Source: a virus
Lineage: Duplodnaviria > Caudoviricetes
DNA length: 60,502 nt
Strand: one strand, 5' to 3'
Virus record (IMG/VR): IMGVR_UViG_3300013137_001181
Location: 1 to 60,502 of that record
Position numbers and translations under genes: made by a program. Positions 1-60,502 of the stretch are shown piece after piece. Under the pieces are notes generated by a model. That model did no database searches. It was given only the letters and a program-made list of their open reading frames with translations, and was not told the DNA's origin. Numbering within the stretch: position 1 is the first letter of the stretch; every line of letters starts with the position of its first letter.

Positions 1-114
1 TTCTGTAACAATCCATTTATTTATCGTTCCTATGACTGGATTACGGAGCGTATCAGTAACATTGAACTTCTCATCTCTCACGAACAGGGTATCTATCTTT
101 GAATATGTTTTCAT
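1..114 (-). CDS. 5' part of a probable RNA ligase (Rnl2-like nucleotidyltransferase), truncated by the window edge
   Basis: Manual translation MKTYSKIDTLFVRDEKFNVTDTLRNPVIGTINKWIVTE resembles the YxKI..+F.RD...W..TEKxDG N-terminus of phage RNA ligases. The catalytic Lys would lie just outside the window. Confidence 0.55.
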   Translation of the reverse strand, partial: MKTYSKIDTLFVRDEKFNVTDTLRNPVIGTINKWIVTE

Positions 115-142
115 ATCTTCAAACGGTAACTAATAATGATTA

Positions 143-409
143 TTAAACTTCTATGTTATAAACTCCGCTATTTAATGAATAACTTGTATTATTACAATAA
201 TGAATCCAAGGTTGCTCATACCAAGGTTGTGTCCATCGTTCAATATAAATTGGATAACTCCACCCTTGAATGGTTGTATTTGTCTCAAGTGTAAAGTCTT
301 TCCACTCATTATTGGGCAGAATTTTCTTTACTGTTTCCATAAATTTTGATAACTTCACAGCCTCTTCTACCTTGATTGTTTTTTTTGTGGTATCAAGTTG
401 TATTTTCAT
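143..409 (-). CDS. hypothetical protein
   Basis: 88 aa ORF co-directional with neighbours. Confidence 0.7.
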   Translation of the reverse strand: MKIQLDTTKKTIKVEEAVKLSKFMETVKKILPNNEWKDFTLETNTTIQGWSYPIYIERWTQPWYEQPWIHYCNNTSYSLNSGVYNIEV

Positions 410-438
410 ACTAAATAATTAAACTAATAATGATTAAC

Positions 439-538
439 TTGGACTCAATTGAGCTTGCGTTCGGGAGCTTCACCGACTATGGCACTCTAGCTAGCATGTG
501 GCTATACGTCTACTCCCCATAAGCTCAATTCAATCCAA
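439..538 (-). ncRNA. candidate structured RNA
   Basis: Ends TTGGACTCAATTGAGCTT / AAGCTCAATTCAATCCAA form a long imperfect closing stem in a non-coding gap. Confidence 0.3.
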
Positions 539-548
539 CAGGATAATG

Positions 549-678
549 TGGAGAGGGTAGGGTTTGACCTACAGGATTTATCCAAGGACTTATCTGTTTC
601 TCGTCGTATATTCTTTGAGGTTGCCTCGTAACCTGCTCATATACTGAGTTTTAATTACTCACTGGTAATATCCTCTCC
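549..678 (-). ncRNA. tRNA-like element with enlarged interior
   Basis: Minus strand: acceptor-like GGAGAGG/CCTCTCC-A, D-like hairpin ATTAC-CAGTGA-GTAAT, T-like arm GTAGG-TCAAAC-CCTAC. No canonical anticodon arm. Confidence 0.45.
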
Positions 679-698
679 ACGCTATCCTATTTGTTCCT

Positions 699-796
699 AT
701 CGGGGTGCGGGATTGTACCTTCCGAGAAGTTTCTGATTGTGCCTTATTTTCTTTGCTAAAGCGCAATATGCCAACTTTCGTTGACACCCCCCCGAT
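699..796 (-). ncRNA. candidate tRNA-like structured RNA
   Basis: Closing stem ATCGGGG.../...CCCCGAT, TGTCAAC-GAAA-GTTGGCA hairpin and a degenerate T-arm-like 3' hairpin. Confidence 0.3.
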
Positions 797-825
797 GGAT
801 TGTCAATGTGCAATAATTAAATTAC

Positions 826-1065
826 TTAGTTGTTGACTATGAGAGCCATAGCGATAACAAGAAGAAAACAATCTAATAGAAAACCACCCGTATTGGAAAA
901 TACCATAATAAATAAAGCAAGCACAGAGCTTATCGGGAAGGTCATTATGGAGCCAAAGAATCCTATGCCTCCGTATATCTCTCCCCACATTGCAAAGGTC
1001 TGTATGGCTACAAGAAATAGAATGCCATACCCTATAAAGTTCCCAATCAGTTTTAATGTGTTCAT
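826..1065 (-). CDS. small multi-pass membrane protein
   Basis: 79 aa, almost entirely hydrophobic. Confidence 0.65.
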   Translation of the reverse strand: MNTLKLIGNFIGYGILFLVAIQTFAMWGEIYGGIGFFGSIMTFPISSVLALFIMVFSNTGGFLLDCFLLVIAMALIVNN

Positions 1066-1210
1066 TGGTACTATTTGATAAAAAATTATAATAACGTCTG
1101 CAACCGATGTTAATGTCGCTGGAGACCTTTTACAAGATCCCCAACACCATGAACACCTTTTGCTTGTGCAGAATATTTTTTTAAAAGAACAGTTCGGAAC
1201 TCTTTTTTAA

Positions 1211-1561
1211 TCAATTGAATCTTTCTTTGTTTCTTTTATCCATGTCGCCATACTTTAATTTAATGATTTTAGTTTTCATAACAGAATGAATGAGAGATAC
1301 GATTAAATGAAGCTTTCTTTCTTTAACAAGCGCTCCTTCTGTCAGCAAAAGCACACACCACTGACTATTGGTATATATTGTTGAGAAGGAGGAGGATAGT
1401 AATAGTGCATGCGCTATTGCCATAAGATCGGCTTCATTCTTGGTGAGATTTTTCTTATTATAAACTATAATCTTTATGTCCTTAGACAAATCGTTTTCAA
1501 TAAGAAGCTCTGAAATGCCCATGTCCTTTTCTTCCTTTTTTCCTTTTGCGTATATTTTCAT
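1211..1561 (-). CDS. RNase H-like fold protein, catalytic residues degenerate
   Basis: MKIYAKG, TKNEADLMAIAHAL and IYTNSQ match RNase HI motifs IYTDG, TNNxAEL.A...AL and IYTDSQ, but with D>K, E>D and D>N. Confidence 0.6.
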   Translation of the reverse strand: MKIYAKGKKEEKDMGISELLIENDLSKDIKIIVYNKKNLTKNEADLMAIAHALLLSSSFSTIYTNSQWCVLLLTEGALVKERKLHLIVSLIHSVMKTKIIKLKYGDMDKRNKERFN

Positions 1562-1737
1562 ATTTATATCTAATATAATTCTAACCATTCCGTCTTTCTA
1601 AAAAAACCTACGCCGCGGTCCGTGTTTCTAGCTTTATCTCCTGAACTTTCTTCAAGAATGAAAAGTAAATATCTGTGAAAACAGGTATCCAACGGCATAG
1701 ATTTAATTTAATTATATCAACGAACAATGTGCAACTG

Positions 1738-1950
1738 TCAAGTGTTTTGTGTTCCTGCTTCTGCGCCACCTGCGGTCATCTGTTTCCTGAGCTGTTCTGT
1801 TAGTTTGTTCCACTCCTTGTCAAAGTCAAACTTCTCTCCTTCCTCCAGCTCGAAGGTTTCATCAAGTCCTACTTCTACCTTGCGGAAATTATCTCTGAAC
1901 TTGATTGTCTGACTTACTGTTTTGTGTAGTGTTATTGTTTTGAGTTTCAT
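1738..1950 (-). CDS. hypothetical protein
   Basis: 70 aa ORF in operon. Confidence 0.65.
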   Translation of the reverse strand: MKLKTITLHKTVSQTIKFRDNFRKVEVGLDETFELEEGEKFDFDKEWNKLTEQLRKQMTAGGAEAGTQNT

Positions 1951-1956
1951 AGTTTG

Positions 1957-2316
1957 TTATGGAAAATCTGTTTCAAATGGTGCTTTTTCCGCGTTTGTTT
2001 CAGTATCGGCAGATGCTTTCTTCTCATACTTTTCAAACGGCTTTCTCCAGAAATATCCACCCTGCTTGTATGTTCCAAGGTTGCATTTTGCAAAGCAACC
2101 AGCGTTTATACACTGAATACTCACATAGATATTTCCTTCTTTGTCCTTGTTGGTAACTAACTTAAATCTATCAGGATCGTTATTTTTACACACATCACAA
2201 TAAAAAGGAGGATTTGTTAGCGTGATTACTTGATTAAGTGCGCTCTTGACATCTTTTTCATCGATTTCAACTGCATAACTTGCGCCCCCAACCCTGAAAC
2301 TACCTTTGACTATCAT
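1957..2316 (-). CDS. hypothetical Zn-binding protein with acidic C-terminal tip (possibly SSB-like)
   Basis: CxxC...Cx4C motif; ends PFETDFP; next to primase-helicase. Confidence 0.6.
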   Translation of the reverse strand: MIVKGSFRVGGASYAVEIDEKDVKSALNQVITLTNPPFYCDVCKNNDPDRFKLVTNKDKEGNIYVSIQCINAGCFAKCNLGTYKQGGYFWRKPFEKYEKKASADTETNAEKAPFETDFP

Positions 2317-2349
2317 AGGTATAATTTTGAATTATTAATACTTAGCTAT

Positions 2350-2378
2350 ATTATAACATTCTCTCTTAATTTTGTCAA
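2350..2378 (-). promoter_or_regulatory. sigma70-type promoter
   Basis: TTGACA-17 nt-TATAAT perfect consensus on minus strand. Confidence 0.8.
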
Positions 2379-2385
2379 GAGCATT

Positions 2386-4029
2386 TTACTTCCAGTCTGC
2401 CCTTGATTGGACCGACACAGCGAGCTGAGCTGTCGGTGCGCTCTGTGTAACTTCGGTTATCAAAGCACTTTTCGTAACAACATTTACATCATTGAACTTT
2501 AACTCAACCACACCTGTTGAAATACCTTTTGTTTTGACAACATAGAGATAACCTTTCTCCGTCACCGCTATGTTATGCAAATCAAACTCATCCTTCTCTC
2601 GTATGATGATAAAGACGTCGGTTGAGTCCTGTTTGAATGCGGCACTTCCTGCGATGTCGTCAGCTGTCGGTCTTATGTCTTCCTTTTTACCAGTAACTCG
2701 TTTTCTCAAATGTGCAATAAGCATAATTGCGGTATTCTTCTGTTTGGTCAAAGCTCTAAGCTGTTTAAGAATGTTCGCCTGATCCTGTAAATAGTTGGCT
2801 TTGTCATGGACAAAATAACCGATATGGTCAACAACGATAAGGTCGTAATGAACAGTTGTCTCGCGAATTATCTTCTCAAGCTCTTCTACCGATTTAATGT
2901 CATCGTCAATAAAAAGGTCTATGTTCGGTATCTCAAAGTTACTAAGTATTTGTTTTGTCACCTCTTTATATGGTTTGTTCTTGATTATGGATGCGAGTAT
3001 CTGAACAATACCCGTTCCTGATTCAAGAGCAATGTAGAGTACTTTCTTACCTTGTTTTGCCACATTCACCGCAAAATTACACGCAAGACTCGTCTTTCCT
3101 GCGTTGGTCTCGCCAGTCATGGTGTAAAGATTGCCAGGAGTGAAGCCTCCGACAAGACTATCCAGCTTCATCATACCTGTTGATGGTGCTTTTGCTATCA
3201 TGTCAAACTCAATGGCTCTCTGTTCAGAGACCTCTTTTATTGAGCGAGGTTGTTTTATCCTTTTACCAGTCTGCTCTTCATGATATTTTTTAGCTTGGTT
3301 CAGTATTGTCTTTACCTCGTCTGCCGGTAGTGGTGGATTATATCCGTTATTCACAGCCGTGACGAGGTTAATAACATCTGCTTCTTCGTGTCTAGTAAAT
3401 AGACTTCTGGCAAACTTCAACAGAGACGAATTTCTGCTTCCTGAGGTAAGCTCAAGTATCTGCTTATAATCAAGGCTTTTGCCGACCTTGGATTCTTTCA
3501 GCGCTGACTGAATTTCGTTTGCAGTCATCAAGTCTTGTAATTCTGCGAGATTTTCCTTCTTTGGCGGTTTTATCCACTTGTAGAAGCCAAGTTCTCCTGT
3601 CTTGAGCATAACAGGACTGTTTGGTATTCCGACATAGCCACCTTCTCCGCGTATATCAACAGCCTTACCGGCAATATTCACCGTATTCTTGATTTTCTCG
3701 TTGCCAAGAAAGTAATAGTGAAATCCGCCTGATGGTGTCTGGCACACGATGGGCGAGTTTATGTTCTTAACAAGTTCTGAAGCAAATCCTTGTTTCTTGA
3801 GTCCATCATCGTCAAGAACGGTAACATTGCTGAGTTTGCCACAAACCAAGGCTAAACCAGCACCTTTGTTCACGATGTAGCCCTCAAGTTCTTTCTCGGT
3901 CATTCTCTCGGCCTGATACTTTTGCCAGTCCACCATAGGTCTTTTATCGTTCTTTATGGGTATAAGCGACCAACCTATGCTGAGATAGTATCTCATCAGT
4001 TTAAGTCGTCTGTCCGTTTGTTCGTTCAT
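2386..4029 (-). CDS. bifunctional primase-polymerase fused to DnaB/RecA-type helicase
   Basis: N-terminal Prim-Pol motifs (GWSLIPI, VLDDD, TPSGGFHYYF, DIRGEGGYV), PriCT-like GSRNSSL...PPL, Walker A GETNAGKT, IVVDH, IAHLRK, DIAGS. Confidence 0.9.
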   Translation of the reverse strand: MNEQTDRRLKLMRYYLSIGWSLIPIKNDKRPMVDWQKYQAERMTEKELEGYIVNKGAGLALVCGKLSNVTVLDDDGLKKQGFASELVKNINSPIVCQTPSGGFHYYFLGNEKIKNTVNIAGKAVDIRGEGGYVGIPNSPVMLKTGELGFYKWIKPPKKENLAELQDLMTANEIQSALKESKVGKSLDYKQILELTSGSRNSSLLKFARSLFTRHEEADVINLVTAVNNGYNPPLPADEVKTILNQAKKYHEEQTGKRIKQPRSIKEVSEQRAIEFDMIAKAPSTGMMKLDSLVGGFTPGNLYTMTGETNAGKTSLACNFAVNVAKQGKKVLYIALESGTGIVQILASIIKNKPYKEVTKQILSNFEIPNIDLFIDDDIKSVEELEKIIRETTVHYDLIVVDHIGYFVHDKANYLQDQANILKQLRALTKQKNTAIMLIAHLRKRVTGKKEDIRPTADDIAGSAAFKQDSTDVFIIIREKDEFDLHNIAVTEKGYLYVVKTKGISTGVVELKFNDVNVVTKSALITEVTQSAPTAQLAVSVQSRADWK

Positions 4030-4864
4030 ATTGTTTTTTTTGTGCGTTACTCCACTTTATAACGCTTGCAACCATCGCATTCGCACTAGGCATTCCTGGT
4101 GCATATCTATCAAAAACCATCAGATCAAATTCGGTCATTGTCCGCACTTTACCTTCCTCCTTGTCTCTTCTTAACCAGGCCTGTAACACAAGGTTTAAAT
4201 CTTTGTGAGGATAGACCTTTCCATTTTTATCTCTAAAAGTATCGGTCTCAATCTTTTCGCGGATATAAAAATACTTTCGTATAACATCTTCTATCTTGAT
4301 AGAAAGCTTGCCTGCTATTCGGTAACAGTCTGCATATCCTAGTTTTTGTTCAATGAGTGGCGGATACTTATTTAAAGGCTTAACATTTTTGCTTACTTTT
4401 TTTTCTTCTTCTTTATATATATATATTTCTTCTTCTTTTTTTTCTTGTGTATTACTAGTATATATATTCTTAGTATTCTTGTTTGTGGTTAGTTGCTGGT
4501 TAGTTGTTTGTTGATTAGCTGGTTGTTCAGCTGGTTGATGAGACTGATATTCTTGCCAATTTAAGATTGAAATAAGTGAAAATCTGTTGGTTGATTGGAT
4601 GGTTATTGTGCTGGTTGATTTTAGCACAGTGAGACAAGTCCTTATAGATTGGTGCGATATACCAGTCTGTTTGGAAAGCTCATTTCTGCCAGTTAAAAGT
4701 TGACCAGGGAGCACCTCTATTTCCTGTCCATTCCAGTAAAATTTTCTCTTCTCTTGGTTAACGGAAAGCAACAGGTGGACAAACAATGCTACAACGAGCG
4801 GATTTCGTTTGAAAGACGTATCCTTTAGTTTGCGATGTAATTTGATCCAACCCTGATTTTCCAT
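4001..4864 (-). CDS. phage replication initiator (replisome organiser type)
   Basis: GWIKLHRK N-terminus, wHTH-like GQLLTGRNELSKQTG, Q/T/N-rich linker. Confidence 0.8.
   Translation of the reverse strand: MENQGWIKLHRKLKDTSFKRNPLVVALFVHLLLSVNQEKRKFYWNGQEIEVLPGQLLTGRNELSKQTGISHQSIRTCLTVLKSTSTITIQSTNRFSLISILNWQEYQSHQPAEQPANQQTTNQQLTTNKNTKNIYTSNTQEKKEEEIYIYKEEEKKVSKNVKPLNKYPPLIEQKLGYADCYRIAGKLSIKIEDVIRKYFYIREKIETDTFRDKNGKVYPHKDLNLVLQAWLRRDKEEGKVRTMTEFDLMVFDRYAPGMPSANAMVASVIKWSNAQKKQYERTNGQTT
4380..4620. repeat. putative origin: iteron-like GCTGGTTG/GTTGGTTG/GGTTAGTTG repeats plus AT-rich tract inside the initiator gene
   Basis: Repeated GGTT-core units at ~4487-4620 next to an A/T-rich stretch at 4380-4480; this is the lambdoid ori-within-rep layout. 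Confidence 0.45.
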
Positions 4865-4865
4865 A

Positions 4866-5033
4866 TCATGATTCTTGAGTTTCGATTAATATGAATCCTT
4901 TTCCTTTGCAGCCGTGGCAGGTAATTCGCTGATATGTTACTGTTCCGTGACCATTGCAGACAACACATCTAACAGGCACATACTTGGGTTTTGGAGTCTC
5001 CTTTTTTACGGGGATTCTGTTTATATCATCCAT
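4866..5033 (-). CDS. small DnaJ-type zinc finger protein (not in ORF track)
   Basis: 55 aa, MDDINRIP...CVVCNGHG...CHGCKGKG (two CxxCxGxG). Confidence 0.7.
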   Translation of the reverse strand: MDDINRIPVKKETPKPKYVPVRCVVCNGHGTVTYQRITCHGCKGKGFILIETQES

Positions 5034-5139
5034 GGTAATAGGTAAAATGTTAAAAATCTTTCTTTCCTTGTTCGATATTCGTCAGTCGTTCAAACAAATT
5101 CTAACACATGTTCGGGGTTATACAAGAACACAATTCATA

Positions 5140-5520
5140 TCATACTATATCGTCTTTAAATGATAAAATACGAGCAAGCTTCTCACTTGTCACCTCTTTT
5201 CTATCAAAAAAAATCTTGCCGTCCTCTGGACCTTCATGTTCAAACTGTATCAAATGATATCCGCGGTAATCTATTCCTATCTTTGCGCAGTACTCCTTAA
5301 GCGCCGGATGCATAATTGTCCTAATAAACAGAGCAAACCATTTTGAAACCTCGGCTCCGCGCGTTTTTTCTTCGGCAAGCATGAGTTTCTTTTGAGCCCA
5401 ATTATAGTAAATCCAGTCCTGATTACCTACACAGTATCCTGTGCTTGAATCAGGCAGGTGTGTTCGTATCCAACCTGAGAATACGAGCGACCGTCTGTTA
5501 GTCTTTTCTTGTTGCGTCAT
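5140..5520 (-). CDS. hypothetical protein, possible PD-(D/E)xK nuclease-like
   Basis: DWIYY...LAEEK spacing resembles D...ExK; overlaps the MTase stop. Confidence 0.5.
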   Translation of the reverse strand: MTQQEKTNRRSLVFSGWIRTHLPDSSTGYCVGNQDWIYYNWAQKKLMLAEEKTRGAEVSKWFALFIRTIMHPALKEYCAKIGIDYRGYHLIQFEHEGPEDGKIFFDRKEVTSEKLARILSFKDDIV

Positions 5521-6586
5521 GGATTCTTTTCAATGACAATTTATAGTCAATTTCGTTTATTTCTATACCTATAGCATTTCTTCCCAATTCATAAGCAACT
5601 TTCGGAAATGTTCCGCTCCCAGAAAAAGGATCTAGCACTACGTCACCAATGCTCGTAAATCGTTCTACAAGAGACTTTACTCCTGTTTCCGACTGTTGCC
5701 ACTCATGCATGTCTTTCTGCTCTTCCTCTGACACCACAACGTCAGAAATCGAGTGATCTATCTTGTTGTTGGGTGCCTTTTGGAAAATAACGACAGGTTT
5801 CCATCCACACATGACATTGCGGGGCAAGATTAACTGTGTGTTACCTTCATGAATGAGCGCAAATGTCCAATAATATTTAAGTCCGCTTTCTAAAAGCAGA
5901 TTAAGTATCTCTGGTAAATGAATCTCTCCTGAATAGGCAATAAGAAATCCGTTTGGTTTGAGCACCTTGCTTGCAAACACACCTAAATCTTTCCATAGCG
6001 GAAGGAACTCCCCTGGGTATGGTGGATCGGTTATAATTGTGTCAATTGAGTTTTCGGCTATCTGTACCTTTCTGAAGTCGTCATTAAAAATCTTAACCTC
6101 GGCTGGAAGTTCTACCTTTCCACTTGCGAGCGCTTCCTTCTTTTTTTTATGGTCTTTTACTAGCTTTCTAAAGTCTCTTCGTTTGATATTCTCTTTTTCC
6201 GCTTTATCTAGCAGTTCCTCCTGTGACTGTGGGTCGAGATTTGCCACTTCTGCGTGGTGATCGAAGCTAAGATTTTCACGCCTGCGTGAAATTTCGACCT
6301 TTGAAGACACATATTTGTCATTGGCAAGTGTGCCGTAATCATATCCAGTTTCTTCTATTGCTTGAGCATACATTTCTCCATAATTTTGTTCTCCATAGTT
6401 TAGCCAGTCGCCAAGCCAAAGATGAACCGCTCCAGTCGCTTTTCTTATGAAACCTCCGCATTCCATCCATTCTTCAAATGTTGGTTTTCCAACGGGAAGC
6501 ATTCCGTTTTTAAGTAGTTTAAAACCGCTATAAACAATATTTCTATCTTTATCGGTTTGGAGTGCCATATCCTTCTGTGTATCCAT
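5498..6586 (-). CDS. LmbU-like N-terminal domain fused to N6-adenine/N4-cytosine DNA methyltransferase
   Basis: WLGDWLNYGE...SRRRENLSFDHHAEVA (LmbU-like), then ITDPPY and VLDPFSGSGT in beta-class order. Confidence 0.85.
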   Translation of the reverse strand: MDTQKDMALQTDKDRNIVYSGFKLLKNGMLPVGKPTFEEWMECGGFIRKATGAVHLWLGDWLNYGEQNYGEMYAQAIEETGYDYGTLANDKYVSSKVEISRRRENLSFDHHAEVANLDPQSQEELLDKAEKENIKRRDFRKLVKDHKKKKEALASGKVELPAEVKIFNDDFRKVQIAENSIDTIITDPPYPGEFLPLWKDLGVFASKVLKPNGFLIAYSGEIHLPEILNLLLESGLKYYWTFALIHEGNTQLILPRNVMCGWKPVVIFQKAPNNKIDHSISDVVVSEEEQKDMHEWQQSETGVKSLVERFTSIGDVVLDPFSGSGTFPKVAYELGRNAIGIEINEIDYKLSLKRIHDATRKD

Positions 6587-6809
6587 ATTTACAGATGCAA
6601 ATAAATAAATAATTGACAGTATAGACCTATTTTAATCAAAAATCAATCCGCAATGCGTCATCTCTTACAGTTGAGATAGCACTCGAAGCATCCCATTGAC
6701 TCATAAACCTCCCGTTGTTTTGAGTCTACATGACAGCGAATCCACCAGTATAGGCGAAAAAGTTTTTCTATCATATTCAACTAAAAAACTATTAAAATCT
6801 CTATCCGAG

Positions 6810-7115
6810 CTAATCTTCGTCTACCAAAAAACCACAGTCTTCGCAATCGGTTGACCACCATGTGTTTCCGTCTGCGCTTCCGCCACCCATTGTAACTATC
6901 TTACCACCACAAAAGCATGTAGTGCTACACGGTTCGCTCTTATTAAGGCTGGCGCGTTCTATTTTTCTAAGATAGTCCTCGTGTGCTTTGTCTTTCGGAA
7001 CCATGAGTCCACAATCTGTACCATTTGGTTTCCCGTTAATGTCGCATGCCACAAAAACATGCTCCCAGCCTTCGTTGAACTTTTGACCGCATACAACACA
7101 AGTAAATTTGCACAT
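6810..7115 (-). CDS. Cys-rich hypothetical protein
   Basis: Likely start MCKFTCVVCG; several CxxC pairs. Confidence 0.55.
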   Translation of the reverse strand: MCKFTCVVCGQKFNEGWEHVFVACDINGKPNGTDCGLMVPKDKAHEDYLRKIERASLNKSEPCSTTCFCGGKIVTMGGGSADGNTWWSTDCEDCGFLVDED

Positions 7116-7119
7116 AGTT

Positions 7120-7686
7120 TTATTTTGATTTATAAAAAACGAACCACTCATCTTCATTTTTGAAGTTGGAGCGATACTCCTTTCCTTCAAATAGCAACCT
7201 CCACGTTGACCAGCGGATTTTCTTTTTTGGCAGATCGTATGGCTCCACATAATAGGTGTGGCATCCAAGCCGTTTTGCGAGACTAAGTGTTCCAGGGAAG
7301 CACTTTAGCTTGAAATAAGACAGAATGGATAGCCCATGTTCTAGGATATCTTTCACCTCCTCTACACTTTTGTGTTTATCCATAATATTTTCAAGTCTTC
7401 CTGAGTGAATAAAATTATGGCAATAATGACAAAGCGGTTCAATAGAGCTTATTTCGCATGTTCCTCGGTTGTAATCAATCTTCCAAAACTCATGAGCCTC
7501 AAGCCATTTGTGCTTTTTGGCCTCACTTTTGTGGACTCCGCAAGCAATACAGTGAAAATCATATCTCTCATATGTCTCTTTGCGCTTCTTATCCCACCAT
7601 GTTTGACCCATAATGGTCCTAGGATTTACTCCATGAAGCGGTTTAGGAATATTTGGATGTGTTAATATCTCAGGTTTAAGTTTCAT
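7120..7686 (-). CDS. HNH-like endonuclease
   Basis: CIACG...LEAHE...LCHYCHNFIH. Confidence 0.75.
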   Translation of the reverse strand: MKLKPEILTHPNIPKPLHGVNPRTIMGQTWWDKKRKETYERYDFHCIACGVHKSEAKKHKWLEAHEFWKIDYNRGTCEISSIEPLCHYCHNFIHSGRLENIMDKHKSVEEVKDILEHGLSILSYFKLKCFPGTLSLAKRLGCHTYYVEPYDLPKKKIRWSTWRLLFEGKEYRSNFKNEDEWFVFYKSK

Positions 7687-7922
7687 TTTTTCTTCTTGTG
7701 CGTTTTCTGATAAAGTTTATCGCTTTCTTCTAACCTAAGCTGTTTCATATAGATTTCGTGGCACACGCCCTTATGCGTTTTATGTACACCTTCTCGTTTA
7801 TAGTACACGAAAGGTTTTTCACAGATTACACAGATTCCCCCGAGCAACTTTTCCGAATCGGTAGTTTTTACTGCTCTCATATGATTTGTTTTAACTTTTA
7901 TTGTTCCTTCTGTTGGACTCAA
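7683..7922 (-). CDS. hypothetical protein (CxxC...H...C)
   Basis: 79 aa, overlapping stop/start with neighbours. Confidence 0.55.
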   Translation of the reverse strand: MSPTEGTIKVKTNHMRAVKTTDSEKLLGGICVICEKPFVYYKREGVHKTHKGVCHEIYMKQLRLEESDKLYQKTHKKKK

Positions 7923-8226
7923 ACTTTTTTATTGCTTTGTTGAATTTAATTATAACTTCGGCAAAAGTAAGATATCCTGAGACATCATCGTCTCCAGCAA
8001 TCATTGTTTCCCATAGGTTCTCATTAACACCATAGCTTCCAAAGCGACAAACAGCGTCTCCAATGCACTTACCTTTGTCGGTTTGTAGAACAACCTGAAT
8101 GTCATTTTTATTGGTCATGCTTGTTCCAGGTACATTGTGTATGAGACGACCAGCTACACCCATAAAATCTGTATACCATTCAAGCACATATCCTTCTTTA
8201 TAGACCGAGCTTGCTATTTTTTTCAT
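7891..8226 (-). CDS. hypothetical protein
   Basis: 111 aa in operon. Confidence 0.65.
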   Translation of the reverse strand: MKKIASSVYKEGYVLEWYTDFMGVAGRLIHNVPGTSMTNKNDIQVVLQTDKGKCIGDAVCRFGSYGVNENLWETMIAGDDDVSGYLTFAEVIIKFNKAIKKFESNRRNNKS

Positions 8227-8426
8227 ATTATTGGGCTTGTTATGGATGCCTTTCCAGCAGAAACTGTTAATTGGTTCATTTTGTGACCGGCTATTCGTGG
8301 ATCCTTGCGGTACTTTTTAACCGCCCTGTTAATAGCAACGGCAAAACTCGAAGCCTTTTCAATATATTCCCGCGTAATCGGATACGGAACGTAACCTGTA
8401 ACCTTAATCGCAAATACGTTTCTCAT
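8223..8426 (-). CDS. hypothetical protein
   Basis: Likely start MRNVFAIKV coupled to the upstream stop (ATGA). Confidence 0.6.
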   Translation of the reverse strand: MRNVFAIKVTGYVPYPITREYIEKASSFAVAINRAVKKYRKDPRIAGHKMNQLTVSAGKASITSPII

Positions 8427-9283
8427 GAGATTGTTTTGAATAAATTTTTTAATACACACAGAAAGAGATTCCATAAAAAGAATATTGGATATCCAATCAT
8501 GTATACAATCCAATATATAGATTCATCTATAAAATTTCTAGACGAATAATTTGTTCTTTGTCTTCTAGAAGAACCACAGAATTCAGAGAATTCGTCACTT
8601 TGTATTATTGAAATTTCTTCTCCGACTTCTATAAAACCTTGTTCCTTCATTTCGAAACTTGCAACGGTTTGGGCAGTTCCAAACCTGTTTTTTTTAACTT
8701 CTATTGTTCTTGTTGCGTCTTCGTTCAATCGCATAAACAGCGTTACATCAACCATGTGTTGAAGTGTCAGCATTCCAGCAATGAGTCCGCTCTTTGTGCA
8801 ATGACCAATGACAACAATTGCTATGTTGTTTCTCTTTGCTATTTCAATCAGAGCAAGGAGTCCTTTTTTCATTTGCGTGGGACTTCCTGGTGTGAGGCTT
8901 GAGGTTCTTGAATAGATCATTTGCAAGCTGTCCACAATGACAAACTTTGGTTTTATCTTGTCTATCAAAACTTCTATATCTTCGATGGCAACGTTTTCCG
9001 AGCAGACAATGGAGGGGTTCAGTGCGTTGAGCCTGTCTGCCCGCATTTTGGTTTGGGAAAGGCTTTCTTCGCCCGACGCATAGAGTACGGAGCGTTCTTG
9101 TGCGATATTGTTCGCAACCTGAAGCCATAATGTAGATTTTCCGACACCTGGTTCACCTGCAAACATTATTACCGAACCAGACACGACGCCTCCACCAAGC
9201 AACTCATCAACTTTTTCAAATCCTGTTGATATTCTTTCAGCGGTTGCTGTTTTTATCTTGTTAATAGAAATCGCGGATATCAT
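8423..9283 (-). CDS. radA: RadA/Sms-like ATPase core (no N-terminal Zn finger, no Lon-like C-domain)
   Basis: GEPGVGKSTL, LYASGEES, IVDSLQ, IGHCTKSG, LQHMVD, KNRFG signature. Confidence 0.85.
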   Translation of the reverse strand: MISAISINKIKTATAERISTGFEKVDELLGGGVVSGSVIMFAGEPGVGKSTLWLQVANNIAQERSVLYASGEESLSQTKMRADRLNALNPSIVCSENVAIEDIEVLIDKIKPKFVIVDSLQMIYSRTSSLTPGSPTQMKKGLLALIEIAKRNNIAIVVIGHCTKSGLIAGMLTLQHMVDVTLFMRLNEDATRTIEVKKNRFGTAQTVASFEMKEQGFIEVGEEISIIQSDEFSEFCGSSRRQRTNYSSRNFIDESIYWIVYMIGYPIFFLWNLFLCVLKNLFKTIS

Positions 9284-9410
9284 AAATATATGATATGAAA
9301 AGATAAGATTAGGCGTGTTTTATTGACCTCCACCAAATCGGACTAATCCAATTTCGGTGTAGCATCAGGTAGACTTTAGTCCGTACCTTTTTATGGAACC
9401 TAATCTTTTG

Positions 9411-9520
9411 TGCTGGTGCCAAGATTTGCGCTTGGACAGTGGTTTTTACGGTGTCAGTTACTTACCGCTGATAAGCCCCAGAGTGTAACTCTCTGTCGCC
9501 ACCTATGGCGATTAACCAGC
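9411..9520 (-). ncRNA. tRNA-like element with long variable region
   Basis: GCTGGT/ACCAGC-A acceptor, TCGCCA-TAGG-TGGCGA, CAGAG-AGTTACA-CTCTG, T-arm CCAAG-CGCAAAT-CTTGG. Confidence 0.5.
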
Positions 9521-9558
9521 TATCTTTAATCCTCGGTTTTTTCTTTTTTTCTTCGCCT

Positions 9559-9606
9559 GCTTGCTTCTTGCTTGCTTCTTGCTTGCTTCTTGCTTGCTTC
9601 TTGCTT
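9559..9606. repeat. tandem repeat (GCTTGCTTCTT)x4 plus a partial unit
   Basis: Directly visible 11-bp unit. Confidence 0.95.
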
Positions 9607-9608
9607 AT

Positions 9609-9637
9609 AGTATATCATATTGCCATATCATTGTCAA
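9609..9637 (-). promoter_or_regulatory. sigma70-type promoter
   Basis: TTGACA-17 nt-TATACT on minus strand. Confidence 0.75.
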
Positions 9638-9727
9638 TAGCAATATAGCAAAGCAAGTGCCAGAGTGCTAAAGCCTATTTTACAGCTCGGCAAGACTGCC
9701 ACAGTAGCACAGCCCTTGACTTTTTTC

Positions 9728-10129
9728 TCATTTTTTATCCAACTTTGTATATGAGAATTTTTTCTTTACAACCATAGAATAATATTCTCCATCCATATTA
9801 AAAATAAGACTGTCAACCATTTGGATATGAAGAATATCGCCGGATTTTTTTATCATCCTCATTACATTTTTGTCCTGCGGTGAGGGCAACAGTTGTCCTG
9901 AGGGGTGATTGTGTAGCAGTATTACATTTGTCGCATTAAAATAAAGAGCAGGTCTAAAGACCTCTCTTGGTTCAACAATCGAGGCGGTCAGAGAGCCAAT
10001 GCTGATAAGTTCTATGCCCTTTATGTTTCCATCTGGGTCAAGATACACGCCAAAGCAATGTTCCTTGCTTGGGTCTGTTATTCTTTTTTTCACTAACATT
10101 ACGGAATCGTTTATGTTGTTGATTTTCAT
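9728..10129 (-). CDS. radC: RadC-like JAB domain protein
   Basis: KEHC, GSLTASIVEPREVFRPAL, HNHPSG...PSPQD. Confidence 0.9.
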   Translation of the reverse strand: MKINNINDSVMLVKKRITDPSKEHCFGVYLDPDGNIKGIELISIGSLTASIVEPREVFRPALYFNATNVILLHNHPSGQLLPSPQDKNVMRMIKKSGDILHIQMVDSLIFNMDGEYYSMVVKKKFSYTKLDKK

Positions 10130-10190
10130 ATGTGAAGTTAAATTATAACCCCAGTGCTGGATATTGAGTTAACAATATCCAGACCTTGGG

Positions 10191-10349
10191 CTACAAGTAG
10201 CCGTTTTCATTCTGATTTGCGGAATCACATCCGTATAAACCAGAACAGTTTTCCTTGCATACCATTTTTTTGCATTGAGGACATTTCTTTTTGTCCTCAA
10301 CTGAATGGATGCCAACACAATTCTTACACTTTGGACATATAAATACCAT
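10191..10349 (-). CDS. small Cys-rich protein (not in ORF track)
   Basis: 52 aa MVFICPKCKNC...KKCPQCKK. Confidence 0.45.
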   Translation of the reverse strand: MVFICPKCKNCVGIHSVEDKKKCPQCKKMVCKENCSGLYGCDSANQNENGYL

Positions 10350-10366
10350 TGGTGTACGAAAAACTT

Positions 10367-10546
10367 TTAACCATTTGGATAAATAATATATCCATTGAGC
10401 ACGTTTCCAGCTTGGTCAGACTCTCCGCTTGCCGTAACAACCTCACAAATTGGTTTGAAGTCGTTACCTTCTTCGTCAACGGAGATAAACACCTTCTTAT
10501 CTGGATTTGCCCGCTTCAACAGTTCGACCAACTCTTTTACCGTCAT
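10367..10546 (-). CDS. hypothetical protein (not in ORF track)
   Basis: 59 aa MTVKELVELLKRANPDKKVFISVDEEGN...IIYPNG, GAGGTGAGG RBS. Confidence 0.65.
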   Translation of the reverse strand: MTVKELVELLKRANPDKKVFISVDEEGNDFKPICEVVTASGESDQAGNVLNGYIIYPNG

Positions 10547-10557
10547 ATATCCTCACC

Positions 10558-10836
10558 TCATTTTCCTTTATAACTTTTAATAAGCTCCCTGAGCTTTTGA
10601 GACCGCTGGACGATTGACCTGTTTTTGTCATACAGCACAACGTGCTGTCCGAGCAAATCCATGTCGAACACATTCTTTCCGCAGTTCTCGCAGACCAACT
10701 GGAAACCTTCCCGCGTAGAACCGAAAGCCAACTTTTCTCCGTAATCCACGGGAACTTTTTCTCCGTTAACCGTTTCAACCTTCACGCATGTTTTGCAATG
10801 CATGTACATTTCAATTCGTGATTTTTTTGCGTTCAT
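10558..10836 (-). CDS. hypothetical Zn-ribbon protein
   Basis: HCKTC...CENCG; strong RBS. Confidence 0.7.
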   Translation of the reverse strand: MNAKKSRIEMYMHCKTCVKVETVNGEKVPVDYGEKLAFGSTREGFQLVCENCGKNVFDMDLLGQHVVLYDKNRSIVQRSQKLRELIKSYKGK

Positions 10837-11210
10837 TTTTGTTCACCTCCTTTCTTGTCGTGATTTATCATTGGTGCGCTGATATATTTCTTGATATAGG
10901 TCAGCTCCTTTGGTGATGGAACTACTAACAGGGACCCAACTATGGTTTTTTTCTTTTCATCCACAACGTCAAGTGTTGTGCCTACAAAAGAGGACAAATG
11001 CGGAGAAAGCCTCTGAAAGGCTCCAACCGAAATCATCTCTCTTTTTTTCGAGATGTTAATCTCTTTTGTGCATAGGAGACAAATAAAAGTGCGTTCATTT
11101 TCATCGCTTATAACTCCTATATCGGGTTTCTTACACTTGCAGAATATTTCTTTATCCAGGGGATTATTCTCTCCCTGCTTTTTTTCAACAACGTTTTTTT
11201 GTGTTGTCAT
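10833..11210 (-). CDS. hypothetical protein
   Basis: 125 aa, CxC...CxxC. Confidence 0.6.
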   Translation of the reverse strand: MTTQKNVVEKKQGENNPLDKEIFCKCKKPDIGVISDENERTFICLLCTKEINISKKREMISVGAFQRLSPHLSSFVGTTLDVVDEKKKTIVGSLLVVPSPKELTYIKKYISAPMINHDKKGGEQK

Positions 11211-11223
11211 ATTATTTTTTCAA

Positions 11224-11577
11224 CTAATAACGATACATACCAAGCGCTTCATCATCGCAGGGAACAAATGTCCGAATATACTTTTTGCTTGTCAATTTCG
11301 CTCCTATTCTTAAAATTTGCTCATAAGAAGCAGTGAGGTGACAATCGCAATCAAAGTATTTGTGCGGACAAATGTTTGCATCCATTGAGTGATAAATCGC
11401 CCAATCATGTATTTCTCCACGGACAGCAATCCACTTAACTTGCGTAGTTTTGCCGTCCTTCTCCACAGCGTGTGGAGCATCGTTAAACCACGGATGTTCT
11501 ATATAGCCAAAACCTTCGGCTATAATTGCACCTGGTTTCATTTTCTTCAATTTTTTTATTGTTAGCATAAATATCAC
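11224..11577 (-). CDS. hypothetical protein
   Basis: 117 aa ORF; GGAGGTGA RBS suggests the true start is a few codons in (MLTIKK). Confidence 0.7.
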   Translation of the reverse strand: MIFMLTIKKLKKMKPGAIIAEGFGYIEHPWFNDAPHAVEKDGKTTQVKWIAVRGEIHDWAIYHSMDANICPHKYFDCDCHLTASYEQILRIGAKLTSKKYIRTFVPCDDEALGMYRY

Positions 11578-11631
11578 CTCCTTTTGATAACTAACTCCTG
11601 CTGGTTTGATAGACCAGCAGTATGTCAGTCC

Positions 11632-12198
11632 TCAATTGTGGTAATCCACAACCACTATCCACATTTTGTCCACAGCCTCTTTTTCTTCGGGTAGTCTTTC
11701 TCCGTTATATCCGTCAAGATATATCATTCCATCTTCGGTGCTATCGTTTTTGGGAATTTCACCACACCACGCTCTTTTGCTCATGATTTGTGACCAAAGC
11801 TTTTTTGTAACAATCATGGCGTCGTCCTCGAATCCTTCTGATTCGTAGGTATTTCTCCAGACTGGACACAATCCACGAAAGTCAGGAAAATGTTTGGACC
11901 AAAGTAGCTCCGCTTTTATTTTCTGAAGCGACTCTGGTTTGTCGGTTCCATTTGTCCAGAAAATCTTTTGGTCTTCGGCCTCTTTATCAAAAGCTTCAAT
12001 CTTATCCTTATCAAGCAAAAGTTTTGTAAGTTCTCCTGACCATCTTCCTCCAATTACATACCAATCTGCAACGCCATAGGAAAATCTACCTTGTGTGGTA
12101 AATCCTTCCGCTTCGAGTTTCTGATATACATAACTTCGGGCGTCCTGTGAATTTTGCGCGTGGTCTTTGTTTAGAAGTACAAAAAGTCTAAAATGCAT
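11632..12198 (-). CDS. hypothetical phage protein
   Basis: MHF..LV N-terminus, DWYVIGGRWSG motif, VVVDYHN C-terminus; RBS present. Confidence 0.75.
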   Translation of the reverse strand: MHFRLFVLLNKDHAQNSQDARSYVYQKLEAEGFTTQGRFSYGVADWYVIGGRWSGELTKLLLDKDKIEAFDKEAEDQKIFWTNGTDKPESLQKIKAELLWSKHFPDFRGLCPVWRNTYESEGFEDDAMIVTKKLWSQIMSKRAWCGEIPKNDSTEDGMIYLDGYNGERLPEEKEAVDKMWIVVVDYHN

Positions 12199-12442
12199 AT
12201 TTTTTCACCCCCTCTGTTTTCTTAACTTGTAACAAATAATCACGCATACCTTGGAACCTTTGTATGTTTATATCACACAAAGTAAGCGTACAGGATAAGC
12301 AGAGATAGCTTATTTCCTGATGTCCAAAGCTTTTTTCACTTCGGACACCTCTTGTTTCGCCTTTTTTTATTCCTCGCCTGCAAGCCACACAAGTACTTCG
12401 TCCTGATTTTGCTTCTTCAATCGCTTCGATATCCATAAGCAT
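12188..12442 (-). CDS. stand-alone PARP-type zinc-finger-like protein
   Basis: IEEAKSGRSTCVACRRGIKKGETR matches the zf-PARP N-terminal consensus EYAKSGRSxCKxC...IxKG..R. Confidence 0.65.
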   Translation of the reverse strand: MLMDIEAIEEAKSGRSTCVACRRGIKKGETRGVRSEKSFGHQEISYLCLSCTLTLCDINIQRFQGMRDYLLQVKKTEGVKKYAF

Positions 12443-12453
12443 AGATAAATGTT

Positions 12454-12678
12454 TTATAACGCACCAAACTCAAGCATGACCATTTCGTCTACCTCCTTTT
12501 CGAGCATCTCGGGATGGTCATTCTGCCACCATTCAAAGAAGCAAGCGGGATATGAACCTTCATCGTGGGACTCAGGATATCCGTTTACATAGGCGCAGTA
12601 CGCCTTAAGGAGATAGTTCTGCGTCTTGGTGTCTAACCGCAGAAAAGAAAGTTGTAGTTCTTTTTTGTCCATTTTCAT
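12454..12678 (-). CDS. hypothetical protein
   Basis: 74 aa with RBS. Confidence 0.65.
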   Translation of the reverse strand: MKMDKKELQLSFLRLDTKTQNYLLKAYCAYVNGYPESHDEGSYPACFFEWWQNDHPEMLEKEVDEMVMLEFGAL

Positions 12679-12749
12679 TCACCTCCTTTCAAGAGATATA
12701 ATTGCTAACTGACGTCCAGTAGCACAAACTACTGGACAAAGTCAGCACC

Positions 12750-14354
12750 TTATCTGTGGATTACGGTTCGCATTGCCATAATCATCTTTTTCGGTAATTC
12801 TTGTACGTCTGGGACATGAATTGAGTTTGGATAGGCTTTTTTTACAGCCTTGCCAACGTTCTCTCCTCCTATTCCTATCCCGAACATAATTGAATCCTTC
12901 TTTATCATTTTCGCCTGTATCTTCTTAAAACGGGGCGTTCTGTTGGTTTCTCCGTCCGTTACGATAAAGACGAGGTTTGACTTTTCTTTACTTAGGTTTT
13001 GTTCTATCTTTTCAAGAACCGCTTCGTCGTCTGTTCCTCCTCCTGTGTCGCTATACTCCTCAATACTGTCAATTTTTGACGCAAAATGATTATATGCGTA
13101 TAAATTGACCTTGAATTTGAGTCTTTCGGACACGTTTTTCAACAGAACCGCACCAATGAAGGCATACAGGGCGTTACTTCCGCTCATGGAGCCACTTTTA
13201 TCAAGTGCTATATGCACTACATAGTCTGGATTATCGGGATTATTCTTTTTACTGAACATTCTTGTCTCTCCTTTTATTCCAACCTTATAGGCATTCTTGC
13301 TTAAAAGTTTTCCTCGCTTGTATGCACCTGTCCATTGTTGCGCTGCGTGGTCATTAAGTACATCTCTTAACCTTTGCGACAATGTAAACTCGATAGGGTT
13401 AAGCAATGTCACCACTTCCTTTTCTGTTGGTCTGTTTAGGCGCGGTGAAAAATTGTCAGATTCTCCACCTGCACCTTGTCCTCCAGCTCTTGCCTTCATT
13501 ATGTCCGTTGAATTCTTTCCTTCTCCGCCTTGACCTTGTGATGGTGCGAGTTTTTCGCCTTTGTTTTCTTCCTTCGGATCGCCGCCCTGCTGTTGAGGTT
13601 GACCATTTTTGCCTGTGTTTTTTCCTTGTTGTCCTTGTTCTTGTTGTTGTTGTTGTTGTTCTTTCTCCTTGTTTTGCTTGAACCAATTCTTTATTAGAGG
13701 ATATATTTTTTCGTCAACCAGTTTTTGCATGTCCTCGGTTGAGTTAGAGCGATATATTTCTTTTATCGTGTTATATATTTCTTCATGGTTCTCGAATTTC
13801 TCCGCAACTTCATTGTCAATCAGCAACTGACTACTCCGATATCCTTTTCTCCACATTCGAAAAGCAAAATTCCCAACGCATGACGCCACCACATAACTCT
13901 TTTGTGAGTAGTACATAAAAAGAGCGGTGATAACGAACTGTTGGATTTTTGTTAGCGATGTATAGTTTCCGCTAAATTGCGCTATGTGGTTCGAAACGCA
14001 ATAGGCGTCAAGCTCTGTAAGTGCCTGTCGAGCAAAATCACCAAATTCATTGGTTAATTTTGTTTCGATACGCATATCCTCAAAAGCATTGTAGACCTCT
14101 TGCATTTCTGCTCCGTGTCTTGCGGCAATATCGGTTATTTTGACGGGTAAACTATATTTCAGATGTCCTATCTCATGAAGAACCAAACCCTTAGTTGTGA
14201 TAAAGGGCAGTTTTTTTAGGTCTTTCATGTCAAAATATAGTTTTTTTCCGTCGGAAGAAGCCGCCCACCTATCACCTTCGACAATTTCAATTCCTGTCTG
14301 TTGTGAAAGCGCTGCGGTCATCATTTCGACATATTCGCGATTAGCATTTATCAT
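12750..14354 (-). CDS. VWA-domain protein with N-terminal HExxH metallopeptidase-like domain (CobT-like)
   Basis: LHEIGH, NAFEDMRIE, Q/G-rich linker, MIDAS DKSGSM...GGT...VTDG. Confidence 0.85.
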   Translation of the reverse strand: MINANREYVEMMTAALSQQTGIEIVEGDRWAASSDGKKLYFDMKDLKKLPFITTKGLVLHEIGHLKYSLPVKITDIAARHGAEMQEVYNAFEDMRIETKLTNEFGDFARQALTELDAYCVSNHIAQFSGNYTSLTKIQQFVITALFMYYSQKSYVVASCVGNFAFRMWRKGYRSSQLLIDNEVAEKFENHEEIYNTIKEIYRSNSTEDMQKLVDEKIYPLIKNWFKQNKEKEQQQQQQEQGQQGKNTGKNGQPQQQGGDPKEENKGEKLAPSQGQGGEGKNSTDIMKARAGGQGAGGESDNFSPRLNRPTEKEVVTLLNPIEFTLSQRLRDVLNDHAAQQWTGAYKRGKLLSKNAYKVGIKGETRMFSKKNNPDNPDYVVHIALDKSGSMSGSNALYAFIGAVLLKNVSERLKFKVNLYAYNHFASKIDSIEEYSDTGGGTDDEAVLEKIEQNLSKEKSNLVFIVTDGETNRTPRFKKIQAKMIKKDSIMFGIGIGGENVGKAVKKAYPNSIHVPDVQELPKKMIMAMRTVIHR

Positions 14355-14430
14355 GTTTTTTCACCTCCTTTCTATGAGTTTTTAATCTCATGCTCCTGGG
14401 GGCTTTTTCAAGTCCCCAGGGTGCTTGAGC

Positions 14431-15612
14431 TTAAAACGGAATAGTCTCCGTTGGTTTTTTTTCACCAACAGACGCATCCTTTTTTGACTCTTCCTTGGCG
14501 TTTTTAAATCCGTCAAGTAGTTTTGTCGTTTTTTCAAGCTTTTCCTGAACCTTGGTAAGGTTCTCCTCCACTTTTCTCTTATTCTCGGCCATTTTCACAT
14601 ATAGCTCCTTCAAGTCCTTGCTTTCTGCCTCCGAAGCCCGAAGATTTCGGACATCTCTCTGCAAGGAGTCTATATTAGTTTTATAAGCCTGTATCGAGGA
14701 CTCATAGTTGTTTATAACTCTTTTTGTTGTGAGTGTCGGCGTGTCCAAGGCTGCTTCTGTCGATGAACTCGTCTTAAACACCGCACAATAAAAGTCCTTA
14801 AACGCCTCTTGCTCCTCGGACCGAGCCTTATATGCGATGGAATGCACATAAGCAGTCTTCGGATTGAGTCCTTGCTTGATCAATTTGCCCCATTGCAACA
14901 ATGACCTCGTGGTTATAAGAGATATGGTCTTTTGGTCGGCATATGCCTTGCGAGCAAGCCAACCAGTGGTCACCATTTTTACCGTGGTTTCTGCGTCCAA
15001 GCCAGTTCTTTGCATTAACAACAATGCCTCCTTATCAGGATTCAATGTGTCAATGTTCATAACTATTGAGAAACGGTCCAAAAACGCTCTGTTCAAGGAC
15101 TTTGTACCCTCATAGTCAGGATTCATGGTTGCAAAGAACCGAAAATCTTGATGAGGTCTTATCACGTCCCCGTTTGGAAGTGATACCTGTTTATCATCAT
15201 CCAAAAGACCATGTATTATGAACGTACAGTCTGGCGGGGTAGCATTTATCTCGTCAAGAACTACAATATGTCCGTTGAGCATTGCGTTCGTCAGGATACC
15301 GTTCTCATAGTACGTTGAACCGTCCTTTACTGACTTGCTCCCAATAAGTTCATCAGGAGTGGCGTAACCGTGCATGTTGATACGAACGTATCCTTGCTTG
15401 CGCTTGAATGCGAGGTATTTTATGACCGATGTCTTGCCTGTTCCTGACTCTCCTACGAGAAGTGTCGGTAAATCCTCGACGATTGAGAGTCCGAGTGCCG
15501 ATTTATCGTCTGCTGGGAGCATAATCTCATGAGCAGATGTTGGCACCAATGACCCTGTCTGATTTAACACCGAGATGGTCGATCCTCCGTACTTAAAACT
15601 ATTTACTGTCAT
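14431..15612 (-). CDS. MoxR/CbbQ/CobS-type AAA+ ATPase with C-terminal coiled coil
   Basis: GESGTGKT, VVLDEIN, FATMNP..Y.GT..LN.A..DRF; start after AGGAGGTG RBS. Confidence 0.9.
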   Translation of the reverse strand: MTVNSFKYGGSTISVLNQTGSLVPTSAHEIMLPADDKSALGLSIVEDLPTLLVGESGTGKTSVIKYLAFKRKQGYVRINMHGYATPDELIGSKSVKDGSTYYENGILTNAMLNGHIVVLDEINATPPDCTFIIHGLLDDDKQVSLPNGDVIRPHQDFRFFATMNPDYEGTKSLNRAFLDRFSIVMNIDTLNPDKEALLLMQRTGLDAETTVKMVTTGWLARKAYADQKTISLITTRSLLQWGKLIKQGLNPKTAYVHSIAYKARSEEQEAFKDFYCAVFKTSSSTEAALDTPTLTTKRVINNYESSIQAYKTNIDSLQRDVRNLRASEAESKDLKELYVKMAENKRKVEENLTKVQEKLEKTTKLLDGFKNAKEESKKDASVGEKKPTETIPF

Positions 15613-15702
15613 ATTTTTTTCACCTCCTTTCAATTATGAAATGGTTAATCGGCCAATTAAGGCCAATAAGTGGACCAACGCAAAGTTAGTCCACCTATGG
15701 CG

Positions 15703-16242
15703 TCAATTTACTACTCGTCTTTTCGCAACGTCAAACTTGTCCGTATCTGATATGTTTTGGATACGAGCCTTTGCTGCAAAAAATCCAGCAATAAAGGCTT
15801 CAATCAGCGGACTTTTGTAAGACGTTTCCCCTTTTTTGTCGAGCGGTTTTAACCCAGTCAGTTTCTTGTCCTTGTTTCGGAGCATTTCAAAACAAATAAA
15901 GTTATCCTTTGAGTTTTCCATGTCCGTTCCAGCAAGAATTAAGCACTCGACACGCTTCGGGTCGTCTTTTGGTCGGGTAGACATTTTCTCGTCTTTTTTA
16001 ACCCTAGACATCCAGCCTTCGGATGCAAAATATACTGACTGTAATAAACCAATGTCTGCTTCCAGAGCAATTTTTGCTCCAGCAACAAAAAATCCCTTAT
16101 GGCGTTTCTTAAAATCTTCTGGCAAATCCGCCAGTATAGCCATAACGGTATTCTTTGAACCTTGTACGAATATCTGTGGTACATGTTCTCCTTGTTTTAA
16201 GCAGACCTCTTTTACCATCTCCGTTAGTTGTTCAAATTTCAT
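15703..16242 (-). CDS. hypothetical protein
   Basis: 179 aa, strong RBS. Confidence 0.75.
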   Translation of the reverse strand: MKFEQLTEMVKEVCLKQGEHVPQIFVQGSKNTVMAILADLPEDFKKRHKGFFVAGAKIALEADIGLLQSVYFASEGWMSRVKKDEKMSTRPKDDPKRVECLILAGTDMENSKDNFICFEMLRNKDKKLTGLKPLDKKGETSYKSPLIEAFIAGFFAAKARIQNISDTDKFDVAKRRVVN

Positions 16243-16398
16243 ATTTTTTCACCTCCTTTCGATAATAACTATTAAAATCGTTAACCCCTGGGACAGCAAG
16301 ATAGCGTGGAGCACAAGCAAAAAGGTGTGTTATGTGTTGGCTTGTATAATCTCCGACTAATCTTGCTATCCCAAGGCTTAAAGTCGCCTCGGTTAGCA

Positions 16399-16674
16399 TT
16401 AGTCAATGCAGACGTTGTATGCGTTTTGGTCTACGTCCAGAATAAAATATCTTATCCTGTCAAAATCTGAAACGTTGACTTTTTGCACCCCCATCTCATA
16501 CTGATTGCTGGTTTGATATACCCAGTCAATCAAATGAGCCACGAGTGCAGTTGTCACGCAACTTCCGTTTCCAAATCTGTTAAAAACCGTAACTTTTCCC
16601 GGTTGGTTCATATACTTCTGATAGTCAATCCCAACACGGTTAAAAGTGTTAACAACAGACTGTTTAATTGTCAT
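16399..16674 (-). CDS. hypothetical protein
   Basis: 91 aa, strong RBS. Confidence 0.75.
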   Translation of the reverse strand: MTIKQSVVNTFNRVGIDYQKYMNQPGKVTVFNRFGNGSCVTTALVAHLIDWVYQTSNQYEMGVQKVNVSDFDRIRYFILDVDQNAYNVCID

Positions 16675-16765
16675 ATTTTTTCACCTCCTTTCTTTTTTTT
16701 GGTTAATAATTTATTTAATTGGCAATCACCCCAGGCAAATTACTTCGCCTGGGATACATCGCAAA

Positions 16766-17020
16766 TTAACAATCACCAAACATTTTGGCGAGACCTGCGA
16801 TTTTTTTCATCTTCTCTTCTATTGCCCGCATAGCGGTGCCAGCATAGAAAAGTTCGCGTTGTGTCTTGCAAGCTTTAATGATTGCAATTGCTTCGTCCGA
16901 ACGCACTTTGTAATCTGGGTTTAATTTAACCTTGGCTACAAAAGCGTTTATCTCTTCCGCGCGCTTGGATGAAATACCAAGTGCCTCGGGAAAGTTCATG
17001 TCCTTTTTTTTCTTTGTCAT
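16766..17020 (-). CDS. hypothetical protein
   Basis: 84 aa, RBS. Confidence 0.7.
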   Translation of the reverse strand: MTKKKKDMNFPEALGISSKRAEEINAFVAKVKLNPDYKVRSDEAIAIIKACKTQRELFYAGTAMRAIEEKMKKIAGLAKMFGDC

Positions 17021-17097
17021 ATGTTTTCACCTACCCTTCGTTATGAAATTGATAACGGATAACAATCCAGCGCGGACGCTGGACTGTCCATTCGTTC

Positions 17098-17454
17098 TCA
17101 ATCCCACCATGTAAAGACTTCATAACTACCGTTTTTTTTCGAATTGGTGCATTCGTCTGCCAATCTGTAATCATTCACAAGCGCAAGCGCTTGGTCAGCG
17201 TTCAGATACGTTGCATCGAATCCTTCGATTGAAACACGATAGTCGGAACGTGTCTTATCAACAATGTATCCGTGGAATCTCATGGTTGGATACCTATCAG
17301 CAAGTTCAAGGAATTCTCGGATACTTGGAGAGTTATTCTGTTGCTCCTCCATGTTGTTCTTGTTTCCATGGACTTTTATAAGCTCCAAAACTTCTTCCTT
17401 GGATGCTTCTTCAAAGTGGACTAATCCACCCATCCATTTATCATCAAGTTTCAT
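17098..17454 (-). CDS. hypothetical protein ending WWD
   Basis: 118 aa, strong RBS. Confidence 0.75.
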   Translation of the reverse strand: MKLDDKWMGGLVHFEEASKEEVLELIKVHGNKNNMEEQQNNSPSIREFLELADRYPTMRFHGYIVDKTRSDYRVSIEGFDATYLNADQALALVNDYRLADECTNSKKNGSYEVFTWWD

Positions 17455-17488
17455 ATTTTTTCACCTCCTTTCGATAAAGTGTCAACAA

Positions 17489-17827
17489 TTAATCCCACCA
17501 TAAACGAATAAAAACCTTGTTTCCTTGTTCATAGTAGTCAAATTCATCCGAAAACCAGATTTTAGCCATGCGTGCTATTTTAAGCAGATTACTAAAATCC
17601 CCTTCTTCTATTTCAAGGACAAAAGTATCAAATTCGTTTGACCAGTCCTCAACGTTACATATATCGACTGGAATATATTTAATTTTTGTTGTCCGTAGAA
17701 ACTTTATAAGGTCTTTTCTTGATGGACAAGAATTAAATCCGTCCTTGTCGATTTTTATTGACGATTTCTTGACCAATAATTTTTCGTTATTGGTCTTTAA
17801 GGTCTCAAAATCAACTTTTTTTGTCAT
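17489..17827 (-). CDS. hypothetical protein ending WWD (probable paralogue of neighbour)
   Basis: 112 aa; shares N.SPS..E/D, (A/S)DE and WWD with 17098-17454. Confidence 0.75.
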   Translation of the reverse strand: MTKKVDFETLKTNNEKLLVKKSSIKIDKDGFNSCPSRKDLIKFLRTTKIKYIPVDICNVEDWSNEFDTFVLEIEEGDFSNLLKIARMAKIWFSDEFDYYEQGNKVFIRLWWD

Positions 17828-17914
17828 ATTTTTTCACCTTCTTTTGATTATAAGAATGTATTAACTTATCCCGAGCAATTAACACTTATCGGAGGTTAAT
17901 TGCCCGTGCATAAA

Positions 17915-18109
17915 TTAAAACAGGTCAACGAGTTTCTTCTTTGGAACGACTCCAAGCTCAATCATTCGAGCGAGCAAAGCGTCTCCAAAGTCAGATGTGA
18001 ACGGTTCGACAACAAGTTTTGGATGTCCATTAACCGTTAGCACTTTACGAAACTCTTTGAGTTTATAGTCCACGGTCCAGCCATAATAGGTTGGTAGTTT
18101 GTTAGGCAT
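17915..18109 (-). CDS. hypothetical protein
   Basis: Start MPNKLPTY after GGAGGTG RBS. Confidence 0.65.
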   Translation of the reverse strand: MPNKLPTYYGWTVDYKLKEFRKVLTVNGHPKLVVEPFTSDFGDALLARMIELGVVPKKKLVDLF

Positions 18110-18305
18110 GTTTAACACCTCCTTTCTTTTTTGTCGAAAATAGTTTTTTAACCTTTTCAAAGTAGTCCTTTTGCGCGGATGTTTTGGCAGAGAGTGCCAA
18201 AGCCAAAACGGTTCTATTTATGTTGAAATTCATAAGTGTTTAGGATTTATAATTTTAAGGATTTGCTACTGTCGGTTACTTGCGTAGCCGACAGCGGGCT
18301 AAACC

Positions 18306-18899
18306 TTAAATCTTCGTATCGTGTGTCAGATAACTTCCGTTTTTATAGGAAGACCATGGAATCCAGCCTTGTTCGGTCCAGATTTCATGTGCGATGTCAA
18401 TATTTTTTTGACAATCTTTCATATCTTCCATTGTCCACCCGTGTTTTGCGACACGTTTGGTGTGAACGCTGTTGATCTGAAAAACACCATAGTCAGTTGT
18501 TCCGTCTTTGTTTGTATTTGTCCGCGAACAGTTGAAATGGTGATTAAGATTCCAAAAGTTTTCTGACTTTGCCATCCTTATTGCGACAGAAAAGTCCCAA
18601 TTTTTTGTTGAGATGTAATCATATATGTCTTGGTCTGTCCATATATGTTCGGTAGCAACAACCGGTTTTGTTATTATCGCCGAGTGTGTTGACACCTTTT
18701 CTTTTCTGTCTGGGATTAAGATCTTCCGTTTTTCAACAATAATTGGAAATTGAACCTTGACGGTTACAATAACCGGTGGTCTGAAAACGAAATGATTTAC
18801 TTCCCACCACGCATTAAGTGCGTATAGGATAACTACTGACACGATTGTCAGGATTAAAGTTATAGCAACGGCTATTAAAGCCAGTTGCTTTTTTGTCAT
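18306..18899 (-). CDS. membrane-anchored lysozyme-like / lytic transglycosylase domain protein
   Basis: N-terminal TM helix; AKSE...NTNKDGTTDYGVFQIN...NIDIA...GWIPWS. Confidence 0.8.
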   Translation of the reverse strand: MTKKQLALIAVAITLILTIVSVVILYALNAWWEVNHFVFRPPVIVTVKVQFPIIVEKRKILIPDRKEKVSTHSAIITKPVVATEHIWTDQDIYDYISTKNWDFSVAIRMAKSENFWNLNHHFNCSRTNTNKDGTTDYGVFQINSVHTKRVAKHGWTMEDMKDCQKNIDIAHEIWTEQGWIPWSSYKNGSYLTHDTKI

Positions 18900-19168
18900 G
18901 AGTTTTTTTCACCTCCTAACTTAAAAGATTGCTAACTTAAATTCGCCTGGGATTATTGTCCCAAGCGGATTGCAGTTGTCAATCATCTGCCACACCCACG
19001 ACTTGCCGGATATTGGTTGCAATATCTCCATTCATCAAAGTATGTGGTTGCTTCATTCCCTAGGACAACAGCAACAAAGCACACAATGAAAATAAGGATT
19101 ACAAGTCTTTTTGGATTGTAAAGTATCATGTTTTTTCACCTCCTTGGTTAAGAAAAAACTGTTAACAA

Positions 19169-19363
19169 TCACTTTTGGACATGATCAATCCATTTCTCTA
19201 CTATCTTGGTTATTTTTGATATCGCCTCGTCGATATATTGGTCATCTTTGACCAATACATCGGGTTTTAATCCAGCGATATCGGCCACATCGGAGAAAAG
19301 TTCGTCAAGTTTGTTATAAATCTCGACAGTTATTATGCTCCGATCTAATTCTTTTTTGGTCAT
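19169..19363 (-). CDS. hypothetical protein
   Basis: 64 aa. Confidence 0.55.
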   Translation of the reverse strand: MTKKELDRSIITVEIYNKLDELFSDVADIAGLKPDVLVKDDQYIDEAISKITKIVEKWIDHVQK

Positions 19364-19683
19364 AAGTCAGTATAAATTTTGTAACAAAAAGTATCCCAGG
19401 CATTCGCCGTATTGGTTCACATATACACGGTGGAGGCCTTTTTCAGCGCGTTTAATAGCATAATGGTTACGCAGCGCCTGGGAAATCTTCTTTCTTCGAA
19501 GCATTTCGCTCCGATGATTGCGTATCATTGTTTTAATTAACTCCATATTTTTTTCACCTCCTTGGTTTTTGCAAAAATGGTTAACAATAGAGCCTGGGAT
19601 TTAATTATCCCTGGGTATTTGCAATCCAAAGCATTTCAGCCGAAGGATTTTTTATTTTCTTCGACTGAATACGTCTTGGATTA

Positions 19684-19893
19684 TCAAGATTTGTGGAGAT
19701 AACTCTCCTTGGTGCGTGTTATTGTTATAAAATGTCGCCATTGGTCACGCTTTAACCTTTGGACAACTATTTCGCCATATTTTAATGTCCGAAGTGCAGT
19801 ATCACAAAAAGCAAGGATTTCTTGCTCATTGGATTTTAGCAAGATCGGTTGCTTTTTGTCCCCATCTATGTTTATTTGGACGTTGTATATCAT
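19684..19893 (-). CDS. hypothetical protein
   Basis: 69 aa coupled to the upstream ORF. Confidence 0.55.
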   Translation of the reverse strand: MIYNVQINIDGDKKQPILLKSNEQEILAFCDTALRTLKYGEIVVQRLKRDQWRHFITITRTKESYLHKS

Positions 19894-20300
19894 CGGGTAA
19901 AAAATGCTAAACTTTTAACTTCATATTCGGGTAAATGTCTGTTGATGTCAGCAAGTATCAGGACAATTATGCTCCGTTTCAGGCCTATTCGGTCAAGACG
20001 AAGCACACTTAATCTTACTCCTTGGACATATTTCAACCAAGTTTTTGATTTTTCAATTGTAAACTTCATTTGGTCAAGCAGATATACTATTCTGTCGAGC
20101 TCCAAGTACATCTCATCTTCTTGGACTTCGTATTCAGCGGACTTTTTTTTGACGCCGAGCATACGAGTCCGAGCAAGCAGTAGTCCGGGACTACTTTGAT
20201 ATGTGGTTTTTCTTTGACCATGACTTATAGTATCCATAGACTTATAGTAATCATTGAATAATTTTCGCCGGTTTTTTTTTATCCTATAGTAAAATATCAC
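19890..20300 (-). CDS. hypothetical protein
   Basis: 136 aa ORF; start uncertain. Confidence 0.5.
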   Translation of the reverse strand: MIFYYRIKKNRRKLFNDYYKSMDTISHGQRKTTYQSSPGLLLARTRMLGVKKKSAEYEVQEDEMYLELDRIVYLLDQMKFTIEKSKTWLKYVQGVRLSVLRLDRIGLKRSIIVLILADINRHLPEYEVKSLAFFTR

Positions 20301-20578
20301 AAAGTAAAAAAAAAGGCCTATTCAAGGCCTTTCTTCTTGCAAAACTCATACAGATCGCACGTCGCGCAATCGTCGCGTTCTTCGTCGGCGTCAAACGTTT
20401 TTTTGTCAAAGTAGTAGTTGACAAAAAAATTTGTTTTTTCAGCTTCGTGTAACTCAAACATAAGATAAAAAAAAACTCTTAATTTTTTACATTGCAAAAT
20501 AAATCAGGCGCGCGATAAAATTATATTAAATGAAGAAAAAATCTTATCATTTTTTTTTCTTCATTGAAAAAACCGGCT

Positions 20579-20872
20579 TCATTTATTCTTGTACTGCTTT
20601 ATCAACTCGGCGACGCTTTTAACGCCGCTCATTTTCAATAGCTCTTTCAGATTGTCACTGTTCTCTTTGGCTTTGGCGTGCGCCTTTGCTTTATCATCAA
20701 GAACGCTCAATTTTTTGTACGTTTTGTACAATTCTTCATCAAGTTGTATTTCTTCAATCATCGCTTTTATCTTCGCTTTATTTTCAACGATGAACAGAAA
20801 GTCAGCTTGGTTTTTTTCAGACAAGGCCTGAAAATCTTCATGTGCTTTCATCAAATCGACATTGTTATACAT
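20579..20872 (-). CDS. hypothetical coiled-coil protein, first gene of the left arm
   Basis: Likely start MYNNVDLMK. Confidence 0.6.
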   Translation of the reverse strand: MYNNVDLMKAHEDFQALSEKNQADFLFIVENKAKIKAMIEEIQLDEELYKTYKKLSVLDDKAKAHAKAKENSDNLKELLKMSGVKSVAELIKQYKNK

Positions 20873-20997
20873 AGTGTGTTTTGTGATAAATCGCGCGCCT
20901 GGTTTACTTTGCAATGCGACAAATTGTCAACGTACTGCTATTGCCGTGATAGCTAACGATGAAGAAGATGTTTTATTATCATCGTTATTCACTTTTA

Positions 20998-21026
20998 ATA
21001 ATACTATGATTAAAATATAGTGTCAA
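20998..21026 (-). promoter_or_regulatory. leftward (early) sigma70-type promoter
   Basis: TTGACA-17 nt-TATTAT. Confidence 0.65.
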
Positions 21027-21043
21027 ATGCTATTTATCGCGTC

Positions 21044-21632
21044 CTGACGCTCTAAACTGAATTATCAAACGTGTTAGTTAAATAATACGTCGTTTAGATT
21101 GCTCTGACGCTCTAAACTGAAACGTGTTTTTTTCTTGCTTGTATCACGAAAAACAAACTCACGTTTTGATTGTCAATACGCGCTAAATGTTTACTATTGT
21201 ACAAGTTTTTTTTTTAATTTTCGATTATCGCATTCTGACGCTCTGAATAAGTATATCAGACTATATCAACTCATGAAGTGTTCATACTATATCATACTAT
21301 ATCAACGACGATGTATGTATCGTATATGTATCATGACATAGATAAAACATGTTCATGTATTAACGTATTAACATATTAACATGCTAACATGTGAACGTGT
21401 TATCGCGCGAACACGCGCCAAGTGTGCGATTTGTATATAATGATATACTATAACATGGACAAAAAACATCGCAATCTGTTGTATAGTATAGTGCTATATA
21501 GACTAAGGACTTTGTCGCGTATTGACGCTCTGAAAAATAGACAAGATATGTCGACGTCGTATAACATATATTATACGACGTGTATGATGATATAAAAAAT
21601 CTTTAATTTATATTGCTCTGACGCGCTAAACT
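21044..21632. repeat. dispersed direct repeats CTGACGCTCT(AAACTGAA)
   Basis: Copies at ~21044 and 21104 (18 bp identical), 21235, 21523 and 21618 (variant). Confidence 0.85.
21554..21581. other. dif/Xer-like tyrosine recombinase site (11-6-11 palindrome)
   Basis: ACGTCGTATAA-CATATA-TTATACGACGT, perfect inverted arms with the ATAA/TTAT cores of dif sites. Confidence 0.65.
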
Positions 21633-21814
21633 CATTGTGGACTTTTTTTGTCGTGATAATATATTTTACTATAAGACTGTGCCATGCGATAAAATCTATT
21701 CACGCACGCACAGGCGTAGAGTCGTAGGTACTTGCTACAGGATAAAAAAATAGAAAACTATCCTTCCTCATCCTTACCCCCCGAGCACCTCAGCATCAGT
21801 AAAAACATCATCGT

Positions 21815-22154
21815 TGTCAGACAAATGTAAGCGATTGATCGCCTGTTTTCGTGCGTAAATCAGTGTTTGTCAGACATTATTTGTCTTTGTCAGACAAGTT
21901 TTGTGATGTTTGTCAGTCTTTGAGATGTTGATCATTGTCTCTCAGGCACGAACATGTTGATTGTCAGACATTGCTATTGACATTGTCAGACAAACTATCT
22001 ATAATGTCAGACATATGAAGATAATTAATGTCAGACAACTCTTGAGAGAGTTCAACAGCATCTTTCCTATACCTGAAGATGGCATACAAGTTGTAGGTAG
22101 AGATGAATCAAAGACATTCTATATCTATGGCGTTGTCAGACAAGATGTCAGACA
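21815..22154. repeat. nine copies of the quasi-palindrome TGTCAGACA (operator-like)
   Basis: Starts at 21815, 21868, 21888, 21962, 21984, 22005, 22029, 22134, 22146. Confidence 0.9.
21977..22005 (+). promoter_or_regulatory. rightward sigma70-type promoter
   Basis: TTGACA-17 nt-TATAAT perfect consensus, overlapped by TGTCAGACA boxes. Confidence 0.85.
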
Positions 22155-22488
22155 ATACAACGTGCCGAAAGCGACGCCCAGTGTTCGTGATACAGGCGAA
22201 GACTTGTTGCTTGACAATGACTTTCCTGAAAAAAAAGAAGAAAAAAAGATTGAAAAAGTCGAGATGATAGGAGAGCTTCGAGGCAGAGAGATCTGGGTAC
22301 ACACTGGATATGGCTATTGTGAGCAGCACTTTGAGAAAGGTGTGAAGTACAAGCTGTATCGCATCATAGCTGATGATTTCAACGGAGACATGGTGGTCAA
22401 TAAGCTTATGTGCGAGAACTGCATGAAGGAAGTCTTCAGGAAGATGTCTGAGGCAGGAAGCATAAGAAGTGTTGAAAAGAATGCTTAA
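22015..22488 (+). CDS. putative DNA-binding regulator (Phd/YefM-like N-terminus, C-terminal CxxH/CxxC)
   Basis: MKIINVRQLLREFNSIF...IQVVGR resembles the Phd DNA-binding domain; ATG lies ~10 nt after the -10 box. Confidence 0.55.
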   Translation: MKIINVRQLLREFNSIFPIPEDGIQVVGRDESKTFYIYGVVRQDVRQYNVPKATPSVRDTGEDLLLDNDFPEKKEEKKIEKVEMIGELRGREIWVHTGYGYCEQHFEKGVKYKLYRIIADDFNGDMVVNKLMCENCMKEVFRKMSEAGSIRSVEKNA

Positions 22489-22629
22489 TTATGTTAGTAT
22501 TAAAACTATGTTCAATCTGTTTGATGCGCTCTTCAAAAAAGAGCACACGCACGACAAGATGACAAAGAGAGAGAGTCTGAAAGGAAAATCTCTTGTCGCA
22601 AAAAAGAAAGCAAAGAAGAAGTAGATTAT

Positions 22630-22700
22630 GCCTCTATAGTTAAGTGGCTTAACAGATGTTTTGTAAACATCCGAGGCAAGTCCGATCCTTGCTGGAGGCT
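22630..22700 (+). tRNA. tRNA-Thr(UGU)
   Basis: GCCTCTA/TGGAGGC acceptor, GTTA/TAAC D stem, GATGT-TTTGTAA-ACATC anticodon arm, GCAAG-TCCGATC-CTTGC T arm (atypical loop). Confidence 0.75.
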
Positions 22701-22703
22701 CAA

Positions 22704-22769
22704 GGCTGCATAGTGTAAGCTTGCAGCTTTTGTCTGAAGGTGAAGCTGAGTTCGACTCTCAGCCAGACA
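22704..22769 (+). ncRNA. degenerate/rearranged tRNA-like element
   Basis: tRNA-like 5' start GGCTGCATAGTGTAA and intact T-arm CTGAG-TTCGACT-CTCAG, but the 5' and 3' ends do not pair as one acceptor stem. Confidence 0.45.
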
Positions 22770-22779
22770 ACATGTTCTT

Positions 22780-23009
22780 TAATAATCTGAGTTCTGAAAT
22801 GGTCGAATAAGAGGCTAAGCAACTCTAAGACACACAGGTACAATGGCAAATGCTGAGTATTTGTGGTAGTTCTCGGACCTCGCAAGAGGTGAAAACACCA
22901 TGACAAGTGTAAAAACTATTGCTGACCGAGGCTTACTTGCGAGTGTCGCTGATTGTTGACGTGAAGACGGCAACTGAGGCTATTCTCGCTTTCGGAACTC
23001 AGGTTATTA
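22780..23009 (+). ncRNA. candidate ~230 nt structured ncRNA
   Basis: 20-bp closing stem TAATAATCTGAGTTCTGAAA / TTTCGGAACTCAGGTTATTA (2 G-U), internal ACCTC-GCAA-GAGGT hairpin. Confidence 0.5.
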
Positions 23010-23024
23010 ATTTTTTATTTATGT

Positions 23025-23417
23025 ATGAAATCTGTATCTCTGAGGAATTTTCAACTTAAACCGAATTCCTTTCTGAAGGATCTTCCTCTCACGCTTACTC
23101 GTTATGGCACTCCGTTTCTCATTGTCTCAAACTACAAGAAATCGATAGATTTGTTTGAGCCGAAGACACAAGAGCAAGTGCAAGAAGAGAAGAAAGAAGA
23201 GATTAGAATAAGCGAAGAGCTTCTTGATTTGAATCTTGGCAACGCCACAGCTTCAGAACATAAGTGCGCAGAGTGTCATGAGACTAAAAAGTGCTTTGCG
23301 GTCGCTTATGTCGATACCGATGGCACACAGCTATGGATAAAACAGTTCTGTGAGACGTGCCTTCGCGTCATCAACGAGAAAGTTAACAGGTACGGAGGCG
23401 TTTTAAAGGCAAGGTGA
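23025..23417 (+). CDS. Phd/YefM-like N-terminal domain plus Zn finger protein
   Basis: MKSVSLRNFQLK...LPLTLTRYGTP; CAEC...CETC. Confidence 0.6.
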   Translation: MKSVSLRNFQLKPNSFLKDLPLTLTRYGTPFLIVSNYKKSIDLFEPKTQEQVQEEKKEEIRISEELLDLNLGNATASEHKCAECHETKKCFAVAYVDTDGTQLWIKQFCETCLRVINEKVNRYGGVLKAR

Positions 23418-23635
23418 TACATATGCTTATAGCAGGTGGTGGATACTCAACAATACCGACAGATGAGCCGACAGCCTTTCCTACGATGAAAGTCGAGAAG
23501 ATGGCGACAGTCGAATCAAGCGTTGCCACAGCTTCAGCAAAGCCGAAAGAGACATTCTCTCTCTCGCTTATGTTGCTTGTGGTGGTTGCAGTAGCTCTTG
23601 TCGGATTTATCATTTACAAACTAATCAAAAAGTGA
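23414..23635 (+). CDS. small membrane protein with Ser/Thr-rich ectodomain
   Basis: C-terminal TM helix and basic tail. Confidence 0.6.
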   Translation: MIHMLIAGGGYSTIPTDEPTAFPTMKVEKMATVESSVATASAKPKETFSLSLMLLVVVAVALVGFIIYKLIKK

Positions 23636-24351
23636 GGGGAGTAGTGCTGGCAGGAGGCTTAGGAACGCGTCTTTATCCGCTTACCTATGCCACTAACAAA
23701 CATTTGTTGCCCGTATATGACAGGCCGATGATTTATTATCCTATCGAGACGCTGGTGAATGCTGGAATCAAGGATATTCTCGTTGTCGTGTCAGGACCAT
23801 ATGCCGGTCACTTTATTCCTGTCATTCAGAATGGCAAAGCGTTTGGAGATATACATATTGAATACGCATATCAGTCAAAACCTGATGGTGGTATTGCAGA
23901 TGCGCTTTCGCTTGCCGAGAAGTTTGTTGCGGGTGAGTCTCTAGCGGTCATTCTCGGTGATAACACGACTGACGCAGATATCTCAGAAGATGTTAAGAAC
24001 TTCAAAGAAGGCGCTGTTATCTTCTTGAAGAAGGTGAAAGATCCGAAGAGATTCGGTGTTGTTGTGTTTGATGATAAGATGAACGTTATACGAATAGATG
24101 AGAAACCTGAGAAGCCTGAATCAAATATGGCGGTAACAGGTCTCTATATTTATGACAACACAGTCTTTGACAGAATAAAAGGCTGTAAGCCTTCAGCACG
24201 CGGCGAACTTGAAATAACCGATGTTAATAATTTATATATCAAGGAACAAAAGATGCGCTGGTCACAGCTTAAAGGCTATTGGCTTGATGCAGGAACGTTT
24301 GACACGCTTCTGCAAGCAAATATCTACTGGTCTCTCAGGCGCAAAGAATAA
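23632..24351 (+). CDS. sugar-1-phosphate nucleotidyltransferase (RmlA/SpsI-like)
   Basis: GVVLAGGLGTRLYPLT..NKHLLPVYD.PMI, LGDN, EKP, PSARGELEITD. Confidence 0.92.
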   Translation: MRGVVLAGGLGTRLYPLTYATNKHLLPVYDRPMIYYPIETLVNAGIKDILVVVSGPYAGHFIPVIQNGKAFGDIHIEYAYQSKPDGGIADALSLAEKFVAGESLAVILGDNTTDADISEDVKNFKEGAVIFLKKVKDPKRFGVVVFDDKMNVIRIDEKPEKPESNMAVTGLYIYDNTVFDRIKGCKPSARGELEITDVNNLYIKEQKMRWSQLKGYWLDAGTFDTLLQANIYWSLRRKE

Positions 24352-24353
24352 CT

Positions 24354-24725
24354 ATGAGAAAAATACGATGGAGTTTTGCTATATTGCTTAACAAACTGGC
24401 GGCCAGACTTCAACTTGACAGACCTGGTGCCAATATGACGAAGATTCAGATAGACGATGAGTTCATTGTTATTAAAACAAATAATACCTACGAGGCGGCT
24501 TTCTACATGACGAAGGGCGCGCAGGTAGAGGGCGTGGTGTTTCGTCCTGTGCGGGATAATAAGCGAAGCAAGCTTGGCTACTCATACGCGTGGATCATGA
24601 CACTCTCACATGTTTCAAAGAGAGTACACGAGACGTACAAGAACGGCGTGGCTCAGTGTCTTGTTTCTGATTTAGAGTACAGCAGAAGAAAATTAAAAAA
24701 AATAGTTAAAAAAATATCTAGATAA
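24354..24725 (+). CDS. hypothetical protein
   Basis: 123 aa; T.N.YEAAF motif loosely similar to 30800-31066. Confidence 0.65.
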   Translation: MRKIRWSFAILLNKLAARLQLDRPGANMTKIQIDDEFIVIKTNNTYEAAFYMTKGAQVEGVVFRPVRDNKRSKLGYSYAWIMTLSHVSKRVHETYKNGVAQCLVSDLEYSRRKLKKIVKKISR

Positions 24726-24727
24726 AT

Positions 24728-25048
24728 ATGAACACATCAGACATTCAGGCGCAAATGTTGAAAGCAAACACACAGTCACGAATGGGCAACACAAAGCCTA
24801 TTCCTAATTGGAAAAGACTTGGGCTTAAGTCGAGACAGGAAGGAATAGCCTATGTTCTTAATTTTCTTAAGCAAAACGAGAAAGGAATTATCAAGCGGGG
24901 TATTGATACGTTTACCATGATAACGGTGGGCAATTATCAGTTCATGCTTGGAAAGCAAAGCGATGAGCTTGGTCTTTCTAAGTATAAAAACAAGAAAAAG
25001 CGTGAAGATAAGTCAGTGGAGAGAGGACAAGAAGAGGCTGATAATTGA
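24728..25048 (+). CDS. hypothetical protein
   Basis: 106 aa. Confidence 0.6.
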   Translation: MNTSDIQAQMLKANTQSRMGNTKPIPNWKRLGLKSRQEGIAYVLNFLKQNEKGIIKRGIDTFTMITVGNYQFMLGKQSDELGLSKYKNKKKREDKSVERGQEEADN

Positions 25049-25268
25049 GTATCAGGAGCATGGCATAACCAGCTGTGAAGGAAAGCTTATAAATACACAC
25101 TGCATGCGTACATTTGCGCTTGCGATACATCATCTTGACAGGCGCTCATCGGGTAACGCTCAGAATACGTTCGAAGAAACAAGACTTTTGTGTGCCGATT
25201 GTCATCATAGGGCCGATCAGGCGCCAGGACATCAAGAGTTTAATGAGCAACTAAGAGCGTTGCGTTAG
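24948..25268 (+). CDS. HNH-like endonuclease (start probably near 25002)
   Basis: SCE...C...IHHLDRRS...LLCADCH. Confidence 0.65.
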   Translation: MESKAMSLVFLSIKTRKSVKISQWREDKKRLIIEYQEHGITSCEGKLINTHCMRTFALAIHHLDRRSSGNAQNTFEETRLLCADCHHRADQAPGHQEFNEQLRALR

Positions 25269-25274
25269 TTGCAC

Positions 25275-25303
25275 TTGACATGAAAAGTGTTGTGTATTAT
25301 AGT
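25275..25303 (+). promoter_or_regulatory. sigma70-type promoter of the lysis cassette
   Basis: TTGACA-17 nt-TATAGT. Confidence 0.7.
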
Positions 25304-25345
25304 TTAAAGTAGAGGTTTCGTATTACTTGTTTAGAAGTAACAACG

Positions 25346-25370
25346 AGCAGCTGAGAGGCTGCTTTTTTTT
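25346..25370 (+). terminator. intrinsic terminator directly before the endolysin ATG
   Basis: AGCAGC-TGAGAG-GCTGCT followed by a T run abutting ATG 25371. Confidence 0.75.
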
Positions 25371-26453
25371 ATGAAAAAACTCAATATTTCGACCATCTAC
25401 TCTCAACGAGATGGCAGATGGTCAGCAAATCTTCTCGGATTCAACACAGATCCTCAGTATTCAATCGGCAACTATGGCTGTCTTCTTACTTGTCTTGCTA
25501 TGTATTGCACTGCAACAAGTAGAACTGAGACTCCGCCTTCTCTAAATGAGAAGATAAAGAATGTAAATGGCTTCGTTAGTGGTGGTTTATATGATTGGAC
25601 TTCACTTACTCGTGTTTATTCAGATGTTGCGCAAGATTTTACTTCGGCCTATTTTTCAGACGCTGTTCCTGACTCAGCGCTTGATAAGATGCGCTCGCTC
25701 ATCGACGCGGGCAAGCCTCTTCTTGTTGAGATAGATTTCAATCCTGCTACGGTGGTTGAGGATATGCATTTTGTTCTTGTATACGGATATGACGATAACA
25801 ACGTGTTTTATATTGTTGATCCGTGGACAGGAACCAAGACCACTCTTGACGTGTATGGAGATGTTAAGCGTGTCGTGTACTCATTTAGATGCTACTCTTC
25901 GACAGTACAGGCGGAAAAACCTCAGCTCCTTGTTGATTCAGACATCTACGAACATCTTGTAAATGGTGCGACCGTGAGAAAAGATGTTGCTTCTTATCTT
26001 GAGCTCTCAGACCCTGATAACACCCAGTTTGTTGAGATTCAAAGAGTCATCGCAGGTCTAAAAAGTCGCGCCACAGACCTCCAAACTCAACTTACAAAAG
26101 CTCAGACAGACGCAACAAATAATAGTGAGCAAGTTAGCAGACTGAAGGAGCAATTGCTAAATGATGAAAAATTACGAGCAGGTCTTACTAACAGTCTAAA
26201 CGAAGCCATGCAAAAACTGTCGGGTGTACAAAAAGTGTATGAAGATCAACTGGCGGTAAAGCAAGGCCAGGTCGACACGATTGCAAAAGAAAAAGGACAG
26301 CTTAATGTGACAATCCAAACCTTAACATCAACCGTTGAGCAACAAAAGACGCGCATAACCGAACTTGTTGCTAATCAGACAAAGACCTATACCGTGGGCG
26401 AACTTGTCATGATGATTTGGAAAAAGATTATGCCTATAAAAATTAAGGTCTGA
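25371..26453 (+). CDS. putative endolysin: peptidase C39-like domain plus long coiled coil
   Basis: YSQRD..W, GCLLTCLAM (Cys), HFVL (His), DPW (Asp); heptad-rich C-terminal half. Confidence 0.8.
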   Translation: MKKLNISTIYSQRDGRWSANLLGFNTDPQYSIGNYGCLLTCLAMYCTATSRTETPPSLNEKIKNVNGFVSGGLYDWTSLTRVYSDVAQDFTSAYFSDAVPDSALDKMRSLIDAGKPLLVEIDFNPATVVEDMHFVLVYGYDDNNVFYIVDPWTGTKTTLDVYGDVKRVVYSFRCYSSTVQAEKPQLLVDSDIYEHLVNGATVRKDVASYLELSDPDNTQFVEIQRVIAGLKSRATDLQTQLTKAQTDATNNSEQVSRLKEQLLNDEKLRAGLTNSLNEAMQKLSGVQKVYEDQLAVKQGQVDTIAKEKGQLNVTIQTLTSTVEQQKTRITELVANQTKTYTVGELVMMIWKKIMPIKIKV

Positions 26454-26458
26454 TATAT

Positions 26459-26740
26459 ATGACAAGAAACGATATAGATATTGCTAGAATAAATACGAAA
26501 CTTGATAACTTGCTTGAGGAAGTGAGAGAAATAAAGCAAAAACAGAGCAATATGTATGATAGGTTCGTAATGAAGGAAGAATTGAATACGCGATATTCTG
26601 AATTAAAAACAGCAAATCAGACGACAGAGGATAAATTGTCTGAGCGTATAAGGAGACTTGAGATTATTGTTTATGGCATGATAGGACTCATACTGACAGG
26701 GTTTATTGGAGCCTTGATTGCGATAGTATATAAAAAATGA
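26459..26740 (+). CDS. coiled-coil plus C-terminal TM protein (holin/XhlA-like)
   Basis: Lysis cassette context, single C-terminal TM. Confidence 0.6.
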   Translation: MTRNDIDIARINTKLDNLLEEVREIKQKQSNMYDRFVMKEELNTRYSELKTANQTTEDKLSERIRRLEIIVYGMIGLILTGFIGALIAIVYKK

Positions 26741-27174
26741 CACATTTTCTATATCACGCTTCGCTTTTCGTTATCCTTATTACCTATCTGTTGCTTCTTT
26801 ATGTGGGTTATCTTCTTTTTTATCCAGTGCGGTCGTTCAAGGTTATGGTTAGTCCAACACCTGTTACACAGAAGTCATATCATTTCGGAGATGTAATTGA
26901 GTTCACGCCAACAACCTGTAGATATAATGATAATGATGGAAGTGTTAATCGTGTACTGCGCAATGTTGATTATCCCACCATTGCTTATGGTATGTCCGAT
27001 GTACCTCTTGTCTCACAGCCGTTTAAGTGTGCCGTCTATCGTATTTCACTTATTCTTCCAAATAAAATGATTCAAGGCAGGTATATCGTTGAGAATTATA
27101 TCTCTATAAAGACAAACGCATTAAGAACAGAACATTATAAATGTTATACTGAGTCATTCAGCGTAATGCCATGA
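26737..27174 (+). CDS. membrane-anchored protein (lysis cassette)
   Basis: N-terminal TM followed by beta-rich Cys-containing domain. Confidence 0.65.
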   Translation: MTHFLYHASLFVILITYLLLLYVGYLLFYPVRSFKVMVSPTPVTQKSYHFGDVIEFTPTTCRYNDNDGSVNRVLRNVDYPTIAYGMSDVPLVSQPFKCAVYRISLILPNKMIQGRYIVENYISIKTNALRTEHYKCYTESFSVMP

Positions 27175-27587
27175 AAAATAATATATTATATGCTCTTTCG
27201 CTCTTCACACTTTTTATTATGGCCATAATGATGCTTGCTTTTTTCTATGTTATGTCTTATCCGTTTGATTTGGTGAAGATTAATAAAGAGACCAATCTAA
27301 ACAGTACATATAAATTAGGTGAAGAACTCGACAAGACTCTGAGCATATGTAAGAATACAGACTCTCCTCTCTTTGTTACGCTTGAGCTGTCAAACCAAGA
27401 CATAATAATGCTTGCAAGCAAGACATCATATGCGCCGCGTGGCTGTAAGAAGTATGTAATAGCTCAGAATATTCCTTTATCTACGCATCTTGGAGCGCAC
27501 TCTCTTCGTGTTACTGCCTGTTATAACGTTCATTTTAGACAAATCTGTAAATCGTTTATTAGCGACAAGTTTCAGATTGTAAAGTAA
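27171..27587 (+). CDS. membrane-anchored protein, probable paralogue of the previous gene
   Basis: TM-YP...Y..G+...C pattern shared with 26737-27174. Confidence 0.65.
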   Translation: MKNNILYALSLFTLFIMAIMMLAFFYVMSYPFDLVKINKETNLNSTYKLGEELDKTLSICKNTDSPLFVTLELSNQDIIMLASKTSYAPRGCKKYVIAQNIPLSTHLGAHSLRVTACYNVHFRQICKSFISDKFQIVK

Positions 27588-27605
27588 GAAGGAGGTGATA
27601 TTACT

Positions 27606-27854
27606 ATGGACTTAGCAAGTGCAACATTTATTGGTTTGACCACTCTCGGCATTGTTAATGTGGTTACGTTTTTCAAATCTAATCTTGATTCGAAAACGAA
27701 GTTCGCTATTGCCGTGGTGTCAGCTTTTGCTTTAACATTTGTTCCTGTTGACATTGGAAATATATTATTAGATAAGATGAAGATTGCTATCGAGGTGGCC
27801 TTTGCCATGTCTGGTGTTTATAAGATGGCGCAGAAGGTTGGCGGTCAACAATAA
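27606..27854 (+). CDS. putative holin
   Basis: 82 aa, 2-3 TM segments, SGVYK..QK end, AGGAGGTG RBS. Confidence 0.65.
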   Translation: MDLASATFIGLTTLGIVNVVTFFKSNLDSKTKFAIAVVSAFALTFVPVDIGNILLDKMKIAIEVAFAMSGVYKMAQKVGGQQ

Positions 27855-27873
27855 GACTTCTACCAAAAAAACG

Positions 27874-28821
27874 ATGTCTGAATCAAAAATAGGTCTCTAT
27901 TACCCGAACGGTCAAATGTTGACGATAGATCAGATTCGCAGGAAAAATGCACCACCAGTAGAAGTCTCTCCAATACCTATTCCGACACAGCGTTCTCTCG
28001 ATCAATGGACGCAACATCTTTCTGAAATGCAGAGAATGAGAGATGAAGTACTTCCTCTTCCTTCTTCAATAGACATCAAGCACGCAGCCCACGAGCCTGT
28101 TTTTTACGCACTGTTTGGTGATATCCACGCAGGAGGAGATAAGGTTGATTATGTCCGAGTTAAGGATGAGGTGCAGGCAGTAAAGGAGACGGATGGTGCT
28201 TTTGCGTTCATGCTTGGCGACGTAATGGACAACTTCTTTTTTAATCCAGCGCAACATGAAGACATAATCAATATAAATGAGCAAGCGCTCTATTCGAGAA
28301 AGGTGCTTGATGAGCTGAAAGGAAAGCTTATGGCCGGTTGGGCGGGAAATCATGAGCTTTGGAGTAGTCGTGACGGTCTTACTATGTACCATGACTTTGT
28401 TGAAAGATATGGTGCGCATTATCTTGAGGGCCTTGTTCATGTTGGTCTGACGGTTGGAGACAGTCTGTTTCATGTTTTTGGAGCCCATCAATTTGGTGGT
28501 CATTCTATTTATAATGCGGCTCATCCAGAACACAGAATGCAGAGAGAAGAAGGAGATGGTGGTGACATCTTTATTGGTGCGCACACCCATCATAAGGCGG
28601 TTAACAGGCAGACAGTAAAAGGTGTTGGCGGAGGACGCGAGGTTCTCTACATATCGCTTGGAGCATATAAGTCGTCTGATTCGTTTGCGAGAAAGCTTGG
28701 TCATTCTCCGCTTACTCCTTCTGAGATGGGCGGTGTTGGTCTTATTTTTTATCCAGATGATAAGCGCGTAGATGCGCATTGGGATATTCAAGAAGGTATA
28801 AAAGCCTTTAAAAAACTATGA
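27874..28821 (+). CDS. calcineurin-like metallophosphoesterase
   Basis: GDIH, GDVMD, GNHE, H, AHTH motifs. Confidence 0.85.
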   Translation: MSESKIGLYYPNGQMLTIDQIRRKNAPPVEVSPIPIPTQRSLDQWTQHLSEMQRMRDEVLPLPSSIDIKHAAHEPVFYALFGDIHAGGDKVDYVRVKDEVQAVKETDGAFAFMLGDVMDNFFFNPAQHEDIININEQALYSRKVLDELKGKLMAGWAGNHELWSSRDGLTMYHDFVERYGAHYLEGLVHVGLTVGDSLFHVFGAHQFGGHSIYNAAHPEHRMQREEGDGGDIFIGAHTHHKAVNRQTVKGVGGGREVLYISLGAYKSSDSFARKLGHSPLTPSEMGGVGLIFYPDDKRVDAHWDIQEGIKAFKKL

Positions 28822-29300
28822 GTGAAGTACCAAAACCTGTACCAGACAACATGACCTTTGTGTGGCATAGAGGAGATTTCTCTATTGCTGAGATTTATAC
28901 TAGAAAGATTAAGGACGGCTTTTCAGATGGAGTATCATATCATCGTGTGAGATATGAACGAAATGAGCAACATCAGCTTCCAGAGGAGATATTTAAATCG
29001 GTTTATTTACAGGCAATAGCTCTTTGTGGACTACATCCAGAGTTGGTTGTTTCTGTTATAAGAAATGATAAAGAAAGCGAGGTTGATGAGAGTGATAATA
29101 ATAGGCCATTTATCATGGACTCCTCTCCGCGTTATTTTCCTGGAGCAGAGGTGAAGGATATTATTTATGAAGGAACAATTTATCATTCAGATCCTAGTGT
29201 AGTTAAGAAATATGATATGTCAAAGATACCAAAGCCTCAGTCGGTCGTTACATCGCATGGTCTTACACGAAAAGAGCGTAAGCGACTTCGACATAAGTAA
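28818..29300 (+). CDS. hypothetical protein
   Basis: 160 aa, coupled start/stop. Confidence 0.65.
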   Translation: MSEVPKPVPDNMTFVWHRGDFSIAEIYTRKIKDGFSDGVSYHRVRYERNEQHQLPEEIFKSVYLQAIALCGLHPELVVSVIRNDKESEVDESDNNRPFIMDSSPRYFPGAEVKDIIYEGTIYHSDPSVVKKYDMSKIPKPQSVVTSHGLTRKERKRLRHK

Positions 29301-29319
29301 AAATTAATTTATTTTTACA

Positions 29320-29991
29320 ATGTTACTTAAAGAAGGGTGTGCTTTTTGTTACGAAAAAAGTTGGCCTCATTTTGCAAAATATGGAAGACAAAATTTAAAT
29401 CAAATGACCGTTGCTGAGTCTGATGTTTGGATAGCAAAACCAGATATATTGCCAGCACAGCCTCAAGGATTGCATTTTGTGATGCGACCCAAGGACCACG
29501 TGCTTAATTACATGAGTGCAGACACAGATTCGCTTGGTAGGTTTATATATGGTATCGAGCGAAGATTTGGTCCTGTGGCGATTATGAAGCATGGTGACGT
29601 TAAGGAGGAGGCCGCCTCTGTTATGAGCGTGAGACACGATCACACGCATCTTTTTCCTTCCGTTGACATTCGCGTTATTGATTATGTGCGCGACTTAATA
29701 GACTCACAAGGAATTCCATATCAAATCATTGACGCTCCTGATATTTCTTATTTAGTTCAGCTTCAAAAAGTGTTTAAAGGACAGCCGTATCTTTATGTTC
29801 AGCATGGTGGCGTTGGTCTTTTTGTGAATGATGAGCATGAGCAACTTGGTTCTCAGCAGATTCAGCATGCTATGCAGTGTCATTTTAATGGAGCAACTTT
29901 TAATTGGAAGAATATAGATTCAAATCCAGATCTTGCTAAATTATCAGTTGAAAGACTTTCTTACTATGAAGAAAAGTTTGGAAAAATATAA
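29320..29991 (+). CDS. HIT-like nucleotide hydrolase
   Basis: CAFC N-terminus, H...PKDH, SVRHDHTHLFP. Confidence 0.7.
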   Translation: MLLKEGCAFCYEKSWPHFAKYGRQNLNQMTVAESDVWIAKPDILPAQPQGLHFVMRPKDHVLNYMSADTDSLGRFIYGIERRFGPVAIMKHGDVKEEAASVMSVRHDHTHLFPSVDIRVIDYVRDLIDSQGIPYQIIDAPDISYLVQLQKVFKGQPYLYVQHGGVGLFVNDEHEQLGSQQIQHAMQCHFNGATFNWKNIDSNPDLAKLSVERLSYYEEKFGKI

Positions 29992-30355
29992 CTGTCCTTT
30001 TTGTGATGTGATGTTAATGAAGGGTCAAATTATTCATGTGCTTCCATATTGGTTTGTTATAAACAATAATAAACCGCTTTGTGATGGTCATTTGTTGCTT
30101 ATTCCAAGGCGGCATGTGCGTGGATTGGAAGATATTGGATGGATGGAGTGGTTTTTTTATAAGGTGGGTGTCCTTTGGTGTATTTCTTTTTTAAAGAACA
30201 AGAGGAAAAAAGATGCTTTTAGCTTCATTAACGCGCCAAGCGGTCAATCTGTTTTTCATTTTCATCATCATTTTGTTCCTAATTGGTTTGGTCCACACGG
30301 TCTTGACGCTCTATTAAGAAAAGGTAGAAAAAAGCATTTGACAAAGACAAGATAA
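29966..30355 (+). CDS. HIT family protein
   Basis: CPFC, GHLLLIPRRH, GQSVFHFHHHFVP. Confidence 0.85.
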   Translation: MKKSLEKYNCPFCDVMLMKGQIIHVLPYWFVINNNKPLCDGHLLLIPRRHVRGLEDIGWMEWFFYKVGVLWCISFLKNKRKKDAFSFINAPSGQSVFHFHHHFVPNWFGPHGLDALLRKGRKKHLTKTR

Positions 30356-30393
30356 TTGTCTACTATTTTAATGGCCAATTATTTTAGATATAT

Positions 30394-30627
30394 ATGAATA
30401 TAGTATTTCACGTTTGTCCGCGCTGTAAAAAGCTAGAGTGTGCTTACAGAAAGACGTATTATGAGAGTGAATATAAGGTAGACTCTCCAAATATTTTTTA
30501 TGTATGTGAAAACCCCGATTGTTGTTTCTTCATCAAAATAGATACGTCTAAGAAGGTTTATTTACAGTGGGATGATTGTACGTTTGAATGGATAAAAATC
30601 TATGACTCAACATTGCCTCGTTTGTAA
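30394..30627 (+). CDS. Zn-finger hypothetical protein
   Basis: CPRC...CENPDC. Confidence 0.55.
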   Translation: MNIVFHVCPRCKKLECAYRKTYYESEYKVDSPNIFYVCENPDCCFFIKIDTSKKVYLQWDDCTFEWIKIYDSTLPRL

Positions 30628-30796
30628 CAAAGCTTTTGAAATTGATATATATAGTGTCAAATATCGAAAGAACAGGAAGTATTGTGATTATGAATGTCAG
30701 CTTATTGCTCAGTCAGCAAGACAGCTGTTTTCCTATTGCAAATACAAAAAAATAGTGCTAACATGGAATAGATTATTGCAGTTATTAAAGATTTGA
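30602..30796 (+). CDS. small Zn-finger protein
   Basis: CLVCNKAF...KYCDYEC. Confidence 0.5.
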   Translation: MTQHCLVCNKAFEIDIYSVKYRKNRKYCDYECQLIAQSARQLFSYCKYKKIVLTWNRLLQLLKI

Positions 30797-30799
30797 TAT

Positions 30800-31066
30800 A
30801 TGGATATGAAGAATGCTTATAGAACAAACTCTCTTCCGTTAGCCTCCTTTCTTAGCAGTTCCACTTCTGTGAAATTTAAAGGAGTAGACGCTTCTGCTTC
30901 AACAATTATTTATTTCCTATTTGAGCCTCAAGCCGAGGCACAACGACTTGCCACTGAGTATTTTTCAGGTGGTGCAAACTGCGATCCTCTTGAGCTGTTT
31001 AAGAACTATAGGGTATTAAAAGACCTTGTGTTCGAGGCTAAAAGAAATGTTATAAACAATAGATGA
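30800..31066 (+). CDS. hypothetical protein (DUF5659-like)
   Basis: YRTNSLPLASFL...FLF...EYF...F..YR.LKD pattern. Confidence 0.65.
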   Translation: MDMKNAYRTNSLPLASFLSSSTSVKFKGVDASASTIIYFLFEPQAEAQRLATEYFSGGANCDPLELFKNYRVLKDLVFEAKRNVINNR

Positions 31067-31067
31067 T

Positions 31068-31412
31068 ATGAAAAAAAAGAAAAAAAAGGTTGAATATCAA
31101 AAGTATAAATGTCTAAATAATCATAGATTCAAAATCGTCTACAATGGCTGGTATCCTTCAAAACCATGTCCAAAGTGTGGTGAAACTGCGTATATGGATA
31201 CTCCTGATTCTAAGCCTTCTTCCTTCAGTGTTAAAACAAAAGAGGAGATAACGGGTTTTTATCGCACAAAAACAGGTGATCTTGTCGCATTAAACAAACA
31301 AGGTAGAATAACAGAAAATCATCATTATAATTTAAGAACAGATCCGCATGGCTGGAAGGCAATCGGTCGCAAAGTCAGAGAAACAGACAACAAAGGCAGA
31401 AGAAACGCCTAA
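31068..31412 (+). CDS. Zn-ribbon hypothetical protein
   Basis: YKCLNNHRF...CPKCG. Confidence 0.6.
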   Translation: MKKKKKKVEYQKYKCLNNHRFKIVYNGWYPSKPCPKCGETAYMDTPDSKPSSFSVKTKEEITGFYRTKTGDLVALNKQGRITENHHYNLRTDPHGWKAIGRKVRETDNKGRRNA

Positions 31413-32631
31413 ACTATATTGGCCAATAGACAATCTATATGAATGGCAGGACAATCCTCGCGCCATAAAACCAGAGGATTTTGATAGGCTAAAAAAACAG
31501 ATTATTGAGCTTGGTGAATATAAACCGCTTCTTATTACTCCAGAAGGAGAGGTTATTGGTGGTAATATGCGATTTAAGGCATATAGGGAACTTGGATATA
31601 AAAAAGCATGGGTATCTGTGGTAACTCCAAAAGACCATCAAGAGAAGCTAAGGTATGCTCTTTCCGATAATGATTCGGCTGGCTATTATATTAAGGATTT
31701 TCTGAGTACTCTTATAGAGCCGTATAAAGAGAATGTTGATTTCTTGAGTGAATTTAAGGTCGATTTCAACGTTGGCAGCGATTTAAATGCTCTTCTTAAG
31801 GATTTAGAGGTAAAGGAAGAATTTGAAGAGGAAGATGAGCCACCAGTTAAGCCAGAAAGCAAGCTTGGAGAGGTGTATCAGCTTGGAAGGCACCGTGTCA
31901 TGTGTGGAGACGCAACAGATGAGTCTGCCGTCGCTCTTTTAATGGATGGACAGAAGGTAGACATTAGTTTTACTTCTCCTCCATATAATGCAGGTACCAC
32001 TCCAACAGAAAATGATATGGGCATGGAAGGTAAATATGAGGACTATAATGACGAGAAATCAGATGAGGAATATCTAAAACTTCTTGTTGACTCTACTGTT
32101 CTTAGCCTAAAATATGCAAGTTACTCCTTTGTTAATTTACAAAGCATTTCTGGTAATAAGGTACCTCTTATTGATTTCCTTTATGCGATGAAGTCGCAAT
32201 ATGCCGATACGATTATATGGGACAAAATTGACTCTCAACCAGCATTAGCGCAAAATGTTCTTAATTCTGAATTCGAATATATTCATGTATTTTCTGAAAG
32301 GGCGACAAGAGCAATTGGTACAAAAAAATATCGTGGAACTCTTAAGAATATAGTCCATATAACTAGAAGAAAAGGCAATGACATAAAGAACCATCACGCA
32401 ACCTTTCCTATCGATTTTGCAAAACATTTTGTTTTTAATTTTTCTTCGGATAATGGCTCGGTATTAGACCTATTTGGTGGAACCGGAACCACCCTCATTG
32501 CATGTCATCAGCTTAACAGAACGTGCTATATGATGGAGCTTAATCCAGCTTATGTTGACTTAATAAGAAAAAGGTATGCTAAGTTTATTGGTAAAGAGTC
32601 AGAATGGTTAGAGATTACAAAAGCGACATGA
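31348..32631 (+). CDS. ParB-like N-terminal domain plus DNA methyltransferase (likely N4-cytosine/N6-adenine)
   Basis: NPR...GGNMR (ParB-like), LGRHRVMCGD, FTSPPY, HHATFP, LDLFGGTGTT. Confidence 0.9.
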   Translation: MAGRQSVAKSEKQTTKAEETPKLYWPIDNLYEWQDNPRAIKPEDFDRLKKQIIELGEYKPLLITPEGEVIGGNMRFKAYRELGYKKAWVSVVTPKDHQEKLRYALSDNDSAGYYIKDFLSTLIEPYKENVDFLSEFKVDFNVGSDLNALLKDLEVKEEFEEEDEPPVKPESKLGEVYQLGRHRVMCGDATDESAVALLMDGQKVDISFTSPPYNAGTTPTENDMGMEGKYEDYNDEKSDEEYLKLLVDSTVLSLKYASYSFVNLQSISGNKVPLIDFLYAMKSQYADTIIWDKIDSQPALAQNVLNSEFEYIHVFSERATRAIGTKKYRGTLKNIVHITRRKGNDIKNHHATFPIDFAKHFVFNFSSDNGSVLDLFGGTGTTLIACHQLNRTCYMMELNPAYVDLIRKRYAKFIGKESEWLEITKAT

Positions 32632-33602
32632 TATATACGGCAGAATCAGTCACCGCATGGCATCCTGATAAGATATGTGATCAGATTAGTGATGCAATTG
32701 TTGACGAATGTTTAAAACAAGATGAGTTCTCACGCGTAGCGGTAGAGACGACAGGAGGACATAACACCATTGTTCTTATTGGTGAGATAACCACAAAAGC
32801 AGATGTTGACTTTGTAGATGTGGCTCGCAGAACATATAGGGATCTTACAGGCAAAGATATAGGTGTTTTTTCAAACATTGTAAAACAGTCGCGAGAGATA
32901 GCGCAAGGCGTGAATACTGGTGGCGCAGGAGATCAGGGAATAATGGTGGGATATGCCTGTAATGACAACCCAATGTTCATTCCTCAAGAATTATTTATAG
33001 CGAGGAAACTTCTTGAAGAATTCAAGGTTGATGGCAAGTCTCAGGTGACGCTTGATGATAATAAGGCGTCTGATATAGTTATCTCCATTCAAGGAAAAAC
33101 CAGTGAAGAACTTGTTAAATATGTAAAGAATTATGCTAAGAAACATAAAGGATGGTTTCATGAAGGATCTGCCATATATGCAAACAACACGGGTTCATTT
33201 ATGATAGGAGGATTTGATTCTGATTCTGGTTGTACGGGTCGAAAGATTGTGGTTGACGCATATGGACCACGAGTTCCTGTGGGTGGTGGATCATTTAGTG
33301 GCAAAGACCCAACCAAGGTTGATAGAAGTGGTGCATATATGGCTCGCTGGATGGCTCTAAGTCTGCTAAAAAAGGCTGGAGCAAAGGAGGTTACGGTAAA
33401 ACTAGCTTACGTTATAGGAGGAGAAGAGCCCGTAATGATAACGGCGTGCATAGATGGTCGTACGCATAATATTTCAGGTGGCTCTTATGATTGTAGGCCG
33501 ATTGCTATTATCGAGAGATTTAAGCTTAGAAGACCTATTTATTTGGAGACTGCTCGTTATGGACATTTTGGTTTTAAACACTATCCATGGGAACAGGTTT
33601 AA
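32628..33602 (+). CDS. metK: S-adenosylmethionine synthetase
   Basis: ESVT..HPDKICDQISD, GAGDQG, DGKSQVT, GRKIVVD.YG, GGGSFSGKDPTKVDRSGAY. Confidence 0.95.
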   Translation: MIYTAESVTAWHPDKICDQISDAIVDECLKQDEFSRVAVETTGGHNTIVLIGEITTKADVDFVDVARRTYRDLTGKDIGVFSNIVKQSREIAQGVNTGGAGDQGIMVGYACNDNPMFIPQELFIARKLLEEFKVDGKSQVTLDDNKASDIVISIQGKTSEELVKYVKNYAKKHKGWFHEGSAIYANNTGSFMIGGFDSDSGCTGRKIVVDAYGPRVPVGGGSFSGKDPTKVDRSGAYMARWMALSLLKKAGAKEVTVKLAYVIGGEEPVMITACIDGRTHNISGGSYDCRPIAIIERFKLRRPIYLETARYGHFGFKHYPWEQV

Positions 33603-33817
33603 TAGATGAAATAAGGGAGATAGTTTTAATGCTTTATACAGAACCTCTTGAATGTATGACGAAGGAAGAGCTTATAAAGAAGCACGAAGATGTGATGAAC
33701 ACATTTATTGGCGTTTTGATAGGCGCTCGTATGACAACGGATAGAATTAAAAGTTTAATAGAAACTAAGAAGAATGCGACTAACAGTAGCACTTCCCATA
33801 TTAAATCAGCTAAATGA
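33587..33817 (+). CDS. hypothetical protein
   Basis: 76 aa bridging metK and GT. Confidence 0.45.
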   Translation: MGTGLIDEIREIVLMLYTEPLECMTKEELIKKHEDVMNTFIGVLIGARMTTDRIKSLIETKKNATNSSTSHIKSAK

Positions 33818-34697
33818 TACAAAAGGTATCATTGCCTTAAACAAGCACATGACTTCTGAAGATGCTGATTATATCTTCATTGATAATGGCTCAACCGATC
33901 CTGTTGAGAACTTTCTTATTCGTCACTTAAAGCCAAAGCGAATGAATTATATTCGCAATAATAGAAATATTGGACTCCTTAAGACATATCAACAGATATA
34001 TGAGGCCTGTGACACTGATATTCTTGCAATTACACACAATGATGTTCTTATTTATGAGAAAGATTGGGATAAACGCATTGTTAGCTATTTTGAAAAGATG
34101 CCAAATGTTGGAGCTGCTGGTTTTTTTGCTGCACAAGGCTGTGGACCATCTGGAGAGCGAATACAGGATGTTCCTCAACCTGGAATGATGTCTGGTTGGT
34201 CAAATATGCTTGAGGCCGAGGTTCATGGTATGCGTATGAATGAGCCGTGGCACGCTGCAGGCATATTTGATGGCTTAATGATGATATTTAGGATGGATAT
34301 GCTTCGTAAGGCTGGAGGATTTGATCAGCGGTATAAGTATCATCATATTTATGACAGAGATGCGTCACTTGAAAGCTTAAGACATGGATACGACAACATA
34401 GTTGTCAATGTTCCATGTCATCATCTTGGTGGTGTAACGGCTAATAGATCTGATTATCAGAATTGGATTAAGGACAGATTAACAAAGGATGGCGTTGATT
34501 TAAAATCCTCTACTGAAGGAGATATTTATCATAAAAAAGATGAAAGTGCGGATATGTGGACACATAATGAAAATAGTAAGACATTTGCTGAGAAATGGAA
34601 AGATGTTTTGCCTCTCTATGTTGAGAATGATTTTAGCTTTAGAACAGAACAGCGCGGACAATGGAATTTCAAAGGAGATAAAATCAGGCACCTTTAA
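33774..34697 (+). CDS. glycosyltransferase family 2 (GT-A)
   Basis: IDNGSTD, HNDV, GGFD..Y, HLGG. Confidence 0.88.
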   Translation: MRLTVALPILNQLNDTKGIIALNKHMTSEDADYIFIDNGSTDPVENFLIRHLKPKRMNYIRNNRNIGLLKTYQQIYEACDTDILAITHNDVLIYEKDWDKRIVSYFEKMPNVGAAGFFAAQGCGPSGERIQDVPQPGMMSGWSNMLEAEVHGMRMNEPWHAAGIFDGLMMIFRMDMLRKAGGFDQRYKYHHIYDRDASLESLRHGYDNIVVNVPCHHLGGVTANRSDYQNWIKDRLTKDGVDLKSSTEGDIYHKKDESADMWTHNENSKTFAEKWKDVLPLYVENDFSFRTEQRGQWNFKGDKIRHL

Positions 34698-35243
34698 AAC
34701 TAGGTTGTGGGGTTGAAGGAAGGAGATATTCTTATGGTGGATTATAAAAAAGCCGTCCAGCAGGCTAAAAAAGAACTGGAGAAGGAAGCCATAGAAGAAG
34801 TCAAAAAATACATCAAAGAAACCTTACAAGGTATCGAGGATGTTAAAGCTTCTATCAACCAAAAACAAAGAGAACTTAAGGCTCTGAAAGCTGATCTTGA
34901 TGATCTTGAGAATGGAAAGCTCGACAAGATAAAAGAGCGCCAGGAAAAAGACAAGACAGCGAAGAAGATATCTAAGGTAGATGTCGACCAACTTATTAAA
35001 GACTCGCCAATATTGAAACCATTCATGAGTGGTAGTACATATTGGAGTGGAACAAACAACGTTGTAGACAATACTTTGAAGTACACAAGCACAGCAGGTG
35101 CCGTTACTGTCGGTTTTAATCTTGGAGATTACAAAAATGCCATTTCTGGGACATATGTGGTTAACTCTGGAGGTACAGAGAAAGCCTACTATGTTCAGAA
35201 GAGGTAATTAAAAGTTAATTTTCAGCCCCACAATTTAGTTTTA
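34695..35243 (+). repeat. 23-bp inverted repeat bracketing one gene
   Basis: TAAAACTAGGTTGTGGGGTTGAA (34695-34717) pairs fully with TTCAGCCCCACAATTTAGTTTTA (35221-35243), with three G-U pairs. Confidence 0.85.
34734..35207 (+). CDS. coiled-coil hypothetical protein flanked by an inverted repeat
   Basis: Start MVDYKK after AAGGAG RBS. Confidence 0.7.
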   Translation: MVDYKKAVQQAKKELEKEAIEEVKKYIKETLQGIEDVKASINQKQRELKALKADLDDLENGKLDKIKERQEKDKTAKKISKVDVDQLIKDSPILKPFMSGSTYWSGTNNVVDNTLKYTSTAGAVTVGFNLGDYKNAISGTYVVNSGGTEKAYYVQKR

Positions 35244-35253
35244 ATTTTTACTT

Positions 35254-36162
35254 ATGAAAATCTTTATCACTGGTATACAGGGCTTCATACCAAGCCATCT
35301 CGCTAATTATCTGGCTGAGAAAGGACACGACGTTGTCGGCATAGACAACAATCTTCATCCAAGCAAGAATATTCTTTCTAAGAGTGTTCACTCATATTAC
35401 GGAGATGTACGCTACTACGAAGACATCGATAACTATGTACGAAGAGCGGATATTACTTATCACATGGCCGCGCAGATAAATGTTGACAAGTCTATTGACT
35501 ATCCACAAGAGACAATGGATATAAATCTAAATGGCACGATAAACATATTGAATGCGTGCAGAAGATACGGCAAGACAATGGTCTTTTCTTCAACCTCTGA
35601 AGTATATGGTACGCACGAAGGCTCAATAAATGAGAACGCTCCTACTTATGCTCAAAGTCCTTATGCTGTTGCTAAGCTTGCAGCAGATAAGCTGTGTGGC
35701 AATTATCACAGTCTCTATGGTGTGAGAGTGTTTCGTGTCAGAGGATTCAATACTTTTGGACCATTTCAAGGAGACGATCAGTATGGCGCGGTCATTCCTA
35801 AGTTTATCAAGCTTGTTATGCACGATAAGCCGCCAATCATATTTGGCGATGGTAAGCAGCTTCGAGATTATATCTATGTCGACGATGTTGTGCGCGCGTA
35901 TGAGCATATTCCTACAGTAGACAAGTTTCTTGGAACACCTGTGAACGTAGGCACAGGAAGTACGGTAAGTATCAATAAAATAGCAGATTTGATTATTAAA
36001 CACTTTGGAAAGAAACTAAAACCTATTTATATTGTTCCAAGACCAGGAGAGGTAAGAAAACTTGAGGCTGATATCAGGTTGCTTAAAAGTTCTGGTTTCA
36101 AGCCAGAGGTGAGCTTTGAAGAAGGCTTATCCAAATTCATCAAATGGTACACACGAGCATAG
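35254..36162 (+). CDS. NAD-dependent nucleotide-sugar epimerase/dehydratase
   Basis: ITGIQGFI, HMAA, SSTSEVYG, YAVAK, GDGKQLRDYIYVDD. Confidence 0.93.
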   Translation: MKIFITGIQGFIPSHLANYLAEKGHDVVGIDNNLHPSKNILSKSVHSYYGDVRYYEDIDNYVRRADITYHMAAQINVDKSIDYPQETMDINLNGTINILNACRRYGKTMVFSSTSEVYGTHEGSINENAPTYAQSPYAVAKLAADKLCGNYHSLYGVRVFRVRGFNTFGPFQGDDQYGAVIPKFIKLVMHDKPPIIFGDGKQLRDYIYVDDVVRAYEHIPTVDKFLGTPVNVGTGSTVSINKIADLIIKHFGKKLKPIYIVPRPGEVRKLEADIRLLKSSGFKPEVSFEEGLSKFIKWYTRA

Positions 36163-36884
36163 TTGCAGATATAGGAATTAATCATGGTGGCAATGTGAAG
36201 ACTGCTCTCAATTTGATAGATGCGTGCGCGTGGATAGGAGTAGACGTTGTTAAATTCCAGACGGTGAACGCAGATTTGGTGTATAAGAAAGACAATCCAT
36301 TATATGCAATCTTTAAGAAGAACGAGCTATCGCTTAATGACTGGATACTGCTTCGCAATAGAGCGACAGAGCTTGGACTTGAGTTCATGTCTACTCCTGG
36401 TGACTTTGATAGTGTAGATTTGCTTGATGCGATAGGTGTTCAGCGTTTCAAGATAGCCTCAGATTCAGCTTCTAATGCAACATTTGTCAACCATGTGTTC
36501 GGTCGCGGTAAGCCGGTTATAGTTTCAACGGGTATGAGTACAACAGATGAGATTTTCAAGATAATGACGACTGAGTACAAATCTCAGCCTCAATATCTGC
36601 TTCATTGTGTGTCGAAGTATCCTACACAGACGAAAGATGCCAATTTACGCAGAATTACCACGTTTAAAAAGAAACTCAAGCTGTTAAAGTGGAACACAAA
36701 GGTAGGCTACTCAGACCATGTTCAAGGTCATGAGGCCTCACTCGCCGCAGTTGCGCTTGGCGCAGAGCTTATCGAGAAGCATATCAAGTGGAATGAAGAC
36801 TGTGTTGATGCTGCGGTTTCGCTTTCTCCTATTCAGTTTCATGAGATGATATTAAAAATTAGACAGCTTGAACAAATGCTATGA
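36144..36884 (+). CDS. neuB: nonulosonic acid synthase (NeuB/PseI/SpsE family, no C-terminal AFL domain)
   Basis: ADIGINHGG, VKFQ, STP, FKIAS, STGM, LHCVSKYP, GYSDH, IEKH. Confidence 0.9.
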   Translation: MVHTSIVADIGINHGGNVKTALNLIDACAWIGVDVVKFQTVNADLVYKKDNPLYAIFKKNELSLNDWILLRNRATELGLEFMSTPGDFDSVDLLDAIGVQRFKIASDSASNATFVNHVFGRGKPVIVSTGMSTTDEIFKIMTTEYKSQPQYLLHCVSKYPTQTKDANLRRITTFKKKLKLLKWNTKVGYSDHVQGHEASLAAVALGAELIEKHIKWNEDCVDAAVSLSPIQFHEMILKIRQLEQML

Positions 36885-37591
36885 AAATTGGTCTTGCTGT
36901 GGGATCTGATGATATAAACCTTATTCCTTTTTTGAAGCGATTCTACTTGAACGGAATGTTTGACTATATTGAATTATATCTACTTAAGACAACAACTATC
37001 TATCAGCTTCATTCGTGGCTAAATAGCGGTATTCATATTCCTATATTACAGGCGGCACATAACGGTAAAGCAGAGATTGATTCAGATTCAATCAAGAATG
37101 CAATGGCCGCTGTTCGTTTTTTTCACGCAGGGCGAATAGTGTTTGATCCAGGAACTGATTTAGAAAGTCTCAACGAAACAGTTATGGATGATGTTCTTAT
37201 TCCTGAGAATATGCCATTGAAGACAAGTTTTGGTACAGATGGTGTTTTAAGTCTTCCAGAAGAAATGCCTGAAAATTTCTGTCTTGACTTCTCACATGCG
37301 TGGATAACGGCAGAGATGTTTCGTTTGGATCCTAAAAGATTTATACAAAGATTTTTGAATAAAAAACCAGTTCATTTTCATCTTACTGATACAAGAGATT
37401 ATGAGGACCATCTTCCTCTTGGTGAAGGATATATTGACTTGGAATTTATATTTCAGAAGGTTCCAACCAACTCAACCATAACAATAGAGACAGATCACGA
37501 GCCTCGTGAAACAAGAGAGGAACGTATTATTAGCGATTTATTAATTGCAAAAAAATATGAGAATAGCGGCCATAATACAGGCAAGGGCTAG
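36881..37591 (+). CDS. TIM-barrel (AP endonuclease 2 / xylose isomerase-like) protein
   Basis: IEL, PENMP, LDFSHA, HFHLTD, DHLPLGEG, TIET. Confidence 0.75.
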   Translation: MKIGLAVGSDDINLIPFLKRFYLNGMFDYIELYLLKTTTIYQLHSWLNSGIHIPILQAAHNGKAEIDSDSIKNAMAAVRFFHAGRIVFDPGTDLESLNETVMDDVLIPENMPLKTSFGTDGVLSLPEEMPENFCLDFSHAWITAEMFRLDPKRFIQRFLNKKPVHFHLTDTRDYEDHLPLGEGYIDLEFIFQKVPTNSTITIETDHEPRETREERIISDLLIAKKYENSGHNTGKG

Positions 37592-38141
37592 TTCTGAGCG
37601 CTTTCCGCGTAAAGTATTCGCCAATGTTGGTCGATGGTCTGTTTTAAGAAGAATAATTAACGAGTTAAAAAGATGCGAGAATCTTGATGATATCATTCTC
37701 GCTTATCCAAGTGATGAGTCAAAATATTTCTCCACATTTGATGGTATAGAAAAGTCGCATGGAAGTCGCTATGACGTTATGGGTAGAATGATAAAAACAG
37801 CCGACAGATTTGGCGTAGACGCGATTGTTCGTGTGTGCGCAGACTCACCATTTATACTTGGTTGGCTCATCGATGTCGGCGTGGAGATGTTTAGACTAAA
37901 TGACATTGATTATCTTAATACCATATGTTTTCCGAAAGGTCAGAACATAGAGGTAGTCCGTGTTGACGCTCTAAAGAGAGCATATAAAAAGACAAATAAG
38001 GAGGAGCGTGAGCATGTAACTCTTTACCTAGAAAGAAATTCGGATGAGTTTAAGTGTAAAACGCTAAATGTTGAATTGACGCTTGACGAAGAAGGAGATC
38101 TACCCATGTTACAAAAGGTTGCAAAGTATTATGACAGATAA
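37557..38141 (+). CDS. CMP-nonulosonate synthetase / SpsF-type cytidylyltransferase
   Basis: AIIQARASSERFPRKV, GS..DV..R, IVRVCADSP, REHVT, LTLDEEGD. Confidence 0.88.
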   Translation: MRIAAIIQARASSERFPRKVFANVGRWSVLRRIINELKRCENLDDIILAYPSDESKYFSTFDGIEKSHGSRYDVMGRMIKTADRFGVDAIVRVCADSPFILGWLIDVGVEMFRLNDIDYLNTICFPKGQNIEVVRVDALKRAYKKTNKEEREHVTLYLERNSDEFKCKTLNVELTLDEEGDLPMLQKVAKYYDR

Positions 38142-38709
38142 TTGGTTTGAATTTTGGAAGAATTCTCCACTAAGCGATACGAATGGTATGAACTTACGAC
38201 CTGATACTTATGATGTTAAGAAGGCTGTAAGACATATAAATTCGTTTCTTAATATAAAAGAACATCATTCTATTCTTGATGTCGGTTGTGGTAACGGTTT
38301 AACCTTAAAGGTGCTATCTGAATTCACCAAAAATCTATATGGCTGCGATGTTTCTAAGAACATGGTAAGTCTTGTGAATAAAAAATATCATGTTCCTGCT
38401 TTTGTGTCTACTGCGGACAAATTACCTTTTGCCGATGAGTCGTTTGATAGAGTTATTTGTATGGCTGTGATGCAGTATTATTCTGATATTGAGTCAGCGA
38501 GAAAAGCCGTAAAAGATATGTATCGGGTATGTAGGCCTGGAGGAATTATGCTCATTGGAGATATTCCAGACGCCCGCGTACTTGTGAGCAAGTCTGGCAT
38601 ATTTGCGTTTACTCCTGCCGAGCTTGGAAATGGTTTTGGACAGTCGCTTGCTGTTAAATCGTTCTACGAGTCTGAGAGGCGTTTTGATTTAATAATAAAA
38701 AAATTATGA
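38131..38709 (+). CDS. class I SAM-dependent methyltransferase
   Basis: ILDVGCGNG, LPFADESFD, RPGG. Confidence 0.88.
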   Translation: MTDNWFEFWKNSPLSDTNGMNLRPDTYDVKKAVRHINSFLNIKEHHSILDVGCGNGLTLKVLSEFTKNLYGCDVSKNMVSLVNKKYHVPAFVSTADKLPFADESFDRVICMAVMQYYSDIESARKAVKDMYRVCRPGGIMLIGDIPDARVLVSKSGIFAFTPAELGNGFGQSLAVKSFYESERRFDLIIKKL

Positions 38710-39344
38710 GAGTGTCAATTCATCAGCCAGCTTATCTTCCGTGGTTGGGTTACATAGATAAGGTGCTAAATACCGATATGTTCGTGTTTCTTGATACTGT
38801 TTCTTTTTCCAAGAATAGTTTTGAGAATAGGAACAGGATTCTTCTTGATAATAGGGAGTTTTGGTTAACCATTCCAATTAAGCATAAAATGGGTCAGACA
38901 CACCTTGAGGCGGTGCCAGCTAACGAAGAATGGCGTTACAATCATCCAAAGACGATATATCAAGCATATCATAAGAGTAAATTGTGGAAGGAATATGGGG
39001 GTATTTTAGACGTTGATGAATATGGAGAAGGAAAGAGCTTGGCAGATATATGTTGGTCTATGCTTTTTCATTTGGCAAAACCATTTGCTGACAAGAGAAA
39101 AATGAGATTTGACGCAATACGTTCATCATACTTTGAAAAGACGAAACTAAAAGGAAGTGAGCTTGTTCTTGATATTTGTAAAAAATTACATGCAACTGAG
39201 TATTATTCGGGTATTATGGGTAGGGATTATCTTGATGAAGATGCGTTTGAAGAGGCTGGAATAAAGATTGTGTATCAAGACTATAAGCCTATTCATAATT
39301 ATTCTTGTATACATCAGCTTTTTACTATTGGTGCAGAATTATGA
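38706..39344 (+). CDS. WbqC-like protein
   Basis: IHQPAYLPWLGY, FLDTV.F, NRNRI, WLTIP, YYSG..G..YL. Confidence 0.9.
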   Translation: MRVSIHQPAYLPWLGYIDKVLNTDMFVFLDTVSFSKNSFENRNRILLDNREFWLTIPIKHKMGQTHLEAVPANEEWRYNHPKTIYQAYHKSKLWKEYGGILDVDEYGEGKSLADICWSMLFHLAKPFADKRKMRFDAIRSSYFEKTKLKGSELVLDICKKLHATEYYSGIMGRDYLDEDAFEEAGIKIVYQDYKPIHNYSCIHQLFTIGAEL

Positions 39345-39886
39345 AAAATCTTGTTATAGCAGCACATCCGGATGATGAGGTGTTGGGTTGTGGGGGCTCG
39401 ATTCATAAGTTTTCAAGTAAGGAGTCGAGCGTTGTCTATATTGTTAGTAAAGGTAGAAGTGATAAGTTAGATCAGCGATTTGATACTCTTTCGCTTCGTA
39501 CGTTTATCGAGGCCATAGAGTCTCGAATCAAAAGAGATAAGCCAGATAGAATTTTTACACATCACCTTGATGATATGAATAAGGATCATAGAATAATTGC
39601 CGAGGCTACGCTTGTCGCTACTCGCGGATTAAACATAGAGGTTCTTGGTTATGAGATTTTTTCTGCAAGCGGAAGTTTCGATTTCAAACCTGATACATAC
39701 ATAGAGTTAACACGGGAAGACGTTATGCATAAGATAAGCGAGATGAACAGGCTCTATGCTCATGAAATGAGAGAGTATCCGCACGCTCGCTCAGAAGAAG
39801 GAATAATAATTCTTGCCAAATATAGAGGAATGCAGTATAGTCTTAAGTATGCAGAAGCATTTAAAACATTACGAAGAGTCCTATGA
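39341..39886 (+). CDS. PIG-L/LmbE family deacetylase
   Basis: AAHPDDEVLGCGG, THH..D...DH, AEAF. Confidence 0.88.
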   Translation: MKNLVIAAHPDDEVLGCGGSIHKFSSKESSVVYIVSKGRSDKLDQRFDTLSLRTFIEAIESRIKRDKPDRIFTHHLDDMNKDHRIIAEATLVATRGLNIEVLGYEIFSASGSFDFKPDTYIELTREDVMHKISEMNRLYAHEMREYPHARSEEGIIILAKYRGMQYSLKYAEAFKTLRRVL

Positions 39887-40935
39887 TGGTGCCATTCTTT
39901 AAGCCGCCTGTCGGAGAAGAGGAGGCTCAGGCCGTAGCAGAGACCGTGAGGTCGGGTTGGCTTACCTTTGGAAAAAAGGTAGAAGAGTTTGAAGCTGAGT
40001 TCGCCAAATATATCAACGCTCCTTATTGTGTCATGGTTGATAATTGTACTGCCGCCTTATTTTTAGCGTTTGAGTACTCCTTTCAGGACACGCCAAGAGA
40101 TCAGCGTAACAAATACAGCATAGGCGTGCCATCTTTTACCTGTGCGGCGACTGCTCTCGCACCTCTACACGCCGGCTTGAAGATTAAATTTATAGATTTG
40201 GAGGAAGGTGACAGCTTTCTTATGAAAGAGCATCTTGGTTTTTCTGTTCCTGTAGCATACGCCGGTAAGTACAGACAGCATCAACGGACTATTGTTGAGG
40301 ATTTTGCACACAGAATAGAGCGCAAATGCTTCACTGGTTCGATACAAGCCTATTCTTTCTATGTGACTAAGAATCTGACAACTGGAGAAGGTGGCATGAT
40401 AGCCTGTTCAAGCAAGAAGGAGTCTGATTGGTTCAAGAAGGCAAGGCTGTATGGTAATGCGAACGCTGTTTATGAAAGAAGCAAGATGTACTCAACCGGA
40501 GATAGTTTTTGGTGGTTTGAATCTGAATTTCAAGGCTGGAAAGCAAATCCGACAGACATAGCAGCCTCAATCGGTCTCGTTCAGTTAAAGAAGCTTGATG
40601 CGCTTAATGCAGACAGAAAGAGAATCGCTGAGCGATATAATGAAGCATTTGATTTATCAACCGATAGAGCTCCTTGGCATTTGTATCCGATACTTGTCAA
40701 CAACAGAGATAAGTTCATGTTTTACATGAAAGATAATGGCGTCGCGTGCAGCGTACATTTTCCACCACTTCATATGATGAAGGCCTTCTCAGAGTTCAAG
40801 ACGAGTCTACCGAATACAGAATATGTATACGAGCGCATAGTGAGTCTTCCACTCTATCCATATATGACAGAAGAAGAGCAGGAATATGTTATCAGGTTGA
40901 CGCTTGATTGGTTTAAAAATAATGGAAGAGTTTAA
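39883..40935 (+). CDS. DegT/DnrJ/EryC1/StrS sugar aminotransferase
   Basis: SGWLT.G.V..FE, EDFAH, SFYVTKNLTTGEGG. Confidence 0.92.
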   Translation: MMVPFFKPPVGEEEAQAVAETVRSGWLTFGKKVEEFEAEFAKYINAPYCVMVDNCTAALFLAFEYSFQDTPRDQRNKYSIGVPSFTCAATALAPLHAGLKIKFIDLEEGDSFLMKEHLGFSVPVAYAGKYRQHQRTIVEDFAHRIERKCFTGSIQAYSFYVTKNLTTGEGGMIACSSKKESDWFKKARLYGNANAVYERSKMYSTGDSFWWFESEFQGWKANPTDIAASIGLVQLKKLDALNADRKRIAERYNEAFDLSTDRAPWHLYPILVNNRDKFMFYMKDNGVACSVHFPPLHMMKAFSEFKTSLPNTEYVYERIVSLPLYPYMTEEEQEYVIRLTLDWFKNNGRV

Positions 40936-41902
40936 GAGCGTTTTGTTTGTAGTAAATCTTTATTGGGAGCTTCATTGGCTTTACAATGTGATAAAGGCAG
41001 TTGATGGCGTTGCCTTTGTTGAGAACTCAGATGTAAAGAAAATGTGTGATTATTTTGGCGTACGCACAACAAATGATTCTAGCTCATATAAGACAGCCAT
41101 AGTGACAAACAGTCATCTTGGAGCAAAAAGAACTGCAGAGCTGTTCTTCTCTCAAGGAAAAAAGGTCATAGAGCTTCAACACGCGTGGGATCCTGCTCTT
41201 CGTTTGAAAGATGTCTTTTGGAATTATTCTACCAACAGATTTTCCTATCTGTTGGTTGGCTCTACGCAGGACTATGATTGGCTTTCATCGAAATATGGCA
41301 AGGACAGAGTGTTTTTGACAGGAATACCGAAACTTGATGATCTTTATACTGTTAAGAATAGCAAAGAGTCGTTAAGACCGATTCATGATGAGTTTAAGCT
41401 TGGAAGGTTTTATCTGTCTATGGCGCCCACTGATGCGATAAGTCTAAGTATTTATATGGATTATGAAGACAATCTTGAGCCCATGTCTCCTATTCCTGTA
41501 GTGTTTAAGGTTCATCCTGGTACTGATTTTGAGAAGACCAAGCAGGCAGACATACAACATGGCAATGTAAATAGAGTGCTTATTGAGGATAATATGTATG
41601 ATCTGTTCAAAACGTACGAGATTATGAAGGAGTCCTCTGGCGTGGTATGTCTTGAGTCATTCATGTCTGTCGAGGCGTCTTTGCTTGGCAAACCAGTTAT
41701 ATTTCATGGATATGGAAGTATTCCGAATGATTTCTATGGTAGAGATGAGAATGTCAATCAGAAGATGAGGGCACCATATGAGATGTCCTCTACACTAAAT
41801 GATCCAAGATTTACTGATAAGCAAAAGGAAATTGCCAGTTATTATTTGTTCGATGGCAAGAACACAGAGAGAACTGTTAATAAATTAAAGGAGCTTATAT
41901 GA
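40922..41902 (+). CDS. GT-B fold transferase, candidate CMP-nonulosonate transferase
   Basis: ELQHA, TGIPKLD, FKVHP, S...VEASLLGKPVI, motifs of TagF/KpsS/sialyltransferase-like GT-B proteins. Confidence 0.6.
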   Translation: MEEFKSVLFVVNLYWELHWLYNVIKAVDGVAFVENSDVKKMCDYFGVRTTNDSSSYKTAIVTNSHLGAKRTAELFFSQGKKVIELQHAWDPALRLKDVFWNYSTNRFSYLLVGSTQDYDWLSSKYGKDRVFLTGIPKLDDLYTVKNSKESLRPIHDEFKLGRFYLSMAPTDAISLSIYMDYEDNLEPMSPIPVVFKVHPGTDFEKTKQADIQHGNVNRVLIEDNMYDLFKTYEIMKESSGVVCLESFMSVEASLLGKPVIFHGYGSIPNDFYGRDENVNQKMRAPYEMSSTLNDPRFTDKQKEIASYYLFDGKNTERTVNKLKELI

Positions 41903-42336
41903 TATTGCTTGAAAAACTTACCGAATCTACTTGTCAATTAATGAGAAAGTGGAGAAATCATAATAGAGTTTTTTTTGTTGATAGGCGTATTATTACGCAT
42001 AATGAGCAAGAGAAATGGTTCAAGAAGTATTTGTCTAATGAGAGACTTTGGCTTTTTATAGTATATTTACGAGAAATTCCTATTGGTTCAATTGGTTTTT
42101 CGATTGTAGACAAAGATACGGCCCAAGTTGAACTTCTTATGCTTGGAGATAAAGAGCGCGCAGAAAAAGGATATATGACTGAGGCACTTCAGAAGATGTT
42201 GACAATGTTTTCGTTTAAAAAATGGCAACTTTATGTGTTGAAAGAAAATAAAATTGCTAAGAAGTTTTATGAGAAAAATGGATTTGCTGTGGACAAAGAA
42301 GAAGATGGGTGTTATATTATGATTAAGTGTATTTGA
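41899..42336 (+). CDS. GNAT N-acetyltransferase (PseH-like)
   Basis: WRN...IT..EQ..WF, KGY, VLKENKIAKKFYEKNGF. Confidence 0.88.
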   Translation: MILLEKLTESTCQLMRKWRNHNRVFFVDRRIITHNEQEKWFKKYLSNERLWLFIVYLREIPIGSIGFSIVDKDTAQVELLMLGDKERAEKGYMTEALQKMLTMFSFKKWQLYVLKENKIAKKFYEKNGFAVDKEEDGCYIMIKCI

Positions 42337-42358
42337 ATTACTAATTTGATATGAATAT

Positions 42359-43195
42359 ATGAATAAAATGCTTATTGTTGTTCCTGTTTACGCTTCTTAC
42401 GATCTTCACATAGAGTTTACTCAAAAGACGCTTGACTCAATAGCTAATGCTTCTCATATAAATCATGAATACGATGTAATGATAGTGAGTAGCTTTTGTA
42501 AGCCAATGTATAAAGAAACATTAAAAAGCATGGCTAAAAACTGTGTTTTTAATGAGAAAAATGGTGTTTCTATAGCATGGAATACTGGTATCAGATATGG
42601 TGTTGAGAACAAATATGACTATATTATGATTATCAATAATGATTTGGTGTTTCATCCTCTTGCATTGGATAACATAGTTAAGTTTGCGCAAGAACATAAG
42701 GAGTTTGATTATTGGTCTTGTGGAGAGTGGAAAGGAGACAATAATGTCGAAGAGCGTACTGCAATAAACAATTATCTAAAAGATGTTCCTGTCGGAGAAG
42801 GATTTGATGAACATCCTCACTTCTCTAGCTTCATGATTACGCCTTCTCTTGTGGAAAAACTAAAAGAAAAGGAGAAATTAACAAAAGAACCATATCCAGG
42901 ATTATTCGATGAGACTTTTGCTCCTGCATATTTTGAGGATAATGACTTTCATCAGCGTCTGCTTGTTAATGGATTTAGAGCGTCAAAAACTGCTACCGCA
43001 CTATTTTATCATTATGGTTCTCGTTCTATAGGAGTAGATAACGATCTGTTTATTTCAAATAGAAAAACATATGAGATTAATCGAACATACTTTATGAGGA
43101 AGTGGGGATATGATCCTCATAGTAAAGTTATAGAGAATGACGATTCTATTCGTTATAAATTTATTAAACCTTTTGAAAATGAAAGAACAAAATAA
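42359..43195 (+). CDS. glycosyltransferase family 2
   Basis: AWNTG, INNDL, FDE.F.PAYFEDND, HYGS. Confidence 0.88.
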   Translation: MNKMLIVVPVYASYDLHIEFTQKTLDSIANASHINHEYDVMIVSSFCKPMYKETLKSMAKNCVFNEKNGVSIAWNTGIRYGVENKYDYIMIINNDLVFHPLALDNIVKFAQEHKEFDYWSCGEWKGDNNVEERTAINNYLKDVPVGEGFDEHPHFSSFMITPSLVEKLKEKEKLTKEPYPGLFDETFAPAYFEDNDFHQRLLVNGFRASKTATALFYHYGSRSIGVDNDLFISNRKTYEINRTYFMRKWGYDPHSKVIENDDSIRYKFIKPFENERTK

Positions 43196-44615
43196 GAAAA
43201 TAAAGGTGTTGGTTTGGGGCGACAGTCCTGCCTCTGCCACTGGTTTTGCTACTGTTATTCGTGGTGTATTTAATGAGCTTGCCAAGACAGGCAAATACGA
43301 TATTGATATTATTGGAATAAATGACACCGGTGGCTGGAAGGATCCAGAGAAGTTTCCTTATCGTATTTATCCTGCTCGTTCAAGCATTGAGGAAGGTGTG
43401 GATTATCACGGAAGACACAGGCTTATTAATGCAATGACAGGAAGAGAGCCTGAAATAAAGGCGCCCTGGGATCTTCTGTTTGTGCTTAATGATACATTTA
43501 TTCTTGAATTTCCAGTCGTTGGAGATCAAGGAATAAGTCAAATCATAGCAGACTTACAGAAACAGAGTATTGAAAAGCTACCGGTTGAATATTTCTTTAA
43601 GACAATTGTATATTGTCCAATAGACTCACCTGTTAAAGGTAATTGGATAGCTAATGGCGTTGCGCCATTTAACTATGTTGTCGCATATACCAAATATGGA
43701 AAACGACAAATAGAAAAAGCGAATAGTCTGCTTATTGATTCATCAGATGTGGGCGATAGAACGAAGGTTATCTATCATGGCGTGAATCTTGATACTTACA
43801 AGACCATAGAGGATAAAGAAATAATTAAAGATTTTAGAAGTAAATTCTTCAGAGGTTTGGTACAGGACCACACCCTTCTTGTCACCTCTGTTGCAAGAAA
43901 TCAGATGCGAAAGGATATTCCGAGAACATTGCAGATATTTAAAGAGTTTCAGAAGAGAAGACCAGACTCGTTTCTTTATCTTCATTGTCAGGAAACAGAT
44001 GCGTGGGGCTCTCTTCGAGAGTATGCAAAACTGTTTAATCTAGAGTTCGGTAAGGATTGGGGTGTTCCAAAGAGCTTTCATGCAAACTTTGGCTATAGTG
44101 CAGACACCTTGAACAAGATTTATAATGCTTCTGATTGTATTTTAAGTACCACGCATGGAGAGGGTTGGGGTTTCTACAACACAGAAGGATTTGCCACAAA
44201 GACTATTGTTGTTGCTCCAAATAACACGGTTCATCCAGAGCTTTTTAATTACGATGCTGATGAGGACATAAGCGACATGAATTCATTGAAAGAGCTTCGT
44301 GGCGTGCCTGTGAAGTGTGGTAGCACTCTTTCTGAATGGGTTACTTATGGACCAGCCGACCTTGAAAGATCAAGGCCGCTTGTTAACGTTGAGGACGCAG
44401 TAAAGAAGCTTGTTTGGGTTTATGACAATCCAGAGAAAGTCGCGGAGATTGAAGAGCGCGCCTATAAGTGGGTTCAGCAGTTTACATGGCAAGACATCTC
44501 ACGACAATGGGACGAGCTGTTCATGCAGGCATATGCAGATCTTGAGAAGCAAAGACAAGAGGCTTTGATAAAGATTGCTAACGAGCAAAAAGGAATGCCT
44601 AAGTCAAAAAAATAA
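43179..44615 (+). CDS. glycosyltransferase family 4 (GT-B)
   Basis: TGFA, IYHGV, RNQ.RK, YNASD...T.GEGWG...E. Confidence 0.88.
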   Translation: MKEQNKKIKVLVWGDSPASATGFATVIRGVFNELAKTGKYDIDIIGINDTGGWKDPEKFPYRIYPARSSIEEGVDYHGRHRLINAMTGREPEIKAPWDLLFVLNDTFILEFPVVGDQGISQIIADLQKQSIEKLPVEYFFKTIVYCPIDSPVKGNWIANGVAPFNYVVAYTKYGKRQIEKANSLLIDSSDVGDRTKVIYHGVNLDTYKTIEDKEIIKDFRSKFFRGLVQDHTLLVTSVARNQMRKDIPRTLQIFKEFQKRRPDSFLYLHCQETDAWGSLREYAKLFNLEFGKDWGVPKSFHANFGYSADTLNKIYNASDCILSTTHGEGWGFYNTEGFATKTIVVAPNNTVHPELFNYDADEDISDMNSLKELRGVPVKCGSTLSEWVTYGPADLERSRPLVNVEDAVKKLVWVYDNPEKVAEIEERAYKWVQQFTWQDISRQWDELFMQAYADLEKQRQEALIKIANEQKGMPKSKK

Positions 44616-44635
44616 ATTAGTACTATAATAATGAT

Positions 44636-45196
44636 ATGGCTACAAGAAAGTATGATTGGGTTAAGCTAAAACAGGAGTGGATGCTAGGAGACGACCTCTC
44701 TGTTAATGCTTTTATTAAGAGAAAGAATATCACTGCACCAAAAGATTATCTTGTTGGTTGGGCTGGTGAGAAAGAGGAATATAAGAAAAAGATGATGGAG
44801 AGGTCTCTTGCTGAGGTTGCGAAGCAGGAAGTGGAGGATATTACCAAAGTAAGAGAAAGACAGGCAAGATTAGCTAAGTTTCTTCAACTCAAAGGCGCAG
44901 AGAAGCTTAAGAATATGGATATTGAAACAGTTGAAGATGCAAGAAAGCTTGTTGTGTCAGGTCTTCAGGAAGAACGAAGAGCGCTTGGAATGGAAGGAGC
45001 TGGCGCTACACCTCATAACACGTTCAATCAGATAAATATTGGTCCAAAATTAAATATTGATAAATTACTTGATACTTTAGACTATGAAGGAATTCTCAAC
45101 CTTATTGCCGACCTTAAAAGAGAGCGAGCTAGAAGGTCTATACAGCCATCTACTGCTCAAGGCGCAGGAGAAATTCAAGAAGGAGAGGTTGTCTGA
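44636..45196 (+). CDS. putative terminase small subunit
   Basis: KYDW..LK.E N-terminus, helical, directly upstream of TerL. Confidence 0.65.
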   Translation: MATRKYDWVKLKQEWMLGDDLSVNAFIKRKNITAPKDYLVGWAGEKEEYKKKMMERSLAEVAKQEVEDITKVRERQARLAKFLQLKGAEKLKNMDIETVEDARKLVVSGLQEERRALGMEGAGATPHNTFNQINIGPKLNIDKLLDTLDYEGILNLIADLKRERARRSIQPSTAQGAGEIQEGEVV

Positions 45197-46796
45197 TTAT
45201 TTCTCTTGGGTAAAGGCCGTCTGGCTAACCGCTCGTGGAAAACCTTTGCGATTTGATAATCGCAAGTACTTGGAGCAGATATACATGGATCAGTCTCCAA
45301 ATATTGTCATTACCAAGTCTGCTCAGATGGGTATTTCAGAGCGACTTATCTCAGAGGCTGTTTGGCTCTGTGATCAGCGCAATGTTGTTGCGCTCTATAC
45401 CTTTCCTGCACAAACACAGCTTCAGGATTTTGTTCAGGCTCGCATAGATCCCGTTCTCAATGCTTCAGAATATCTTCGTTCTCGTTCTTCAGGACAAGAG
45501 GCAGGCGATAGAGGACAAAGACTAATGAAGATAGGCTTGAAGCGCATAGGTAATGGATTTCTTTATCTTCGTGGAAGCACTAATGAAAAACAAATAATTA
45601 CAATCGATGCAGACTGTATTTTTCTTGATGAGCGTGATAGATTCTCAGAAGATAGTGTTCCATATATTGAAAAGCGTCTTCTTGCTTCGTCTATGAAGTG
45701 GCAGCGTGCAGCTTCAACACCTACTTTTCCAATGAAAGGTATTCATGCTGTTTATATGGAGTCAGACCAGAAAGAATGGCAGGTAGAATGTAAGGCGTGT
45801 GGTCTATGGCAGGAGATTGATTTCTTTAAGAATATAGATTTTGAACGAAAGATAGCGATGTGTAGTTCGTGTAAACAGGAGATAGATAGATTTGCTGATG
45901 GTAAATGGGTGGCAAAAAATCCTGAGTCAAAGATTTCTGGATATAGAGTTAACGGATTATACAATCCGATGTCAACGATTCCTGACATACTTAAGAAGTA
46001 TGAACAAGCAAACACTAGTGGATTTTCAGCAATACAACAGTTTTTTAATCAGGACCTTGGATTACCATATGAGGCTTCAGGACAGCGTTTAACAGCACAG
46101 GAACTTGAGAACTGTAAGGGTATTTATCTTTATCCCGTTAACACAACGGTCGACTGTTATGCCGGTGCTGATGTGGGTGTCAAGTATATACATATGGTTG
46201 TTGTCCACAAGGCTGGCGTAGATAAGTATAAAGTAATATGGGCAGGAACAGTAAAGAATTTCACAGGACCGTATAGTTCGATAGAACAGGTAATGGAAAA
46301 GTATAATATTAAGACACTTGTCATTGATAAAAAGCCAGAAACATCAAAGGTAAAAGAGCTTATAGAGAAATATCCAAAGAGAGTGTTTGCGGCTACCTAT
46401 CCTTCCATGCAGTTTTCCGTCACGGAATTTATGCTGTGGGATGACATAGATTTTGAAGTTCGTCTTGACAGAACTATATCCTTGGACTACACTATTAGTG
46501 ATATACAGAATCGTAAGATTGAGTTTCCTAGAAATATAGAAAGTGTGGAAGGATTCTTTGATCAATTGATGTCGTCAATCAGGGTCACTGAGAAGAATCC
46601 TAAAACAGGAGTAGAAAATTCACGTTGGGTAGAAAAAGGTGACGACCACTATCTCCACGCGTTGAATTATGCACGGGCAGCTCAAACAAGAGGAGCCACA
46701 GGCAAAGCTCTTCTAGATTATTTAAGGAAACCTGAACAAGGTTTCACGCCAAGTCTAGTCCATTGGCTTAGAGTTAATGGACAGAAGTTAGAATAA
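45084..46796 (+). CDS. terminase large subunit (lambda GpA-like family)
   Basis: KSAQMGISE, LDERD, ASTPT, CxxC pairs, FFNQDLG.PY, GADVG, DHYLHA. Confidence 0.9.
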   Translation: MKEFSTLLPTLKESELEGLYSHLLLKAQEKFKKERLSDYFSWVKAVWLTARGKPLRFDNRKYLEQIYMDQSPNIVITKSAQMGISERLISEAVWLCDQRNVVALYTFPAQTQLQDFVQARIDPVLNASEYLRSRSSGQEAGDRGQRLMKIGLKRIGNGFLYLRGSTNEKQIITIDADCIFLDERDRFSEDSVPYIEKRLLASSMKWQRAASTPTFPMKGIHAVYMESDQKEWQVECKACGLWQEIDFFKNIDFERKIAMCSSCKQEIDRFADGKWVAKNPESKISGYRVNGLYNPMSTIPDILKKYEQANTSGFSAIQQFFNQDLGLPYEASGQRLTAQELENCKGIYLYPVNTTVDCYAGADVGVKYIHMVVVHKAGVDKYKVIWAGTVKNFTGPYSSIEQVMEKYNIKTLVIDKKPETSKVKELIEKYPKRVFAATYPSMQFSVTEFMLWDDIDFEVRLDRTISLDYTISDIQNRKIEFPRNIESVEGFFDQLMSSIRVTEKNPKTGVENSRWVEKGDDHYLHALNYARAAQTRGATGKALLDYLRKPEQGFTPSLVHWLRVNGQKLE

Positions 46797-46800
46797 ACAT

Positions 46801-48633
46801 ATGGCAATATGGTCAGACATGCTTAAACGAGTCATTCAGCCAATACTTGATGACTCTAACCGAGCGTTAACACAAGAAAACGCAGCGCTCACAAATAAGA
46901 TTAATGATCTGGAAAAGGCGGTATTTGTTTCAGCAATACCGATGGGTGGTTTTTCTCCAATGATAAATCCTGCGTCTGGAAAAGTATTTCCACAACGACT
47001 GAACTTTCAAATACTACGCGATTTTTCATCATATTATCCAATCGCTCGCGCATGTATTAACTATCGTAAGAGACAAATCACACAGCTTGATTGGTCTGTA
47101 ACGCCTATCGAAGTAGAGCTTAATCCTGATAAAAAGAAAAAATTAAAGGAAAAAGGAAAAGAAGTTAAGATGATGCTTGAATATCCTCTTGGTGACAAGA
47201 CGATGACATTTAGAGATTTTATTACTCGCATACTTGAAGACCTGCTTGTTCTTGACGCTCTTGCCATTTATAGAAGAAAAAATAGAGTTGGTGGAATTTA
47301 TGGGTATCAGCCCATAGATGCCTCAACCATTCAACTCATGGTATATGAGGATGGAACAACACCAGCACCTCCCGACCCAGCATATGTTCAAACTATTCTT
47401 GGAAGAAAAACAGCTGAGTTAACAACAGATGAACTTATCTATCGCTCGATGAACGGAAGAACGAATACGCCATATGGCATGTCTCCGATTGAAACGCTCA
47501 TTATTACAATAACAACAGCACTTAAACTTTCGACCTATAATCTTGGATATCTTACAGAAGGCAACACTCCTGAAGGATTTGTTGAGCTTCCTAAGGACAT
47601 AGCAGGAAGCCCAGATCAACTAAGACAATGGCAAGAAGCATGGGATGCAATGTTTTCTGGAGATCCTCGTTATCAGCGAAAGTTGAAGTTTCTTCCAGAA
47701 GGAATGAAGCTTCATCCGTTCAAAAAGCCAGATGAAATGCAATTTGAGCGTTTTGAGAAGTGGCTGTTACAAAACGCCTGTTCTGTACTTGAAGTTGCTC
47801 CTCAGGCTATTGGATTTCAGTTTGAGCGTGGAAAAGGCGCAACTGAGTCTGAATGGGAGATTGGTAAGGAACGCGGATTGTTTCCAACAGCGAATATTTT
47901 GAAAGAAATTCTTGATCAAATAATTCAGCATGATCTTGGTTATACGGATCTTGAGTTTGTATGGACAAATATCAATCCTACAAATCAGGCAGATGAGGCA
48001 AAGGTCTTTGATACTCTTGTTAGAACAGGAGCTGTCTCTGTTGATGAGTGGAGGCTTGGTGAAGGTCTAGAGCCCATTGGTCTTCCAAACTATATAATGA
48101 GTCCTGTCGGTCCTATTCTTGTAAAGGATTTGCTTGAACAGTCTGAGAGAGGATTCAACACAACACAGCCTTTTAATCCTAGTGGTCAGCCGAATCCTCC
48201 AGTAAAGGCGAGTGCAACCTATAAGGATATAAAACAGCCGAAAAAAGATACGCAGAACACAGGCGACAACGCTTTTCAAGACAAGAAGCCAGATCAGGCT
48301 CAGTCTGATGAATCTAAAAAGATTGCCTCAACCATAGGCCAAAGCGCTTCTCGCGCAGTTGTTGTTGACGAGCTTAAAAGATGGAAGAAAGCGGCCATAA
48401 ACGACATGAAGCTTGGTCGTTCATACAGAGACTTTAAAACAGATGTTATTGATATACGAACCCAAAGACTTATTAAGAGTGGTCTTTCTACCGTACAAGC
48501 ACGAGAAGAGCTTGACCAGCTGTTTGATCCGTTTATCAGTCAAGAGAACCAGATGATAACGGCAATGTTGGATTTATATGACAATGTAAATAATATTATA
48601 GGAAAGACAAATGGAAAAAGACCAACTGCTTAA
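46801..48633 (+). CDS. portal protein
   Basis: Follows TerL; EDLLVLDA, YGMSPIE, DMQF-like, P..IG, VDEWR..GLEP. Confidence 0.9.
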   Translation: MAIWSDMLKRVIQPILDDSNRALTQENAALTNKINDLEKAVFVSAIPMGGFSPMINPASGKVFPQRLNFQILRDFSSYYPIARACINYRKRQITQLDWSVTPIEVELNPDKKKKLKEKGKEVKMMLEYPLGDKTMTFRDFITRILEDLLVLDALAIYRRKNRVGGIYGYQPIDASTIQLMVYEDGTTPAPPDPAYVQTILGRKTAELTTDELIYRSMNGRTNTPYGMSPIETLIITITTALKLSTYNLGYLTEGNTPEGFVELPKDIAGSPDQLRQWQEAWDAMFSGDPRYQRKLKFLPEGMKLHPFKKPDEMQFERFEKWLLQNACSVLEVAPQAIGFQFERGKGATESEWEIGKERGLFPTANILKEILDQIIQHDLGYTDLEFVWTNINPTNQADEAKVFDTLVRTGAVSVDEWRLGEGLEPIGLPNYIMSPVGPILVKDLLEQSERGFNTTQPFNPSGQPNPPVKASATYKDIKQPKKDTQNTGDNAFQDKKPDQAQSDESKKIASTIGQSASRAVVVDELKRWKKAAINDMKLGRSYRDFKTDVIDIRTQRLIKSGLSTVQAREELDQLFDPFISQENQMITAMLDLYDNVNNIIGKTNGKRPTA

Positions 48634-49429
48634 TGTAAGACAGTCGTTGGAGACTTTTTTTTATCGAATACGATTTAACATTGGGTTGAATCACGCATTA
48701 GAGTCCGGTGTGTTTAAATCGTTCAGGAGTGAACTGAAAAAGTCTCTTCGTAATCAGATACTCTATTTTGCGAAGATAGAGAAGGTTAATTCTATTATAG
48801 GTCTTCGTAAGGCTGTAAAAGAGCTTACTGATCAAGATTTGCTTATTAATCTTGGCAAGATGTGGATTCCTATTTTTGACATCTTAAGTCAAGAAGATGC
48901 AAAAAAATTTCTAATTTGGTCTGCGAATGAAGGAGGCCAGATAGCTGTAAACAAACTTGATCCGTCTGTTGAGTTTAGACTAAAGAATGAAAAGATTGTT
49001 AGTATGATAGAACAGCGTGCGATTGATTTTTCTAAAATTATAGATTATACAACGCAAAGCTGGATAGCTCGAACGGTAGAGGAAGGAATAAGCATGGGTA
49101 TGAATTCTATAGACATAGCAAAAACACTTCGTGATCAATCGACTAATGTTTCTTACTTTAGATCAGACACCATTGCCGAATATGAGTTGGCTCTTCAAAT
49201 AGGAGAGATGCAAAACGAAGTGTTCAAGAGAAGTGGTGTAACGCATCATCGGTGGATAACCACGCGTGATGAGCGTACTTGCTTGGAGTGTGCTTCAAAT
49301 GAGGAGGCTGGCGAGGTTGAAATAGGTGATGAATTTCCAAGTGGTGTGATATATACACCAGGACATATTTCATGCCGATGCTTTATTGCTCCAGTCTCTT
49401 TGCATAAAGAAATATGGACAGGCAACTAG
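48611..49429 (+). CDS. head morphogenesis protein (Mu gpF/SPP1 gp7-like)
   Basis: W.T..DERTC..C, PGHISCRC. Confidence 0.85.
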   Translation: MEKDQLLNVRQSLETFFYRIRFNIGLNHALESGVFKSFRSELKKSLRNQILYFAKIEKVNSIIGLRKAVKELTDQDLLINLGKMWIPIFDILSQEDAKKFLIWSANEGGQIAVNKLDPSVEFRLKNEKIVSMIEQRAIDFSKIIDYTTQSWIARTVEEGISMGMNSIDIAKTLRDQSTNVSYFRSDTIAEYELALQIGEMQNEVFKRSGVTHHRWITTRDERTCLECASNEEAGEVEIGDEFPSGVIYTPGHISCRCFIAPVSLHKEIWTGN

Positions 49430-49776
49430 AAGATCAAATACCAGTATCAATTAAACCTAAGAATGATTTAGAGACGGCCTATTTTGACTTTTTGAGGGAT
49501 TTTCGTGAATATCTGAGTGAATATATTCGAGATACGGTAACAGAGCTTCTTGCATCTGAGGTTCCCGTGTCTGGCTCAATAAAGCTTTTTACTGGTGTAA
49601 ATAGAGGCAAGGTGCGCATAAAGAATCAAGGTAAGGAAACATGCTGGATATCAACAAACGGAAAAGGAGGATATCGTCTTGATCCTGGAGAATCTGTGGA
49701 ATTCTTTCTTAACAATCAGCTTTATGCAACAACCTGTCCAGGAACAATAACCACGATTGGGTTCATAAAATATTAG
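49414..49776 (+). CDS. hypothetical (virion-associated?) protein
   Basis: 120 aa, beta-rich C-terminal half. Confidence 0.65.
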   Translation: MDRQLEDQIPVSIKPKNDLETAYFDFLRDFREYLSEYIRDTVTELLASEVPVSGSIKLFTGVNRGKVRIKNQGKETCWISTNGKGGYRLDPGESVEFFLNNQLYATTCPGTITTIGFIKY

Positions 49777-49780
49777 GCTA

Positions 49781-49809
49781 TTGACAAATATTATCCGCTA
49801 GTCTACAAT
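49781..49809 (+). promoter_or_regulatory. sigma70-type promoter
   Basis: TTGACA-17 nt-TACAAT. Confidence 0.7.
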
Positions 49810-49870
49810 AAATATGGGTTAGTACTAAAGGTATCCAGATCTTAAAATGCGGTATCCATTCCGTAGTAAT

Positions 49871-49896
49871 GCCACACATTAGGTGTGGTTTTTTTT
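49871..49896 (+). terminator. intrinsic terminator in leader
   Basis: GCCACAC-ATTAG-GTGTGGT plus T run. Confidence 0.75.
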
Positions 49897-49902
49897 GTAA
49901 AC

Positions 49903-50319
49903 ATGGACATCATAGAGATAACACCAAACATGCTTTATCAGAGTTCGAGAATAGAAAGCACTGGTGATTATCAGAGAATTCTTGACAATGGCGTGAAGGC
50001 AATAGTGGACATAGAAGGTTCTATTAATCCTATTGATGCTAAGATAGAAAAATATCTTTATTGGGCGTTTAAAAAAGGAGATGTTCCTTCATTAAAGAAT
50101 TTAGATATTGTTGCTTCATTTGCTATCTCGTGCATAAAAGACGATAGCCCAGTCATTATTCATGGCGGAGACGGCATAAATAGAATTAGTCTTATTTCTG
50201 CATACATATATAGACTTATGGAAAAGAAGAGTGGACAACAGTCAATAGATTATATTAGGCTTAAAAAGTTTGATTCTCTGAACAATCAGGATTATGTCTC
50301 AATGTTAAAAATTCTTTAA
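49903..50319 (+). CDS. dual-specificity phosphatase-like protein lacking the catalytic Cys
   Basis: EITPNMLYQS, GVKAIVD, VIIHGGDGINRIS versus HCxxGxxRS. Confidence 0.7.
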   Translation: MDIIEITPNMLYQSSRIESTGDYQRILDNGVKAIVDIEGSINPIDAKIEKYLYWAFKKGDVPSLKNLDIVASFAISCIKDDSPVIIHGGDGINRISLISAYIYRLMEKKSGQQSIDYIRLKKFDSLNNQDYVSMLKIL

Positions 50320-50324
50320 CAACT

Positions 50325-50666
50325 ATGTGGATTAAATACATGAAAGATGGTTATGGAAACAAGTTTGGAAATATTTGTTGGACAGATGATGATAAGACGG
50401 CACAGCAAATCATCAATGAAGGATTTGCTATTAGAGCGTTAGGACCAGATGGTGATATATTTGAAGATTCTGCGCCAGAGGTGATTATCAAGCAGGTTGC
50501 CGCAGAAGATAAGCTCACCTTTGAACAGGAGGAGATAAAAATGCGTAATACGCTTAAGAAGATTAAAAAAAATAAAGACGCATATAATGTTCATCTTGGT
50601 ATGTATGTTGATGATAAGCATTTGAAAGGTTCTGAAAAAAAAGATTCATCATTATTAGTTAAATAA
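50325..50666 (+). CDS. hypothetical protein
   Basis: MWIKY...A.Q.I.EG.A; N-terminus similar to the next gene. Confidence 0.7.
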   Translation: MWIKYMKDGYGNKFGNICWTDDDKTAQQIINEGFAIRALGPDGDIFEDSAPEVIIKQVAAEDKLTFEQEEIKMRNTLKKIKKNKDAYNVHLGMYVDDKHLKGSEKKDSSLLVK

Positions 50667-50672
50667 ACATAT

Positions 50673-50906
50673 ATGTGGATTAGATTTATAGCTAACACAC
50701 TCTATAACAAAGAAGGCGATGTTGTAGATGTAAATGAGGCAGAGGCGAAGGATAAGATTGCAAACAAGCAGGCTGTCGAACACGATTGGAGTCAAGCTCA
50801 GATGAAGTCAGAAAAGCCAGTGGTGGAGGAGGGCGTTATCATTGACAATGCTCCGCCAGCTGTTGTCATAAACGTCGTGAGAGGAAGAAAGCGAAGAGTT
50901 AAATAA
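50673..50906 (+). CDS. hypothetical small virion-associated protein
   Basis: MWIRF...EGDVVDV...A...I...A. Confidence 0.7.
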   Translation: MWIRFIANTLYNKEGDVVDVNEAEAKDKIANKQAVEHDWSQAQMKSEKPVVEEGVIIDNAPPAVVINVVRGRKRRVK

Positions 50907-50955
50907 TTGTGTTCGGATATTATAAATTGCCTTAATAAAAGGGGGGTGATTAAAT

Positions 50956-51695
50956 ATGGCAGCCACATTTTCTGTAGCTCAAAACTACGGTACAGGAACA
51001 GGTTCTGTTTCACTTCTTGGTGCAACTGGATCGCTTTGGTATTTTAAGCAAGCAACAGATCAAGGTACGCTGAACTATAATGCAGCTGGTTCTAACGTCC
51101 CAGCAGGTCAAAACTCGTTCGGTGTTCATCTGAGACCTTACTTCTCTACCACGGCAACCAATACGTTCTCAAACATTCGTTTTTACCAGTCAACAACTTG
51201 GACATCAACGACTTATGGAGCGGTTGGTACCAGCGCGGCAGGTTATACGCAGTCAACTGCGTCTAGCACTGCAGCCACTGATGGAGGAGCTTCAAACTCA
51301 GGTGTTCCAACAGGTTCTGCGACCAATGCAGCTATTGCTCTTGGCACGCTTACTCTTGGAAATGCGTCAGGTTATGGTCCAACGTTCCTTCGTGTTCAGT
51401 TGACCACAAACTCAAGCGCACCAGCAGGAGATACACCTTTCGGAGGATCAATTTTGTGGGTCCTCTTTAAATCTTTTCTAATCAATGGGGAACATCTTAT
51501 TAAAAGATTACCCTCAACAAGCAGATTAATAATCGTGCAGTTGCAGAGACTAACTGAAGAGACTATTCTAAAACGAATAGATGTGATAGTCCGATCTCTA
51601 TGGGAACATAGAGAGTTAGGCAGAAATGACCTAACCAATGCTATATTTGCAGCATTGCAACAATTTAAGTCACTTGGGTCTATGATGAATCGTAG
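50956..51695 (+). CDS. Ser/Thr/Gly-rich putative virion protein, spliced form join(50956..51448,51670..51695), 172 aa; unspliced read-through ends at 51735 (259 aa)
   Basis: GGGGGGTGA RBS; removing the intron yields ...AGDTPFGGFTWVYDES*. Confidence 0.8.
51449..51669 (+). ncRNA. group I self-splicing intron (221 nt, no homing endonuclease)
   Basis: P1 GAGGAT/GTCCTC with U-G at the 5' splice site; P10 GTGG/TCAC; core GCAGAGACTAA and GATAGTCC (P7); P9-like hairpins CTCTATG-GGAA-CATAGAG and GTTAGG-CAGAAATGA-CCTAAC; terminal G. Confidence 0.85.
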
Positions 51696-51772
51696 ACAAT
51701 TTGCAGGTTTTACATGGGTATATAATGGGTCCTGAGCGACAAGACTATGGATCCTGAGTTTTGTCTAAAACA

Positions 51773-51818
51773 AAAAGACGGCGGACATGGTTCCAGAAGC
51801 CATTCCGCTGTTTTTTTT
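51773..51818 (+). terminator. probable terminator after the intron-containing gene
   Basis: ACGGCGGA-CATGG...CCAT-TCCGCTGT hairpin plus T run. Confidence 0.6.
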
Positions 51819-51822
51819 GGTC

Positions 51823-51851
51823 TTGACATCACCAAAACAAGTGACTATAAT
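51823..51851 (+). promoter_or_regulatory. sigma70-type promoter
   Basis: TTGACA-17 nt-TATAAT. Confidence 0.8.
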
Positions 51852-51879
51852 TTAGTAAGATATAAATTTTTATCGATAT

Positions 51880-52494
51880 ATGGATAAAAAGAGAGAAGAA
51901 AAGATGCCTCCAGGAACATCTTCTATCGGCTTCGTTAATAATAAAGATGGCTCAGTTCCAGACATGTCAAAAGGACAAGGAACGGCAGAAACAGTTGTAA
52001 ATCTTCATGATCCAGCCACGACAATCAAAGGAATCAAGCTAAACATCGGTTCTGGTGTTGATTGCAAGGATGGATATGTAAACGTAGATAAATATGATTC
52101 AAGCGCAGACATCAAAGCAGACATATGTAACCTTCCATTTCATGATAATTCTGTTGCAGTCGTAACCTGTATGGAAGTTCTTGAGCATCTAGGTATTAAC
52201 GAGATTGGTACGGCTCTCAAAGAGCTTCACCGTGTTATGAAACCAGGTGCATCTCTTCACGCTACTGTGCCTGATATAGTTGATGCTTGTAAAAAGCTTG
52301 TTGAGGATCCTGAAAACGATTGGACTCTTGCGGTAATCTATGGCAATCAGACACACGATGGACAATATCACAAGAATGGATTTACGCCAAAACGCATTTT
52401 CAAGCTGTTAGGATATGCGGGATTTAGGATTATAAAGACGGCGTATATAGAAAACCTCAATGTTAGAAACATCTACATTGAGGCCGTAAAATAA
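51880..52494 (+). CDS. class I SAM-dependent methyltransferase
   Basis: LNIGSG, GYVNVD, LPF.DNSV, EVLEH, RVMKPG, VPD. Confidence 0.88.
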   Translation: MDKKREEKMPPGTSSIGFVNNKDGSVPDMSKGQGTAETVVNLHDPATTIKGIKLNIGSGVDCKDGYVNVDKYDSSADIKADICNLPFHDNSVAVVTCMEVLEHLGINEIGTALKELHRVMKPGASLHATVPDIVDACKKLVEDPENDWTLAVIYGNQTHDGQYHKNGFTPKRIFKLLGYAGFRIIKTAYIENLNVRNIYIEAVK

Positions 52495-52515
52495 TTTATT
52501 ATTAACCAACTAACT

Positions 52516-54177
52516 ATGATGAATGGTACTTTTAGGTCATACTTCGGAGCAATTTGTGTTCCTATTCTCGACAAAGGAGATGGAACTATTTCAAATGTTA
52601 CGCACGACTGGTCAAACGCAATGGCAGGTCTTGGTGGTGGCCTTGCAGTTACCGTTATGCGACTTGAGATTCGCAATCATAGAGTAGATATTGCGAAAGA
52701 ACGTCTTGCTGAACTTGCTATATCAAATGGCTGTCAGTGGGCTTTGTTTGTTGATGATGATGTTATTCCTCCTGGTAATGGACTTTTCAAGATGATTAAG
52801 CTTTGGAGAAGTGATCCTAAATATAAAATCATTTCAGGTGTTTATTACTCAAAGAGTGATCCAGCTCTTCCGCTTGTGTTTAGAGGAAATCTGCAAGGCA
52901 GTTATTGGGACTGGACAGTCCACGATTTAATCAAGGCTGATGGTGCAGGCGCAGGCTTTCTCTTTGTTGACCTCGAGATGCTCAAGAAACTTCCTAAACC
53001 ATGGTTCTCATGTGACTATGTGTTTGAAGATCCTCGTTCAATGTATGATATTCAAAAATGGAATAAGATGGATGAGCTTGGTAATGAGCTTTTAAAAGGT
53101 AAAGAAGCAGACACAAAGACCGTTGTGAGAATGGAAGGCGAACTTAAAGAGCTTGGAGATAAAATTCAACGAGTACAAAGAGGAGAATTCGATCCTAATC
53201 TCTTGAAGAATGTTCATAACGACGCAGGTACAACAGAGGACTTATATTTCTTTAAGAAGGCCAAAGAACATGGTTATGACTTATGGGTCGACTGTTCAAT
53301 CCAGTGTATGCACCAAGACAAGCGAACGGGTCGTGTCTGGGGCATTTCGCCTGATGATGCACAGGCTCAGCCTCGTTGGTCGAAGAGAATGACTCCTGGT
53401 GAGATGGTGGTGCTTGATATTGGCGCAGGAGAAGGCGGATATCATATTCCAGAAGGTAATCCTATCAGAATAGATCTTGATGAGCGTACAAAGCCAGATA
53501 TCGTGGCTGATGCACGACAGATTCCTCTTGAGGACTGTTATGCCGACATGGTCTTTTCAAGTCATTTGCTTGAGCATTTTTCTTTCAGAGAGAGTGTCTC
53601 AGTACTTCGCGAGTGGGTCAGACTTCTAAAGGTTGATGGAAAGCTTGTGATTATCGTGCCTAATTTGAAGTGGGCTTCTAAAGTCATCATGGAGCCTGAG
53701 AAGCATAATACTCAGTATCATGCTGAGCGAGCTATGTATATGTACTTTTCACAACAAGACGGAACGCTTGTTGATGCGTACGAGGACACACATAAAGCAG
53801 GATTTACGCCTGAGTCACTTGCTGGATTGCTTTCACGAGTGGGAGGTCTTACAGATATTGAGGTACACACTACAGAAGGTGTATACTCAGGTTGGGATGC
53901 TCCTGAGAATCTTGTTAAGGATGGAACTGGTTATAATATTATCGCTATTGCAAAGAAGGCCAAGCACAATTCTGCCATAAGCTTAAAGTTGCCAATTGGA
54001 TTACAGGAAGAGGCTAAAAAGTTTGTTGGAGAGAAGGCAAGGCAGTATAATAAAAAAAATAATGTGGAGAAAGAAGCTGAAAAGATTTATAATGAAGCTG
54101 AACTGCTTGTTAAGAAGGCAAAAAAAGAAGGTCAACGCGTTGTGACAAGTATAAAGAAATTAAAAGTTAAGAAGTAA
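52516..54177 (+). CDS. GT-A (family 2-like) glycosyltransferase fused to class I methyltransferase
   Basis: LFVDDDV, GAGFL, PWF, TEDLYF (GT-A); LDIGAG, SSHLLEH, VPN (MTase). Confidence 0.85.
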   Translation: MMNGTFRSYFGAICVPILDKGDGTISNVTHDWSNAMAGLGGGLAVTVMRLEIRNHRVDIAKERLAELAISNGCQWALFVDDDVIPPGNGLFKMIKLWRSDPKYKIISGVYYSKSDPALPLVFRGNLQGSYWDWTVHDLIKADGAGAGFLFVDLEMLKKLPKPWFSCDYVFEDPRSMYDIQKWNKMDELGNELLKGKEADTKTVVRMEGELKELGDKIQRVQRGEFDPNLLKNVHNDAGTTEDLYFFKKAKEHGYDLWVDCSIQCMHQDKRTGRVWGISPDDAQAQPRWSKRMTPGEMVVLDIGAGEGGYHIPEGNPIRIDLDERTKPDIVADARQIPLEDCYADMVFSSHLLEHFSFRESVSVLREWVRLLKVDGKLVIIVPNLKWASKVIMEPEKHNTQYHAERAMYMYFSQQDGTLVDAYEDTHKAGFTPESLAGLLSRVGGLTDIEVHTTEGVYSGWDAPENLVKDGTGYNIIAIAKKAKHNSAISLKLPIGLQEEAKKFVGEKARQYNKKNNVEKEAEKIYNEAELLVKKAKKEGQRVVTSIKKLKVKK

Positions 54178-54180
54178 CCC

Positions 54181-54627
54181 ATGAACGTAAAATTCCGTGT
54201 TACATTTGATGATGGAACGTTTCTTGAGAGTCATGATGAGTCGTGGAATCAGATAAAAGACCATGCTCATGCGCTATCCCCAAATGGCGAGAAGAAATGG
54301 CGACAGTATGATCTAATTGGTGATGATGTGGGTCATTTGGTCGGCGTAAGCTTTCATAGCGGTTTATTTGTGGTAAGAGGTCAGTTGATTCACACAGGAG
54401 ACAATGAGGGTGGCTCATATACGTTTAGAAAAGGAGTACATACCTACAAGAATACACATAAGAATACAGAAGGACTTGAGTATTTTCCTATCTATGGAAG
54501 AAAGCAGATTTTTGGAGATTGGGGTGCGGCAACGCTTTATTTCTGTGGCTGGAAAAGAATGTTTGAAGGTAAAGAGGTAATCAAGAAGGCGTTTGTTTAT
54601 CCGAATGGTCAGATAGTCATAACATAA
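54181..54627 (+). CDS. hypothetical protein
   Basis: 148 aa. Confidence 0.7.
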   Translation: MNVKFRVTFDDGTFLESHDESWNQIKDHAHALSPNGEKKWRQYDLIGDDVGHLVGVSFHSGLFVVRGQLIHTGDNEGGSYTFRKGVHTYKNTHKNTEGLEYFPIYGRKQIFGDWGAATLYFCGWKRMFEGKEVIKKAFVYPNGQIVIT

Positions 54628-54631
54628 TCAT

Positions 54632-54660
54632 TTGATTTTTAAAAATAGTAGGTCTACAAT
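54632..54660 (+). promoter_or_regulatory. sigma70-type promoter
   Basis: TTGATT-17 nt-TACAAT; shares GTCTACAAT with the 49781 promoter. Confidence 0.6.
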
Positions 54661-54721
54661 GAATTAGGTGGGTCTATCCAAAGACCAAGGACCTATTCAG
54701 AGGTCGACAGGGTTTATTAAT

Positions 54722-54746
54722 AGACAGCTTATGGCTGTCTTTTTTT
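54722..54746 (+). terminator. intrinsic terminator in leader
   Basis: AGACAGC-TTATG-GCTGTCT plus T run. Confidence 0.75.
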
Positions 54747-54768
54747 GGTTATATAGAATAAAACTAAC

Positions 54769-57700
54769 ATGGCGCAAATATATTGGGTAGGAGGAAGCGG
54801 AAATTGGACAGACTCAGAAAACCACTGGGCAGATTCTTCTGGTACAGCAGGAACAGCTGGTGTGCCTACTAATGGCGATGAGGTATTTCTTAGTTGTGTA
54901 GACTCAGACGGTTGGACCATTACACTTGATGCAGATGTTACTGTTCTTGGATTAAATCTAAACACATCATACGATTTTACGTTTGCAATGGGTTCCTACA
55001 ACGTAACCGTAGGAAATGGTGGCGATATGACGTCTACGAGCCCTGGTTTTTATACAGAATCAAGTGTCAGCTTAACAAGCACAGGTGGAACATTCACAAT
55101 CGAAGGTGGCGATGGTTATGCTTCAACATTTCAAGTATATAGCTCTTTTCCAAGAGACGTACAGGTAAACTGTTCTGGGTGGGAGGTTCGTTTTGGAGGA
55201 GATATAGGAACTCATGGAATTACTGTCAGTTTATTTGATGGTACTTTTAACTTTATTTCAGATACAACATGTGGGATATTTACCTGCACAGAAACTTATG
55301 GAATAATAGATCTGGGAAGTTTTTCAATTACCGCTAGAAGATTTGTATTAGCACAAGATGTCAATATATATTCTTCATCATCTAACAGAGTTTATCTTAC
55401 TGAAAATAGCGGTGGAGACGCACTACTTTATACTAAAACATCGCAAAGTTTAAGTGTCATGGGTAACTGGTATATACAAGGAAATGCACATTTTCATCCA
55501 GGTGTTGATGCATATTTTCAAAATGAATTACATATAAATTCGACCATTGGAACTGGAGAGGTTCAATTGTTTGATGGATTTGAGGTAGATAAATTTTATG
55601 TAGATTCACATCCTAAGACAGTAAAATTTGAAGGAGGAAAAACTTATACTATAGATACATCATTTAATGTAAGTGGGACTGCTGGAAATCTTATCACACT
55701 TAATAATATATCAGGAACGACAAAGCACATTCTTTCAAAATCAGATGGCACAATAACTTGCGATTATCTTGATATTTCAAATTCAAATGCAACTGGTGGG
55801 GCTACTTGGAAGGCTGGAGCTAATTCAAATAATACATCAAATAATTCAGGCTGGGTATTCACTGAAACGAAAACAATATCTGCAAAAGCACGTATTAAAA
55901 ATATAAATCGTTATTGGGTTGGGGGAAGTGGCAATTGGAGCGATGCAGCGAACCACTGGGCAACGTCAAGTGGTGGTTCTAGTGGTGCTGATGTTCCTAC
56001 TTCTGAAGATGATGTTTTTATTGATGAAAACTCTGGATTTGGAGCAGGAGGAACAATTACGGTTGACGTTGAAGGTGTAGGACATGATTTAACCTGTACG
56101 TCTGGGGACAGCTACACAATTGATAATCAGTACTCGCTGGGTTTTACTGGTTCAATAACTTTGGAGTCAGATATTACTGCAACAGGATATGGATGGACAA
56201 TGGCTCCCGATACTGTAAACGAAACATTGACTTCTGCTGGTGTTATTCTTCCTACGCTGATGATTCAGGCGCTAGTGGCGACTAATAAGGTGACTCTTCA
56301 AGATAACTTAGAACTGGATAATACAATTGGTTTTCTTGTTTTTTACAATGGTATTTTTGATGCAAACGACCATAATATAAAAGCAGCATCGTATGTGTGT
56401 ATAGGAGAGACTGGGACTTATGATTCTGAAATAATCATGGGTTCTGGAACATGGGAAGCAATGATAGCAGATGATGAAGAAAATGGTATTTTTCCTTGGA
56501 TTATGGAGGATATGGATAGTGGAATTACCATTACGCCAGAAACATCAACGATTAAGATAACGGATGCAAGTAGCACGCAAAAAACGTTTCTTGGAGGTGG
56601 AAAAACGTACAATAACGTTTGGTTTACTGGTGCAGGAACAGGTGCATTCCGTATCTATGATGGCAATACGTTTAATGATTTGAAAGTAGATAATCCTCCA
56701 CATACGCTTCTTTTGCCAGCAGAGGCAACAGTAACAGTTTCTTCGTTTACTGTATCAGGTTCTTCTGGTAATCTAATCACGATTGATAGCACGGATGGGG
56801 CAACACAGAACACTTTATCAAAATCGGCAGGAACGGTGAATTGTAATTATCTTAATATCAGTAATTCAAATGCAGCAGGAGGAGCAAGTTGGCGAGCATA
56901 TACAAGTAACGGAAACACAGATGGAGGTAATAATAGTGGATGGATTTTTACTGGTGCCGATAATTCAATCAAGGCGAACATTGTTGTTACAAATCTAAAG
57001 GACGTCTCTTCTAAGGCAAATATACTTTCTTCACAAGCGAAAAACAACAATATAAAGGCGTTTATTTCTGCTCCTGGTCAGTTTGATAATGTTGTTGGAG
57101 CAGACATCCTTAAGACATCAACAAAAGGTGTTTATGTATATGTAAATATTTCTAATAATCCTCCAACGGTCGCGCTCGATTCTCCTTCTGATGCTCAGCA
57201 GGTAAACGACATTACGCCAGATTTGTTGTTCACAGGAACAGATCCGAATAGCAATACTATAGATTATGAAGTCCAGATATCTAATGACGCATATTTTGCT
57301 GACGTTTTAACCTATTACTTTGATGCTTCAGATGGTTCTATATTAGATCCAAATAGTGTATGGAATAATGAGCCCAATGCATTTGATGGTTCTACTTCAA
57401 CTGATGCGGATACGGCGACAGCTGGTTCTACAAGTTCTAATTATCTATTTGGTGAAGGAACTAATGCGCCAACCTCAGGTGGCACTATTTCGCAGGTAAG
57501 AGCAAGAATGTATTCTTATGGCAGACTTGGTGATGCGGGCATGATTTGTACAATCTATACAAACGGTCTAGGAGAGTCTCTTGGCATTGTCTATGGCACG
57601 ACAATGAATACGGTTTGGTCAAATTATACAGTTCTTTCTGCGCCCTCAGGTGGTTGGACATGGCAAAAAATAAAGAACTTAGAGGTAAAAATTTATCATT

Positions 57701-59787
57701 CTACTGGGACCTCCTCAACATTAAGAGTTTATAGAGTTGAGGTTGAAGTGACCACCTCAACGCTGATTGATGCTCTGTCTACCGATCATACTGGCTTTAG
57801 CGCAGGAGCATCGCATCCAACCGCTTCAGGCGCACAACAGACATATACAGTACAGTCTGCTCTCTCTCCTGGCCTTTATCACTGGCGCGTTAGAGGAAAG
57901 GATCCGACCGGAGGTAATACATGGGGTGCGTGGAGTGATGGCGCTCATTCTGGATATAGTGATTTTTATGTTGTTATTCTAGATGCACAGACAGAAAATT
58001 CTGCGAAAGCATATATCTCCATTTTGACCATAGCTCAAGATAACTCAGCTGTCGCAAGCATATATACCACTAACTCCTACAATCAATCAACATGTGCAAA
58101 TATAAAAACAATAAATATTTATGCGTCTTCAATGAAGACAAATATTTTGTCTTCTCTTTCAGTGACGCAAAATGTCAAGATAAACATAGTCACAACTAAC
58201 ACATATGACATTTTTACTAAAATAGACGTACTCTCATCAATCGCAAAAGGAAATTCATCAAAAACAAGCGTAACTGTTGTTAGCTCCTATCCTGTTTCTG
58301 CTGTTGTAAATTTACTTAGAGTAAGCGAGAGAAAAGATTCAAGTGTAAAGACTTTTTTAATTGTAACCAATATTTATGCCAATAATTCTAAAGCAGACAT
58401 ATACGCACAATCTGCATATGGTAACACTACAAAAACAAGCATTTATACAACAAACAGTAAAAATAATAGCGTAATAATAAATGTTGTTGGTTTCATTATT
58501 CAGGGTAATAGTTCAAAGGCAAGTATTGTCGCTGTATCTTCATATAATCAAAGTTCTATTGGCGACATTTTTTCGACTGAACTTTATTCAAACAGAGCGA
58601 CCGGAAATGTGTTAAGAAGCGGAGAGAGTGTGGCAAATCAGACAAGATCAGATATTTTAGTGGCACAAATATATGCGCAATCTGCAAAACAGAGCATAGT
58701 AACAACTTCTCAGATAAACGAGTCTTCATTGGCGAATATACTTGCGAGTATATCGAAGAACAACTCTGCTCTGGCGAGTGTGATTTTCTTTGGACAATCT
58801 GCCGTTTCATCAAAGACGAACATATTGAGAGTAAATGAGATAAAAAGTGGTCAGACAAAGTCTTCTATCTCTGTGACAAATACGAAAAACAATTCTACAA
58901 AAGCCTTCATCATCGTAACATGCGTAGATGAACAGAGTGTCAAAACTTCAATTGTAGTTAGAGCAACATCTGGGAATTTTGTGATTATAAACCTGATTGC
59001 GGAATTTGCTTATAAGCACTATGGTATAGGAAATATCTTGGCTTCTGTAAATTCACACAGTCATTCAACATCAAATATTTTTGTTGAAAACAATACAGCG
59101 AATAATTCGGTGGTTGTCAACATTGTGACGAGTAATGTTTATGGTGACAATGTGAAGATGTGTCTGTCCTCTGTTATATCTAAGGATAATCAGACGATAG
59201 TTCGCGTTATCGCGGCTGGTCAGATGTCGAATTCATTAAGCGCTAATATTCTTAATAAAAACGAGACAAAAAATGATAGCGCTAAGGCATCTATTCTTTC
59301 TGTATCTACAGGTGAGAATAGTGCAAAGGTTTCAATTGTTATCTTGAACAGTCTTGATGTATCTGTCAAAACGAGCATCTGCGCGACCTTAAAAAATGAG
59401 TTTAGTATAAAATCAAATCTTCTTGTTGAGCAATCTTCTTCTGTTGATTCAAAAGCCGATATTGTTTCTATTTTAGTGTCCGACAACTACTCTAAGACAA
59501 ATATAGTGGTTGAGAATGTCTATGAGTGCGTCTCAAAAACATATATTTATGCGCATGTTTTGGTAGACAATTACACGACAGTAGACATACTTAGGCGTGA
59601 TGAGTTGCTGTTGAATTATGTAAAGACAAATATAGTTACAAAGGATATTGGTTTTAATAATAGCTCAAAGGTGATGGTGTATAGCTACATAATATATAGA
59701 GCACGACCATTTCAGACGCGAACACCTTCTATTCATGTAGATAGAGGATTGATATATGGTAAGTTAAAGGTGATTAAACTATTGTAA
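54769..59787 (+). CDS. large repetitive virion/adhesin-like protein (1672 aa)
   Basis: Two YWVGGSGNW..NHWA..SG..GA.VPT modules, an Ig/FN3-like segment (YHWRVRG), and a C-terminal ~600 aa of S/T/N-rich S.KANI-like repeats. Confidence 0.75.
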   Translation: MAQIYWVGGSGNWTDSENHWADSSGTAGTAGVPTNGDEVFLSCVDSDGWTITLDADVTVLGLNLNTSYDFTFAMGSYNVTVGNGGDMTSTSPGFYTESSVSLTSTGGTFTIEGGDGYASTFQVYSSFPRDVQVNCSGWEVRFGGDIGTHGITVSLFDGTFNFISDTTCGIFTCTETYGIIDLGSFSITARRFVLAQDVNIYSSSSNRVYLTENSGGDALLYTKTSQSLSVMGNWYIQGNAHFHPGVDAYFQNELHINSTIGTGEVQLFDGFEVDKFYVDSHPKTVKFEGGKTYTIDTSFNVSGTAGNLITLNNISGTTKHILSKSDGTITCDYLDISNSNATGGATWKAGANSNNTSNNSGWVFTETKTISAKARIKNINRYWVGGSGNWSDAANHWATSSGGSSGADVPTSEDDVFIDENSGFGAGGTITVDVEGVGHDLTCTSGDSYTIDNQYSLGFTGSITLESDITATGYGWTMAPDTVNETLTSAGVILPTLMIQALVATNKVTLQDNLELDNTIGFLVFYNGIFDANDHNIKAASYVCIGETGTYDSEIIMGSGTWEAMIADDEENGIFPWIMEDMDSGITITPETSTIKITDASSTQKTFLGGGKTYNNVWFTGAGTGAFRIYDGNTFNDLKVDNPPHTLLLPAEATVTVSSFTVSGSSGNLITIDSTDGATQNTLSKSAGTVNCNYLNISNSNAAGGASWRAYTSNGNTDGGNNSGWIFTGADNSIKANIVVTNLKDVSSKANILSSQAKNNNIKAFISAPGQFDNVVGADILKTSTKGVYVYVNISNNPPTVALDSPSDAQQVNDITPDLLFTGTDPNSNTIDYEVQISNDAYFADVLTYYFDASDGSILDPNSVWNNEPNAFDGSTSTDADTATAGSTSSNYLFGEGTNAPTSGGTISQVRARMYSYGRLGDAGMICTIYTNGLGESLGIVYGTTMNTVWSNYTVLSAPSGGWTWQKIKNLEVKIYHSTGTSSTLRVYRVEVEVTTSTLIDALSTDHTGFSAGASHPTASGAQQTYTVQSALSPGLYHWRVRGKDPTGGNTWGAWSDGAHSGYSDFYVVILDAQTENSAKAYISILTIAQDNSAVASIYTTNSYNQSTCANIKTINIYASSMKTNILSSLSVTQNVKINIVTTNTYDIFTKIDVLSSIAKGNSSKTSVTVVSSYPVSAVVNLLRVSERKDSSVKTFLIVTNIYANNSKADIYAQSAYGNTTKTSIYTTNSKNNSVIINVVGFIIQGNSSKASIVAVSSYNQSSIGDIFSTELYSNRATGNVLRSGESVANQTRSDILVAQIYAQSAKQSIVTTSQINESSLANILASISKNNSALASVIFFGQSAVSSKTNILRVNEIKSGQTKSSISVTNTKNNSTKAFIIVTCVDEQSVKTSIVVRATSGNFVIINLIAEFAYKHYGIGNILASVNSHSHSTSNIFVENNTANNSVVVNIVTSNVYGDNVKMCLSSVISKDNQTIVRVIAAGQMSNSLSANILNKNETKNDSAKASILSVSTGENSAKVSIVILNSLDVSVKTSICATLKNEFSIKSNLLVEQSSSVDSKADIVSILVSDNYSKTNIVVENVYECVSKTYIYAHVLVDNYTTVDILRRDELLLNYVKTNIVTKDIGFNNSSKVMVYSYIIYRARPFQTRTPSIHVDRGLIYGKLKVIKLL

Positions 59788-59796
59788 ACCAAACAG

Positions 59797-59991
59797 ATGC
59801 TAGAGACATTTGGTCTGCCAGTAATTGTCAACTACCACCAGGCTAAAGACCTAGTGGCTTGTAACTCCTTGCGGGGTTACGATTCGCAGGTTGACAACTG
59901 CAAGGCAACAGATTGGGTACGAGATTGTTGGTCTTACGCTCACACAGCAGAAAAGCTATTGACATTGATAAAAGATTTAATTAAACTGTAA
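59797..59991 (+). pseudogene. possible C-terminal remnant of a GT4 glycosyltransferase
   Basis: LETFGLPVIV and A.DWVRDCWSY..TAEKL resemble GT4 E...GLPVI and the terminal helix. Confidence 0.4.
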
Positions 59992-60074
59992 GTATAGAAG
60001 CATCATCGGTTAGTTATACACAATACAATGTGGATGAAGTCAATCGAAAGGTTTTTTTATTAGTATAATGAACC

Positions 60075-60502
60075 ATGGCAGACCAAAAGATTACTCAACT
60101 TAACGAGAATACAACTCCTCTTTTGACTGATTTATTGGCTATAGTTGATGACCCTTCAGGTTTAGCCTCAACCCAAAAAATAACTATCAACAATGTCTTG
60201 TCTTTTACGCCACTTCTTGCTGGCCGTTCTGGTGGTCAAGTCTTAATTGGCGGTACTGCTGTTGCCGACATTCTCAAACTTCAAGGAACATCAGGTAATG
60301 GAACATTAACCTCTCCTGCCGTTCAATTATTAGTAGGCAATAACGGGGATACTGTCGCAATGACAGTTTTAAATAATGACAACGTCGGCATCGGGACGAC
60401 GGGACCGAATAACAAGTTGCATGTTGTGGGCAATATTGAAGTTGGAGCTTCGTCTGGGACGGGTGTTAATCCAGTTATTTCTAATCCCAATAGCGTTGCA
60501 AA
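60075..60502 (+). CDS. tail fibre-like protein, 5' part (runs off the window)
   Basis: Manual translation MADQKITQLNENTTP..TD.L.IVD...TQKIT; later NVGIGTTGPNNKLHVVG, typical of phage fibre proteins. Confidence 0.7.
   Translation, partial: MADQKITQLNENTTPLLTDLLAIVDDPSGLASTQKITINNVLSFTPLLAGRSGGQVLIGGTAVADILKLQGTSGNGTLTSPAVQLLVGNNGDTVAMTVLNNDNVGIGTTGPNNKLHVVGNIEVGASSGTGVNPVISNPNSVA

Follow-up and report, generated by a model that had tools for sequence, protein, structure and literature searches.

Group I introns that lack an open reading frame (ORF) of their own are known from the td, nrdB and sunY genes of phage T4 and from Bacillus and Staphylococcus phages (RF00028). In the portions of the reviews covered here, most such introns are described as having an in-frame stop codon right after the 5′ junction, barring ribosomes (PMC3073962, PMC3984707), and for some introns an open frame continuous with exon 1 across the ribozyme core is mentioned in the parts covered of two sources (PMC3073962, PMC8393795). 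Collaborative, or trans, homing, in which a free-standing endonuclease is paired with an endonuclease-less intron, is described in sources that were likewise covered in part (PMC3984707, PMC2790892). For the one-sided homing of T4 td, illegitimate joins at microhomology are reported in the part covered of a later account (PMC2988022, summarising Parker, Belisle and Belfort 1999), and a partial gene duplication that accompanies a mobile element is described for the mitochondria of Tremella fuciformis in the covered part of PMC8393795.

The window studied here, the whole stretch of 60,502 nt of phage DNA that was analysed, contains a small gene interrupted eight codons from its 3′ end by an intron of the ORF-less type; all the features given below lie on the plus strand. 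The ATG at 50956, preceded by a Shine-Dalgarno-like AAGGGGGGTGA read from the sequence (50939–50949), opens exon 1 (50956–51448), which comprises 164 codons and the first base of codon 165 and was delimited with the homologue set and an AF2 model. Exon 2 (51670–51695) completes codon 165 with its final two bases, then encodes TWVYDES and closes with the stop TAG (51693–51695), the spliced product ending like the C-terminus of the homologues. Left unspliced, the ORF extends from 50956 to 51735 and encodes 259 aa.

The intervening 221 nt (51449–51669) were assigned to the group I introns by Rfam match, fold and covariation. P1 is formed by GGAGGAU (51442–51448) and GUCCUC (51460–51465), in which U51448 and G51460 make a wobble pair that marks the 5′ splice site. 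The further helices are P3 (51472–51478/51556–51562), P4 (about 51486–51490/51511–51515), P5 (51494–51508), P6 (51521–51538), P8 (51563–51580), P9 (51596–51613), P9.1 (51616–51634) and P9.2 (51636–51657), and P7 was read from the sequence as GACUA (within 51545–51553) and UAGUC (within 51585–51592). The 3′ tail ends in the terminal G51669, and UCAC at 51670–51673 forms a P10 of four pairs with GUGG at 51456–51459. In its P1 to P10 layout, U·G pair, terminal G and GACUA/UAGUC P7, as well as in its location in a conserved portion of a gene that is itself conserved, the intron resembles the ORF-less phage introns named above, and its core is about 86–90% identical over about 50 nt to introns of Alicyclobacillus phage KKP_3916 and Lysinibacillus phages LysYB1 and LysYB2.

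The Rfam model Intron_gpI (RF00028; gathering score 50) matched 51439–51613 with 27.9 bits (E 3.9e-5 in a 601-nt search), and a scan of the whole window at the gathering score gave no Intron_gpI match. Alleles of the same gene at other loci scored 84.2 bits (L008) and 40.9 bits (L024) against this model, and nhmmer tied the window intron to the introns of these two loci with an E value of 1e-56. The minimum free energy fold (z −3.2) recovered P1, P3–P6 and P8–P9.2. When eight introns were aligned, 92.5% of the cells in 36 consensus pairs were paired, against 33–43% in slid controls, and 21 of the 36 pairs showed changes on both sides, a count reached in 0 of 500 shuffles. The P7 GACUA/UAGUC was found in all eight, with four of its five pairs invariant and the fifth being AU in five introns and GC in three. 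The same logic of P1, U·G pair, P10 and terminal G recurs in the seven relatives, in which the P1 sequences co-vary with the exon ends. The intron with P1, P10, P7 and terminal G that had been proposed in the preliminary description is thereby borne out by signatures and covariation, and 51449–51669 is confirmed, at the level of sequence, as a group I intron for which self-splicing is predicted.

Joining 51448 to 51670 gives a product of 172 aa that terminates in GDTPFGGFTWVYDES, with its stop at 51693–51695. This predicted ligated product has both the length and the GGFTWVYDES end of the intronless homologues, in agreement with the exact splice sites, and the stop at 51695, proposed earlier. 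A homologue search with this protein gave 91 proteins at E ≤ 0.001 with 100% coverage. Among the 90 others, the length is exactly 172 aa in 58, DES is the C-terminal end in 68 and an end of canonical type is present in 77; the 259-aa form occurs in one of the 91 proteins only. D170 and E171 are each at least 90% conserved (59 homologues). The AF2 model of a 94% identical homologue (P0002) is all-beta with a pLDDT of 85, and its last beta-strand (E164–171, pLDDT about 91) is the part encoded by exon 2. The gene product is, according to this model, a predicted beta-sandwich protein, and splicing at 51448/51670 would restore its conserved last beta-strand, FTWVYDES.

Neither Pfam nor PHROG contained a family matching the 259-aa ORF, and no Foldseek match in PDB or BFVD reached E ≤ 0.001. 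The best VIA-align match (PorA N-domain, Z 7.0) and the pilin and PapD-like sandwiches found at Z 5–6 are in the range that the tool calls common, and the ESM Atlas search gave viral hypothetical clusters only. Exon 1 had no tblastn match in cultured phage genomes, and the GTDB genomes gave one, on a 5-kb contig of a metagenome-assembled genome. Genes for terminase, portal and head morphogenesis are located upstream; the earlier designation as a virion gene agrees with this head-gene neighbourhood and is a positional label.

The intron had been described as free of stops in the frame of exon 1, and this was found to hold for all of its 221 nt: the exon frame contains no stop, the remaining frames contain 10 and 6, and the first in-frame stop lies 285 nt past the 5′ splice site. 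The early in-frame stop described as usual for group I introns in bacterial and phage coding genes (PMC3073962, PMC3984707) is thus absent from the window intron. Frames open as far were obtained in 52 of 20,000 dinucleotide shuffles of this intron and in 28–136 of 20,000 per intron across the introns. The exon frame is open for at least 59 codons in 15 of 15 intron-bearing alleles. In the eight introns with DNA, frame 0 has 0–1 stops, and the other frames have 7–10 and 4–8 (totals of 7, 65 and 48, respectively); six further alleles represented by protein only are also open, for about 68–73 codons. The single frame-0 stop of the relatives is always situated 15–23 nt before the 3′ splice site (7/7), and the window holds the only allele without this late intron stop. 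Relatives with stops in the intron frame would, according to the preliminary description, have pointed to a neutral scar; since in the relatives the frame closes only shortly before the intron ends, the stop-free frame is conserved and not an accident of this copy.

Among the introns, CAAGCAG is read in two codon phases, AGAGACU in three and AGUCC in two, and the 57–73 intron-encoded residues past the splice site match no family. No protein besides the query itself carries the intron-encoded tail of the window (region 165–248). Since the intron-encoded residues are set by RNA elements in varying phases, only the lack of stops is conserved. We infer that selection acts on all the introns of this family to keep stops out of the exon 1 frame through the ribozyme core; ribosomes would run into unspliced transcripts, and termination inside the core would be costly. 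Such an open frame contradicts the usual early-stop rule. Unlike the early-stop introns of the reviews, the introns of this gene are open for 59–73 codons or more in all 15 alleles, whereas three comparison introns in loci L001 and L002 obey the rule, the upstream annotated CDSs ending 16, 34 and 51 nt past the start of the Rfam match. The exon-continuous intron frames known elsewhere encode endonucleases or maturases, unlike the 259-aa ORF of the window, which has no such domain. Reviews aside, no earlier description of stop-free phage introns was found in the literature, which was judged by titles and the beginnings of abstracts.

Beyond exon 2, similarity to natural gene ends identified a second, decayed 3′ end (51700–51735), encoding FAGFTWVYNGS followed by the stop TGA (51733–51735) and containing the intron insertion site in uninterrupted form; its match to natural ends may reach back as far as about 51691. 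This second end is in the read-through frame, exactly 261 nt (87 codons) beyond the equivalent bases of copy 1 (exon 2), and is intact, with no frameshift or stop and with 9 of 11 residues kept; D170 and E171 are both altered (DE to NG). Copy 1 agrees with the natural end of locus L028 at 25 of 26 nt, and copy 2 with that of locus L017 at 30 of 36 nt and with those of seven other alleles at 22–24 of 36 nt. At the donor–recipient junction (about 51691–51700) no clean microhomology was resolved. When the window and all 33 loci were scanned for the motif, a second copy turned up in the window only. The homologous second end reported previously is therefore real and unique to this genotype; relatives with a decayed second end, which had been envisaged as a mark of a neutral scar, do not occur among the loci, since none of them has any second end.

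The adjacency of the two copies, which are 4 nt apart when the intron is ignored and have the same orientation, could recall an in-situ tandem duplication, in which replication slippage would have doubled the last ~40 nt independently of the intron and the downstream copy then drifted. The two copies, however, share only 17 of 26 nt and have their much closer counterparts in two different natural alleles; had the duplication been recent enough for copy 2 to have escaped frameshifts, so large a divergence would not be expected. In addition, no intronless relative has a duplicated end, none being present in the 13 loci whose motif match is a single canonical end, and such a duplication is considered very unlikely. 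Many closely related alleles of the gene coexist in metagenomes, and reads of two co-occurring phage strains could have been mis-joined during assembly. Against this, the junctions recur with no differences in Logan contigs of other samples, X3 (51514–51780) and X4 (51424–51953) spanning the junction of intron, exon 2 and second end, and X2 reaching 51695; X1, possibly the source of the window, was left out of the sample count. An assembly chimera appears exceedingly improbable. The reads of four DNA runs showed the identical genotype only, with no intronless or single-terminus variant, and the runs listed as containing the sequence included no RNA run.

Downstream of both ends, a GC-rich hairpin with eight consecutive T behind it (51777–51818) is the likely intrinsic terminator of the gene; a simple terminator scan did not report it, as its stem and loop exceed the limits of the scan. 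A consensus promoter for the next gene, TTGACA-17-TATAAT with 12 of 12 hexamer matches, was located at 51823–51851 and is followed by a methyltransferase gene (51880–52494; Pfam Methyltransf_11). The second end was also considered as a promoter (TTTACA...TATAAT) and rejected, as its spacing is 6 nt and the promoter scan gave 51823–51851 only.

Two types of explanation for the second end were left side by side in the preliminary description. The first is a splicing fail-safe or second isoform: a fraction of the unspliced mRNA would be translated through the intron, with exon 2 out of frame, into the old end, and the FTWVY strand would be supplied after an 87-residue intron-encoded loop, giving a usable or even useful longer protein of 259 aa. 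Both ends are upstream of the terminator, and hence both on the mRNA; selection for an open frame throughout the family implies the entry of ribosomes into these introns; and, as exon 2 encodes a core beta-strand, regaining the strand could rescue the fold. The window allele is, moreover, alone in lacking the late stop and alone in having a second end, which is in frame. On the other hand, D170 and E171 are replaced by N and G in the second end, this end occurs in one of 15 intron-bearing alleles and is invariant in three other samples, with no sign of conservation, and the coincidence itself drew attention to the window, which makes the argument post hoc. The fail-safe is regarded as unlikely. 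A model of the 259-aa read-through protein had a pLDDT of 37, from an alignment (17 rows) that informed exon 1 only, and speaks neither for nor against a last-strand position of the second end. A full-length alignment would bias such a model, MAFFT having set the FTWVYDES of the homologues on the intron-encoded ILWVLFKS. A broader proposal, that the introns are built for translation and are stop-free as ribosomes routinely cross the unspliced pre-mRNA, the old end completing the protein in this genotype, is held to be quite unlikely.

A third isoform had also been suggested, through an alternative 3′ splice site at which exon 1 would be ligated to a G before the second copy (e.g., G51703), giving a product that ends in GGSGFTWVYNGS. 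Ligation at G51703 would be in frame, and ACAATTT precedes both the real site (51661–51667) and the second copy (51696–51702). AACAA is, however, a conserved 3′-tail motif of the intron family, so that its recurrence may be due to chance or be part of the junction. As judged from the bases involved, the CAGG after G51703 cannot pair with the guide GUGG (51456–51459) to form a P10, whereas UCAC forms four pairs, and no relative has a site of this kind. The third isoform is accordingly dropped, an alternative 3′ site being highly improbable.

Of the two earlier explanations, the evidence tends to favour the second, a neutral replacement end, over the adaptive fail-safe. This preference is based on the origin of the two copies from different allele types, the loss of D170 and E171 from the second copy, its presence in one of 15 intron-bearing alleles, and the occurrence in relatives of free-standing LAGLIDADG genes beside the gene, which supply a mechanism. 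LAGLIDADG ORFs (PF00961, above the cut-off) are directly downstream of the gene in L013, L015 and L017, and tblastn detected a full LAGLIDADG gene in L017, L028, L012, L013, L014, L026, L015 and L024 and remnants in L008, L009 and L030. The intron is accompanied by a full endonuclease gene in L015 and L024 and by a remnant in L008, L009 and L030, and intronless alleles with an endonuclease gene also occur. Introns are found in the relatives at five positions within a 26-nt stretch of the gene. The ORF-less intron beside a free-standing endonuclease gene in L015 and L024 recalls F-CphI/psbA of cyanophage S-PM2 and MobE/nrdB of T4; the endonuclease of the relatives, a candidate for a homing role by analogy, is a LAGLIDADG protein, unlike the F-CphI or HNH type. 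The present case differs from collaborative homing systems in the five insertion positions within 26 nt and in that the window has no endonuclease gene: neither a LAGLIDADG gene nor a remnant was found in the 60.5-kb record (about 59% complete by the tool's estimate), so that the endonuclease step is deduced from relatives only.

The decayed copy behind the intron is most likely the scar of the arrival of the intron. The second end would be the resident gene end of the recipient phage, pushed downstream as the intron, the short exon 2 of the donor and its stop were copied in. Double-strand-break repair would have been homologous on the exon 1 side and illegitimate on the 3′ side, where nothing but 26 nt of divergent exon, followed by unrelated DNA, would have been available; the probable source of the break is a free-standing LAGLIDADG endonuclease like those directly downstream in the relatives. 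The leftover end would now be untranslated 3′ sequence of the spliced mRNA, decaying (DE to NG) and probably neutral. Since the usual late stop is missing in this genotype, ribosomes that translate unspliced RNA would continue into the old end, which is most likely a coincidence. The in-frame position of the second end, its distance of 87 codons and the loss of the late stop have jointly, by a rough estimate, a chance of a few per cent; this counts against the neutral account and favours the fail-safe.

Such an event would have the one-exon homology, the non-homologous join on the opposite side and the foreign exon sequence carried in that are known, from the covered part of PMC2988022, for the one-sided homing of T4 td. 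T4 td is a laboratory system, whereas here a natural footprint that duplicates a gene end would be concerned. In organelles, the atp6 of Allomyces is reportedly affected by a partial gene duplication or replacement with an endonuclease ORF and no ribozyme. In Tremella fuciformis, as described in the part covered of PMC8393795, the element brings a piece of the donor gene and the resident piece is left as a duplicate, as proposed here; that case is an N-terminal duplication in an organelle, and the present one is in a phage. The complete account, consisting of the intron, a resident end displaced by one-sided homing and family-wide selection for a stop-free frame, is judged somewhat more probable than not.

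If this account is right, the second end is a natural footprint, in phage, of one-sided, illegitimate homing, an event described in the portions of the literature covered as a laboratory outcome in T4, and it shows how introns can come into a gene even when donor and recipient differ in the DNA downstream of it. A hot spot for mobile elements occupies the final 26 nt of a small, highly conserved gene; with five intron positions and a LAGLIDADG neighbour that may be full, partial or absent, it provides a compact natural system for the study of collaborative homing and of the endonuclease life cycle. Were the old end a splicing-independent fail-safe, or part of a longer virion isoform, the abundance of the latter would be set by the efficiency of splicing. 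The most unexpected feature is that the introns are kept stop-free in the host frame across differing codon phases of the same RNA elements, which opens the interplay between translation and self-splicing to direct testing; if the introns were indeed built for translation, splicing and translation would share one RNA.

When T51448 was joined to T51670, the gene beginning at 50956 gave a 172-aa protein ending in GDTPFGGFTWVYDES and a stop codon, exactly as in its homologues. Together with pairing, fold and covariation, this predicted junction confirmed the preliminary description of the 221-nt stretch at 51449–51669 as a group I intron with these boundaries. P1 (GGAGGAU/GUCCUC, with U·G at the splice site), P10 (UCAC/GUGG) and the terminal G (51669) were read from the sequence, and the minimum-energy fold recovered P1, P3–P6, P8, P9, P9.1 and P9.2 (z-score −3.2; 0 of 200 shuffles as good). 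With 27.9 bits (E 3.9e-5; search over 601 nt), the Rfam Intron_gpI match at 51439–51613 stayed under the gathering score of 50, and a whole-window scan at gathering score gave no Intron_gpI match. Covariation was evaluated on eight homologous introns of the same gene from viral and metagenome contigs: in 36 consensus pairs, 92.5% of the cells were paired and both sides had changed in 21 pairs, with none of 500 shuffles as high and slid controls at 33–43%. In a 35.8-kb search, the introns of the related loci L008 and L024 scored 84.2 and 40.9 bits with Rfam, and no row at E ≤ 0.01 was obtained for L006, L009, L015 and L030. The window's intron adds an ordinary new example to a known class, and nhmmer over the window found this single copy only.

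Among cultured phages, Alicyclobacillus phage KKP_3916 and Lysinibacillus phages LysYB1 and LysYB2 have introns that match the core and lie in unannotated gaps. With Rfam, 1501–1834 and 2298–2526 of the KKP_3916 locus (L001) and 2242–2529 of the LysYB1 locus (L002) matched group I introns at 70.6, 41.7 and 58.2 bits; these matches fall in unannotated gaps between CDSs named hypothetical protein and directly behind the CDS annotated as major capsid protein. The deposited annotations around them probably describe split genes. A manA RNA motif (52.6 bits, just below the gathering score of 55.2) was also seen upstream of the gene, at L024:968–1126.

With exon 1 (50956–51448) as query, 91 proteins, the window's own included, were found at E ≤ 0.001 among 422 candidates. 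Exactly 172 aa were counted in 58 of the 90 others, a DES end in 68 and a canonical-type end in 77; one homologue, P0033 (192 aa), extends 20 residues beyond FTWIYDES. The 259-aa form encoded by the unspliced ORF (50956–51735) was confined to the window's protein among the 91, and as it stands it matched no Pfam or PHROG family. The AF2 model of an intronless homologue (P0002, 94% identical; 59-row alignment) was an all-beta sandwich with pLDDT 85, the last strand of which, residues 164–171 (FTWVYDES), is the part that exon 2 (51670–51695) encodes. The intron-encoded start SILWVLFKS (51450–51473) resembles this natural last strand, and MAFFT aligns the two; it owes its W-V to the P10 and P1 strands of the internal guide sequence, and a similar start is common to the alleles P0013 and P0045 and missing from the remaining ones.

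The window is the entire record for this genome, a phage-like contig of 60.5 kb with a completeness of about 59% by tool estimate. The genes for the large terminase (45084–46796), portal (46801–48633) and head morphogenesis (48611–49429) lie 5' of the 50956 gene; on its 3' side a hairpin with T-run terminator (51777–51818) and a consensus promoter (51823–51851) are followed by methyltransferase/glycosyltransferase genes. The earlier designation as a virion gene is plausible by gene position only: the neighbourhood is that of head genes, but fold and language-model searches with the protein gave no specific relative. Sugar-modification genes flank the head genes on both sides (35254–44615 and 51880–54177) and comprise a nucleotide-sugar epimerase, an aminotransferase, two glycosyltransferases, a methyltransferase and a 553-aa glycosyltransferase-methyltransferase fusion; these genes, taken with S/T-rich loops in the 172-aa protein, hint at virion-protein glycosylation. 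Between the head-morphogenesis and intron-bearing genes, 49885–50319 encodes a 144-aa dual-specificity phosphatase-like protein (Pfam Tc-R-P, 33.5 bits; PHROG dual specificity phosphatase). The 1672-aa ORF at 54769–59787 had no Pfam or PHROG matches, and a lone tRNA-Thr (anticodon TGT; 22630–22701) lies where the minus-strand gene block gives way to the plus-strand block.

Behind exon 2, positions 51700–51735 translate in the read-through frame as FAGFTWVYNGS and a stop. The likeness to the gene end is not due to chance, because FAG alleles occur among the homologues (e.g., P0022) and the stop is placed as in a natural gene end; these features and the agreement with the natural end of L017 (30/36 nt) bear out the proposed homologous second terminus. 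Seven other natural ends shared 22–24 of the 36 nt. Exon 2 was identical to the natural end of L028 in 25 of 26 nt, as against 17 of 26 for the equivalent bases of the second copy. On these identities the two copies appear to stem from two different allele types, and a recent in-place duplication is an improbable source. The insertion site is uninterrupted in the second copy, in which N and G stand in place of D170 and E171 (each kept by at least 90% of 59 homologues). When the window and all 33 loci were scanned for the motif, a second copy turned up in the window only, and independent assemblies from other samples, with the window's possible source run excluded, showed the same arrangement with zero differences.

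The introns of the relatives occupy five positions within 26 nt of this gene: after codon 159 (L025, and probably the protein-only alleles P0043 and P0072), at three adjacent nucleotides after codon 164, namely +0 (L009, L024), +1 (window, L006, L015) and +2 (L030), and after the second base of codon 168 (L008, L022, L023). A free-standing LAGLIDADG gene (PF00961, above cut-off) with its own consensus promoter lies directly 3' of the stop codon in L013 (3557–4093), L015 (3791–4351) and L017 (1556–2107). By tblastn, the full gene was found in L017, L028, L012, L013, L014, L026, L015 and L024 and short remnants beside the introns of L008, L009 and L030, with nothing in L006 or the window; it adjoins intronless as well as intron-bearing alleles. 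This arrangement matches what has been described as collaborative or trans homing for cyanophage psbA and T4 nrdB (PMC3984707, PMC2790892). In T4, one-sided homing is reported to proceed with illegitimate joins at microhomology (PMC2988022). The DNA 3' of the gene is not alike between relatives, so that in break repair from an intron-bearing donor homology would be available on the exon-1 side only; one-sided homing with an illegitimate join would then have displaced the recipient's own gene end. We lean towards this origin of the second terminus as a relic. On this reading, a known repair pathway would have left a rare natural footprint in the duplicated end, and its analogue is the partial gene duplication via intron mobility in mitochondria that is cited in PMC8393795.

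The absence of in-frame stops from the intron, noted previously, was borne out: the exon-1 frame holds none in the window and one in each of seven relatives, always 15–23 nt 5' of the 3' splice site. Over these eight introns, known at the DNA level, stops total 7 in this frame versus 65 and 48 in the two others (7–10 and 4–8 per intron), and only 28–136 of 20000 dinucleotide-preserving shuffles per intron were open as far. L023, nearly identical to L022, behaved in the same way, and six alleles known as proteins only (P0013, P0042, P0043, P0045, P0050 = L025, and P0072) are open for tens of codons. The short aberrant end expected from an early stop was in none of the 90 homologues; two without the C-terminus (152 and 114 aa) are shorter than exon 1 and look like fragments. 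CAAGCAG is read in phase 1 in two introns and phase 2 in four, the P7 5' strand AGAGACU in all three phases, and the P7 3' strand AGUCC in phase 2 in seven introns and phase 0 in one; frame-shifting indels have therefore been compensated with the frame still open, and the open frame is not simply inherited along with the RNA sequence. Every intron is followed by a conserved exon 2 in a phase readable only after splicing, and splicing, too, appears to be under selection. Comparison with relatives, proposed in the preliminary description, thus established the open frame as a family property, with the late stop in seven of seven, but the second terminus was absent elsewhere.

Read-through in the window, where alone the late stop is missing, would pass exon 2 out of frame; with 261 nt (87 codons) between the two copies, it would then reach the old end in frame. 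Given the late stop in 7/7 relatives and a one-in-three chance of being in frame, the joint coincidence is roughly estimated at a few per cent, although it is also what drew attention to the window. A functional second end, serving as fail-safe or isoform, seems unlikely to us: the DE to NG changes, its uniqueness and the lack of any variation that could be tested count against it. The AF2 model meant as an unbiased test of this end was unusable (pLDDT 37). The suggested third isoform, by splicing to the G before the second copy, was not borne out and is improbable, since, as read from the sequence, P10 cannot form there.

According to two reviews (PMC3073962, PMC3984707), the majority of group I introns in bacteria and phages have an in-frame stop right behind the 5' junction that excludes ribosomes. 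Three cultured-phage introns (KKP_3916, LysYB1) obey this rule, the annotated upstream CDSs ending 16, 34 and 51 nt past the start of the Rfam match, whereas the intron family of this gene, with its open exon-1 frame, is opposite to the rule as given there. We infer that these introns are entered by ribosomes and that selection acts against termination inside the core. The cost may lie in polarity on, or decay of, the gene's final 26 nt, in a truncated and harmful protein without the last strand, or in a requirement for ribosomes to pass through. A selected open frame across the whole intron family would be an unexpected variant, which deserves experiment.
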